Origin: Heteronotia binoei
Lineage: Eukaryota
Assembly (NCBI RefSeq): GCF_032191835.1
Contig: NC_083225.1
Span: 148,924,001 to 148,988,000 of the forward strand
Direction: 5' to 3'
Length of the DNA stretch: 64,000 nt
The position numbers and the translations under genes are program-made. The notes beneath the pieces were generated by a model. It saw only the letters and a program-made list of their open reading frames with translations, made no database searches and was not told the DNA's origin. Positions 1 through 64,000 of this stretch are shown one piece after another; position 1 is the stretch's first letter, and every line of letters begins with the position of its first letter.

Positions 1-165
1 CCCAAATCTTTAGTGCCCCACAACATGTCAATTCTAGAGAAAGAATTATGTCTTGCTGAAAAAAAGGTATAGTCCCGTACATCAGAATTAAATTTCCTCT
101 ATATATCTTCCAGATTTTCTTGTTTAACCAGTTCAAAAAAAGATTTTGGCAATTTTCCTTCTTTA

Positions 166-426
166 TTATTTTTTTTTACCAGATCTATCCAATGCATTCT
201 GAATTGTTCCATTAAAGTCCCCCATTATCAAAACTTGATCATGTGTCAGTTCATCAAGTTGTTGTGTAATATCCTTAAAAAATACATCTTTCGCTCCATT
301 TGGCGCGTACAATCCCAATAACAATGGTTTTTTCCCATTCAAATTTATTTGTACTGCTACATATCTTCCATTTTTATCTTTAAATACTAATTTCTGATCC
401 AATTCCTGTTTAACATAAAAAATCAC
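166..426 (-). pseudogene. L1 ORF2 apurinic endonuclease fragment
   Basis: YAPN and GDFN motifs; frameshifted relative to neighbouring ORF2 sequence. Confidence 0.85.
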
Positions 427-639
427 TCCCCTTTTCTTCTGCTCGGCCAGGGATTTTTCTTCATAAAAATTTATAATCCTTCTGTTTTATATGTACTTCT
501 TGTAGACATTGTATATTACAATTTTGCTTTTTAATCCAATGAAATGTTGCCCTTCTTTTTTGTGGTGAATTTAGTCCATTTACGTTCCAAGATAATAATT
601 TGTAATCCATCATGGTGCAAATTCTTTATGTTCTTCATA

Positions 640-1358
640 AAATCTATGCAGTTCCTGTTCATTTGTAATTGTGAGTCTTTTTCCCTGAAGTTCAAAGCTC
701 AAACCTTCAGGTATTATCTATACCTCATTTCATTGTCCCGTAATTTCTCTGTCAATTTTTTGTATGTTCTTCTGTCATTTATCACTTGCCTTGGTAATTC
801 CTTCATGATACTTACTCTGCTACCTGCCACTATCAATGTCTTTTCAAAAATTTTGTTCATGATCTTCCCCACCATTTCTTTTGTCATATATCTTATGACC
901 ACATCTCTTGGTAGATTATTTTTTTTTGGCATAGAATGAGTTCACTCTATACATATAGCCATACATATTTTTAGTCTCTTCAGGATCTTCCTCCAAGAAT
1001 TCTGCAATTATTTTTATTATATATTATTTCAAGTCACTCTCATCCTTTTCAGGTACTCCTCTCAGACGTATCTGAGTCTCCATCAATTTGTAGTCATGGA
1101 TTGCCACTTTTTCCTGTATTTTCAACAAGGTGGAATGATGTACTTTCATTCTCCCTTCTACCTCCTGCACTTTCTTAGATGTTTCTTCAGTCTCATTTCT
1201 GAGATCCTCACTATCTTTTTAAATCTCTTCTATAATTTCTTTGAGGCAGTTATCATGTCTTTCATGCCTTTCATCATTCTAGCCTTCATTGACTCTAATT
1301 GTTCCTGCGTTTTCTCCAGAGAGGTAGCCCTTGTACGGGTTTGCTTATGCTCTGACAT
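640..1358 (-). pseudogene. L1 ORF1 (coiled-coil plus RRM/CTD-like), disrupted
   Basis: ATG at ~1358, heptad-like K/E/M-rich N-terminus, C-terminal piece in ORF 714-932; frameshifts; lower boundary approximate. Confidence 0.7.
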
Positions 1359-2945
1359 TTAAAAACACCAACAATTTTATGCTCACCAATTTAAAATTTA
1401 ACTATCAAGTTTAAAAGATTAGAGCTTACTTTTTCCAACAAGCCTAATTTAGCCATCCTCAGAGCCTCCTAGGCTGAAATATTATTTTTTAAAATTTTTA
1501 TTTCTTTCAAAATGGAAGTCGTGACTTTCTACTTCCCTTTAAAAAAAATTTCCTTTAAAAGCTTCTAAAATCCAATATTGACAATAATGTTCAATAGTAT
1601 TTATCCTTTCATCACCATCTCAACTATTTCCAAAAATTATTAATGTCCCAAACACCTTAAAATTATTATTTTAATTTTGACCTCCTTGCAATGGCTGCCA
1701 ATGTTTTTTTATGGTATTGTAGTCCTAGAGTAGGCTTTTCATCTAATGCTTCCTCCTTAACTTGCCACCAAATCCCGTTTTCGCTGGTAGAGAGATCTCA
1801 CGATACTTGACGTACTTCCTGTGTTAACTGTGTATGCTGCAGGTCTGTGATGATGGTGCTCTTTTTTCAAAACCGCAAGTAGACCAAACAAGAAATTCCT
1901 TCTCACTTTTTAGCACTGTCATTTAAATTTAAAATGTCCAAATTTCACCTCTTCATCCCTTCTTCCAAGCATTCTAGATTTCCATTTCCCACCTTTTGAA
2001 TTTATTCTGTTTAACTTTAAATAGTCCTGGAATGAAATATAGTAATCTGTACCTTCTCTGCAAATTATCCAGAGCCACACCGGTCTTGTGTAGCTTTAGA
2101 TGTTTAGTAATGTCCAAGAAGGTTAGAATTCTGTCGAGCTTATGTCAAATAAATGACTCTGGAAACTTCTGCAGATGATGAAAATGCAACTCTTCTTCGG
2201 AGACCCCTCAAAGGAGCCTCCCCCCCCCCTTCCCCCGGGACTCCCTTTCAGCCAAGGTAAATCTCCTCAATGTTTTCTGTGCATATCTTGGACTAATCTC
2301 TGACTGAGAAAAGTAGGCAGTAGGCATTAATTTGCCCGAACAGTGGTTCCAGCCTGCTCCCTTTATGAGAAGCAGCTCAGCTCGGCATTTTCCTACCCCG
2401 GAAGTTCCAATTCAACCCTCAATGTTAAGCTGTTGACTTCAATGGACTGTGAAGGGTGTAACCCACTTAGGATTCCTGGTGACTCCTGGAAAATAATAAA
2501 GGTGAGAACAACCTTCATAGGTGGATATGGCCAGCATATATAATATATTGCTATTATTATTGCAGCTATGATTACAGCATCTCAAAAGGCAGGCCTCTAT
2601 AGTATATTATATATTTAAAAAGAATAAGCTCTGTCTGCAGTCTTACAATTGATGTACCAGTATAGATTGCATCTTACAGCCGGGGGAGTTTTAAATTTCT
2701 CACTGCTGTTTTCCTTCCTTTTAAATGCATGTTAATTATGCTGACCTTTGGGGTAATTTGATTCTGACAAGCACCATGGCAGCTGAGCACCAGGCTGTCA
2801 TTTTGATAAGCACCAGGAGACTGAACATTATTACAGTCTCAAAATCAAAGTAAGGGTTTGGGTTTAAAGCTGCTTCAGCAGGTATCAAAATGACAGGTGA
2901 CCCTCCTTCTATTCCCTACACATCTCTCCCCATCACTGGTCCAGA

Positions 2946-3712
2946 GGCTAGTCTGGTGTAGTGGTTAAGTGCACAGACTCTTATCTGCGAGAACCAGATT
3001 TGATTCTTCACTCCTCCACTTGCAGCTGCTGGAATGGCCTTGGGTCAGCCATAGCTCTGGCAGAGGTTGTCCTTGAAAGGGCAGCTGCTGTAAGAGCTCT
3101 CTCAGCCCCACCTACCTCACAGGATGTCTGTTGGGGGGGAGGTAAAGGAGATTGAGACCATTCTGAGACTCTGAGACTGATTACAGACAAGCACTTTGGG
3201 CCGACTCAGAGATGCCTCTGAAGTCGTCCCAAAATCCCTCAGCACACAAACATCTGCTGGGCGTCCTCCGCACTCACCCCATCCTTCTGGCCACTCCACC
3301 CAGCTCAAAAAGCTAGTGAAAGTGGTAGCAAATATTTGAGCTGTCAGTCAGTTGCTGGATTGCAGTCTGAACAGGGAAGGGTGCACAGGAGGTGACTTGG
3401 CGGTCTGGAGCTGCCAAGTCACTCCAGGCTGTTCCTTTTTTAAAAAATTGCAACCAATCAGAGCGCTGGTGCTCCCCTGAGAAAATAAATGAATCCAGCT
3501 TCCAGGTTGCCTTCCCGTGCAGTGGCGCCCAGTCACCTCATGGACGGGATGCTGGTGGCATGCGGGTGAGCATGGGGAAGCTCCAAGATGGCTCTTTTTG
3601 TGCCACCCCACTTCGGGATGCCTCACAGCTGCCCAAGAATGCCCGTCTGTTCTCAACCTGAGATTCAGAGTATAGGGTGGGATACAAATCCAATCTCCTC
3701 CTCCTCTTTCTA
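2946..3712 (+). mobile_element. Squam3-like tRNA-derived SINE interrupted by a MITE at 3175-3658
   Basis: Head GGTGTAGTGGTTAAG...TTTGATTC (pol III A/B boxes); body shared with 4 other copies; 3' end CTGAGATTCAGAG...AATCCAAT(CTC)n resumes after the MITE. Confidence 0.85.
3175..3658. mobile_element. PIF/Harbinger-like MITE
   Basis: Degenerate TIR GACTGATTACAGAC / GTCTGTTCTCAACC; 3-bp TSD TGA at 3172-3174 and 3659-3661; splits a SINE. Confidence 0.6.
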
Positions 3713-3718
3713 TAGGAC

Positions 3719-4843
3719 TGTGACGGAACTGGCCCAATTCTGCCTTCAGACCCGGTCCTGTCAACTCCCTATTGAGTCGCCAACTCCTGGAGGGAGCTAT
3801 TTCTCCTCCTGCCACTTGGGCTCGCTGCCACCACCTGCTCAGTCTACGGGTTCAGATTGAGAGGAACAGGACTCCCAATCCCCCTCTCCAGCTACGAGGC
3901 CAGGCCTCAAGGCCCTCTGCCACCCAGTACTTGGGTGTCACAGAGACCACAGCACTTCTTCGGGGAACCCCTGGAGGATTGGCACCTTATCCAACTGCAT
4001 GCCTTCCCCCTTCCCCGGGGCCCCCTTCTTAAAGCAGCGTGGTCTAAAGCAGTTGGGGATCTATGTGGTACAGAGTTTGACTGCCAGCATTCAAAACAGC
4101 AAAAATATTTAATTAAAAGAGAAAAAGAAAAGAAGAACAAAACAAAAACAGTTGCATGTAAAAGGTTAGCACAGCACAGCACCCGCACAGCAAACAGCAT
4201 GACAAAGAAAAGAAGAAGAAGAAGAAGAAGATATTGGATTTATATCCCGCCCTCCACTCCGAAGAGTCTCAGAGCGGCTCACAATCTCCTTTACCTTCCT
4301 CCCCCACAACAGACACCCTGTGAGGTGGGTGGGGCTGGAGAGGGCTCTCACAGCAGCTGCCCTTTCAAGGACAACCTCTGCCAGAGCTATGGCTGACCCA
4401 AGGCCATGCTAGCAGGTGCAAGTGGAGGAGTGGGGAATCAAACCCGGTTCTCCCAGATAAGAGTCCGCACACTTAACCACTACACCAAACACCAAAAAAG
4501 GTGGTTATAAACGCATCCTACTGTCCCTAGTCTAAACTTGCCCTGCTTTATGGATGACTTACTTGGTCTGACTGCCTGGGGGCCTCCTTTTCCTGAGTAG
4601 GCCTATCCCACAGTCAGGAGCCCCCATGCTCACAACCTCCTCCTTTGAGCGCCAGCTGAGGACTGCCTTTCTTCCTGGTTAACTCAAATGCAAAGGACAA
4701 AAGAACTTCCTGCCGCTCTAGGAGGCTTTCCCCCTAGAGTTGCTGGTTTGGCTCTGGAAGGGAGGGGGGGTTGGAGGGAGGCTAGGCCAAAGCCTGCTTA
4801 GCAGTTTCATGTTCCCTCCCAACTAAGATGGCGTTTCTCCGCA
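3719..4843 (-). mobile_element. Solo LTR (TG...CA) with a SINE inserted at 4204-4490
   Basis: 5-bp TSD AGGAC at 3714-3718 and 4844-4848; TG/CA termini; minus-strand TATA-like site (~4505) and ATTAAA (~4110). Confidence 0.7.
4204..4490 (-). mobile_element. Squam3-like SINE, full length
   Basis: Reverse complement of the same SINE family; (GAA)n tail at 4209-4230. Confidence 0.9.
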
Positions 4844-4897
4844 AGGACAGTAAGTAAAGACATACAAAAACTGTATACCTGAAAGTGGAGTCAGGAG

Positions 4898-5113
4898 CAA
4901 TGTTCCCTCTAAGCTGCAGAGTTTTGTGAGCAACAATTCTACTTTGTGAGCTACTGGCATTAGAGTTGTGAGCTACTGGCATTAAAGTTGTGAGCTACTG
5001 CATAAATTAGTGTGCTTTGGAGTCTTCCTTCCTGAGCTAAGACAAAAATGTATGAGCTGGAGGCTAAAAATCTGTGAGCTAGCTCATGCTAACTCACCTT
5101 AGAGGGAACACTC
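4898..5113. mobile_element. hAT-type MITE with internal 22-bp tandem repeats
   Basis: TIR CAATGTTCCCTCTAAG / CTTAGAGGGAACACTC; perfect 8-bp TSD GTCAGGAG (4890-4897, 5114-5121); TTGTGAGCTACTGGCATTARAG x2.6. Confidence 0.85.
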
Positions 5114-6227
5114 GTCAGGAGCATTTACAGTGCTGTTCTAAGCAGAGTTGTGCCTTTCTAAGCCCATTGGACTAAGAGGGATGTATCTGCCTAGGTGACA
5201 CCATTAGTATCTTTGTGGATTAGTTTACATACTCCTGCAAACATGCATCACTCTATCCAGAGTCACTAAGAATCAGGGGAAATGTGGTTCCTATGGTGAC
5301 CACTGCCCTTAGATGTTGATATAAGCATGCATAGCTGTATCCATGACATTGAAAACCATGGGATCTTCAATTCTCATGGTTATTCATTAGCATCAGTGTG
5401 GTTACTATTTAGTGACAGCATGTAGAAATTAACAGAGTTTTACTGTAGACATCTGCCATGAGTTGTTCCAGGTAAGTAGGTAAATGGGGGTGGTGTTAAT
5501 GGGGGATTAGGGAGTGCTTCCCTTGGAGTGCTGTGAGGCAGGACAAGTCCACATAAGACGCAATTCAAGTACTGACTGAAGTGATTTCCACATGGAGTTT
5601 GCTAGGCTATTAAAATTACTGTGTTTTCCCCCCAATTTTAAATACAGTATCATTTGCCAGCCATTCGTCTGCCAATTTCCTCTCATGTTTTCCCTGTGCT
5701 TTGTCAGAACACCTTTGCACCAATATTTTTGGATGGAACACACCTGAACACTTTTTGTGGCATCTATACAGTATGCTGCACTTTGTCCTGCTCGCATCCA
5801 ACCATTTCCACACCCCACTTGTTTGACTCCTTCCACCCCCCCCCCCCCAACTGCTTTCTCTGGCAGCATCAGCCATTTAAAAAAAATTACAAACATGTTG
5901 ATATACTGCCATAACCAACAACCATAAACTGAGTTACTGGGAGGGGGCAGTCTTGTCTTACAGTAAAATGGTATGCTTAGCTACTAAGGTTCATTTTGTT
6001 TCTTTAATATGAAGATTGCTAAAAGTCACTTCTGAGTTGATCAGACAAAGGCAGATTAGTGAATTGAATTACCAAGGATGAGAAGGGAGGAGGACCCAGA
6101 TCCATGCTTGTCTATTTCTTTCTCTCACACGCAAAAACGGTTCCTGATTCTCTGAGGGACCAGAGAATACCAGAGTAGCTGGAAACAGGGAGAGGAATAA
6201 GACAGGAGTCCCTGCTGGTGATGACAC

Positions 6228-6445
6228 AGGGTTGCCAGCTCTGGATTGAGAAATATCTGGAGATTTGAGGGAGGGAGTCCACGGAGGGTAGGGTTTGTGG
6301 AGAGGGCAGGACCTTAGCATTGTACAAAATCATAGAGTCCATCCTCCAAAGCAACCATTTTCTCCAAGGGATCTGATTTCATTTTCTGGAGATCAGATGT
6401 AATAGTGGGAGATCTCCAGGTCCCACTTGGAGATTGGAAACCCCA
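6228..6445. mobile_element. TAGGGTTGCCA-family hAT-type MITE
   Basis: Termini AGGGTTGCCA / TGGAAACCCC; internal sequence shared with many copies in the window; TSD not resolved. Confidence 0.7.
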
Positions 6446-6645
6446 CAGGTAGTTATTGATATGCTGAATTTCATCCCAGTTGATTGTGGGGATGAGTTTC
6501 CCATATCCAAGAAAAGTGATGGGGTTGGAAAGCTAGAGAGAAGGAAGGATGTGTTGCACAGTGTTTGTATATGTCTGAAAGAGAGAGAAGCATGGAGATA
6601 GGTCCTCCCCCTCTTCCTGCTTTAATAGGGGGTCCCAGAAAGCCA

Positions 6646-6859
6646 CAAGGTTGCCACCTTCCAGGAGGGTCATGGAGATCTCCCACTGTTGCAACTGATT
6701 TCTAGATGACAGAGATCTGTTCCCCTAGATAAAATAGACTGGAGGGTAGAGTCTATGGCATTATACTCCTCTGAGCTCCCTCCCATCTCCAAACACCACT
6801 TTCCCAGGTTCCAACCCACAAATCTCCAGGTATTTCTGAATCTGAAATTGGCAACCCTA
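6646..6859. mobile_element. TAGGGTTGCCA-family hAT-type MITE (opposite orientation to 6228)
   Basis: Termini CAAGGTTGCCA / TGGCAACCCTA; TSD not resolved. Confidence 0.7.
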
Positions 6860-7554
6860 AGCCTGAATAGGTTTGCTTGGGTTTTTTAGGGGACATTGGG
6901 CTGTTTAAAAATACAGCCTCGGGTCTAGAAAAACTCTCTATTACCCTGGGAACACCACTTTGTGTTATCACACAGTGAGTGCAAAAGAAAAAAAAGATTT
7001 TAAAGGAGCAGTACATTGCTGCCTCTGTAGGGATGAAAGTGCTGATTGAACTAAAATGAGATCTTTCAACAGATCATGTGCAAGGAAAAGCCCAACTAAC
7101 CAACTTTAAAAAAGCAGATGAGAGCAACCCATCAGGAAACAGACTTGTAAGAGTACTTCAGCTGGAAGAACAGTGGCAACATAGAAATTATAGAACAAAT
7201 ATTTTGTGTGGAAACAGCCTACATTGTTGAATGTCTGGAGGATATTATTGGAGGAATTAACTGTTATGCCATGGCAGATGTTACATTCTGTTATTTTATA
7301 AATGCACATAAAAAGTCAGTTCTTTTCCAAACAATATAACAATTACTCTGATTAAATCACAAAGAAAGAGGAAAGCATGTTCATCAATGAGATGACAAAC
7401 CACATTCTGGGGGGTTTTTTCCTACAGAAATTGGGTCAGTTTGTAAAATTAGCCATATTTAAATTTCCAACATGTTCAGTTTCATGAGCAAGTCATCGAG
7501 TTTTCTGGAAACATTGAACATCTGCACATTCCATTGGTTTCAGAGACGTAAAAA

Positions 7555-7738
7555 CAGGTCTTTTTGTGTATCAGGAATTCATTTGCATGTTAGGCCACAC
7601 ACCCCTGATATAGCCAATCCTCCTGGAGCTTACAGTAGGCCCTGTACTAAAAGCCCTGTAAGCCCTTGGAGGATTAACTACATCATGGGGTGTGTGGCCT
7701 AATATGCAAATGAGCTCCTGTTACCAAAATAAGCCCTG
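7555..7738. mobile_element. Palindromic hAT-type MITE carrying octamer motifs
   Basis: TSD CGTAAAAA / CATAAAAA (7/8); ATTTGCAT at 7581 and ATGCAAAT at 7704. Confidence 0.8.
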
Positions 7739-7744
7739 CATAAA

Positions 7745-8165
7745 AACATAAGAACTTAAGAAGAATTTAGCTGGATCAGACCAATAATCCATCTGTTGCA
7801 GCATCCTGCCCCACACGGTGGCCAACCAGTTCCTCTGGATGGCCAACGTAGAAGCCAAGACCTTCCTTGTATGTTGCCTCCTGGCTCTGGGATTCAGAGG
7901 CTTAGTGCTTCTGAATGTGGAAGTTCCCCTCAGTTACCATCACTAGTAACCATTGACAGACTTATCCTCCACGAATCTATCTAATCCCTTTTAAAGCTGC
8001 TTATTCCTGTGGCTGCTATATCCTCTGGCAGCAAATTCCACATTTTAATTACTCTTTGTGTAAAGTAGTATTTCTTTGTTTTGTTGCTTTTAGCAACCTG
8101 CTCCTCAAAATCTCTTTTAGCATGCCTAATTATTGACTTACATTTATTTTGCCAGACTGCTTTAT
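7745..8165 (-). mobile_element. CR1 LINE 3' end with internal deletion
   Basis: (TTCTTATG)-type tail at ~7745-7760. ORF 7981-8175 joins the tether region (KCKSIIRHAKRDFEEQVAK) directly to the ORF2 C-terminus (KYYFTQRVIKMWN). Confidence 0.8.
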
Positions 8166-8228
8166 TGTCATACAATTACATAAAATGAAAGTACGTGTTT
8201 ACTTTCACTGGTAACAGTGGGCATTTAG

Positions 8229-8567
8229 TAGGGATGGGCATGAACTGTAAAAATGTGGTTCAGTTTGTAGTTCATGGCCCCAGCAAACCTCATTTAAAGG
8301 GACCATAATCCCTCTTTCTGTTCTGGCCAAGAACTGGTACTAATCTTTATTTTCATCTGCAGAAATAACACTAAAATTATTGGGTAGAGGTAGAAGTTCT
8401 GGTTTGTATAACCCTACATGACATCTGTTGGTAGCCCCCACAAATGGCTTTAAAAGCTCATGGAAATCTGTGTCTGTGGAACCATCATGGACTTTGGTTC
8501 CCAAACCACAAACAAGGCAAAGTTCATCACCAATTTTGCTTCATCATTCAGTTCATGCCCATCCCTA
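8229..8567. mobile_element. hAT-type MITE (TAGGGATGGGCA termini) containing an inverted copy of flanking DNA
   Basis: TIR TAGGGATGGGCATGAACTG / CAGTTCATGCCCATCCCTA; degenerate TSD GCATTTAG/GCACCTTG; 8343-8441 is the reverse complement of 8708-8830. Confidence 0.8.
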
Positions 8568-11500
8568 GCACCTTGCATCTTTTAAAAACCACATCTTTCC
8601 TTGATGTGGCTTAATAGCTTTAATATGTCTAAATATTGGTGTAGATTTTCATATCTCTAAGCAAAGGGCTGTCCCCCCCCCCACTTATGGACAGTCCAAT
8701 CCACACAGTGGGGGCTACCATGTAGATGTCATGTAGGGTTATACAAACCAGAACTCCCAGACACATAAAATTCTTACTTCTACCCCTACCCAGTAATTTT
8801 AGTGTTATTTCTGCAGATGAAAATAAAGATTTTACAGTCATTAGAATAACTGAATTAGGTTCCAATCAAACTTATTTGCATATAAGAAATTATATCTAGG
8901 CTTATAGCCTTAAATCTGAAAAGCCAGCATTTCCAGGCTGATATAGAAGCAGTTTTACATGTGAACATCTGCTTTATATTTCTTTATAACATTTCTTTGT
9001 AGATCTCTGATAGTGCAAATTAAAAATAAGAAGCAAATATTTTTGGGACTAAAATTCCAATAGGCCATCACTGTGATCGTATCTAATAGAAAGGGCTGCC
9101 CTCTCCCAATCTGGCTTGTCAAATCAGCTCAACAGGGCCAGCCAGAATTATCACACAGACTTCTGCAAATCCAGGGGGACTCCAAAGACTGCAGGGGAAA
9201 AAAACTTACTTAAAATAATGTAGTAATTTAAAAAAATCCCAAATGGTCCACAAAAGCTACAGGGAAAGCCGTGGTGACATGAGGAGGAGGCAAGGAAGAG
9301 TTGGGATATGAGGGGGAGCTTTAGCCAATGGAGAGTGGGGGAACCATTGCTGGCAGCAAGCAGGAGGGGGAGCAAGAGCTTGTGGCAAGGACAAGCAAGT
9401 GGAATGGGATTTTCCTCTTGACCATAATTCCTTCCTGATCCCTCATCTGTCATGTCTTATCATTATCTTATCCCAATATTTTGTGGGGCCCAATGTCATT
9501 GGACAACATAGTCTGAACTTTTTGTCCAGTACAGCAATGTTTTATAACATGCATGAAGGACTGCCTCTGTAAGAGCTTTCCCCATTCATCTGCCTGTACA
9601 ATCATTTGCATGTACAGAGCTACCTTTTCCATTGAAGTGCATGTAGAAGATGTTGCCTGTAGCAGAGAAGGATGTCTACTGCAGCTGATTATCAACAAGG
9701 AAACACTGGGTCAGGGCAATTAACTCTTACCATCTATCAGCTTTAGGTGCTGAAGTGCAATCAATAAAATGACTACTGCAGCAACTACAGTGGCATGCTA
9801 AACAATATCAATGAAACAGAGAGGTTTTCTTCTGCCTTGCTTACCACAAAAAAACCATTGCTTTTCTACTAGGAAATTACCATATAGAGCTGTGCAGCTC
9901 TTCTTTATTTTTGAAGCTAATAAGCTTTACATAAGATGGAGCATAACCAGCCATGTATACCCTACCGTAATCATATTCTCACCCAGGGTTGCCTCTGTTC
10001 CTCAGGTGAAGAATCTGAGTCAGGAAACTGGGAAATGGCTCACAGTGATAAAACATCACATCCAATTCAAAACACTGTTATTCAACAACATTAATGGCTG
10101 AATTTCTGATTGCTCCAAGTGCCTGGAGATTTTGATGCTCACTATCCAGGAGATCTCGCTGTTAGTGCTATGGTTCTTTAACTTCTTCCTCTGGGTTATA
10201 TATATTGCTGAGTTTTCAGACAACCAAAAAAAATCTTATCAGTTTATCCTTGGGGATTTGTTAGTTGGTGCCATGCCCTTTGTTACAAAGTGGTGTCTCT
10301 GAGTGGTATGAATAATTCATAGCTAACAGCTGGGATGAAGAGAGGTTTGAAGGCAGCAGGTAGGACTGGGATACAACCAAGACGCTTTCACCCAGCAACT
10401 TCTTGATTACATTTATTTTTGCCAGACTGCGACTTCTTGATTACACATAGTACTGACTCTTGGTGTCCTCAGCTACTCAGCTTCTGATTTTTCACACTTC
10501 TCTTTACCCTTAATCTTCAGCATCTTGTAGTCATTCCATGACCACTTTTCATGATCATCCCTCCCCTTAGCTCCTCCCCTCCTTCTGCCTCAGAACTCCC
10601 TTCTGGGTTCCTTTATACCATTTACCTTCATTGACTCATCCAATATGGGTTAGAACACACTGAGAGGAGGTAGGGCTTTCCATGGGAGGCTTGGCACAAA
10701 TGCAGAGCTTTCTCTAGTGGTTTAGACAAGGAATCCAAATAACTTTTCTTCTGATATTCCTCTTCCTCTTCCATCTTTTGCAAACCTGAGGCCCATTAAG
10801 TTTGATGAAAAATCTTCCTCCTCTCCCCATGGCCCCAATCCTTTGATTTGAGTATCTGTAGTTGGGGCCATGTTGTTACCTAAATTGGCAGTCTCCTAAG
10901 TAGTTAGGGAAATTAGCTTAAATGGAGATAGAACAAGAGGTGGGTAACTTGGGATCTCCACTATGTATACCAGGATTTTCCCTTAGAGAACTCTCAAAAT
11001 CAACCAGTCAGATGTTCAATTGGAAGTAATTTTACTGAAACATAATAAAAAGGCAAACATACACACAAACACAATGAAACTCATACAAGCTAACTAAGAG
11101 GATAGGGAAGATAGTTATTCGGAGAGGTGATATTTATCAATCTAGAAGCTCAAGCTCTTCAGAGACAGTGAATGATCAGTTTTTCATGGACAATAGGAGA
11201 TCGCCAACATGCAAGTGGGGGTGTATGAAGGCAGGCACACACAAATGGAGCAGAGTGTTTTCAGTTATAGGGAAAATGTTGCTGGGGCTATGCTGCTGTG
11301 ACCATCTCATGATCACCCCAAAACAATAGCTTGATCACTTTCCTGGGAATGATCAAAGGTATTGGGAAACCTTTTTTAAAACCCACTTTAGAAAGGAGGC
11401 AGATTGTAGTGTCTGAAACCTAAGTACCTCATTCTCACCATTATCCAAATCTGCACTTTAATAAACACAAATTATTCTACATGTATTTACTTTAACATAC

Positions 11501-11865
11501 TCTCACCCTTTGATCCAAAGACCCCTGAGGTGGCTAATGAAAATGAAAACATCAGTTAATATTCAGATCTATGCACATTATTAAAAAACATTAACAAACA
11601 TGTTCCTATTACTTAAGTTTGATATAGAATAATTAATAGAAATGAGCAGCATTTGCCATGAGTCTCTACATTTGCTTGGCATTTGGCTAGAGCTGCTGAA
11701 TGCCTGACAGCACAGTGAAGGATATTTTTTTTTAAAGACCAACCAAAACTTTTCTCATCTGGTCTCCATAATCTGGCTGATTTTACCATCCCTTTGAACA
11801 ATGGAAAACTGCCTGAATACTTAAGAGCGTATTGTACTTAGTGAAACACAATGTTCAGCTACTAG

Positions 11866-11879
11866 GTTGCCTTAGCAAC
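11866..11879. promoter_or_regulatory. RFX X-box consensus match
   Basis: GTTGCCTTAGCAAC in non-repeat DNA; motif match only. Confidence 0.35.
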
Positions 11880-12588
11880 ATCCACTTCTAAAAATACAAA
11901 AGACACAATCTACAAAATAAATAAGTGTGTAATAAAATATGCTAAAGGAGAAAATACTTCCTTGTTCCTGACCCTATTCCACTGCCAAATTATTGACCTG
12001 AAGCAATTCATTTAGACAGATGGAAAAACATGTGGGAAATTGTAGTGAACAGAATGAACTACGCATGGGATAAGCCTGTGGGGCATCCACAAGCCAAGGC
12101 ACACCAGTGTCCATAAAGTCTTGTTAGAATCTGGATTTTGTTGCATGCCAGTAAGATTCTAGTCCTTGTTGTTGTGGTGGTTTTAGATAACTGCAAATGC
12201 AGTTTTAAAAGCCTGAAAAAAGGAGTTAAGTTTTTTTAAAAATACCTATAGCTGTTTTTCCGTCGTCACATTTTCTGATCTCATATCAAGATTTTTCAAC
12301 AGCAATTTATGTTTCATTCCTTAAATGTGTTGCGAACTCCAAGTAGAGAAATTCAAAGAAATTTAGGGGTGAAGCTTGGGGAGGGCAGAGTTTGGGGAGA
12401 GGAGGAAATTCAGCAGGTTCTCTGGGTGAACTGATCCTTATAGACTGGAGAACAGTTGTAATTCTGGAAGCTCTCCAGGGCTCACCTGGAAGTTGGAAAC
12501 CCTATTTAGAATGTTTGCAGCGTGCTTACAATGTTTTATCTGACATTTGCTAAGCAGATGTAAATCCTATGCAAATAATATTAATAAT

Positions 12589-12807
12589 TAGAGTTGGCAA
12601 ACTCCAGGTAGCACCTGGACTTCTTCCACTAGTAAAATTGATCTCCGGACAACACAGATCAGTTCCCCTGAAGAAAAGGGCTGTTTTGGAGGGTGGACTC
12701 TATGGCATTATATCCTGCTGAGGTCCTTCCCCTCCCCAAACCCTTCCCTCCCCAGGCTTTACCCCCAAAATCTCCAGGTATTTCCTAACCTAGAGCTGGC
12801 CACCCTA
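12589..12807. mobile_element. TAGGGTTGCCA-family hAT-type MITE
   Basis: Termini TAGAGTTGGCA / TGGCCACCCTA; TSD TTAATAAT/TTAATTAC (6/8). A truncated sister copy lies at ~12330-12504. Confidence 0.7.
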
Positions 12808-13237
12808 TTAATTACATATTATTAACTTTTATTAAATGTTGCCCTCTTGATAGGATTTTATTGTGGCATTCAGGATCACAGAAGTTGCCTATTAGTTGCC
12901 CTAAACAAAACTTGAAAGATGACTACCAGCGTTTCAACACTAAAGAAGAAACAGTCTGATTTGGGGGAACTGCTATTATAAGATAGAGGGAGACAACTGT
13001 GGATGCTGTATATGATTTGCACTTCTAGCCCCTTCATGTCATCCAACCAGAGTTCTGTTGCAGAGCCCGGGAGGACTGGCATTCTTCACTTGAGGGTCAG
13101 TTCACATATGACAAGGTTTATGTGTCCTCATGTAGATTTTCAACAGACATGTTCAGGAATTCCCATCTGGAAATTTAATTCCTAGGAATGTGTGGACCCA
13201 ATGTGGATCACAATCATGATACACAGGAAGAAGAGGT

Positions 13238-13565
13238 GTCACCCCTGGGGGTGAAGAGGCAGAGCAGAAACACAGCCCTAAGAAAGGCAGCAGCTTAGTA
13301 GCAAAGCCAAGGAAAAACTAGTTGGGCCTGAAAGAGCAAGGGAAGAGCAGACAGGAGGTAGACCAACCATCATTTCCTCCCGATGGAACGAAAACCTCCT
13401 CAAGAGCAAAAACCTCTTCAAGAGAAAGGGTCTGCTCAAAAATTAAGAGCTAGGAAGCAGGAAGTGGGAGTGGCCTGGGGAAGATGGATAAAAGGTCCCA
13501 GCTGAAGACAATAAAGGGGCAACTGGCTGGGGTGGAGTCTGAGAGGGACCTCAGCATGGTATAAT
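13238..13565 (+). mobile_element. Partial LTR related to the solo LTR at 48080
   Basis: Shares CACAGCCCTAA, GGATAAAAGG(T/C)CCCAGCTGAAGA and other blocks with 48080-48580. Confidence 0.5.
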
Positions 13566-13567
13566 GC

Positions 13568-13735
13568 TAGGGTTGTCAAGTCCCCCATTGCCTCTGGCAC
13601 AATGACATCACTCGCAAGTGACATCATCACGCCAGCAATGTCATGCGCTGGCCGCTCTAGGAGCTTCCAGGAAAACTCTATAGTTTTCCCAGATGGTCTA
13701 GCAATTTGGGATGGAAAACTCTATGGTACAATAGG
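13568..13735. mobile_element. Truncated TAGGGTTGCCA-family MITE (TGACATCA-containing subtype)
   Basis: TAGGGTTGTCA start; internal similarity to 48784-49225. Confidence 0.55.
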
Positions 13736-13747
13736 TTTGCTGTCACT

Positions 13748-14028
13748 GACCAGTTTGCTGTAGTGGTTAAGTGTACAGACTCTTATTTGGGAAAACTGGG
13801 TTTGATTCCCCGCTCCTCCACTTGCAACTGCTAGAATGGCCTTGGGTCAGTCATAGCTCTCATAGAGCTGTCCTTGAAAGAGCAGCTTCTGTGATAGCTC
13901 TCTCAGCCCCACCTACCTCACAGGGTGTCTGTTGTGGGGGAGGAGATTGTAGGGTGCTTCGAGACTCTGAGAATCAGTGAGTGGGATATAAATCCAATAT
14001 CATCATCTTCTTCTTTTTCTTCTTCTTC
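13748..14028 (+). mobile_element. Squam3-like SINE, full length
   Basis: Same family head and body; (TCA/TCT)n tail. Confidence 0.9.
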
Positions 14029-14466
14029 GTATTTTAAGAATTCAGGTTTTAGAGGTCAAAATATTGGTATTCCTGTTCTTTTCAGGTTCCAAATATCAGT
14101 TTGGGTTTTCTTCTTTCATGATTTTGGTATTATTTCACTCCATTATTCCATATGGAGAATATTTCTGGAAGGCTAGAAGCACTTTATAAAAATTGCAGTG
14201 AAGAATTGGGTCAAGAGGCCCAATTTATGGTCCCCTGAGCAAAATTCCTCCAGCCATCCTCCATTGATTGCTATGGTGTATATGTTGGGGGAATCCCATG
14301 CTTTCTCCAGGGCAAAGAATAGCCAGAGACACACAAGTAAGTAATGCAACCCATGCCCCAAAGCCTCTCAAATCAGACAGAACCAACAAGCCCAAAGAGC
14401 CAAAGCAGAATTAGGGAACCCTGGCAGAACCATGGGACAATGTGGCAAACCTAACACAGTGGATGT

Positions 14467-14568
14467 CTCTCTCGCTCTCTCTCGGCTTGACTTCGCGAAC
14501 GAAGATTTAAGAAGGGTGCAGTAGTCCACGTCTGCTGCAGGCTCGCTGGTGGCTGACAAGACCAATGC
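14467..14568 (-). mobile_element. RTE-clade LINE 3' stub (~100 bp)
   Basis: Near-identical to 29020-29120 (...CACCCTTCTTAAATCTTCGTTCGCGAAG...(GA)n); 11-bp TSD ACAGTGGATGT at 14456-14466 and 14584-14594. Confidence 0.9.
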
Positions 14569-15405
14569 GGATGTACATCCAATACAGTGGATGTACAACC
14601 CACAAATCCAACCAAGTGTCATCCCAGGGAATCTTCCAACCCAAAGAAAATAGAAGCTGTTGCAAACATAACAAATGTACAACCAGAGAATTTATGCCAA
14701 AGTAGAACCTGAGAGTCAAAGGCTGGGTCCAACCAGCAGCTTGGGGTGGCAGCCTCCTGTCCCAAAATAAACTGGCAGAGAAGAAAGCACCCTGGATGCA
14801 GTCAGACAGCACATGACCCACTGCCAGGACATGGCTGGGCTGCACATGCTCTGGAGGAGCAGTCAGACCTCTCAAGCGCTTAAGCAGTGCTTCCCAGGAG
14901 CTCCCTGGCCGTTCAGCTAGGAAAGATGGCAGAGAAGTGGAGGATTTGCTACTTCTTAGGAAGTAGTAGCTTTTTCAGATGCTTCAATGATGCTGGAGGA
15001 TAGGGTGAGTACAGGAGCAGGACAGTCTCCAGATGTTCACATCTAAATGTTATTTTTAAATCCATCTGGCTGCCATCCCTGTGTCACCTCAGACTACCTG
15101 TCTGGACCCAGCCAAAAGCAATGCTGAACCCAAGAATCCACTGTAAACTCAAATTAGACAACAAACCAACTCACACAAAGAAAACAGTGTTTCAAGACTA
15201 GTGAAACCAATTTAAAAGAACAGACTCAAAGTGAAACCAACACAGCAAGCCAATAACAAGCCCAGGAAGGCACAGATGCACAGAAAAAATGAAAATGCAA
15301 TCCTGGGAACTTTCAAACGCTGACTCTTGATTTTTACAACTAAATTCATAGCCCAAATATTTTTGGGTTCCATCTCCAAGTATCCTAGAAAAACTCAGAT
15401 ACCAT

Positions 15406-15616
15406 NNNNNNNNNNNNNNNNNNNNNNNNNNNNNNNNNNNNNNNNNNNNNNNNNNNNNNNNNNNNNNNNNNNNNNNNNNNNNNNNNNNNNNNNNNNNNNN
15501 NNNNNNNNNNNNNNNNNNNNNNNNNNNNNNNNNNNNNNNNNNNNNNNNNNNNNNNNNNNNNNNNNNNNNNNNNNNNNNNNNNNNNNNNNNNNNNNNNNNN
15601 NNNNNNNNNNNNNNNN
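15406..15616. other. Assembly gap (N run)
   Basis: Ns in sequence. Confidence 1.
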
Positions 15617-16521
15617 TTGGACCAGATATATATGAATGCAAATCCCTAACTGGCAGGACAACACACACACTTTCTAGCTTCAGTACAAGCAAATGTATGC
15701 CCTCAGGTTTCCACTAGTACAAAATAATTGGTTGCTGTGAAGTGTATGATGGTGTTGTAAATGCACTGATGTTGTAAATACTGTTACCTCTCCAAAAAGT
15801 ACTGTAGCCTTTTCAGTAACTGGAAAGGGGAAGAACCAGAATAACATAGATTAAACTAATAAAATATATGCATTTTTAAAACCAAGTTCATTTTACAATG
15901 GTGCCATTACTACAAGAATCCCACCCTAAAAAAGTAAGAGATGTTGGTATCTTAATTTAAGGCTGGCTGTGTGACTAAAGTAATTAAAGAAACCCATATG
16001 TAATGTCAGGTCTTCCACCCACTCAAACCTTTAGTCAAATCAAAACAAAAAAAAATTTACATCCTTGAAAGACAGCAGCTATGGAAAAACATAGGCCTCT
16101 GTAAAGCCTGTTCTTCAGTACTGCCAAATGGATTTCTGATTAACACTTCCATCAATTTGGCAACATGATTAAAACACTACCAATTTAAAGTTGGTTTGAA
16201 ATGTAAACTGAAATTGGAATCTCATTCTTTCCTTCCAAGAGCTGTTTGTCACGCAGTGGAGACAGAGGAAATGTGACATGTCCCTTATGCCAAGTCTGAT
16301 CTCATAACATATCACTTCCTAGGAATCTATGGTGTCAAAAATGTGACACCACAAGGAGGCCCTTAAGTCAAAACAGATCAGAGGATGGCAATGCTTGCAT
16401 GCATTTCTCTGCTGAAGAGAAACTCGTTGAATCAGAGACCCTACACAGGATGGTGATGGCTAAAATATAAGAGTTGGGGAGGGGGGACAAGGAACCACTA
16501 ACAGTTAAGAAATGTAGAATA

Positions 16522-16600
16522 AAGTTGGAGCCCAGTAGCACCTTTAAGACCAACAAAGTTTTATTCAAGGTATGAGCTTTAAAAAATGAAACTTTGTTCT
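16522..16600. mobile_element. Penelope-like element remnant (target of the hAT insertion; continues at ~17785-17812)
   Basis: CCAGTAGCACCTTTAAGACCAACAAAGTTTTATT...ATGAGCTTT and AAACTTTGTTCT...TCAGACCAACACAGCTGCCCACCTG resemble reptile PLE terminal repeats. Confidence 0.5.
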
Positions 16601-16604
16601 AGTG

Positions 16605-17776
16605 CAGGGGTCCTCAACCTACGGCCCGCGGGACAGATGCGGCCCGCTGAGGACGTTTATGCGGCCCGCCAGGTCCCTCCCCTGGATTTGGCAGCGCCTC
16701 CCTCCTGCTCTGGCAAGTCCCAGGAACTTGAATCAAACTTTTATTTTTAACCTTGCGGATGCTCATTCCTTACCCCTCTGGGGAGCCGCGAGAGCTGGGC
16801 ACGAAACTGCGCGGGGAGAGAGGCGGCGGCAGCAGCAGGCGAGGTGAGCGGAGGGGCTCGCACGAGGCAGGAGCCGTTGGGGCGAGGAGGAGGGTGAGGG
16901 AGGCGGGCAGGGCATGCGCTGACGGGCGAAGTGAAGTTGCAGATGCCGAGGGAAGGAGAGAGGGAGGAAGGAAGCTGCCGCACGTGCCCCTGTATTGTTT
17001 CGGACCCGCAGCGTTAGGTGGCGGTCGGCGCAAGCGGAGCAGTCCAAGGTCAGAGGCTCCAGAGAGAGAGACGCGAGCAGGCGCGTCCGCACTGACCTGG
17101 AAAGGGGGAGGGGTTCTGCCTCGGCTCTCTTTCCCTCACTTTGGGAGAAGTTGTGCGGAGTCTGGGGCTGGGGGTGCGCAGGGAGGCAAGCGTCTCGGGC
17201 GCACACCTGGGCGAAGTGGGAGGGGGGCGTGCTCAGGCACTGCCCCCTTCGGAGCACGAGTGGCGCCACATGGAAGGGCCACTGAGGAAGCTCTGCGGGG
17301 TGGGGGGATATAGTTGTGTGTGGTGAAGAGTTGTTGAGAAAACAGGCATGCAGACAGGGATACCTCTATTGTGGCTGCCCCCAGCCTGGCTGGAAGCACG
17401 CACAGGTGTAGGAGAACAACACCTGGGGGGGAAAAAACCCTTGGCCTGTGTTCCAGACTTTTGGTGGCATCGGCGGTGCCCATCCGTCAAAGTAAGCGGC
17501 GTGCCTGGAGCTCGCCTCCCCCTCCCCCAGCCCTTGGCTGACAGACAGTGACTTCTCCAAAGTGACTCCCATTGAAATACTGGCAAGTTTGTTGATTTAA
17601 CTTTACTTCATTTTAAATATTGTATTTGTTCCCGTTTTGTTTCTTCACTTCAAAATAAGATATACGCAGCATGCATAGGAATTTGTTCATAGTTTTTGTT
17701 TTTACTATAGTCCGGCCCTCTAACAGTCTGAGGGACAGTGAACTGGCCCCCTATTTAAAAAGGTTGAGGACCCCTG
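16605..17776. mobile_element. Non-autonomous hAT (Charlie/OC1-like) element with ~0.9 kb GC/CpG-rich cargo
   Basis: Perfect 16-bp TIR CAGGGGTCCTCAACCT; perfect 8-bp TSD TTCTAGTG (16597-16604, 17777-17784); no transposase ORF. Confidence 0.92.
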
Positions 17777-17942
17777 TTCTAGTGCGTCAGACCAACACAG
17801 CTGCCCACCTGCTTTAAGGGATGTGTTGCCTTACAAAGGTTTCATTTTTAAGGGATATCAGTGAGCCAGTGAAAATATAGCAGACTATGTTGTAGAGGTC
17901 TATTACCTTGCTGAATGCAGGGCCAAGGCCAAGCAATGGCCT

Positions 17943-17978
17943 TGAAGGAGAGCCCCTGAATAATTAATTAATACCCCC

Positions 17979-18020
<42 letters not shown>

Positions 18021-18429
18021 TGCTATATTGAATAAGAGCATGTTTTGCCTTCAAACTAAAGTGTCTGTTACAATGCTGCCATTAGAAATTGACTACCGTC
18101 CAGTGGCTGGGAGTTGCAGCTGGAAAGATTAGATAAGAGAGCAGCCTCCTACAGAAAACTTGCTGTGGATAGATAGTGCGGAGGAATCGTGTCATGGAAA
18201 TTTACTGAGGAGAGGTCCGTGAGGCATGATCTTTGAAATCAGATAAGTTAAGCAAGCAGCTTACTCGCTTGCTTGCTTGCTTGCTTACTAGAAAAACTAT
18301 ATGCACTTAGGGAAAGGCATCTCAGTCATTTGGGGGCCCATGCCTGACTGAGTCCTATCTTTTGGTGCCAAAAGTAAACCTCGCTTCATACCAGTAAGTC
18401 TGTGCAGACCTCGTTATTTCTCTGCTTCA
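17943..18429 (+). repeat. ERV 5' LTR
   Basis: TGAAGG...GCTTCA; aligns to 29681-30206; AGTAAA polyA-like signal at ~18373; internal (AAT)n and (GCTT)n. Confidence 0.9.
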
Positions 18430-18432
18430 TTT

Positions 18433-18453
18433 TGGTGCGTTGGCCAATGGGAA
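18433..18453 (+). promoter_or_regulatory. Primer-binding site, tRNA-Gly type
   Basis: TGGTGCGTTGGCC-aat-GGGAA versus TGGTGCGTTGGCCGGGAA (complement of the tRNA-Gly(UCC) 3' end), 3 nt after the LTR CA. Confidence 0.8.
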
Positions 18454-19133
18454 AATAATGGGGTAGGACATTTCCTTCCCCTTGAGGTGGCTGCATAAGT
18501 GTCCGCCTTCCACCCTCATGACGGGAAGATCGAACTAGGCACCACGTGGTCACATTTTTTATCGCATCCAGCTCTCTTCACTCCAGTGGGGGAAGGTGTC
18601 CGATTCGCCAACCAAAATCCCACGCCTGGTTGAACCGATGTATCCAGGGAATCAGAAGATCTTCAGGATTGTGCGTATGAACTGTCTGGGAATTCTGATT
18701 ACTTCTCCTTAGGAGAGATGAAGGGTCTGATCACCCCTTAAGCTCTGTCTATTAGGCTCCGCTTTGGAGCTGAAGCACAGAAGCTATGATCTGGGAGGAT
18801 TTCTGTGGGGTGTGTGCGTGTATGAATGAGAGGAAGCGAAGCCTCTAAGTAAGAGGGACTTTCATTGTGCAGTTCCCAGTAGGGCGACCTCACTGGGTCA
18901 TGAGAGAGAGGAAGTGAAAACCCCCAGGGCTCCCTGGCTATCCAGACCCTTACTGGAGGCTGCTGTTTCTGTTTTTCCTAGAAGTATCTTGTCTAAACAT
19001 CTGGTGCCATGGGTGGAAATCAGTCAAAAACCCCACTAGAGTACATGTGTAAAAACTTCAAGGAACATTTCTGTGATGATTATGGAGTGAAATTGACTCC
19101 CAGAACTCTGAAAGCATTATGTCAGAAAGATTG

Positions 19134-19809
19134 AAAATGTCAAGACAGTGTGCGTTTGCAATAAAAAAGGCCAACGCCATGCTGGGAATTATTAGGAAGG
19201 GAATTGAAAACAAATCAGCCAGTATCATAATGCCCCTGTATAAATCGATGGTGCGGTCTCATTTGGAGTACTGTGTGCAGTTCTGGTCGCCACACCTCAA
19301 AAAGGATATAGCATTTGAGAAAGTCCAGAAAAGGGCAACTAGAATGATTAAAGGGCTGGAGCACTTTCCCTATGAAGAAAGGTTGAAACGCTTGGGACTC
19401 TTTAACTTGGAGAAACGTCGACTGCGGGGTGACATGATAGAGGTTTACAAGATAATGCATGGGATGGAGAAAGTAGAGAAAGAAGTACTTTTCTCCCTTT
19501 CTCACAATACAAGAACTCGTGGGCATTCGATGAAATTGCTGAGCAGGCAGGTTAAAACGGATAAAAGGAAGTACTTCTTCACCCAAAGGGTGATTAACAT
19601 GTGGAATTCACTGCCACAGGAGGTGGTGGCGGCCACAAGTATAGCCACCTTCAAGAGGGGTTTAGATAAAAATATGGAGCACAGGTCCATCAGTGGCTAT
19701 TAGCCACAGTGTGTGTGTATATATAAAAATTTTTGCCACTGTGTGACACAGAGTGTTAGACTGGATGGGCCGTTGGCCTGATCCAACATGGCTTCTCTTA
19801 TGTTCTTAT
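19134..19809 (+). mobile_element. CR1 LINE 3' end inserted into gag MA
   Basis: ORF 19119-19703 is the CR1 ORF2 C-terminus (LYKSMVRSHLEYCVQFWSP...KYFFTQRVINMWNSLP); tail TTCTCTTATGTTCTTAT. Confidence 0.92.
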
Positions 19810-20447
19810 CGGGTGCCCTTTCATGTAGAATGGCCGCCCGAGGGTACCTTTGACCAAGGCTTGGTTCACAAAGTTTACAAGAGTATAGCACAGTCCCCAA
19901 GTCATGCAAGTCAGTTCCGCTACATTGACAGTTGGAAAGCAATGGTGCAGAAGTCTTACTGGTGGCCAGAAAAGTTGCAGAGGATGAAGGAAAAATGGGC
20001 TCAGAGGGCTGCTTTATGGCTTTGTATCAGGACATGTTAAAAAAAACAATGACCCCTCCAAAGAAGGAAAAGCCCCCAGTGTTAGATGCAGACCCAGAAG
20101 ACTTCTTGGCTAGTCCCCCCCATATGCTCCAGTGTATCCACCTCTCCTGATGCCACCAGCTGAAGGAGGTGCCAGGGCAGCGGAAGGCAAGGCTGAAGGT
20201 GAGAGCCAAGCGCAGCTAGTTAAAAGTGCTCCAGAAACCTTTGATGAGGAGAACCAGGAAGTAGGGACGAGTGAGGAAGCCGGGGCTGTAAAAGGACGAG
20301 CAAGATCTCTGCAAACTTTAAATCCAATCCAGTAGCTGTTTACTGAACAATCGTTCCATGCAACACCCCACCCCCCCCGTGTCTAATAGTCAGAGGTTAG
20401 CTGCACGTTTCAGTTCGCCCCTAGGATTTTCCTCTAACACTGAACTC

Positions 20448-21043
20448 TGTCACGGGCTGGGGCCAGGTCAGGTGAAGTCCAGGGGCAGTCCAAGGTCTGT
20501 AGCTGGGTAGCAAGGAGGGTCCAAAGCGCCAAAACCGAATCACAGTCCAGGTATCGTAGGTCAGAGGTTCAGAAGCCGAAGTCAGGGGCTCCAGAAGTCA
20601 ATGCCAGAGTCAGGGGGTCCAGAAGCTGAAGTCAGAAGCCGAAGTGGATGCTAGAACGTCAGGTAAGTGACTAGTTGCTTCCACAAAGCCTTCTCTCAAA
20701 GCCCACAGCTATATAGGCCTCTGCTGTCTGTTGCCCATTTGGGCTAATTGCTGACTCAGAGGGCAGCCAGGATCCTGCTGAGACTCAAGCACCCTCACTC
20801 CTAGAAGGGCCAGAATCCTTTCAAAACTCAGGGCTCAGGGAGCGTCTTGTTCATGAGCATGCCGCCCTCCTCCGATCCCTGAGGTCCTGACGAAGGCGGT
20901 CACGCACACGAGCCACCCGAGAGGGCGAGGCAGGGGGGCTTGGATCTTCTCCAGCAGGAGGCAGGGGCACTGGTGCAGGTGGCAGGGGCACAGTTTCTTC
21001 TGCAGGCTTGGCTTCTTCTGCAGGGCCCCCAGCACCCATGACA
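20448..21043 (-). mobile_element. Solo LTR (Gypsy-like) inserted into gag
   Basis: Inverted termini TGTCACGGG / CCCATGACA; perfect 5-bp TSD AACTC (20443-20447, 21044-21048); minus-strand TATA at ~20712. Confidence 0.85.
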
Positions 21044-22231
21044 AACTCTCTCTCAGTACTGAGCAAACTTCCAGCCCCTCCACGGTCTCCTTCTTGACTC
21101 TTCCAGGTTTTATATCTGGCGCAGAGGGCTCTTTGCTGGCTCCCCTCCGAGAAATCCATGTTCCACAACAGCCCGGCCTTGGCATTGAAACCCAATACAT
21201 GTACGTGCCTTTCACTTCAAGTGATCTAATAAATTGGAAGGCTCATACTGTAGCATTTTCTGACAATCCTACCCCAATAACTAATCTGCTAACCAGTATT
21301 ATGGCCACACATCAGCTCACCTATGCAGACTGTCAACAGCTTTTACTGACCCTCTTTACAACAGAGGAGAGAAGCCACATTCTGCATCATGCCCGAAAGT
21401 ATGTAGAGGGAAAAGTCCCCCCAGAAACTGCAGATAGAGAGGAGTGGATAATAGCCCATTTTCCTGCAAAAGACCCAAAATGGGATACCAATGGCCATGA
21501 GTCCAAAGAGCGTCTACCAGAATACACACAGGCAATCTTAGAAGGAATGAAAGAGGCAGGCAAGAAGCCTATTTTCAAAGTCAGTGAAGTTCTCCAGAAA
21601 GTAGATGAGAGCCCTGGAGCTTTTGCTGAGCGTTTGATGCAAGCATTCCAAATGTATAGTCCATTTGATCCAGAGGCTGCAGAAAACTTGCGCATGGTAA
21701 ATACAGCTTTCGTTGCCCAATCGTATACTGACATTCGCAAGAAGCTCCAGAAGCAAGACGGCTTTGCAGGCATGAATTTATCCCAATTGCTAGAGATTGC
21801 CCAGAAAGTTTATGCCAATCAAGATGTAGACCAGAAACGGGAGGCAGAAAGAAAAATGAAAAAGAAGGCTGATCTGTTGGCAGTAGCTCTGGCTGGGCAG
21901 ACATCAATGAGAGGCAGAGGAGCTGTCCGGGGGCAAGGAATGAATGGCAGGAATCAAAGATCTGCAATGACTAATTTAGACCCAAACCAGTGTGTGTACT
22001 GTAAAGAATTTGGGCACTGGAGAGACTCATGCCTTAATCGACCCCACCCTCCGCACACAAGAGATCCAAAGTGCCCCTAAACAGATGACAGGACTGAAGT
22101 TTAGAGACCATGGGAGCAGAGGAGCCAGAGGAAGGGGCAGAGGAAGATGTCAGGTCCAGAGTGGTAGATATCAGAGGAACGAAGAGGCGCCTGTGTAAGG
22201 TCTGGTTGGACTGGAAGGATGGGAAGACTAG

Positions 22232-25200
22232 GACAGACCGGGCACCAATGGTCCTGGCCCCGCGAAGCCCATGTTCACAGTTGATATTGGGGGTCAGGAG
22301 ATTCCATTCCTTATAGATACTGGAGCTGCACGGTTTGTGGTGCCTGTTAAGTTTGCTCCTTCAATTCACAATACATTAATATAATTGGAGCTGCAGGGCA
22401 CAAGCAATCCAGACCACTTCTAGCCAAACAAACTTGTACAATAGGAGGCCATGTAGTCCGCCACAATTTTGTCCATTTACACGACTGCTCGGTGCCACTG
22501 ATGGGAAGAGACCTGCTTTCTAAGTTGCGGGCCCAATTGACTTTTAAGTCAGAGAGCCAAATGAACTTTGAGTTGCCTTACATTACCTCAGAAGGCGAAC
22601 TACAATATCAAGGTGTATATGTTCTAGAATGCCCCCGAGAAGAAGAGTGGCAACTTTACCAACCAGCTCCTGTAATGGCCATGTCAGAAGCCTGGTTTCA
22701 ACAATTTCCAGATGTATGGGCAGAGGAAAACCCGCCTGGGTTAGCAGTAAACCATGCACCTATCAAAGTAGAGTTAATCCCAGGAGCCGTTCCAGTTCGG
22801 GAACACCAGTACCCGATTCCCAAGAAGGCAGTAGCTGGCATCCAGAAGCACCTTGACAGGCTCCTCCATTATGGGATTCTTATTGAACGCCAGTCCTCAT
22901 GGAACAGTCCCCTTTTGGCAGTCCAGAAGCCGGGCATCGATGATTACAGACCAGGACAAGATTTACGCTCTGTTAATTCTTGTACACAGACTTTGCATCC
23001 TGCCGTTTCAAACCCATATGTCTTGTTGGGACTTATGCCTGCCTCAGCCACTTATTTTTCAGTGGTAGATCTCAAGGATGCATTCTTTTGTTTAAGATTG
23101 GCACCTGAAAGTCAGCCACTATTTGCCTTCCAATGGGAAGAGAAAGAAACTGGTAGAAAGTTACAATATACATGGACCTGTTTACCCCAGAGGTTCAAAA
23201 ATTCGCCCACCCTTTTTGGCAATGCCCTCAGTAAAGACTTCAGCCGGTTCCCAACTGTGCCAGGAGTTGTGTGCCTTTAATACATTGATGATATTCTGAT
23301 AGGGGCCAAAGACTTACAGGCTTGCCAAGATGCTACTGCTGCCCTGCTAATGCTCCTAACTGAGGTTGGATATAAAGTGTCTCGGAAGAAAGCTCAGCTA
23401 TGCCAAGAGACAGTGAAATTTTTAGGCTTCCATATATTCCAGAGCAGATGGCAGCTAGGCAGGGAGCGAAAAGAGACTGTGTGTGCTATTCCTGTGCCCA
23501 CTACTAGGCGCAAGCTGAGAAAATTTTTAGGAGCAGCAGGGTTCTGCAGAATTTGGCTCCCCAATTTTGCTATTACAGCAAAGTCCTTATACGAGACCAC
23601 TAAGGGGGGAGAAAAAGCACCTTTTGAATGGACAGAGCAATGTCAAAATGCCTTTGAAAACTTAAAACGCCAGCTCATGCAGGCACCAGCTCTGGAACTA
23701 CCTGATACTGACAAGCTCTTTACTCTGTATATGCATGAGCGAGAAGGAATAGCTGCAGGCATTCTAACTCAATTGTTGGGATCCTGGCTCTGACCAGTAG
23801 CATATCTGTCTAAACAACTGGACAATGTGGCCAACCTTCGTGTATGCGTGCCATATCTGCAGTGGCAGAACTTGTGAAGGAAACCGATAAATTCACCTTT
23901 GGCAGCCAGCTTGAAGTGAGAGTGCCTCATAATGTGTAAATGCTTCTTGAGCACAAAGGGAACTATTGGTTCACTAATGCCTGCATGGTCAGATACCAAG
24001 CTCTTATGTGTGAAAATCCCCGTGTGAAAATAGTGACTGTGTCAACTCTGAACCCAGCTTCCCTGTTGCCAACTCCTTGGGAAGAATTAGAACATGACTG
24101 CCTGGAAGTTATGGAAGAGGTCTATTCTAGCCAGCCTGATCTAAAAGATACCCCATTTCCAGATCCAGATATTGATTATTTCACGGATGGGAGTAGCTTT
24201 ATCCACGATGGGAGGAGCAGAGCAGGATATGTGGTTGTTACTCTAGAAACAGTGATAGAGGCAGAAGCACTGCCGATATCAACTTCAGCACAGAAGGCAG
24301 AGTTAATTGCCCTCTTCAGAGCACTCCGGTTAGCAGAAGGACTGAAAGCCAATATTTGCACAGACTTTAAATATGCTTTCATGATGCTGCATGCCCATGG
24401 AGCCTTATACAAAGAGAGAGGCTTAATTACTGCAAGTGGCAAAGGAATTAAAAATGGGAAAGAGATTTTGGAATTGTTGGAAGCTGTCTGGGCACCCTGG
24501 CACATAGCTGTCATCCATTGCCGAGGCCATCAGAAGCCCCTAAGTCCAGTAGCAAGAGGAAATCGGAAGGCAGATTTAACAGCTAAGGGGGCAGCACTAA
24601 AGCCTTATCAGGGAAGCACAGAAATTCTGCCTGTTTTTCAAGTTTTCTTAACCGAATGGAGTCCTCAGTATTCACTAGCTGAGGCGCAGTGGGTTCAAAC
24701 TCAAGGGGGAGTAACCAAATGAAGCGATGGTTGGTACGTTCTTCCCGATGGCAGAATTTATATTCCAGAAGCTGTAGCATGGCCATTAATTCAGAATCTG
24801 CATGAGGGAACACACTATGGAAAGACTGCTCTTGAATGCTCTGTGAGTCGATGGGCATACATCAACTGTGTGAGTTCACTGACATCTCAAGCCTCTGCAC
24901 AGTGTGTTACACATGCAAAGAACAATCCAGGTCAGGCCCCATGCAACCACTTAGAAGTCAGCCCGTGGGAGCAACACCTTTGTAGATTTCACTGAGATGC
25001 CCAAAGCTGGACATTACCGTTACATGCTTGTATTTGTTTGCATGATGTATGGGTGGATTGAGGCTTACCCGACCCGCACTGAGAAGGCCAATGAAGTTGT
25101 AAAAGCTTTATTAAAAAACATCATACCTACATTTGATTTATGTGTAACTTTAGAAAGTGACAATGGGCCATCATTTATTGAGAAAACTGTACAAGGTGTA

Positions 25201-25395
25201 TCTAAGTTGCTTGGCATTACTTGAAAACTGCATGCCGCTTACCGGCCACAGAGTTCAGCAAAAGTAGAAAGGGCTAACAGATCTTTGAAGAACGCCCTGT
25301 CTAAACTTTGTCAAAAAACTACTTTACCATGGACTACAATGTTGCCAATAGCATTGTTCTGGTTGCACTGCCTGCCACACAAACGGCTTAAGCTG
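22232..25395 (+). pseudogene. pol: ERV pro-pol (PR, RT, RNase H, truncated IN), multiple stops and frameshifts
   Basis: LIDTGA (DTG at 22316-22324); DLKDAFF, LPQRFKNSP, YIDD (23281); FTDGSS, SAQKAELIAL, HCRGHQ; HEGTH..CVTC, DFTEMP, SDNGPSF, YRPQSSAKVER. Confidence 0.93.
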
Positions 25396-26782
25396 TGGCA
25401 TGGGACTTGCATTATTGGAACAATACATCCCAGCTTTTTCCTTTTGCCTTCAAATGTTGGTTCAGCTCTAAGAACCCTAGTGTTCGATGATTATATTAGA
25501 TCAAAGCGTTCTCTGGACATTGGAGGTACGCAGTGGGGAGATGAATGGCCCCCACAACAGATCATTGAATATTATGGCCCAGCCACATGGTCGCAGGATG
25601 GGACCTGGGGTTATCAAACGCCTATGTATATGCTTAATTGAGTTATTAGATTGTAAGCTGTGGTAGAAATTATAATGAATCAAACAGCAGACCCAAATGC
25701 ATGCTGCAATATATCAAAATCGCCTGGCATTGGATTATCTGTTAGCTGAGGAAGGTGGTGTCTGTGGGAAGTTTAAGTTTTCACATTGTTGTTTAAATAT
25801 TGATGATAGTGGAGAAGCTGTACAGAATATAGCATCTGAAATTCGTAAAATTGCTCATGCACCAGTGGAGACATGGAAAAATTCTGATGTATCATGGTTT
25901 GGGCAAATTATGGTAAACATATTCTCTTCTTAACGGGCATTTCTTTTGGAGGCTTAATGTTATTGCCATGTTTAATTCCTATAATGAGGTCTAGTGTTAA
26001 TAATGCCATGAAGGCACTGACTCCCTTAGGGAAAAATGTTAGCGTTATGTATATGTCTCCAGAGGAAAGGAAACAGTACTTTATTAATTTGTTTGAGGAG
26101 GCTTCCGGGCTACGTTGCCTTACTATCAGGTGGATTCGCAAGCTCTCCTGCATGCGACCCCCCTGAAGCAGGCAGGGGGAAGGGTGCCACGTATGTGACA
26201 CCCCCAAAGAGACCCTGGGAGGTCTCTTAGGCATGGGGCTTTTACAGCAGGACAGGGGCGCAACGACAGTTGTTCCTGTTCCTTCTGTGTGCCCTGAAGC
26301 TCTTCCCGTCATGTTCACTATTACAGCAGCAAGAGGTGAACGCCTGATCGTTTGCTTTTCTTTTCTTCAATAAGCTTTTGATCCCCTCTTTCTCAGGCAT
26401 GACAACTCTTCAATGCAAGTAAGTCGGCTTTCAATTACCAAGGGTAATTCAGTTCAGAGGAAGGGAAAGAGATTGATATATCTAATTTCCCTGTGATTGA
26501 GGCTGTGGAAAGCTAAGAAACAATTTGAATTAATCGGAATTTGGACACTTAAATTGACCCAGATCATAATTGAATATTTGTTAAAGAGACTATTATTTGG
26601 CTGCAATACGGTCTGAACAAAATGAGATACTTGTCAGAGGGATTTCTCCTTGTTGTCTGATTTGAAATTCATACGCTAACATCTAAAACTCCAGTTGGAG
26701 GAGACTGGGAAGGATGCGCTATCTGGGACTCTAGGCTACTTTGCAATCTGGATTAATGGACTGAGTTTGCTGACAGATAAAA

Positions 26783-27211
26783 ATGGTTTTGCTAAGCAAA
26801 ATTTCTTATAATAAAGATATTTTAAGCAGTTTGAAATCTCTGAGGCAAGATCTTGGTTTATTGGCAGACTTGGTTAAGAAGCAAATGGAAGCTTTTTTGC
26901 TGAAAGCTAGCAAAATCTCAAATCTACATGAGCAGAGTGCTAAAGAGAACCCGGTGATGTCTGTGGAATTGAAATGGAAGACTGACCTGTTGGGAAACAA
27001 TCAAAAGAAAATTAAAATGGAATCCTATGGCATAGTTAAAAAAGAAGACCGGAAATGGAGACTGATTCAAACTAGGTTGAGAGGAACAAAGGCTGTGGAA
27101 TTCTTCTCACTATCTTTGAGAAGGATGACTGCATTAAGAAATAAGAAGATGCATTTTAAACAGAAAATCATGATGTGGAAATCTTTCAGAAAGAAGATCC
27201 TTCTGAACTAG
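26783..27211 (+). CDS. Orphan 142-aa ORF inside the L1-like element; amphipathic/coiled-coil-like N-half, basic C-half
   Basis: Open frame from ATG; DILSSLKSLRQDLGLLADLVKKQMEAF heptad pattern; no recognisable domain; expression unknown. Confidence 0.4.
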   Translation: MVLLSKISYNKDILSSLKSLRQDLGLLADLVKKQMEAFLLKASKISNLHEQSAKENPVMSVELKWKTDLLGNNQKKIKMESYGIVKKEDRKWRLIQTRLRGTKAVEFFSLSLRRMTALRNKKMHFKQKIMMWKSFRKKILLN

Positions 27212-27932
27212 ACTTTTCTCAGTGGATAGCTGGACATGGACTTTGGAAGAAAATTTGATATGTGAAATTAGAAGGCTAAGTGAGATTTCTTTCTCCTTTT
27301 TTGTTTTTGGGCCATAATAGTTGTCTTGTTTAAAACAATATGGATTTAAAAGTTAAAGGACTAAAAAGTTTTTGAAAAGAATTTTATGTAAAAATAGTTA
27401 GATTAACTCTTAAGAAGGCACATAGTGTAATTTCCTGATATATTGCTGAACTTGTTTTTAATAGATAACAATATTAGTCTTTATTTTTATTATTGATATA
27501 GGTAATTCTACAAGTTAATCTATAACTGTTAAGAAGGCAGATATTGTAATTATTTTGCTAATTAGTAGATCTTCTAATATGCTTGTTTGAAGAAATTGTC
27601 TATAATAAGATAAACTATTGTGCCCTGTTTTTAATTTGTCATGGATAAAGATATTGGTCACAGACTGTGTTAAGGAGAGAGAAGGTGCATATTAGTTATA
27701 AATCAGGAGATAGATTTCTTTTTAGTAAGAAGGGTTTCCTGAAATGTTCTTATCTTGGTGGGTAGTTGGGTATGGAACTCTCAATAAGAACAGGCATGTG
27801 ATTTTTATTTTTGGTCATAAGAAGTTGTTTTTCATAGTCCAATAGGGATATAAGAGATGGACTAATTGTTAAAAAGGCAGACAGCACAGATGTTATGTAA
27901 ACTGGTAGATTTGTTTTAAATACTCCGAAAGC

Positions 27933-29120
27933 AAAGCAAGGCTGCGTTCTCGCGCCAACTCTCTTTACGATCTTCTTTAGCATGATGCTTCAAAGAGCCG
28001 CAGTAGATCTAGATGAGGACGATGGTGTCTACATCCGCTATCGCACCGATGGCAGCCTGTTCAACCTGAGGCGACTAAAGGCACACTCCAAGACAATGGA
28101 AAAACTCATCCGAGAGCTACTGTTTGCTGACGATGCTGCACTCGTCTCCCACTCGGTATCAGCTCTGCAGCATATGACGTCCTGCTTTGCAGAGGCTGCC
28201 AAGCTATTCGGCCTAGAAGTTAGTCTGAAGAAGACAGAAGTTCTCCACCAGCCTGCACCCCAGGAAGATTATCACCCTCCCTGCATCACTGTGGGTGAAT
28301 CAGTTCTGAAGACAGTCCAGCAGTTCAGCTACCTGGGGTGCATCATCTCCTCAGATGCCAAGATCGACAAGGAGATTGACAACAGGCTGGCAAAGGCAAA
28401 CCGTGCATTTGGCCGACTGCACAAAAGAGTGTGGAGCAACAAGCATCTGAAAAAAGGCACAAAGATCAATGTTTACAAAGCGGTTGTGATGACAACCCTC
28501 ATCTATGGCTCCGAATCGTGGGTTTTATACCGTCATCACCTGCGACTCCTTGAGCGCTTTCATCAGCGCTGCCTTCGCACCATCCTCAACATCCACTGGA
28601 GTGACTTTGTGACCAACACTGAAGTCCTCAAATGGGCAGAGGTTACCAGCATCGAGGCACTGCTGTTGAAGACGCAGCTGCGCTGGGCAGGGCATATTTC
28701 TAGGATGGAAAACCACCGCCTTCCCAAGATTGCCCTGTATGGCGAACTCTCCACCGGCCATCGAAATAGAGGGGCACCAAAGAAGAGGTACAAGGACTCC
28801 TTGAAGAAATCCCTTAGCACCTGTCACATCAACCATCACCAGTGGTCTGACCTAGCCTCAGATCGCAAAGCATGGAGGCACACCATCCACCAGGCTGTCT
28901 CTTCCTTTGAGAACACACGCATAGCTGGTCTTGAGGACAAAAGGAGATTGAGGAAGAATCGCACTGCTACAGGACCAACCCTAAATCAGACTTTTCCCTG
29001 CAGCCGCTGTGGCCGGACCTGCCTGTCCCACATTGGTCTTGTCAGCCACCAGCGAGCCTGCAGCAAACGTGGACTATTGCACCCTTCTTAAATCTTCGTT
29101 CGCGAAGCCAAGCCGAGAGA
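27933..29120 (+). mobile_element. RTE-clade LINE, 5'-truncated, young
   Basis: KQGCVLAPTLF, LLFADDAAL, FSYLG, C-terminal CSRCGRTCLSHIGLVSHQRAC; (GA)n tail; probable TSD GATTTGTTTT (27908-27917, 29119-29128). Confidence 0.93.
27982..29091 (+). CDS. RTE reverse transcriptase C-terminal half (uninterrupted 369 aa; 5'-truncated so non-functional)
   Basis: FADD catalytic motif; zinc-finger-like C-terminus. Confidence 0.85.
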   Translation: MMLQRAAVDLDEDDGVYIRYRTDGSLFNLRRLKAHSKTMEKLIRELLFADDAALVSHSVSALQHMTSCFAEAAKLFGLEVSLKKTEVLHQPAPQEDYHPPCITVGESVLKTVQQFSYLGCIISSDAKIDKEIDNRLAKANRAFGRLHKRVWSNKHLKKGTKINVYKAVVMTTLIYGSESWVLYRHHLRLLERFHQRCLRTILNIHWSDFVTNTEVLKWAEVTSIEALLLKTQLRWAGHISRMENHRLPKIALYGELSTGHRNRGAPKKRYKDSLKKSLSTCHINHHQWSDLASDRKAWRHTIHQAVSSFENTRIAGLEDKRRLRKNRTATGPTLNQTFPCSRCGRTCLSHIGLVSHQRACSKRGLLHPS

Positions 29121-29660
29121 TTTGTTTTTAGTATGCCTCCCAGGAGGAGCTGTTCATATTGAGATAGACAAAATACTATGTTGTATTTTTTTTTAGCTTC
29201 TTAAGGATAAAGATATAAATTTTTGTGTCTATGTTAATGAGGGTAGCATTAAGCTAACAAACTAGTCTGTGTTTTTAACATGGTTAAGCTAGTTCCATGC
29301 TGAGACTGCTCTGACTTATTTATTATATGTGTTGAAGAAGAACTGTTTAGACTTGTATTGCAAATAATAGCTTAGTAAAAATGTTTTATAATGGAAGATA
29401 AAGATGGTAAGATATATGGAGAATTCTATACTTGCAGGTAGAACGAATTGGATATTTTATTTAGAGGTAGATTTAAAATTGATATATTTGTATTTTTCTC
29501 CCCCCCCCCGCTTTTACCATTCTGTATATGCCCTCCCCCCTCCCTCTTTTTCTGTATTTATGCTTATGCTTCTTTCTTTTGTAGTTAAAACCAAAAAAAA
29601 ATTATAAAATGGTAATTTGTTTGAGGATAGTCAGTCTCCTTCAGACTAAATAAGTTTTCA

Positions 29661-29680
29661 GAAGACTGAAAGGGAGGAAA
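29661..29680 (+). promoter_or_regulatory. ERV polypurine tract
   Basis: GAAGACTGAAAGGGAGGAAA immediately 5' of the 3' LTR. Confidence 0.8.
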
Positions 29681-30206
29681 TAAAGGAGAGCTCCTGAANN
29701 NNNNNNNNNNNNNNNNNNNNNNNNNNNNNNNNNNNNNNNNNNNNNNNNNNNNNNNNNNNNNNNNNNNNNNNNNNNNNNNNNNNNNNNNNNNNNNNNNNNN
29801 NNNNNNNNNNNNNNNNNNNNNNNNNNNNTTTTGCCTTCAAACTAAAGTGTCTGTTACAATGCTGCCATTAGAAATTGGCTACCGCCCAGTGGCTGGGAGC
29901 TACAGCTGGAAAGATTAGATAAGAGAACAGCCTCCTACAGAAAACTTGCTATGGATAGATAGTGCGGAGGAATTGTGTCATGGAAATTTACTGAGGAGAG
30001 GTCTGTGAGGCCTGATCTTTGAAATCAGATAAGTTTACGCCAGCCTACTCACTTGCATGCTTACTAGAAAAACTGTATGCGCTTAGGGAAAGGCATCTCA
30101 GTCATTTTGGGGGCCCATGCCTGACTGAGTCCTACCTTTTGGTGCCAAAAGTAAACCTCGCTTCATGCCAGTAAGTCTGTGCGGACCTCGTTATTTCTCT
30201 GCTTCA
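29681..30206 (+). repeat. ERV 3' LTR (contains an N gap at 29699-29828)
   Basis: TAAAGGAGAGCTCCTGAA start matches the 5' LTR start; 29829-30206 aligns to 18043-18429 with about 14 substitutions counted by eye plus a microsatellite-region difference. Confidence 0.9.
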
Positions 30207-31584
30207 TCCTCCTGACCCCATGTGAGGTGGGTGGGAGCTGCTGCCTCTGCCAGAAGTCAGCTGCCCAACCTCTGGAGGGGGGGTAGGTGTTTGAGCTTAA
30301 GTGGGGCAGGTGTTAGCGGTGGCTACGAGAGCTTGCCCTTCTTGTTTCCCACATTCACTGGAGGTATGGCCAGGGCAGCTGCCCTGGTTGTCCATTGGCT
30401 AAAACCACCCCTGAATATTGTGAATTTGGGAATTTTCTGGATGGCTTGCTACAAAGTTGGCTCTTCTGGGGAATTAAAGCTACGCAATGGTACCTCTTAA
30501 TTTCTGAGCCAAATTTGACTGCTACTGCTACACAACAGCAAGCATTAGCAGCTGAAGGAGCTTCCTGTAATGTCACAGAAATTTGATCCATGCATCCCAC
30601 TAATGACCACACACTTCAGAGAAACCAAGAATTAGAAAATGAGCAATTATGGAGGCTCACATCTTCACTTATTGGATTACACATGCTGAGAAATGCTTAT
30701 ACGTGTTTAAACTGTGGAGGGCAATATAAACAAGTGAATGCATATTTCAGAGTGCTAAGAGTCGTATCTGCAAGGAGGTTCACATTGAAAAAGTCTGTCA
30801 GTCAAGAGTTAATTCCAAGAAGTAGATGTGGGAGAGAAATAGCCACCTTCAAACAGTCCATAATGTAGATGTTTTCTTTGTGCACTAGGTCCATTCATCA
30901 CATTCATGTAATGGAAACTCACTGTCCAGAAATGATTTAATTGTAGAGTGAAATGGCCAGAAGTGTGAAATGGAAGTTGAATCTGGGACAGGATTCTCCC
31001 ATCAAAAACAACACACTTTTACAGCTATTCCAACTCAATTCTCCCAAGTTATAGAAATCAAAACTTTACCTCCATGACTACAATGGACAGATTGTTCAGA
31101 TCCTGTGATGTAGATGTTCGTTTTTAATTTGTCACTATAGACTAACTAAACTGTTTGTCACAAAAGAGGATCATAAAAGTCTGCTGGAAAAAACTGGTTC
31201 ACATCCTTGGGAATCAGTGTACAAGGAGCTCAAACTGTCCAGTGGATGAGTTAGCATCTGAGCTCCCATAGATATTCACTAAGGCCTTCTGGATTAGCTT
31301 CTTAGACAGTCAGTATACAACAGGGAGGACCATGACACTGAGAAAGGGGGAATTTATCCTTCCCATGTTGTCTCCCTATTTGGAAACCCAACCCAGGCTA
31401 TTTTAAACCCTTGTATAGAAAAAAGGCAGGAATCTGTATTTTGCCTATCTTTTCCTTAATGGGACTTAAGACAGGCTGGGAGTGGCATTTACAGTTGGAC
31501 ATAGGAGTCGGAGGGTAACAGTAAACAAACCCCCCCCCTCTCCTGAAGCCTTGATTCAAATCACCTGCACCTACCCCACATATA

Positions 31585-32427
31585 GGCTGGGTCCAGACTG
31601 GTATTTTAAGCTAACATAAGGACAGGACCTGCACAGATAAAAAAAAATCAAATCCAAATGTGCACAACTGCCACCCATCTTGCTCCTATACTCACCCTGG
31701 CCTTAGGTGTCTCAGCCACGGCTCAAAAAGCTATCACTTCTGAAGTGGTAGCAAATTTTTGAGCTGCATGGCATCTGCCCAGCAGATGTCTGAATGCCAG
31801 AGCACACATGTGAGGTGCATTAGCAATGTGAACCCACCAGGCTGCCCTAAACTGCTTCCAGCTTTTTTTTAAAAAAAACATTGCTTCCAAGCGCATAGAA
31901 GAAGAAAAATTGCAGATTTATACCCCATCCTTCTCTCTGAATCAGAGACTCAGAGCAGCTTACAATCTCCTATATCTTTTCCCCCTACAACAGACACCCT
32001 GTGAGGTGGGTGAGGCTGAGAGGACTCTCACAGCAGCTGCCCTTTCAAGGACAACCTCGGCCAGAGCTATGGCTGACCCAAGGCCATTCCAGCAGCTGCA
32101 AGTGGAAGAGTGGGGAATCAAACCCAGTTCTCCCAGATAAGAGTCCACACACTTAACCATTACACCAAACTGGCTCTCATGGTGCATAGGCTCATGGGTG
32201 CACATGTGCATGACCAGTAAATGAATGTGTGTGTGGGGGGGGGAAGAAACCCAAACCAAGCTATGGGGATGGTGTGGGACAGCTGTCTGACTGTGTCAAA
32301 GCACATCCCATGCAGGATATGGGTGCTTTGCAGGGCCGCATGTGGATGGGCTTCTGCCACTCCGTTTTGAGCTGGCCTGATCTGGGATGCTTCCCATGCA
32401 CCCCAAACTGCTGGTATGGACCCAGCC
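31585..32427. mobile_element. PIF/Harbinger-like non-autonomous element with a SINE inside
   Basis: TIR GGCTGGGTCCAGAC / GTATGGACCCAGCC; internal GCTCAAAAAGCTA...AGTGGTAGCAAAT block shared with 3175-3658. Confidence 0.55.
31897..32177 (-). mobile_element. Squam3-like SINE, full length
   Basis: Same family; (GAA)n tail. Confidence 0.9.
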
Positions 32428-32944
32428 ATGTGTTGTTTTTTAGGGCAAAATTATATGCATAGAGTACCAGTCATGGACCTTCACATCACCTGTAGTCTGG
32501 GCCTTTATCAGTTAACTAGAATTGATGGGTGATATAGATGGAAACTAAAAATTCAACAACTGCTTAGAAAAATGCCAGGTCTGGCAAACAGGAGCACCAA
32601 GAAAAAAGCACCTCCCAAACTTGGACCCCAAAGACAAAAACAAAACATTTCTTTCTACCTCCTTTCAGATGATAAATGAGAATTGTTAGGCAGTGTCTGC
32701 TGAAAAGGGCTGGAAAGAAAGTAAATAATGTTACTTAGAAATAATTTGTGAGCCAGGAGTGAAGACCACAATGAGTACAGCATTATAAATAAAATAACAT
32801 TTGCATAATTTGTGCTCTATTGCATAATTGTGCTTGAAATCTATCAAGCAGTGGCCACTCACACAGTGATGCCAGTTTTCTGAAGGAGGAGGTTTATTCG
32901 AGGTTGTTTCTTTCCTGTGGTTTCCTTCTCCTCTAGGAGCCTAA

Positions 32945-33033
32945 CAGTGCAGTCCTAAACAGAGTTACACTCTTCTGTGCCTGTTAATTTCAGTGGATTT
33001 AGAAGGGTATTGTGTCTGTTTAGGATTGCACTG
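32945..33033. mobile_element. Short hairpin MITE (~90 bp family; related copies at ~2420-2490, 5128-5195, 33470-33540, 45722-45810)
   Basis: CAGTGCAGTCCTAAACAG...CTGTTTAGGATTGCACTG self-complementary ends. Confidence 0.6.
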
Positions 33034-33627
33034 CAAGTCATAGTTAATGAGAATATGCACTTGAAATAGTCTCCCCTCTGGTCTTAATTGTATCGCTGAA
33101 TGATTGCTCCAACACGTCAAAGCCTGAGTGCATGAATGCTAGTGCAAAAAGTTAGAATTATGCTTATAAAGGTTGGGATTGGTAGGCAAAGAAAGGGAAG
33201 CATTTTCACAACAGGCAGCATCAATTAGGTGCTTGTGAGAGTCACATAACACATGCTGTCATGGTAGCCATTATGGGGGGGGGGAGCAGCAACAGAATTA
33301 ACACTGCCATCATACACTGAACAAAATTTGAGGTTAGTTTACTTTGTCTGATACCTTTGACTCATGAAAGCTTATACTATGGAACATTTTATTATTTTTA
33401 AGGTACTATTGGATCCTAATTTTGCTGTACCACTACAGTCTAACACAGTTACCCTCCTGAAATGATCATAAACAGAGTTACTCCAATCTATATCAATTGA
33501 AGTTAATGGGCTTAGAAAGGTATAACTCTTCATAAGATGATGTAATTTGTATTTATCTAAAATATTTACATATAATTTATCTTGTCTAATATCAGGCAAC
33601 TAACAACAAAACCCAGACATTACAACA

Positions 33628-33803
33628 TTTGTTGTTGCCACCATCAAGTCATAGGTGACTTATGGCAACCCCATAGGGTTTGCCTGCCTCTGCATCACAA
33701 CCCTAGTATTCCTTGGTAGTATTCCATCCAAATACTAGCCAGGGCCGAAGCAGCTTCTGAGATCTGACAACGTCAGGCTAGCTTGGGCTACCCAGGTCAG
33801 GGG
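33628..33803 (-). mobile_element. 5S rRNA-derived SINE with Sauria/BovB-like tail
   Basis: Reverse complement of the 5S-like core (GATCTCAGAAGCT...TAGTATTTGGATGG...GGAATAC); tail ...GTTGCCATAAGTC...(CAA)n. Confidence 0.7.
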
Positions 33804-33984
33804 ACGTACTTTAAACTATTATTGAATAATAACTAGACAAAACCTATTACTATTAGCACAACAATACAAAAATGCTAACATATGCCTTCTAGACAATAGC
33901 CTGGTAGATGTACAGCAAAAGCAACTATTATACTTCAAAGGCTTTCCTTTAAAAGGAAGGGGTTTTTCTTGCCTTTGGAAAGAG

Positions 33985-34790
33985 AGAAGAGGCCATATTA
34001 AATTCCCTATGATGGAGATTCCATAGATGTGGTGCTATCACCAAAAAGGCCTTCTCCACACAATTTCAGAACCACATAATTTCAGATGCTTGAACCCACA
34101 GATGGCCTTCAGATAATGACCTAAAAGTTCAGGTGCATTCCAATGGAAATATGAAGTATTACTTGTATTCTGATCCTGGGATGTTTAAGGTTTTATAGAT
34201 CAACAACAGTACTTACACTTGGCTCAAAAATCAACTGACAATGGAGGAAGATCCAAAGAGAAATACTTTTGTTGTTCCCATCTCCTGTTATCACTGCTGC
34301 AGCTACATTGGTGGTTTCTGAATGCTCTTCAAAGGCAGCCCATGAGAAGAGCTTTCCAATGGTATAACAGGGAATTTACAAGAGTACAGTCTCTGCATCT
34401 TGAGAGAAGAAACAACAAACATGCCAGACAAAGCTGACAGCAGACATTCTTGGCTACAACCTTGGTTTGGACATTAAAAGCAAGTCTGAGTTTAGGAGAA
34501 CCCCAGTTTTTAAGGGTAACACCATCCAACTGTAAACTTAGGCCACACCCTCATCAAAATCTCCTTTAAATACTGTTGTCTTTAACCTTGAAAAATTACT
34601 TAGAGCAAAAGCACCAACTAGCGACGCAGAAGCACTCATCAGTTCAGCACCTTCCCTATTCTCTGCTCACAAACAAGGAGTCAATTTTTCTATGATTAGT
34701 TTCGACAGTTGACTGATTTGTGGCTTTTTGAAGGCAGTTTCATCATATTCCTTCCTAATACATTATTGAACCATCCAAAATAAACCCACA
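33985..34790 (-). mobile_element. Old L2 LINE remnant
   Basis: Degenerate L2 ORF2 C-terminal signature (similar to DYCNALYMGLP at ~34330-34375); boundaries approximate. Confidence 0.5.
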
Positions 34791-36333
34791 AGACCTTGCC
34801 ACTGAAAACCCTATGGGGTTGCCATAAGTCACCTATAATTTGACGGTGGCAACAACAAATGTTGTAATGTCTGGGTTTTGTTGTTAGTTACAGTGAGCCA
34901 CCATTTCCCCTGATACACCACTGGATGGCTTTCTGAGCTTTCTTTCCTCTCCTCCTAAATTGCCAAATTTTCATCTTTCATTTTTAGAAGTCTCTACCTC
35001 TTCCACTGCACAGTTATAAGGAGAAATGTTTTGTATGTATATTTCCCCTTTTATCTCTACAAGAATGGAGACTAGAGATTTACTTATGGTAAGAAAACAC
35101 TAAGAAAGCTAAGACTTCAGTGATTGTGGCAGTACATCATTAAACCTTAGCTTTAAACTATGTAACATCAATTCCCAGTGATTTAAGGGGGTGTCACCAC
35201 AAAGAGTGGTGGTACACTAGGTGAAAATGCAGGGGGGATAGCTTGCTAGGTAGGCACAGTCATAGATAGCATCTATATTTTAGAAAATCAAATGATTTTA
35301 TGTTCATCTAAGAAGTCCTGAATTAATAGCTACAAATATGTTCAGATTACCAGCACACAGTTGGGAGGAGGAGATATGAAACTGTTCAGCAGAAGTTTGA
35401 GTCACAGGCATTTGTTGCCAACTGATGGGAGTGGATAGTAAGTTCATATCTGGTTATCTCATTTGAACATGGTAAGTTGGACTGTCAGACATGTTCTTCA
35501 TGAAATCTGCTGCATCCCTAGAGTTAATTTGCAGGAAGATGACTGAATCCCCTGCAGCAAAAGAGAAGCAAACTGTACTTGTTGTACAGCTGTGCATTTG
35601 TTTCATGGGGGGGGGGGGGGAGAGAAACAATTGAAAATGCTGAGTATGTTCTTGTGGTCTGACTTTCCATGAAAATGATGGTCATTTGTTAATTAAAGGT
35701 ACAAGGAAAGTTGATAAAATGTGAACCCCTCAGAGAGACAGCAGAGCTAGTATAAAGGCTGCAGCTAAACCTGGTTGTCAAAGGAAATCTTTCTTCCACT
35801 CCTCTGATTTATCTTCTTTCATTTTCTTGCAATTAAGTATTTTTCTTGGTCACAGAGGGGAGAAGGATTATAGGTTTTGTGGGTTTATTTTGGATGCTTC
35901 AGTAATCAAGCATGGCTTTTTCCTTCCTTTTCCCACACTTGCATAGCTTTTAACAAACAGTTTCTAAATAAACTGGGATACTTCAGAGACACAATGTCTC
36001 TAGCAGCCAGAAATCAACATAGTATTTTTTATTGAAGTTATTATATCTCAACACAATAGTTTTCTGACCTTATAATTCATATATAATCCATTTGCTTTGT
36101 AAAAAGCATGTATTTGTAATAGTTTACCTAGGAATGAGATTGACCTTAAACTATCTTGTATGATCTGATAGCATTTGGGAATGGATGCTATTTGCTGTGC
36201 AAATGTGACCCAGAAGCTGTACTTCCTGTTCCTCATGCTTCGAGTGTTAGGTGCCAAAAATATGTGCATGGTGGCTGGGATCTTGGCTCAGATTGGAGTG
36301 GCTAATTTTTTCTGTCATTTTAAGAGGAAGGAT

Positions 36334-36531
36334 CAGGGCTTTCTTTGTAGAAAAAGCCCAGCAGGAACTCATTTGCATATTAGGCCACACCCCCTGACAT
36401 CACCATTGTTTCGCATAGGGTTTTTTGTAGAAAAGGCTCGGCAGGACCTCATTTGCATATTAGGTCACACCCCCTGGCACAAAGCCAGCTGGAAATGCGT
36501 TCCTGTGTGTTCCTGCTCAAAAAAAGTCCTG
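36334..36531. mobile_element. hAT-type MITE carrying two octamer motifs
   Basis: Perfect 8-bp TSD GGAAGGAT; termini CAGGGCTTT / AAAGTCCTG; ATTTGCAT at 36371 and 36451. Confidence 0.88.
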
Positions 36532-37371
36532 GGAAGGATGTTTCCTCTTTACCACACTGGGCATAGAAAATGATGGTAAGTGTGAGAACCTACTCTCAGA
36601 TCACAAATGTACAGAACTGGAGAAAATGCAGGGAGGATAGCTTGCTATGTAGATGCAGCCTTGAATTAGGAGAACTGCTGCACTCCAGTTATGCAAATAT
36701 GAAGTTACAGTGATCTTACAAGAATTGCTACACAGGCTTCAGCCATTGTTTCTCTAGCTGGAGCTGTCTGGTCCAACAGTATGGGTAGCCCAGTTTCGAT
36801 CTAGTGCCTTGGACTTCTCTAGTTCTATAGGAGCTGCAAAGCAACAGTCCCTGTAGTTCCCAATAGCATAGGAAGAAAAAAATATGTGTGAGGGCATCAT
36901 GACTTGTGGATTTTTTCAGAAAAATATATTTTGATGACTTTCTATATAAAGATCTTTGTAATCATCTGGCAGCTAAATCCATTCAGTCCCATGAGAGTAT
37001 CCAAGATGAGCTTAGTTTCTCAGCTGTCACATGAGGACCAGTCATCAGCAATCAAGCTTGGCATTCTCTTGGCATTCATTTGCTGGCTGAGGCACTAAAT
37101 TCATGCCAGATCTCTTCACAAGGCATGTTCACACATTTGATGTGGATGTCACCATGGAGCAAACATCACCAGGATCATAGGGAGACAATGAATGGCAGAG
37201 GAACAGGTCAGAAGAAATTGTGGCTTCGTCGCTCAACCCAGTGCATCTCTAGTTTGAAATTTAACAGGCCTGTAATGTTTGGAATTATTTACCATGCTAA
37301 CCTTCCAGTTGTGAATCTCCAGAGCTTTTTTTGAGCAGGAATGCACAGGAACACAGTGTATGTATTCTTAG

Positions 37372-37453
37372 GATTTACAAATTTACAAAATTTACAAAAA
37401 ATTACAAAAATTTACAAAAAATTTACAAAAATTTACAAAAAATTTTACAAATT
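37372..37453. repeat. (AAAATTTAC)n-like minisatellite
   Basis: About 8 units with variable A-run length. Confidence 0.85.
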
Positions 37454-37865
37454 ACCCGTTCCTTAGCACTGTAAAATATAAGGGAATGTCTGCATACTGG
37501 AAATTCTATCATTGCACCCTGTGGAGATTGTAGCATGTGAACCAACTCCAAGTTCATGTAGTCAATCAAATTAACTCAGTTTTAAACTCAGCTGCCATCT
37601 GATTCTATCAGAACTGTTGGCTGCATAATTTAATTTAAATCTTGCTGTGGAAATGCCTTTTTCTGCAGTGCTCATGCGTATTGTGTGTGTGTTTTCTGTC
37701 TGTGTAACAGAATCAGCCAGCCCAGCCTAGAGTTTAAGAAGGTTGTTAGACAATTAATATGATTCAGATTTCTATACTGTCTTGATTTAACGACAGGATT
37801 GCTGATTCCATTTTAGGACATTCCTGGATATCTGCAGGCAGTGTTTGGATAGGGAAGGGAGCTCA

Positions 37866-38160
37866 GGAAAGGAAAGGTCCCCTGTGCAAGCACCAGTCGT
37901 TTCTGACTCAGGGGTGACATTGCATCATGACGTTTTCATGGCAGACTTTTTATGGGGTGGTTTGCCATTGCCTTCCCCAGTCATCTACACTTTCCCCCCA
38001 ACAAGCTGGGTACTCATTTTACCGACCTCGGAAGGATGGAAGGCTGAGTCAACTTTGAGCCGGCTACCTGAATCCAGCTTCTGCCGGAATCGAACTCAGG
38101 TCAAGAGCAGAGAGTTCAGACCGCAATACTGCAGCTTTACCACTCTGCACCACAGGGCTC
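37866..38160 (-). mobile_element. Sauria SINE, full length
   Basis: GGTACTCATTTTACCGACCTCGGAAGGATGGAAGGCTGAGTCAAC core; tRNA-like head at the 38160 end; (GGAAA)n tail; sits inside a TAGGGTTGCCA-family MITE remnant. Confidence 0.9.
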
Positions 38161-38370
38161 AATGGAGATGTAAAACCATATAGTCCATCCTCCAGACCTG
38201 CCACTTTCTCCAAGGAAACTGATGTATGTCATCTGGACCTCAGTTGTCATCCTGGGAGAACTCCTGGCTCCACTTAGAGGTTGGCAATGCTATTTAAGGA
38301 CCAGATGATACACTCAGCAGAATCAAGCAGTAAAGATTTTTTCTGGACTGGATTGGTAGAGTTTTATAAA

Positions 38371-38675
38371 GCCAGTTTGGTATAATGGTTAAGTGCACAG
38401 ACCCTTATCTGGGAGAACTGGGTTTGATTCCTCACTCCTCCACTTGCAGCTGCTGGGTTTGATTCCCCACTCTTCCACTTGCAGCTGCTGGAATGGCTTT
38501 GGGTCAGCCATAGCTCTCACAGAGTTGTCCTTGAAAGGGCAACTTCACGGAGAGCTCTCTCAGTCCCACTCACCTCACAGGGTTTTTTGTGGGGGAGGAA
38601 GGTAAAGGAGATTGTGAGCCGCTCTGGGACTCTGAGGTTCAGAGTGAAGGGCGGGATATGAATCCAATCATCATT

Positions 38676-38719
<44 letters not shown>

Positions 38720-38742
38720 CATCATCACCATCTTCTTCTTCT
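38371..38742 (+). mobile_element. Squam3-like SINE with a 35-bp internal tandem duplication and expanded (ATC)n tail
   Basis: 38418-38452 duplicated at 38453-38487 (includes the B box); (ATC)n at ~38668-38730. Confidence 0.9.
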
Positions 38743-38912
38743 ATCTGAATAGAATAAAAAACTTCTCTGCACATAGAAAAAGAAGAAGGTATATGCAAGA
38801 ATTTTTTTAAAACAGATGGGACTCTTAAATATGAGATCCTTCACTTCTATCCCCAACTATTATAATCCTAAGAGAGCCTTATCATTTCATTGGCTCAATG
38901 TATAAAGTGGCT

Positions 38913-38963
38913 TTGTCCATGGGCTCGCAGAGTCGGACTCGACTGTGTGACTGAACAACAAAA
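38913..38963 (+). mobile_element. BovB/Sauria-type 3' stub (~50 bp)
   Basis: CCATGGGCTCGCAGAGTCGGACTCGACTG...GACTGAACAACAA; 11-bp TSD ATAAAGTGGCT (38902-38912, 38964-38974). Confidence 0.8.
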
Positions 38964-39804
38964 ATAAAGTGGCTAGTCTGTCTATTACATGCACACTATC
39001 CAACCAGAACACCTAGCCTATGTTCATGCCACTCTGTGTTGTCTCAGGTTGCCTTTTCAGTGCACAGTTGCCCACAGTCACCTTGCTTAAAACTTTGAAA
39101 GATGGATCTTTTAGATGATCCTTTGATTTCTTGAGAAATCTGAATAAAATGTCTATGCTTATACCTAATAATATGCAGCCTACGTCTCCATAGTTATTTT
39201 ATTTATTTAAGGTAACAAAATAGATCAAAATAACAAAAAAAATTAAAATTACAGCATCAAATAAAGCACATTAAACTAACTGAAGCACAATATGATCTGG
39301 GGTGTCATTCTCCATCTTCCTTAGCTACTTACTAAAACTGACTTTACTAGAACCTGTCTGGGGAAGAGAGTTCCAAAGCCATTCCTAAGAAGACACTTCT
39401 TCTGTCATCATTCGCCTATCTGTGAGGCCCTAAAGAAGATTTTCCATTGATGATCATAGTAAACAAGCATGTTATATGGGAAGAAAATCATACTTCTCCC
39501 GTGTGGTATAATATATTAGGAGCCTGGCCTTCTGTTGCTTTTGTACTTTAAGTAGTTTATGGCTGTAGGGAGCTTGGGATAGAGAATACACCACCATCTT
39601 AGATTTCTGTATTGGCACTGTAAATCTTGCCTGTTGTTGGCAAGAAGAATATAATCAAGAGCATGGCATGGTAGAAGCATACACTGCAAAAAGATGTAGC
39701 AGTTTGTGCATGTGATCAAATGTGGGGCTTTCACCATTTTTAATATATATAACAACAACCTTTTAGGGAGAAACATATTTATTAAGGTGGTTTTTTCATA
39801 TACA

Positions 39805-39995
39805 CAGGGCTTTTGTTGAGCAGGAACACAGTTCCAGCTGGCTTGGTGCTGGGAGTGTGGCCTAATATGCAAATGAGCTTCCACTGGGCTTTTTCTACAC
39901 AAAAATGTCCTGCGTGAAACAATGCTGGTGTCAGGGGGTGTGGCCTAATATACAAATGAGTTCCTGCTGGGCTTTTTTCTACAAAAAAAGCCCTG
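39805..39995. mobile_element. hAT-type octamer MITE (inverse of 36334)
   Basis: TSD CATATACA/CATGTACA (7/8); ATGCAAAT at 39867. Confidence 0.85.
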
Positions 39996-40216
39996 CATGT
40001 ACATATAGGGAAACATGGAATCCTACTATAACAATAAGACAGGTAACTTCCTATAAAAATAGAAACATTTAAGATAACAAAAAGGGAGGACTTGCTGAAA
40101 TATACCTCACAGAGTATTTTGAAATATAGCTTATAAAGAATTTAAAAATGGCCAGACTGGCTGACCATGAATGTTTTGCTTCCCCTATAAGTGAAGACTA
40201 CTTATTTTCTGATACT

Positions 40217-40640
40217 CAGGGCTTTTTTCATAGAAAACGCCCAGCAGAAACTCATTTGCATATTATTTATTTATTTATTTTATTATTTTAGTCCATCTGT
40301 ATTCCACCCTTTCCCAGGAACGGGCTCAGGGTGGATAACATCATAATAAAATAACAATTAAAAATATACAATTAAAAAGCAGGATAATATAAAACAATAT
40401 AATAAACTGCAAATAAGTTATAAACAAATTATGGATGGCAACGCAATTGGATACATTTTACAATATACTGAAAGTCTGTAACTGTAATTAAGAAGAGATG
40501 ATGGTAACGCAGCTGATGATATCACAGCAAAGAGGCCGGTCGATGGAATAGGATGCCTGCTGCCTCAACCGAAGGCCCAGCAGAATAGCTCTGTTTTACC
40601 GGCCACACCCCCTGGCACCAAGCCAGCCTGAACTGCGTAT
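40217..40640. mobile_element. Octamer MITE split by an L2 3' end
   Basis: ...ATTTGCATATTA | insert | GGCCACACCC... resumes at 40601. Confidence 0.7.
40266..40600 (-). mobile_element. L2 LINE 3' end
   Basis: Minus strand ...KTELFCWAFG* ORF end; CCACCCTGAGCCC...GGGTGGAAT and (AAAT)n tail. Confidence 0.75.
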
Positions 40641-41988
40641 TTGTATTTGTTACTCTAGTGCCATTGCTCCTAAGATACTAGCAATCCCTAAGCCAGTGTT
40701 TTATTAGTGCTATTGGCAGGAAGTTTCCAAGTTTGACTATGGATTTAGGCACTGCTTTTTTCTTGTCACTCTTTTTCCCCTTTCTAGAGATGACTGCAGA
40801 CAGACAGACAGAGAGAAGACTTTAAAGAAAAATATGTCTGTACAGCTCTGTACAGACATACAATGCAGATCTGGAATTATACAAAACTGCTGTGAACAAT
40901 TTTCCTTCTCCCTAAATAAGCAGACATGAATTGGAAAAGATCACTCTGGGGATTTGTTCATTTTTTTCTTATCACAAATGACTAGAAATGTGGTAAATCA
41001 TTTCAAAGCCATGTACAGGAGAAATACTCTGAACATGTGGCCTTTTTACTTTTCAAGTGATAAGACTAAGCACAGTGAATGGTGGGTGTACATTTATTCC
41101 TTATCAAAAAGGAGTAGAGAGGCCCATCAGGAACTTCTTTCTGGGCCTAATCAGTTCCCTTTCCCTGAGGAGACCAAGGCAGTTCTGCCTTGAAGAAGGG
41201 ACTGTGGGATGGGGAGGCCTTCTCACCTTCCTGCCAGCATCTGCAAGAACTGACTATGAACCAGAAAGGCAACTGTTGAAAAGGAGAATGTATGTTTATA
41301 ACGTTTCTGACAGATTTTGGTTGATGACCTCTGGAACTGTGGAAGGATTTCTTTCTCACAATCAGCAGAATCAAAATGGGGTTTCCACATAGCATTTAAT
41401 GCAGTTCTGCATTACATGTCACAATCCAGCAACAATCCTATTATGTTTACTGCATCAGGAAGATTGAATGAGATAGCAAGGCACCAGAATAACTTACAGA
41501 CTGGAAGGTCTCTCACTAGGGATGCTGGGATACCTATTAGTTATCCTTGTGTCCTGTTTGTCAGGCAATGTGTATAATATTCTGATACTGTTGCCACAAT
41601 CTATCAGATTCTCTGAATTATCAGTTTTGTTTTTAATAAAAATAAAATATATTTTTTTATTTACACCCCGCCCTCCCCGCCGAGGCAGGCTCAGGGCGGC
41701 TTTAAAAAGTTTCTATCCAATCTGCAACAACAAAAAGGCTTAGAGGCTTACTTATATTAAAAAAGCCAAAGCTGCAGATTCCAAGATGCTGGTAGATTGT
41801 GGCAATAAATTGTTAAAATGTTAGTGTGCATTAACAATTGCCAATTACAACCCCCCCCACACACACACACACCCCAGTTGTCTTGTGGCAAAGAGAAATG
41901 ATAGTACAGGGCCAAGGAAAATGCAGGGAAGCCTGCCGTGTTGAAGCAGCTGCATACACTTAAATCAAACATAAATCATACAAATCAG

Positions 41989-42157
41989 CAGGGGTGGAAT
42001 TCTAGCAGGAGCTCCTTTGCATATTTGGCCACACACCCCTGATGTAGCCAATCTTCCAAGAGCTTACAAGGCTCTTTTTTGAAAACTTGGAGGATTGGCT
42101 ACATCAGGGGTGTGTGGCCTAATATGCAAAGGAACTCCTACTAGAATTCCACCCCTG
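41989..42157. mobile_element. Palindromic hAT-type MITE
   Basis: TIR CAGGGGTGGAATTCTAG / CTAGAATTCCACCCCTG; perfect 8-bp TSD CAAATCAG. Confidence 0.9.
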
Positions 42158-42836
42158 CAAATCAGTCATAAATAAAAAATCCTGGTTTTTCTGAGTAGTT
42201 CTTAGCAATGTTAATGGCTGCCAGTCTGTTTGAATCAATAGTGTTTTGGTGCATGCACAACTTTGCTAAAACCCAATGCAAATCTGGTCGTCAGGCATTT
42301 GAGTCACTTGATGACAAACCCAACAGACTCAGAGACTGGCTCCCGTCTGATCATCACAGTCAAACAGAATCATTCTAGAGGGATTTGAAGCATTTACTGT
42401 ATTTATGAATGGGCATCATTCAGGTTGGATCTTGATTAGTAAAGTTTGAACGGTACATCCCCACAAGACATATCTTGTCCTATTAAATATAAGCCTTAGC
42501 TGAAAATTTGTGAAATTGCTTGGAAAACAGATGTATATGGAACATGTGTGGCTGGCCAGGTTTTACTATCTGCATAAATTTTACCAGAAAATAAAAAAAA
42601 GGATCTTCAGTGCTAAAATAATGCTGCCCAACCTTGTCTTCAGATGCCTTGCCTGAGATCCTGAATAAACTAATGCTGTTCTGTTACCTAAGAGGTGTCT
42701 TAGGGTTAACAGGGCACATCTTAGGATCAGCCTTCTCCAGATTGCTGATTTTCCCTAGAAAGTGCTTCACAGTGAACAGGCAGAAGAGCAGCAGGCTTTA
42801 TCTTGAAATGGAAAGACAAAGCAAACCATTGCTAAG

Positions 42837-43313
42837 TAGGGTTGCCAATCCCCAGGTGGGGCAGGGGATCCCCTGGTTTGGAGGCCACCCCCCGCTTCAG
42901 AGTCATCAGAAAGCGATGAGGGGGGGGATGTCTGCTGGGCACTCAATTATTCCCTATGGAGACTAATTCCCATAGGATATAATGGAAAATTAATCCATGG
43001 GTATATGGGGCTCTGGGGCGGCTGTTTATTGAGATAGAGACACCAAATTTTCAGCACAACATCCAGTGCCTTTCCTCAAAACACTCTTCAAGTTTTAAAA
43101 AGATTGGACGAGAGGGTCCAGTTCTATGGCCCCCAAAATAAGATGCCCTTATCCTTCATTATTTCCAATGGAGGGAAGGCATGTAAAAGGTTTGCAGTCT
43201 CTTCAAATGTGATGGCCAGAACTCCCTTTGGAGTTCAATTATGCTTGTCACACCCTTGCTCCAGGATCCACCCCTAAAGTCCCCAGATATTTCAATTGGA
43301 CTTGGCAACCCTG
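42837..43313. mobile_element. TAGGGTTGCCA-family hAT-type element
   Basis: TSD TTGCTAAG/CTGCTAAG (7/8), which places this family in the 8-bp-TSD (hAT) class. Confidence 0.85.
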
Positions 43314-43666
43314 CTGCTAAGAGACAGCTTGCTGAAAAATGGCTAGCACAGTGTAGACTTTTATTGAAATGCATATATGCAAGTTTAGAAATCATTTGCA
43401 GTTAAATAAGCCTGAATCAGTCTTACAAGTATTATTCAACACAAGGTTGAAAAGAAAAACAAAGACATCAACTATTAGGAGCCTGTGTAGCTTTGAATGG
43501 AGCTCAGGTCATTCTTCATTCTGTTCTGACTGAGGAGCTTTGACCTGGTGAACAGCTTCCTATTTTGAGTTTTTTTCTGGCTGGTCCACAGACATCTTCA
43601 TCTCACCTCTCCATCTATTTGGCTCTTCTTTGTTTTTTTCCAGCTCCCAAAATTCAGTCAAGATTT

Positions 43667-43852
43667 GGCCCTGACCTGGATAGTCCAAGCCCGATCTTGC
43701 CAGATCTCAGAAGCTAAGCAGGGCTGACCCTAGCAAGTATTTGGATAGGAGTCCTCCAGAGAATACCAGGTTCTGGAGGCAGAGGCAGGCTATCAAGCCA
43801 CTTCTCTGAATGTCCTCCATGCCCCAGTAGGAGTTTTCAGAGGTCACCATGA
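43667..43852 (+). mobile_element. 5S rRNA-derived SINE
   Basis: GATCTCAGAAGCTAAGCAGGG...AGTATTTGGATAGGAG...GAATAC 5S-like core. Confidence 0.75.
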
Positions 43853-45220
43853 CTTCCAGGCACATGTGTGCATGTGCATGCACACACACAAATGCAAAAA
43901 AAAAAAAAGACTCAACCATTTTGGTGTTCTTTACCTTTTTTTATCAAATTCTGTGGGGTATTGGCAATCAGTTTTGCATTTCATCATCTATATACAATAC
44001 TTTTAACACCAGCCTTGTAATCCTTCATATCATTATCTAGAATAGAACAGAGAGAGCCAATGTGGTGCTTTGACTAGGGAGAGCTAGGTTCAAATCCTCC
44101 CTGAGCCATGAAGCTTCACTTGGTTGCTGTGCCAATAGCATGGAAGGGATGAGGAAGCCATGTATGCTGCTCTGAGCTCCTTAGGGGAAATGCTAAGACA
44201 CATTTTATAAACTAGATAGAAGGCATGGTTTAGATGAGGGATGGTCAGCTTCTGCTAACTAAGGCCACTCCAAATAGTAATGCATGGTGGTCAGGCTATA
44301 ATAAAGTTGGCTTTACCATTTTGCAAGGGAAGGACCTAAAAGTTCTCCTTAAAGAGCAAATTTGTCCTTTCAGAATGTACATGGGATAGAGAGGAGTGCA
44401 GTACAATATCATTAATATAAAATAATATAGATTGATTGCAACTGGACAAGCAGCAATTAAATTGAAATTTGCCAATCAAGGCAAAAAGCAGCCTCTCTCT
44501 TTCCCAGTCCCAGGTCTTCATATCATCTCAAAGCAGGGGTGGAGTTGAAGCTCTTGCTGGTGGAATGAAGGGTGGACAATCTGCAGGTTAAGGTGACAAG
44601 ACCATCTTGGTGGTGGCCTGTTATGATATTTATGCGTCCTTGCACTTTTTGTTGCTTTGTTAGACCCCTTGACCTTCAGGAGATAAGTAGTGGTATAAAT
44701 ATTTTCAATCAATCAATTTATTCATACATATTTGTGCATGCTATCTGGCACTTTACAACCCATCCCAGAAGAAGAAAAAATTCCCTATTGCCTTTAATGG
44801 TGGAATCAACTGAGGAAACCATTTGTCATGTCCAGGATAAATTACTCCAAGTTAATATTTCTGTCTCTCACAAACAAGTTCTCAAAAGGCCTTCTCTTTT
44901 TGAAAAACTTGGCAACTCCTCAGATGGGAGGGCACTGTTTGAAGAGCCCCTGTCAGGTATTAAGGGCATGAGGAGGAAAAGAAAGAACTGATTCATGCTT
45001 GAATTTTGGCTTAGGAGTTATGTTTTTTTTAAAAAATCCTTGCAACTTGGACAGCATAGTGAACATACCAAAGAGACTGCAAAACACTAGATAAGAAAAT
45101 GCAGCTTCTGGTCCTGATATTTTGCCATTTAGGTTAAAAACACTACTGGCAATGGAGGTAGTGTCCCTCCTTCTGTGGTTTTAAAAGAAATGCTCAAACG
45201 TTTCTCTCATTGTACCAGCC

Positions 45221-45346
45221 CCGGAAGAAGAATTGCTTATCTGGCAATAACCTACTGGGCTTACCATGGCAACGTTAAAGTGCAGTTCAGATAATTTAAA
45301 TGTTGATTAGATAGAAACCTGAAAGGTCCGGAACTGAAAAGTAAGA
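45221..45346 (+). promoter_or_regulatory. Candidate promoter: ETS + X-box-like + ETS
   Basis: CCGGAAG at 45221, CTTACCATGGCAAC at 45260-45273, CCGGAA at 45328, donor-like GTAAGA at 45341; motifs only. Confidence 0.3.
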
Positions 45347-47068
45347 ACACTAAAGAGCAGCCATGGAAAAATACTGCAGAGAGAGATCCTTAGGGCATTC
45401 AGTCATCTCATCCAGTGTAATGGCCCATACAGGCTGCATCAGATTTGACCAGCAGCAGCCTGTCTACTTGGATGTACTAAACAGATGTTTAGAGGGGGGA
45501 GTCGTGGTGCACAGCAGGTCTAGAATATGGCATGATCAGCTGCCACATACCAAATGGAGCCTCACTGCACTACTGGAAAAGCTAGGGATGCTTTTTGTCA
45601 TCTCATGGGCCACTTTGTTCCCCAGAATTTTCCAGGGGACAGAAGTGTCTTTTGCCACACAAACTTACATTGTCATGGAAAGTCAGGTTCAGAAGTGAAA
45701 CTGGTATTCTCTAGAATTTGACAGCACCATCCTAAGCAAAATTATACCCTTCTAAGTCCATTGAAGACAACAGTCTTTAAAAGGTGTAACTCTGCTTAAG
45801 ATTGCAATGCATTGCATTCCAGCACAATAGGCACATCGGGGTCATTATATAAAAAATACAAGCAGAGATGCAAACAATAAAGAATGTACTGGTTCCTTGT
45901 ATAACTCCCCCCCCCCCTCCCATTCTGTTCCTTATTAGTGAAACAGTAGACAAATCTCACCTTGATTAAAGTCTGTTATGCTGTTGGTCTGATAAAACTG
46001 TCCTGGAGACTGGGTCAGGTTCATGAGCCACCAGCTGGCCAGTTCTGGCTTAGACTGTGCTGCACTGAGCCTGTGGGATTAAAGACTTTAGCCCAACAGA
46101 TAATGACCAACAGCTGCCTTATTGCTGCAGTTCTTGTGCTGATTTGCCTTTTCTGTTTGTCTCTACCTTATGAAGTGGGGTGGGTGACTGCCAGAGACAA
46201 GGTTTTCTTTGAATGACTTAAACTGTTGGCAGACCACAGTGTTTGACAAAGGGCTCAGGTTCATATACATCTCCAGTAATAATGTCTATATAATTCTACA
46301 ATTAGTCCTTAAGATGCTACCAGCACTTCTGACTTTTTTGCCTCTGAGAGTCATTCCTATCTTCCACCCCAAAGCAGTAAACGTTACATATAATACTCTT
46401 AGCAAATGCTCTTTCTGGCCTTTATGCCCCCTTTCTTGCAAGCACTTAGATCTTCTCCTCCAAAAAATCATGATAGCAAGTCTCCCCAAAAAAAATCATG
46501 ACAGCAAAAAAAATCATGATAGCTACGTACCACTGTGTGTACATGTATGTGTGTGTGTGTTCGTGTGTATGTACAGTGCACATCTTGGATGTCATGGAAA
46601 GGAGCAAGGACCACTGAAATGGTCTTATCCAAGGCTCCCAAAAGTTGAGCATCAAACTTTTACTCCATTCACTGTAATTCAATGTAACAAAGAAGGCAGG
46701 GCTGCTTCACAACATGGCTTAGCAGCAGTGGTATTTATGATGGATAATACAGTTTCCTATCATGTCTCAGCATCCCCTGGTTTTGACATGTGTCCAATCA
46801 CTCTGAAGACTTTTACTCACAACAAATCCTCCTGACAAATGACACACTTGAAGAGCAGAATGAAGTCCAAGGAAAAGTGAAAGTCACCCTTTTTGCTATA
46901 TTTTCATATGGCATCACATTTTCTGTGTGATCACTTTTCTTTGTGGTCATGACAGATTAAGAAGCCTCCTTTTAAACAGATCCTGCTGGTTTGGTTTAAA
47001 AGGAATGGCACTCCAGTTCTAACAGGCCAGGTTCTATTGCACCTTGCAATGGTATAATTGTAAACCAT

Positions 47069-47354
47069 GGGCGTTTTCGCACAGACCTTAATCAGTAGCG
47101 ACGCCCCTCTTCACCGCGCAAGATCAGCGCGGATTTCGCACTAATTGCCGCGGAGCACCCGGAAGAGCCGGAAAGTCCCGCGGCTTTTGCGGCGCAAACG
47201 GAAACCGCCAAAAACCAGTTTCCATTTGCGCCGCAAAAGCCGCGGGACTTTCCGGCTCTTCCGGGTGCTCCGCGGCAATTAGTGCGAAATCCGCGCCGAT
47301 CCTGCGCGGTGAAGAGGGTCATCGCTACTGATTAAGGTCTGTGCAAAAATGCCC
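47069..47354. mobile_element. Fold-back (palindromic) PIF/Harbinger-like MITE
   Basis: ~135-bp arms; TIR GGGCGTTTTCGCAC / GTGCAAAAATGCCC; 3-bp TSD CAT; CpG-rich. Confidence 0.88.
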
Positions 47355-48079
47355 CATGTAATTATAGTTGCTGTACTCAGTAGTTTCTGCAACAGATTCT
47401 GATGTAGCTGCTAAAAAGCGCTAGAGGTCTTAATTTTGTGCCATTTTTATAAATTTTAAACAACATTTGGACTTTACAAGATTGAAAACAGCTCTGAATT
47501 ATTTCTTTAATTCTTTATTGGCACCATCCACAATTCAGATTAAAACCAATTCTCTCTGGAGACTATTTTGCCTCTATTCATCAATAGCACAAGAAGTCTA
47601 ATTATGTATAGTTTTATTAAATTATAATATAAAAGCAAGCCTGCATTGATCATTACTGAGTCCCCTGTGGTAAGCATCATCTTCTAGTAGTTAGGCATGG
47701 AACCGTTTTAGAAACCAAGATAATTCCCTACAATCATAGATGATAACCTGCCACAAATAGCTAAAATTAACACATATGAGTAGACCGATTAGTAAGTTCT
47801 CATGAAAAGACAAATGTCTATAAATTCATGGCCAAAAGTGGACAGAAACACTACAAATGGCAAAGCTGATAGGTGCAGATTAATAAACAATGACAACCTG
47901 TGTTTTACTTAACTTTTAAAAGGAATCTATTAAATCTTACATTCTGATAGACAAATGTGGCTTTAAATCCACAGACTGCAACCACGCTGACATAAAACAG
48001 ATACTTTTGCAAACTTGTGGGATCCTCAGGCACATGGAGAAATGCATTCAGATCATAACCATAAATAAATGGTTGCTCG

Positions 48080-48580
48080 TGTCACAACTGAGAGCAACCT
48101 ACCCCTGGGTGAGAACAGGTGGAGTGGAGACACAGCCCTAAAGAGGCAGCAGCCCAGCAGCAGGGCTGAGAAGAGAGGCAAGTGGAGCAGCTAGGAGGAA
48201 GGCTGACCAATACTAGCTCCCTATGGAGCAAAAGACATTTCTGGGGTAAAGGTCTCCTCAAGAGAAGAACATGCTTGGGAATAAGAGCAGAGAAACAGGA
48301 CTCCTTTGTGAGAAAGGCCACCCTGAGATGAATGGTTTGCCTAGGAGTAGAAGCAGGGAAACAGGAACTAGGAGTGACTGGGGGAGGGGAAGGATAAAAG
48401 GCCCCAGCTGAAGAAGGTAAGGGAGCAGCTGGCTGGAAGCTGGGAGAGGACTGTAGACCAAAAGTCTTGGGACCTTTTTAGGTGAGCATGTACTATGCCT
48501 CCTGACGCCTCCAATGTCAGCATTCCTAGTCACAAGAAAAGCCAAGAGGAAGCCAGGGTTTTCTTTACTGGCAGTTGACA
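48080..48580 (+). mobile_element. Solo LTR
   Basis: TGTCACAACTG...CAGTTGACA inverted termini; TATA-like GGATAAAAGG; TSD not found. Confidence 0.6.
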
Positions 48581-48604
48581 CAGTGTTTATATATATGTGT
48601 GTGT

Positions 48605-49303
48605 AACCGATTCCCCACTAGCCTTGTCCCGCTCTTACACTCCTCTTCTACATGGGGCTTCCTTTCGATTTTGCACAAGCTGCCCCGGGGCTGCAACTCA
48701 CTCTGCCTCTTTCATGCAGCAAGCAAGATCCTCTAAAAACTTTTTTCTGCTTGCTGTGCAAAAGAGGCAGAGTGAGTTGCAGCTAGGGTTCTCAAGTCCC
48801 CTGTGGCCTCTGGTGGGGGACTTTTTCCCCACATGCTATGCACGCATGGCACAATGATGTCACCTGGAAGTGACATCATCATGCCGACTCCACCACACGC
48901 TGGCCACACTAAGCGTTTCTGGGAAAACTCTGTGGTTTTCCCAGATGCTCTAGAAATGTGGAAGGTAAAACTCTATGGTACCTATTATACTATTGAGTTT
49001 ACCCTCCCAAATTGCTAGAGCATCTGCGGAAACCATAGAGTTTTCCCAGAAATGGCTAGAGCGGCCGGCGTGAGGCATTGCCGGCGTGATGACATCACTT
49101 CTGGGTGACGTCATTGCACTGGTGACATTGGGAGAGGTTCCCTTCACTGGCCCAATGTGAGCTGGTGGGTTGGAAACCTCCAGGGTGGGGAAAAACCCAC
49201 CTGGCCCGGGGGCTTGGCAACCCTAGTTGCAGCCCCGGGGCAGCTTGTGCGAAATTGGAGAAGAGGAACATGAGACCAGGACAAGGCTAGTGGGGAATCG
49301 GTC
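48605..49303. mobile_element. Palindromic Harbinger-like MITE hosting a hAT MITE
   Basis: TIR ACCGATTCCCCACTAGCCTTGTCC / GGACAAGGCTAGTGGGGAATCGGT; 3-bp TGT flanks; arms rejoin when 48784-49233 is removed. Confidence 0.8.
48784..49225. mobile_element. TAGGGTTGCCA-family hAT MITE (CRE/ETS subtype)
   Basis: Perfect 8-bp TSD GTTGCAGC (48776-48783, 49226-49233). Confidence 0.88.
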
Positions 49304-49399
49304 TGTGTGTCCTCAGTAAAAAAGTAAAAGGACCCCCACTGGTATAGAGGGAGATGGATGGCCACTTAAGGACTTAAGAAAAAGAAAATGGCTGCCACG

Positions 49400-49594
49400 T
49401 AAGATTACCAACCTTCCAGGTGGTGGATTACAGCTGATCTTCAGGCAACACAGATCAGTTCACATGAAGAAAATGGCAACTTTGGAAGATGGTATTATAT
49501 CTTACTGAATTCCCTCCCCTCCCCAAACCCCATCATCCTCAGGTTCCACCCCCAAAATCTCCAGGTATTTCCCAATCCAGTGTTGGCAACCCCA
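49400..49594. mobile_element. TAGGGTTGCCA-family MITE
   Basis: Degenerate termini; internal similarity to 12589-12807. Confidence 0.6.
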
Positions 49595-50560
49595 CTGCAC
49601 AAAACTGGGAGCAGGAAAATGTGGACTCAGCAGCTATCAAGGCATTGCTGTGATCTTTCCCAAAGTTTCTTAATGAAGCACGTCCAGGGAATAGCGGAGA
49701 AAATCCAAGTAAAACCCAGGAGTTGCACAAATGCACAATGATGCTGTAGGGAAGCAGGACAGAAAGCTCAGTTACTAACAGCACTGAACTGGAGACAAAT
49801 AGACCATAAGGGGGGAGGAATCAAAATTGGAGGGTTTTTTTGTTGCTTTAATAATAGAATCAAAATGAAACAACATAAAGCATGTGTGTTGCTAAAATGT
49901 ATCGACAAGGGCATTTCATCTATCAAATCACTTCAAAAAAAATCAGACTGGCAACAAACTTATCCAGACTTGTTAAGGACCATACTTTTAAAACCAATTA
50001 AGATAAAAGCTGAAAATAAACTTGTTATATGTAAGCCAAACAAAGAAACTCCGTTATTCAAAATATAGTTTATATGTAATGCTGGTGAAATAGAGAATGC
50101 CACTAGTTTTCTGGTAAGCCCCTGTCATTTATGCTAGCTCTTTGCCTACCTCTAAACTGAACAGTGTGGACAAAAAGAACCTCCTTTCAGCTTGCTTGCT
50201 TGTTTATTTGTTGCAAATAAAACTCTTTAAAAGGGAAGAAAAGTATCTGTCCATTGAGAATAAAGACTGTGAGATGAATTGACTTCATCATTATGTGCCT
50301 AAATCTGATTGGCCACATGATTTATGCATTCAGAATGAGGGCTGGAAATATTGCCTTATTGTAAATTAATTTTGCGATACTGCTATACAGCCTCCCTAAT
50401 CTGGTTCTCTGTGTACTTTGAGAATCTGGACCACTCAAGTGAGGAAGAAAACGCAAGAGAAGAAACATGCTGCCAAAGCAACATCAAACAACAGGTACAA
50501 CCAAATTAAGAGCAGTGGAACAATGCACTCTTTCTCCCACAAAACATTCAGCACATTGGA

Positions 50561-50755
50561 GAGGGACTGATGCTCAGTGGTAAAGCATGCAGAAGGTTCC
50601 AGGCTCACACTCTGTTAACTCCAGTTCAAAAAAGGATCACTACTAGTTGGTGACAAAAAGGTCTCTCTACCTGAGAACCTTAAGAACAATTTATAGTCAG
50701 AGGAGACAATACAGAACTTGAGAGACAACTGGTCTGACTCTGTATCAGGCAGGTT
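50561..50755 (+). mobile_element. Old tRNA-derived SINE
   Basis: GCTCAGTGGTAAAGCATG head; ACCTGAGAACC...AGACAATAC body. Confidence 0.5.
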
Positions 50756-51524
50756 CATTTCTTTTCAGGCATAATCTTATTTTATATAATCTAGTGTAAT
50801 AAAGTAAAGTTGTGCTGGAGAAAGTCCGTGGAATTAGAGCTGTGTATCGCCGTCTGTTTTAATGTCCTCTCAAGCAAATAGATCTTTTGAGCTGATAACT
50901 GAGCAGCTGCTTGCTGCAGAATGTCAGCAAGTTAAGATTATCTGTAATGAAGTATATTAGGATACATCATATATATTACTACTTCCTATATCTCATCAGC
51001 TAGTCTCCTAAGTGCTCTGAGAAATGTCCTTTGGCAGAATTGCTGTGCCTGTTCCATTTCTTATCTTGAAGGCATCACTTTTGCCATAGAACAAAAATTG
51101 CTTAAGAACTGATTGCTTAAGCGTGTCCAATAAAGAGGGTAAATGTTGGCAGGAATGAACCAGTGAGAACAGGGCGGCTTTTGTAAAGAATTCCTACAGG
51201 GAAGTTCCTTTAATGTCATGTAATTCCCCCCTCCCCCTTAATCTTTAAACTCTGCACTCAGGTGCTTTCTTTTTTGTCATTCAACACAGACATAATAAGC
51301 AGTAGAAGAAGCCAAAATGTGTATTTAAACTTCAGCATTTCTACTCACTAAGATCTGGTTACCTACTCTGTGAATTGCCAAAGCAATCTGAAGGAAAATT
51401 TGGGACAACAAATATAAACCTGTGGAAATTTTACATGAAGGGTGGGGGTTTTAGTCCTCCTTTTTTTGCTAAATATGACCACATAAGAAAATAAAGAGGG
51501 CAAGGCAAAAAAGAGGGCCTGTAT

Positions 51525-51720
51525 TAGGGCTGCCAACCTCTGGGTAGTGTCTGGAGTTCTCTCAGAATTACAACTACAGAAATCAGTTCCCCTAGAGAAA
51601 ATGGCAGCTTTGAAAGATGGACTCTGTGATATCACATCCCTGCTTAACTCCCTCCTTTCTACAAACTTTGTCCTCCCCAGGCACTGCCCCCAAATCTCCA
51701 GAAACTTCTGAGTCCTTGCC
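51525..51720. mobile_element. TAGGGTTGCCA-family MITE
   Basis: TAGGGCTGCCAACCTC start; family-typical interior; 3' end degenerate. Confidence 0.6.
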
Positions 51721-52079
51721 TACATCCTACCTCTCTGCTCAGCAGAGGCTGAAGCCTTCCACCAAATCAGAAGGAGCACATATTAATGATTCACACCCTG
51801 TTGAGAACAAAGGTTGGGTCTGGGGTACCCATCCTAGGTCCTTCTGTCGCTTAAATCAAAAACTGATTCAACCTACTCAACCACAAAGAAGTGAATTTAT
51901 ATAACGAATTCACTTTGGTCACCTGGATTCCCTAATAAGTATTCCTGTTGTGTTCTACACTATTCTAGAAGGAACACAAAAGGGACAAACTGAATTCTAC
52001 AAAGAAGAAATTTACTTTCATGGTTGTTTGTACACATTATACCTTTCCCTATTACCTTTGATTTGATTGATAAAATAAG

Positions 52080-52760
52080 GCTGTCACTGGGGGAGTATTG
52101 ATGCAGTCCATCAGTGTAACTCAGTCATACATTCATTTTTGGAAAGGGATCCTTTTTCACACATTTTGCAATGTGGTAGGTGCCTCTGGCAGTGGCAGCT
52201 GTTTCAAGGCAACTGCACAAGTCCCATTCTTTCCAGCTGGTATATTCATAGGCCATTAATGTCGTAGACCACCCATGGTGATGCCATCTGTGGCACTGCT
52301 AGCATTCCTTTAACTAATAAAATCAGAGTTTGTGGTCAGTACAAATACTACATTTGCATTTATATCAGCCCATGAAATGTCTATACTTAAGAGATAGTAG
52401 CAAATGTTCCCAGATGAGCCATTAATCATTGATAATTGTGCTCACATGGATTCCAGTTAACTTTTATGAATATTTTTGTGCCCCTCGATATGACTTCTCC
52501 CCCAGCTTTTGGTGATGAGGAGGCACTTGAAGGATGTGAAAGTGTTTGGAAGGAGATTTTTAGGCTTTAAAAAGTCCAGGCAGTTAAGTAAATCAGCACA
52601 CAGCATTTTTAAGAGCCTTTTGATGCACATTAGCATACACATTAATGAACAGCAACAGGTTTTAAAAGAGGCTTTTAATTCCATACATTTTCAAAGCAAG
52701 GTATTTATGAACATTTGTGCCCAGCAAAAGGGTTTTAAAACAGTCTTTTCATCTGTATCA
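52080..52760 (-). pseudogene. Fossil Gypsy/Ty3 pol, RT C-terminus/RNase H part
   Basis: Minus-strand fragments DLLN..LLPN..SWG, CTDHKL, TLMAYEY, ALKQLPLPEAP, LMDCINTPPVTA match the Gypsy order (GLLNYY.KFLPN, W.WG, TDHKPL, LSAYEY, ALSRLPLP, SPVTA). Confidence 0.65.
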
Positions 52761-53093
52761 ACAGGCAAATTCACTAATGGCACTACAAAAATAATGTGCT
52801 TTCAAGTTTGTTTTAAGGCACTGTGGCAGCAACAGTTCAGAATAGCAATGACTATGATCAAGCATGAAAAAAATTGCAATAAAGTAGAAGAGTTTTCTGT
52901 TCTTTTCTGCACTTTTCATTACAGCAGTCTTTGCAATAAAATCTAAACATACTGAAAATACAGACAGCAAATCATAATGGTTTCTTTGTACCATACTCTT
53001 CCTGATAAATGAATGTTATTCCAATACCATAAGGAAAACTCACATCTCAAAAACTGCTCTTTTCAGACTGAGAGTATATCAGAACATCTAAGA

Positions 53094-53672
53094 CAGGAGT
53101 GTCAAACTCATTTGTTATGAGGGCTGGATCTGACATAAATGAGACCTTCAGGCTGTGCCATGTCAGGCTGGGTCATGTGTATACTTACTTAAGATTAGGT
53201 AGCAGAGATATAAACTTTATAAAGGACACAGACAAACACAATTAAATTTTTAAAAAAAACTTAAAACATTAGTACTCGGTAGTCTTAAAGGTGCTTTCTT
53301 TGTATTTCTCCCATGGGATCCAGGGAACTGGGCAAAGGAAGCTCTGACTCTTTCCTTCCTTTCCTAGAGGGCCAGGAGGGGGAGGAGCCTCAGTCAATAG
53401 AAGGAAGAGAGGTTTGGCTCAGTAGCTCTGCTGTGCAATTGAGAGTGCCTGGCAAAGCAAGCTCTGCGTCCCCCCCCCTTTTCTCCCCAAGGGATGAGCC
53501 TCAGCCAATGGAGAAAATAGAGATTTTGCTCTGTAGCTCCTGAGTGATTTAGCAAGCCTTGCAAAGCAAGCTGTTATGCAGAAGGGAGCAAAAGAGAGAG
53601 AGAAGAAAGTAGATGACAGCCAGTTGCTTGGGGGCCTGATTCGGCCCCTAGGATGCATGTTTGACACCCCTG
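53094..53672. mobile_element. Charlie-like hAT non-autonomous element
   Basis: TIR CAGGAGTGTCAAAC / GTTTGACACCCCTG; partial TSD ATCTAAGA/ATCTACAT. Confidence 0.75.
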
Positions 53673-53730
53673 ATCTACATCTGATTACCTGTTATTGCCA
53701 AATAACACTTTGCATTTTCCTTAATTGTAC

Positions 53731-54770
53731 AGAAGAACCACTGATTTCAGGAGGGATGTTGAAAGATCTGAGTTGGGTTGAGGTGACAAGACAGGAGGTC
53801 CTATGTCTCATGAACAAATTAAAAACTGACAAATCACCAGGCCCAAATGGCTTACATCTAAGAGTTCTGAAAGAACTCAAGTGTGAACTTGTGGATCTCC
53901 TGACAAGAATGTGATCTGTCATTAAAATCTTCCTCCATTCCTGAGGACTGGAAGATAGCTAATGTAACCCCCATTTTAAAAAAAATTTCCAGAGATCTGG
54001 GAAAATACAGGCCAGTCAATCTAACATTGATTCCAGGTAAGTTGGTGGAATCCATTATTTAAGATAGCATCAGTAGGCACATTGATGAACAAAAGCCATT
54101 AAGGAAGAATCAACATGGATTCGGTAAGGAAAGGTCTTGTCTCACTAACCTGTTAGAGTTCTTTGAAGGGGTAAACAAACATGAGGACAGCATGTGGACC
54201 CAATAGGTGTTGTTTACCTAGAGTTCCAGAAAGTTTTTGATAAAGCTCCTCATCAAAGGGTCCTAAGTAAACTCAGTAGTCATGGAATAAGAGGACAAGT
54301 CCTCTCATGGATTGAAACCTGGTTAATTAACAGGAAACTGAGAGTGAGTATAAATGTTCACAGTGAATAGTGGTAATACATGGGTTACCACAGGGCTCAG
54401 TACTGGGTCTGGTGCTTTTTAATTTGTTAATTAATGATTTGGAGTTTGGAGGAAGCAGTTAAGTGGCTACATTTATGGATGGCACTAGGTTGTTCAGGGT
54501 GGTAAGAACAGAGATGACTGTGAGGAGCTCCAGAGGGATCTGTCAAGGCTGGCTGAGTGAGTGTCAATGTGGCAAATGAGGTTCAACATGGACAAGTAAA
54601 AAGTAATGCACATTGGAGCAAAAAATCCTAACTATAAATACATGTCAATGAGGTCCAAAATGGTGGAGACTGATAAGCAGAGAGATCTTGGAATTGTGGT
54701 AGGTTACTCACTGAAAATGTTGATTCAGTGTGCAACAGCAATGAAAAAGGCAAATGTTATGCTGAGAATT
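53731..54770 (+). mobile_element. Older CR1 fragment, RT region
   Basis: EPLISGGMLKDL...KSPGPNGLHLRVLKEL; degenerate PQGSVLG region; ends at KKANVMLRI; many stops. Confidence 0.85.
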
Positions 54771-55760
54771 AAGAACATAAGAGAAGCCATGTTGGATCAG
54801 GCCAATGGCCCATCCAGTCCAACACTCTGTGTCACACAGTGGCCAAAAAAATTATATATATAATAATGCCCACGAGCTCTTGTATTGTGAGAAAGGGAGA
54901 AAAGTACTTCTTTCTCTACTTTCTCCATCCCATGCATTATCTTGTAAACCTCTATCATGTCACCCCGCAGTTGACGTTTCTCCAAGCTAAAGAGCCCCAA
55001 GCGTTTTAACCTTTCTTCATAGGGAAAGTGTTCCAACCCCTTAATCATTCTAGTTGCCCTTTTCTGGACTTTTTCCAATGCTATGATATCCTTTTTGAGG
55101 TGCGGTGACCAGAATTGCACACAGTATTCCAAATGAGACCGCACCATCGATTTATACAGGGGCATTATGATACTGACTAATTTGTTTTCAATTCCCTGGT
55201 CTTTCAACACCCCTTCTAAAATTAGTGGTTCTGGAGCGGGCAAACACTTCTCATCTTCCAAAGTGAAGACAGAGGCAAAAAATGCATTCAGCTTCTCAGC
55301 CATTTCCCTATCCTCCTTCAGTAATCCTTTGACCCCTTGGTCATCCAAGGGCCCCACTGCCTCCCTGGCTGGTTTCCTGCTTCTAATATATTTGAAGACA
55401 TTTTTATTGTTGGTCTTTATGTTTTTTACAATATGCTCCTCATAGTCCCTTTTAGCCTGCCTGATCACAGTCTTGCATTTGATTTGCCATAACCTGTGTT
55501 CCCTTTTATTGATCTCACTTGGACTAGCTTTCCACCGCTTAAAGGAGTCCTTCTTACCTTTTACAGCTTCCATTAATTTGTTTGTTAACCATGCAGGCCT
55601 TTTCTTATACCTGTTTGTGCCTTTCCTAACTTGTGGTATATATTTTATGTGAGCTTCTAGGATTGTAGTTTTAAATAGCCTCCAAGCTTCCCCAAGAGTT
55701 TTGACTCTATTTACCTTTCCTTTCAGTTTCCTCTTCACATGCCTCCTCATCACAGAGAAT

Positions 55761-56330
55761 TTACCCCCTTTTAAAGTTAAACGTGGTCGTGCTGGTGTTT
55801 TGGGACAGCTCTCTATTTATACAAATGGTGAAATCAATAACATTATGGTCACTGCTCCCAAGCGGTGCGATCACTTTTACATCTCTCACTAAGTCTTGGG
55901 CATTACTTAGGACCAAATCCAGGATCGCCCCACCCCTGGTAGGTTCTGAGACCATCTGCTCCACAGCACAGTCATTGAGAGCATCAAGAAACTCAATCTC
56001 TTTCTCTCGGCCAGAACACATATTGACCCAATCAATCTGCGGGTAGTTAAAATCACCTATTATGACACAGTTTTTATGTTTAGCCGCTATCTTTAATCCT
56101 TCCATCATATTATATTCGTCCTCTATCATTTGATTTGGTGGGCGATAACAAACTCCCATAGTTAAATTTCCTTTTGGGCCCTCTATTTCAACCCAAAGCA
56201 TTTCTAGAAGGGAATCTAATTCTCTGACCTCAGTCTTACTGGACCGTATACCCTCTCTGACATACAGAGCCACCCCACCTCTAACCCTTCCCTCCCTATC
56301 CTTCCAATATAACTTATATCCAGGAATCAC
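55761..56330 (-). pseudogene. CR1 ORF2 apurinic endonuclease
   Basis: GGVALYV, GVCYRPP, GDFNYPQIDW, LDLVLSN, SSDHNVIDF. Confidence 0.9.
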
Positions 56331-56858
56331 CGTGTTTCACTGATTCTCCTCATTCTACCAAGTTTCTGAAATTCCCACAATGTCTATGTTTTCTCCCAAC
56401 ATGAAACATTCCAACTCACCAATTATACTTCAAACACTTCTAGCATTTGCATGCAAACATCTATAATTTCCCAGGCAAGCTAGGCCCACAACCTTCCTCT
56501 TGCCGCCTCGAGACTTTGGCAGACAATCCATACTGTTTGTCACCATCTCAGTGGTGTCACCATCTCATCTCCATTACCCAGTAGAAAAGTAACAGCTAAC
56601 CCGTCATCTCTTTGAGATGAGTCCTCCTGAACCAGAGACGTTTCATCTCCTGTCGGCTTTCCCCTGAGATTTAGTTTAAAAACTGCTCTGCCACCTTTTT
56701 GATTTTAAGCACCAGCAGCCTGGTTCCATCTGGGGACAAGTGGAGACCGTCTCTTTTGTACAGCTCCCGCTTGTTCCAGAAAGCATCCCAGTACCTAACA
56801 AACTTAAACCCTCCCTACACCATCATCTCATCCACACATTGAGACTTCTAATTTGTGC

Positions 56859-57516
56859 CTATCTCTCCTGCCCTGCACGTGGAACAGGTATCACTTTTGA
56901 GAAGGCTACCTTGGAGGTCCTGGCCTTAAGTCTCCTGCCTAGCAGCCTAAATTTTTCCTCCAGGACCTCACGACTGCATTTCCCCACATCGTTGGTGCCA
57001 ACATGCACCATGACCACTGGCTCCTCCCCAGCACTGGCTATCAGCCTATCTACTACACGCGTAATGTCTGCTACCTTCACACCAGGCAGGCAAGTCACCA
57101 TACAGTCAGCACACGGTTTTGCCACCCAGCTGTCTTCTTGCCTAAGGATCGAATCACCAACTACCAAGACCCCCCCCCCTCTCCCTGCCCAGGGATGGTT
57201 CCTTGGTGCGAAAGGATTCCCGCTCACCAACTGAAGAAGAGGTTCCTTCTGAGGGCGCATTCCCTTTATCCTCAGCACGATGCCCTCTTCCCTCTCGACC
57301 CTCATGCTCCCTGGCAGTAACAGGGCTGTCACGTTCAGAGCGGGGCTCATCTAATACATCCCCGAGAGTCTTCTCCAAGTGCCTAACTGACTGTCTCTGC
57401 TTCTCCATGTCAGTCACCTCGGCCTCAAGGGTATGAACTCGTTCCCTAAGGACCAGGAGCTCCTTGCATAGAGCACATACCCAAGACTTCTGTCCTGTGA
57501 GCAGATAGTCATACAT
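56859..57516 (-). pseudogene. CR1 ORF1: zinc-finger/leucine zipper plus SGNH esterase-like domain (frameshifted)
   Basis: WVCALCKELLVLRERVHTLEAEV zipper; VVGDSIL, CLPG, VHVGTND SGNH blocks. Confidence 0.85.
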
Positions 57517-57525
57517 GTGCTCGCT

Positions 57526-58013
57526 ATGATTAATACGTCACCGTGGTCTGATACATGGAATCCATCCATAGTCCCTTGAAATACAATAGAGGTATAGAAC
57601 ACTCAAAATAGTAAACAATCATATTAAAATAATTCTTTGTATATGTTGATGGTAACATTCTACTTGAAAGCTTCATTCAATATATAGCCTATTGATGTGT
57701 ATGACTCATCTCCAGCTTTGTGAATACCCATCCTGCTGCCAGAAGTCTCTTAGATTTGGGGGCAGGATATTGCTCTAGCTGCAGCCCTGTTTATAAAATA
57801 TTTATCAACACCACATATACATACAGAATTGTTTGATTTTGGTTCTGCCTATTGTGCAAACTACACAGATCAATAATACCTACTTCCGGCAACCTTTTCA
57901 AAACCATCGCAACTCTTTGTTTCATTGCAAAAGGTACAGATCTAAGTTTTAAATACTGAAACGCACTGTTGGGCTTAATGTTTATTTTTGCAGTCATAGC
58001 AATCCATGTAATG
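57526..58013 (-). pseudogene. Fossil Gypsy/Ty3 RT N-terminal part
   Basis: AKINIKPN..RSVPFAMKQRV..LKRL..GII; FTKLEMSH; VTINIYKELF; IVFQGTMDG; DHGDVLII (degenerate YLDDILI). Confidence 0.7.
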
Positions 58014-58708
58014 TCCATGTTGAGGATTATTATAAAGGGAACTGTAAATAAAACAGCTCAACAGTATAATGCAAGTGTGTATAGATCTATGGTGAGGACT
58101 CATGATCACAGTATCTTAAAAAAGATACTGCATAATTTGAAAAAGTACAAAGGAGGACAACCAATATGTTTAAGGAAAGTTTTAAGAGTCTGGAACTTCT
58201 TAATTTAGAAAAAAAAGACAACTGGAGGATGTGATAGAGGTTTATAAAATTATGTATAAGGTTTTAAAATGTGGACAGAGAGAACTTTTTCTTCCTCTCC
58301 TATAATAGTAATACTTGGGGGTACTCAATGAAGTTGATGGGCAATAGCATCAGGAAAGACAAAAGGAAATACTTCTTCACTCAATGAGTAATGGTGGAAT
58401 TCACTGCTATTGTATGGGATCTAGGGATGGCCAAGATCATGGATGCCTTTAAAAAATGGATTACGCAGATTGTTGGAGGATACATCTATTAATGGCTACT
58501 AGCCATGGTAACTAAAAGGCACCCCCCCCCCATCTTTAGAAGTAGAAAGCCTCTGAAACCCAATCCTAGGTGGCAGCATCAAGGAGAAGATTTTGTCTCT
58601 GTGCCATTTGTTTGGTTTTCCAGGACAACTGCTTTGTCACTGAGTACAACAGTATGCTGGACCAGATGGCCAAACCACTGATCTGATACAGCAAGGTTTT
58701 TCTTATGT
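58014..58708 (+). mobile_element. Old CR1 3' end inserted into the Gypsy fossil
   Basis: MLRIIIKGTVNKTA..VYRSMVR; KYFFTQ; tail TTCTTATGT. Confidence 0.8.
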
Positions 58709-58715
58709 AGTAGTA

Positions 58716-59050
58716 CAATCAAATCAGGTAGTTCTTCCTTGAAAACGTCTTGATGGTTATTATTACATTTTCAATGGCCAAGCTACACATTTTGTCAGAA
58801 GTCATTGATCTGATAAGTGGATTTTTTCAAAGCCATCTTTTCCCGTAGCTCTGTTTCTCTCATTCAAATAGCACTCTCCCTTGATGTTCAATATGATAAC
58901 CTTTTTCTATTACCCCCACTGCAACTAATAACAGCTGGAGGAGGGAATTTACCCCCCCCCCACAGCACCATGGCCTGTTGGAGGAAGTACAGTCAGTTGG
59001 TAATATATAGTGTATCCCTGAGGCTTGTCCTTTTCCAATTCCTTTGTAAA
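58716..59050 (-). pseudogene. Fossil Gypsy protease-RT linker
   Basis: GKRWL*KNPL and HQDVFKEEL, resembling Gypsy GRNWLxKI and DVFKEELG; collinear with 57526-58013. Confidence 0.5.
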
Positions 59051-59274
59051 ATAAAATTAATTCCCTTGTGTCACCTTTGTATTATTTTTCTCTTCTCTTC
59101 CCACTAGTCTAACTCCTGTACACTGTTACTAACTGATTCATGACCAGGCCCTGTTTTAAAGCAGAGTCAAAGGTTAATAGTGGATTAGTTTTCTTAGTTT
59201 TTTCCCACCAGATTTCATGTATTAGCCTTTTCCTTCACATCATAGTTGCATCATAACTGCAATGCTGAAAGCTC

Positions 59275-59460
59275 ATGTGGAGTAGAAGTTGAAGGGTCAG
59301 ACTAGGATCTGGAAGACAGATTTAAATTGTCCTTGAATTAAATACCATGGGAGTTCACTGGGTGACTTTGAACCAGTCATTTTCTCTCAGTCTAATCCAC
59401 CTCACAGCATTGTCACTGTGAGGATAACATTAAGGCAGGAAGAACTATGTTGTAAGATGC
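59275..59460 (+). mobile_element. Old CORE/Squam3-related SINE remnant
   Basis: CTGGGTGACTTTGAACCAGTCA..CTCTCAGTCTAATCCACCTCACAG core. Confidence 0.5.
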
Positions 59461-61689
59461 TTTATGTCCCCATTGGGAGAAAAGCAAGGTAATAACTAAC
59501 AAAAAAAAGCAAATAATTTGCCACGTTGCCATGTACCCTTCTACCATTGCCCCCCAGACCTTCCTGATTGATTTACAGTTAATGATTCTATTATTTCACC
59601 TCAAGTTTGTGAAAATGGTTTGCCCACAGATTCACCAGTGCCTCAAAAAAAAATCTCTCTTTAAATGCATTAATATGTTTCTCATTTAAATCTAGGTGGA
59701 AGCCCCCGACCTACAGAACAGAATTGATTTCTTTTTTATCATCCTCACATAGCATTATCCTTCACAGCTGAAGAGTTAGTATTTTACAGCACTCTTCCCA
59801 GATTTGTCGCTGTGCATAAACTGTGAAAGAGTTCCAAGTATCTCTGAGTAGCTGCAGGTACTCACCAAATAAAACACACTGTCCTGCTATGTTTCCTTCA
59901 CTGAACCTATTTGTGTGTAAAGCTCTACTTTTGTCTCTGTGACTGGGTTCAGGTGAGATAACATGTTCCCATACATTCATGAACATGATTTCCTGCTGTG
60001 CTCATGCCACCCTTCTCACAACTTCCTCTTCCCTTCTCATGCAGAGTGCAAATAAGGATTCCTAGTCTGAGAGACACTCTGGTTCCCTGCAGCATATGAA
60101 TGCGGGCATCTAGATGAACTGGGGTATGTTATTGACCTCAGCCCAAGATGGTTTAATGGCTATAGTGTTTTGTGGAGTGCACACAAACTCCAGCTCAGCT
60201 GGATGCCTCTGTTAGTATATCCCAGAGAAGTGAAGTGTGTCTCTGGGTAAGAACTCTGGGGGAAAGTTACAAGCTCACTAAGAAAGTATGTTTTGTTCTG
60301 CTTGGTCACAAGCAAGCTACTACTCCAGAGTTCTATCTACCTGATAGGCACTACAAGAATGCAGGCAGGACAAAGGAAAACCAGCAAATCAGAAATTTAT
60401 CTTTGTGGTTGTTTATATATGTTAAAGCACCTATCTCACAGAGTTGTGATAGGATGGGATTTGGGATCAACATATGGCATTATGAGGATGGGTAGGACTC
60501 AACTATACAGAAGCAAAAGGCATCTAAAATTACTTCACAGAGATGTGAGGGTAAATTTGGAAATAGCTCATGTTCATTAAAGGAAAGAGGAATATAAATG
60601 TGAATAATATATTAAATACATAATACTGATTCTGAAAAGTTGCTGTGAGTCTGATGTCCAGTGGCATGATGTATGATTGACCAGAACCAAGCAACCTAAG
60701 AAAAGTGGGTGGGAAGCAGACACAGGGCCCTCCATCTTGCTTTGTGCCTACCTTACTGTTGTTTAGGTGCCTAATTAAAACATTTCTTTTTATCCAGGCT
60801 TTTAATTGAGGTATTCCATCTTTCTGAAACTGTTTTTATGATCCATTTCTAGACAAAAGACTACTTTATGGAAATTATTTTAGGCTTCTGAATCTTGAGG
60901 TTTTTTGCTGTTTTTATTGTTCTCATTCATTATCAATAACTTGTTTTAATGTTTTTTAAAAATATTAATGTCTTGTTGTTTTACGATTTTATTGTATTGT
61001 TTTTAGCTTCTGAGCTGCATGAAACACATTTCATACATGACATAGAAATAATAAACCAATTAGTTACAGTTTGCAACTGTAAATCAGAAAATCAGGACAC
61101 TATTTGGCACCCCTTTATTGACTGTAAGAAGCATGAACTCTAGAGATAAATGAATCATGGTATACATTCAGAAGTGGGGACATGTCTCGAAACAAGAAGC
61201 AGTTACAATCCAAGTGTAACTCTTTCTGTGGCAAAATTTTTAACGACTTTTTCCCTTAATGGTATAATTTATACCTACAGTATTTCTGGTATTTGGGGGT
61301 TTTTTTCTGTATTACTGGGTTGTATTATTCCATACCACTGGACTTGCAAATTTGTTTTCTTATGACCCGTTGGTCTGTGAGCACTAAGTGTAGAATAAAG
61401 GAAAAGAAAGGATTTTGTGTGCTGTATTTTCATCTATGTCTTTTTGACTTTTCTCACAGCTATCAAAAGGATTAACAAAAGGGAAAGGATAGAGAAAATA
61501 CACACAAAAACCTGTCAAGCAAGACTGTATTGACAATATACAAAACTGAACAAACTCAGCTGTTTTTCAGCTACTTCCTTGATGGGCCTAACAATTGCTT
61601 CATTCAAGGACTAGTTAATGAGAAAGGGTAGTAGTGCTACCATGGAAAGGACAACTCCTTAAAATACAGGATGAGCAGTTGCATGAAAT

Positions 61690-61885
61690 AAGGTTGCCAA
61701 GTCTGGCTTGGGAAATTCCTGAAGATTTAGGGGTAGAGCCTCAGGGTAGAGTTTGGGAAGGGGAGGGTCCTCAGAGGGGTATAATACCATGGAGCCCACC
61801 CTTAAAACTGCCCATTCTCCGCAGGGTAACTATTGTAATTCTGGGAGATCACCATGCTCCACCTGGAGGATGACAGTCCTGGCCA
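61690..61885. mobile_element. TAGGGTTGCCA-family MITE
   Basis: AGGTTGCCA start; family-typical interior. Confidence 0.6.
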
Positions 61886-63291
61886 TGGGTCTGCCAACTG
61901 ACACCTCCTCAGATGAAGAGGAGATGGAGAAAGCCACCCTCAGCCCTTGGATGCTTTGGGAAGACTTGCCAGACAAGGAGGAGACTTAATCAGATGCAGA
62001 GGGAGACTCCTGAGGTAAGGCCAGCACACTGTACCCTCAGCCCTACAGCCTGGGACCTGAAGCAGAAGCCCAACAGCCACCAGCCTCACTTCCAAGGTCA
62101 CTGGAGCCCTTGGAATGCTGATGGGGGGCCCAGAGAGAGGCACAGGACTGGCACTGTAGCATATTTTGCAATCCGCCTTAAGTTTCAGCTGGAAAGGTGA
62201 GCTATAAATGAAGTAAATAAATACATTTTACATTCAGAGTTTAGTCACTGTAAGGTGCAGTCAGGTCATTCAAGAAGTTTCTAGCTAGTCATTTTTTCTA
62301 TAACAGATTTCATATTAACAAAACCACAATAAAGACACAATAAATAATACCTCATAGTAATACATACTATTTCAGAAAGGTGAAGTAACTACTGCCTTTA
62401 CAAACTCTCCTTTTATCAGGTCTCTCCATGGAAATGCCATCCCACAAACTCTTCAAATATATACCCTCATAATCTCACTCTCTTGTCTATGTTTCCTTTC
62501 CCCCATTGTAAACCTCAAAGCATAAATTAATTTCATATATTTATTTATTGTGTCTTTATTGTGGTTTTGTTAATATGAAGTCTGCAAAATATTTCGGACA
62601 CTACAGAATATACAATAAACAATGCAATAACTAGGATTATAGAATTAGGCAACAATGCAAACAAAAAAAACCTGTCTATGGTCTGACATACCATAATGCA
62701 GAATATAGATTACAAAAGCAGACTTCAGTGACGTAAAAGGAAAGTGACACATCAAACATTGCAATAGACTACAATCCTATTCCATCATGAAGTGCCCTCC
62801 AGTCTCTTAAAGTTCTGATCACTTTATAGAAATGCTCTCCTGATTGTTATTTTTGCACATGAGATGTGGGAGCTAAGCTGACCAGTTGCCTGTACATGAC
62901 AACACTGCATCCTTGCACTTGCTTGACAGAGCAGCAGGGGAAGGGGGGAAACAGTGATATCACTTGCAGATGGTATCCTCAATAACCTAGGAGCTTTCCT
63001 AAATCTCTGTGAGTTTAATCATAGAGATTGCAGAAATTTCTAGAGGATTGCAGATACTGTGACATCATTTACAAGTGCTGACCCAGAAGTGACACCACAG
63101 TGCAGCTTCCCTTCCTGAGGCTCCATTCTCCAAACACTCCTGTGGGTTGCTAGCTGGGACATCATCAGCTGAGCATAATGTCATACAATCCATCCTCAAA
63201 GCAGCAATTTTCTCTAGGGAAATGGATCACTGTAGTCTAAAGATCAAGTATAATTCTGGGAGATCCCCAGGCCCCACCTGGAGGCTGGCAA

Positions 63292-63649
63292 TAGGGCTGC
63301 CAAACCTCCAGTGAGGGTGGGAATCCCCTGCGTGCACCTCTGGTTGCCTGCCACCACTCAGGAGAATGTTTTTAATGGCATCAGGAGTTTTTTTTTTGTT
63401 TTTTTAATGGCAGCATCACATATGACACTATAGCACTTCAGGTAAAAACCAGGAAGTGACATATGCTAGCTCAGGTATCACCAGAAACATTATGGTTTTA
63501 ACACAGAATTTTCAGTGATTCCTAGGGCTACCTGTCATAATTCTGGGTTTTTACAGGAAGTGACATCATCACACCTGTGACATTGCCCCTCTACAATGCC
63601 CATGCCCCCAGTGCTCCTGCTGGACATTAGGTTTAGCCTGGCAACCCTA
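63292..63649. mobile_element. TAGGGTTGCCA-family MITE (ETS/CRE subtype)
   Basis: TAGGGCTGCCA / TGGCAACCCTA termini; GGAAGTGACATCA inside. Confidence 0.7.
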
Positions 63650-63718
63650 GTCTAGCTAGCTCAGTGTGGTCATTTCTGACTGCCAGTGACTTTCAAGCAT
63701 TTCAAATAGTGAAAGAAC

Positions 63719-63926
63719 TAGGGTTGCCAAGTTTTATACCAAAATGCTAGATCAGTATGTCCAACAAATTGATGTCAGTTCCAGGTGACGTCATTGTGCC
63801 GGGCTCATTGGGTGCCATCGGAGCTTTTGGGGGGTGGGGGTCCCCTACCAGCCAATCCTGTGCTGATGGATTGTAGGCCCCAAGACTGGGGGAAAACCCA
63901 TCCCCAGCAGGAGGTTGGGAACCCTA
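63719..63926. mobile_element. TAGGGTTGCCA-family MITE
   Basis: TSD GAAAGAAC/GAGAGGAC (6/8); TGACGTCA at 63786. Confidence 0.7.
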
Positions 63927-64000
63927 GAGAGGACTTTCCAGCACCTGTTATCTGAGATTCCAAGGACAGAAATTGGGTATATCTGCATAAAATAATATTC

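Follow-up and report, generated by a model that had tools for sequence, protein, structure and literature searches.

The element at 16605-17776 is a non-autonomous hAT transposon. On their sequence its ends are assigned to OC1, a horizontally transferred hAT family, and foreign, CpG-rich DNA of 892 bp stands in place of its transposase region. This DNA was likely copied from the promoter of a host gene with the first exon and the start of an intron, and the composite likely moved here as one unit. We give this full reading an even chance. Taken by itself, a host promoter-like origin of the cargo is probable and, granted that origin, movement as a unit is about as probable. Coordinates are those of the window, i.e., the whole 64,000-nt stretch of DNA that was analysed. 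Twelve sequencing runs were listed, and four of them (X1, X2, X6, X7) were aligned on 16400-17900 at 88% likeness; X3 (share 0.16) and seven others stand outside this alignment. X6 and X7 are RNA libraries, from each of which 10.17 million reads were taken (about 6% of each run).

Element boundaries and OC1 ends

The features of the element and its target site are, from left to right:

16597-16604: left target site duplication (TSD), TTCTAGTG; the same 8-mer lies on both sides of the element
16605-16620, plus strand: left terminal inverted repeat (TIR), 16 bp; C at position 14 where the resident family has A
16605-16674, plus strand: OC1 left arm, corresponding to OC1_Das 1-70 with 6/70 differences (by eye)
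16675-17566: non-OC1 cargo, 892 bp, likely a host fragment with a promoter, a first exon and the start of an intron
16675-16793: low-CpG cargo segment, GC 0.55, CpG o/e 0.48, GC skew -0.23; minus-strand donor-like site at 16773, score 8.1
16794-16832: about 39 bp apparently common to a second, unseen sequence, from an X1 contig break, an X1 depth excess and an X7 piece of 14+25 letters
ending at 16843, plus strand: candidate noncoding first exon; donor at 16844, score 9.3
16794-17280, plus strand: CpG-island core, G-rich on this strand; 16794-17032 has GC 0.69, o/e 1.00 and skew +0.39, 17033-17280 has o/e 0.64
17281-17566: distal, CpG-poorer cargo, o/e 0.34; its G/A/C homopolymer tract at 17425-17440 varies
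17567-17776, plus strand: OC1 right arm, corresponding to OC1_Das 2362-2571 (the last 210 nt) with 5/210 differences (by eye)
17761-17776, minus strand: right TIR, bearing the change complementary to that in the left TIR
17777-17784: right TSD, TTCTAGTG, lying in a short abundant repeat split by the element

The perfect 16-bp TIRs and the 8-bp TSD reported by a sequence-only reading of this DNA were both recovered: the TIRs pair at 16/16 positions, and TTCTAGTG abuts the element at both ends, a TSD length characteristic of hATs. The element starts with CAGGG, in agreement with the YARNG start given for hAT TIRs (PMC3014272). Where an autonomous hAT has a transposase ORF, the last three codons alone remain, and none of the 12 element frames matched a Pfam family. 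The TSD fits five of the six fixed positions of NTCTAGAN, the target pattern given for hAT-HT2N2_AC; the anole hAT-HT2 families share this pattern and the TIR type (PMC3014272). The insertion splits a short abundant repeat, reads of whose family sit on 17777-17811 and on a further copy at 16515-16580. This repeat is present in two copies of opposite orientation, at 16515-16580 and at about 16583-16604 plus 17777-17811, the second of which is the one divided by the hAT.

OC1_Das, named hAT-2 in RepBase (Gallus et al., PMC4408412), has a consensus of 2,571 bp (Gilbert et al. 2013, PMC3621081, supplementary file 1). Arms and consensus were compared by eye, with no program, and the identities are 91% (left) and 97.6% (right), at or above the roughly 90% looked for in OC1 ends. 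A right arm (17567-17776) 97.6% identical to the Tasmanian devil consensus is what is expected of a horizontally transferred family. Three of the six left-arm differences are CpG-type changes on the consensus side; those of the right arm are at 17584, 17665, 17671, 17721 and 17763. In translation, the right arm opens in the final three codons of the transposase frame, Ser-His-stop. The likeness to OC1 (OposCharlie1), represented by OC1_Das and, by TIR, the anole hAT-HT2 families, thus comprises 64/70 and 205/210 end letters, the 16-bp TIR and the 8-bp TSD with a TCTAG core (PMC3621081 and PMC3014272). Unlike OC1_Das, the element has foreign DNA in place of positions 71-2361, a change at TIR position 14 in both ends and no transposase.

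The TIR change departs from the resident family. At 16618 the family letter is A in 55/55 X6 reads and 295/303 X7 reads, and at 17763 it is T in 74/74 X6 reads and 582/586 X7 reads, where the window has G. In all, 8/280 arm letters are unlike family or consensus, placing the arms about 3% from the family, and two of these are of the CpG-decay type (16671 and 17671). One further such change is an X1 variant at 16840. The OC1 element is young.

The cargo is foreign to OC1

The cargo takes the place of 2,291 of the 2,571 nt of OC1 (89%). The sequence-only reading had set its limits at 16676-17566, about 890 bp. The end stands, and the start moves to 16675 (892 bp), since resident reads depart behind 16674 and the comparison with OC1_Das agrees. 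OC1_Das has a CpG-rich 5′ noncoding region of its own, including a donor-like site, which by eye has no resemblance to the cargo. In the RNA libraries, reads of resident OC1 match the window up to 16674 and diverge thereafter (161 in X7), and they match again from 17709 on (868 in X7, 106 in X6). Their loose letters are those of OC1_Das 71-100 and about 246-275; therefore, resident OC1 keeps its canonical interior. The runs also hold an abundant short OC1 form, in which roughly the first 275 nt are joined to the last 68 nt, seen in both read directions. It is not the 192-bp form that has been published from the Tasmanian devil.

The element is not a plain deletion derivative of OC1: the cargo is, by eye, unlike OC1_Das 71-2361, and family reads exit at 16674. 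The earlier description of a non-autonomous hAT with an interior foreign to the transposon is thus borne out by OC1 arms, a cargo unlike OC1_Das and resident reads that carry the OC1_Das interior. That reading had named one outcome that would count against it, namely a cargo that aligns to the 5′UTR of an autonomous hAT or another known TE and has no host-gene parent, and the cargo is not the 5′ region of the one autonomous consensus compared, OC1_Das. We found no match to the cargo elsewhere in the window.

No coding signal was detected in the cargo by Pfam for all frames or by protein searches for three of them. The plus-strand 184-aa frame had 0 matches among 4107 candidates, and the minus-strand 116-aa frame had 0 among 1403 longer candidates. 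The minus-strand 200-aa frame had two matches among 1.84 billion proteins, which we dismiss as chance: they are to very long proteins, span at most 36 residues and are mostly 29-40% identical. Over 15600-19200, Rfam gave no family above its gathering score. The sole match (E 0.17) is far below that score, lies outside the element and was rejected. Exact scans found a right-arm 23-mer 0 times in viral, metagenome and prokaryote contigs and a cargo 26-mer 0 times in metagenome contigs, collections in which vertebrate DNA is not expected.

A CpG-rich, promoter-like composition

The earlier count of about 44 CpGs in 16741-17280, in an otherwise CpG-poor window, is exact: the segment has 44, and the o/e of the window is 0.22. 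Its GC content is 0.665 and its o/e 0.80, and the count is the highest of any 540-bp segment in the window, where the median is 3. These 540 bp qualify as a CpG island by the thresholds of at least 500 bp, GC of at least 55% and o/e of at least 0.65. At 16794 the GC skew flips from -0.23 to +0.39. The homopolymer tract at 17425-17440 takes four forms across the window, X1 and X2.

Donor-like sites are in excess. Scored with an approximate donor matrix, the cargo contains seven 9-mers of at least 7.5 bits (three plus, four minus), where 2000 shuffles averaged 1.44 (P printed as 0.000). None of the 67 other 892-bp tiles of the window reaches seven (maximum 5), and just 4/67 of these tiles have a GC content of at least 0.5. 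The strongest site is GAG/GTGAGC at 16844, where the sequence-only reading had placed a donor GTGAGC and where we score it at 9.3. The minus-strand polypyrimidine/CAG acceptor that it had proposed at about 17097 is ambiguous in role, as the site also reads as a strong donor, CAG/GTCAGT (8.5 bits). The NRF1-like GCATGCGC and CACGTG (16981) are present as claimed and carry little evidential weight: against 2000 dinucleotide shuffles, with six motifs tested, their P values are 0.024 and 0.117. The full NRF1 10-mer, GC box, ETS and YY1 motifs each occur 0 times in the cargo. Transcription-factor motifs, being near chance, were therefore rejected as evidence of a promoter.

Transcription starts and first introns typically show a skew flip, an excess of donors and G-runs, features also shared by the promoters of mobile elements. 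Composition, skew flip and donor density support the earlier idea of a promoter- or first-exon-like cargo, whose motif arguments are weak, and the cargo resembles a promoter, first exon and intron start. CpG retention is no mark of a functional island here, and youth also explains the CpG richness. Retention needs no protection from methylation, because the element is young and 34 CpGs persist in a palindromic repeat of 287 bp elsewhere in the window. This near-palindromic repeat (47070-47356) has long inverted arms, and the o/e in 47001-47500 is 1.17. It is the second CpG peak of the window and resembles a young MITE, presumably of a Harbinger-like class.

Junctions, rarity and expression

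The cargo or part of it is found in 3/12 listed runs, from two studies and under a single species label. An X1 contig (16641-16823; 0 other letters, one gap) spans the left junction, and an X2 contig (17409-17738; four other letters) spans the right. Further contigs lie on 16794-17032, 17209-17521 and 17224-17437, with 0-2 other letters, and by hand arithmetic on depths an extra X2 contig begins at about 17566-17567. None of the pieces listed covers the entire element, and 17033-17208 is bare in all four aligned runs. We reject an assembly artefact because both arm-cargo junctions occur in independent runs.

Summed contig depth in X2 is 0-14 on the cargo vs. about 2500-3400 on the OC1 ends. 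In X6 and X7 the depth is about 0 on the cargo vs. up to 53 and 456 per direction on the OC1 ends; all of these are depths and give no copy number. At an identity threshold of 88%, the cargo thus does not belong to any abundant repeat that is transcribed. Cargo depth is 0 in X6, and X7 shows a single 39-nt piece (14+25 letters), beyond which we detected no expression of the cargo in either library. Nor was there a start pile-up, a splice joint, or a spliced or abundant transcript over the cargo among the 10.17 million reads of each. This counts against the host-promoter reading, as a highly expressed parental first exon might have yielded such a transcript. Rather than acting as a promoter at this locus, the element is most likely a passive passenger in decay.

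From the depth sums, a second sequence appears to share about 39 bp with the cargo at 16794-16832, where the composition flips too. Two X1 contigs overlap by 30 letters at 16794-16823, as happens where an assembly graph branches. The X1 depth excess fits one more contig inside 16789-16839, e.g., 16794-16831 at a depth of about 10 (arithmetic), and the 14+25 letters of the X7 piece, in the same two depth bins, correspond to 16794-16832. This could reflect the start of a transcript from the parent, a junction between two donors or a variant copy.

Neighbouring elements

An endogenous retrovirus (ERV) occupies 17943-30206. Its LTR start, inferred at 17943, is 166 bp to the right of the element, close to the 170 bp given earlier; it had to be inferred because the corresponding part of the 3′ LTR falls in an N gap. 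The LTRs are 92% identical over 390 columns. Gag_p30, protease, RT and RNase H were matched in separate frames. A primer-binding site at about 18432 resembles that of tRNA-Gly, and the flanking 4-mers agree at 3/4 positions. ERV and element have no sequence similarity, and proximity alone connects the cargo with the ERV. A repeat in the ERV leader/gag region (19198-19527 and 19718-19808) is 94% identical to a LINE-like sequence on the other strand at 54770-55197, and an endonuclease domain is located at 55764-56336. A 396-aa frame with an RT match (27901-29091), within the ERV span near the 3′ LTR, is probably a separate LINE insertion. Of the 31 long frames, 27 were scanned and showed no host protein family; two others are cargo frames, which are Pfam-negative, and short exons would escape such a scan.

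Origin of the cargo and probable movement of the composite

The element is probably a Pack-hAT, i.e., a Pack-TIR of the OC1 family, and probably works like one. Pack-TIRs have both termini of at least 10 bp around a 100-5000 bp interior (Tan et al. 2021), and here arms of 70 bp and 210 bp enclose 892 bp. By the definition of the same authors, the parent is a unique copy of at least 90% identity over 80-120% of the length, with no TE flanks. The window holds no parent of the cargo in the 16 kb to the left or the 46 kb to the right. We propose that an OC1 copy would have broken or excised, and that gap repair would have switched to a GC-rich host template and then rejoined near the OC1 ends. The composite would have retained both TIRs, with OC1 transposase supplied in trans, and would have been cut and pasted into the short repeat at a TCTAG site.

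Several observations argue for movement as a unit. The same non-family change is present in both TIRs. The element has lost 89% of OC1, whereas Pack-TIRs formed in place lose a median of 4.6%, and the window contains no parent, whereas 56.9% of Pack-TIRs have theirs within 15 kb. The unique flanks, 16400-16501 and 17828-17900, have a depth of 0 in 4/4 runs. At 17665 and 17671, two positions at which the window departs from OC1, the X2 contig retains the OC1 letters, and the tract at 17425-17440 occurs in four forms. Contigs about 1% divergent and lacking flank coverage hint at further copies. Alternatively, the contig variants could be alleles of this single locus or have arisen when the assembly merged it with a different OC1 copy, and low, patchy depth could by itself account for flanks without coverage, given that X2 also lacks 16706-17215 and X1 lacks 17033-17208. 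A further counterpoint is that the cargo was seen under one species label only.

Host promoter-like DNA could also have been copied into an OC1 element already at the site, by gap filling independent of transposition, leaving a single-copy composite that never moved. Most animal Pack-TIRs are single-copy, with four multicopy families among 370 (PMC8277862), and every run variant could be an allele. A 4-letter direct repeat is present at both cargo junctions (16674-16677 and 17567-17570), which speaks for such filling; it fits microhomology-guided repair under unit movement as well. We hold filling in place to be unlikely. It leaves the matched change in both TIRs unexplained, the loss of OC1 far exceeds the class median, no parent is nearby in the window, and the joint 16674-17567, expected of an empty 280-bp precursor, is absent from the 11 joints listed.

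Equally unlikely, in our view, is a cargo that is the promoter or 5′ region of another low-copy mobile element, e.g., a deletion derivative of an autonomous OC1 with a swapped 5′ noncoding region. The promoters of transposons and LTRs likewise have CpG islands and donors, and the OC1 5′ region has its donor-like site. The cargo occupies the place of that CpG-rich region, its strongest donor shares the direction of the transposase, and the right arm begins in the last transposase codons; anole hATs, moreover, often carry other TEs as filler (PMC3014272). Against a mobile source, in X6, X7 and X2 the cargo attracts no family of reads with an identity of at least 88%, whereas neighbouring repeats draw hundreds. 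The start of the transposase frame is gone, resident OC1 reads have the canonical interior, and the cargo has no similarity to the ERV or other repeats of the window.

The least probable reading is that the cargo is GC-rich host DNA that does not serve as a promoter, may be a mosaic of at least two fillers and is island-like only through youth: near-chance motifs, the 34 CpGs retained in 287 bp of the young palindromic repeat and abrupt composition changes at 16794 and again near 17281 speak for it, whereas an o/e of 1.0 requires a source that escaped CpG decay, and the flip in skew and the excess of donors are what a region around a transcription start would show.

Comparison with known systems and significance

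Capture of promoter-like DNA by a transposon is a known kind of event. In animals, 370 Pack-TIRs have been reported, 208 of them hATs; 56.9% lie within 15 kb of their parent, and single-copy ones lose a median of 4.6% of the element (PMC8277862). In the frog, hAT-N8_XT took a piece of the CAPSL 5′UTR to three chromosomes (PMC8277862). Like Pack-hAT-N8_XT and the multicopy animal Pack-TIRs, the element has hAT ends around GC-rich, 5′-end-like DNA with no parent nearby (here, within the window). It differs in its 892-bp cargo, against 291 bp in the frog (median 224 bp), and parent and copy number are established there. The sole lizard genome in that survey has 0 Pack-TIRs, yet no hAT annotation either (PMC8277862). 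The anole non-autonomous hATs hobo-N and hAT-N4_AC are alike in that squamate hATs keep their ends and carry extraneous DNA; their filler is mostly old TE fragments, none described as promoter-like in the available part of PMC3014272. The bat Helitrons HelibatN3/NUBPL and HelibatN211/SRPK1 are also DNA transposons that captured a promoter, 5′UTR, first exon and intron start. They are rolling-circle elements without TIRs, present in thousands of copies and with identified parents (PMC4224331). We found no published OC1 element with promoter-like cargo in the open-licence literature.

A bolder scenario, which we consider quite improbable, is that after horizontal transfer OC1 exchanged its own promoter for a captured host CpG-island promoter, first exon and splice donor in the same position and orientation, and spread as a small TIR-variant family seeding portable promoters; this copy may then be a relic of an autonomous OC1 with a stolen promoter. 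If single-copy and silent, the element would be an ordinary repair product. If its parent is the start of a host gene and several copies exist, it would be among the few mobile vertebrate Pack-TIRs (cf. the four multicopy families among 370 cases in PMC8277862) and, within the open-licence literature searched, the first case linked to OC1 or a genome of squamate type. The youth of the element, with arms about 3% from the family, would then make it possible to ask directly if a CpG island stays unmethylated and starts transcripts after relocation.
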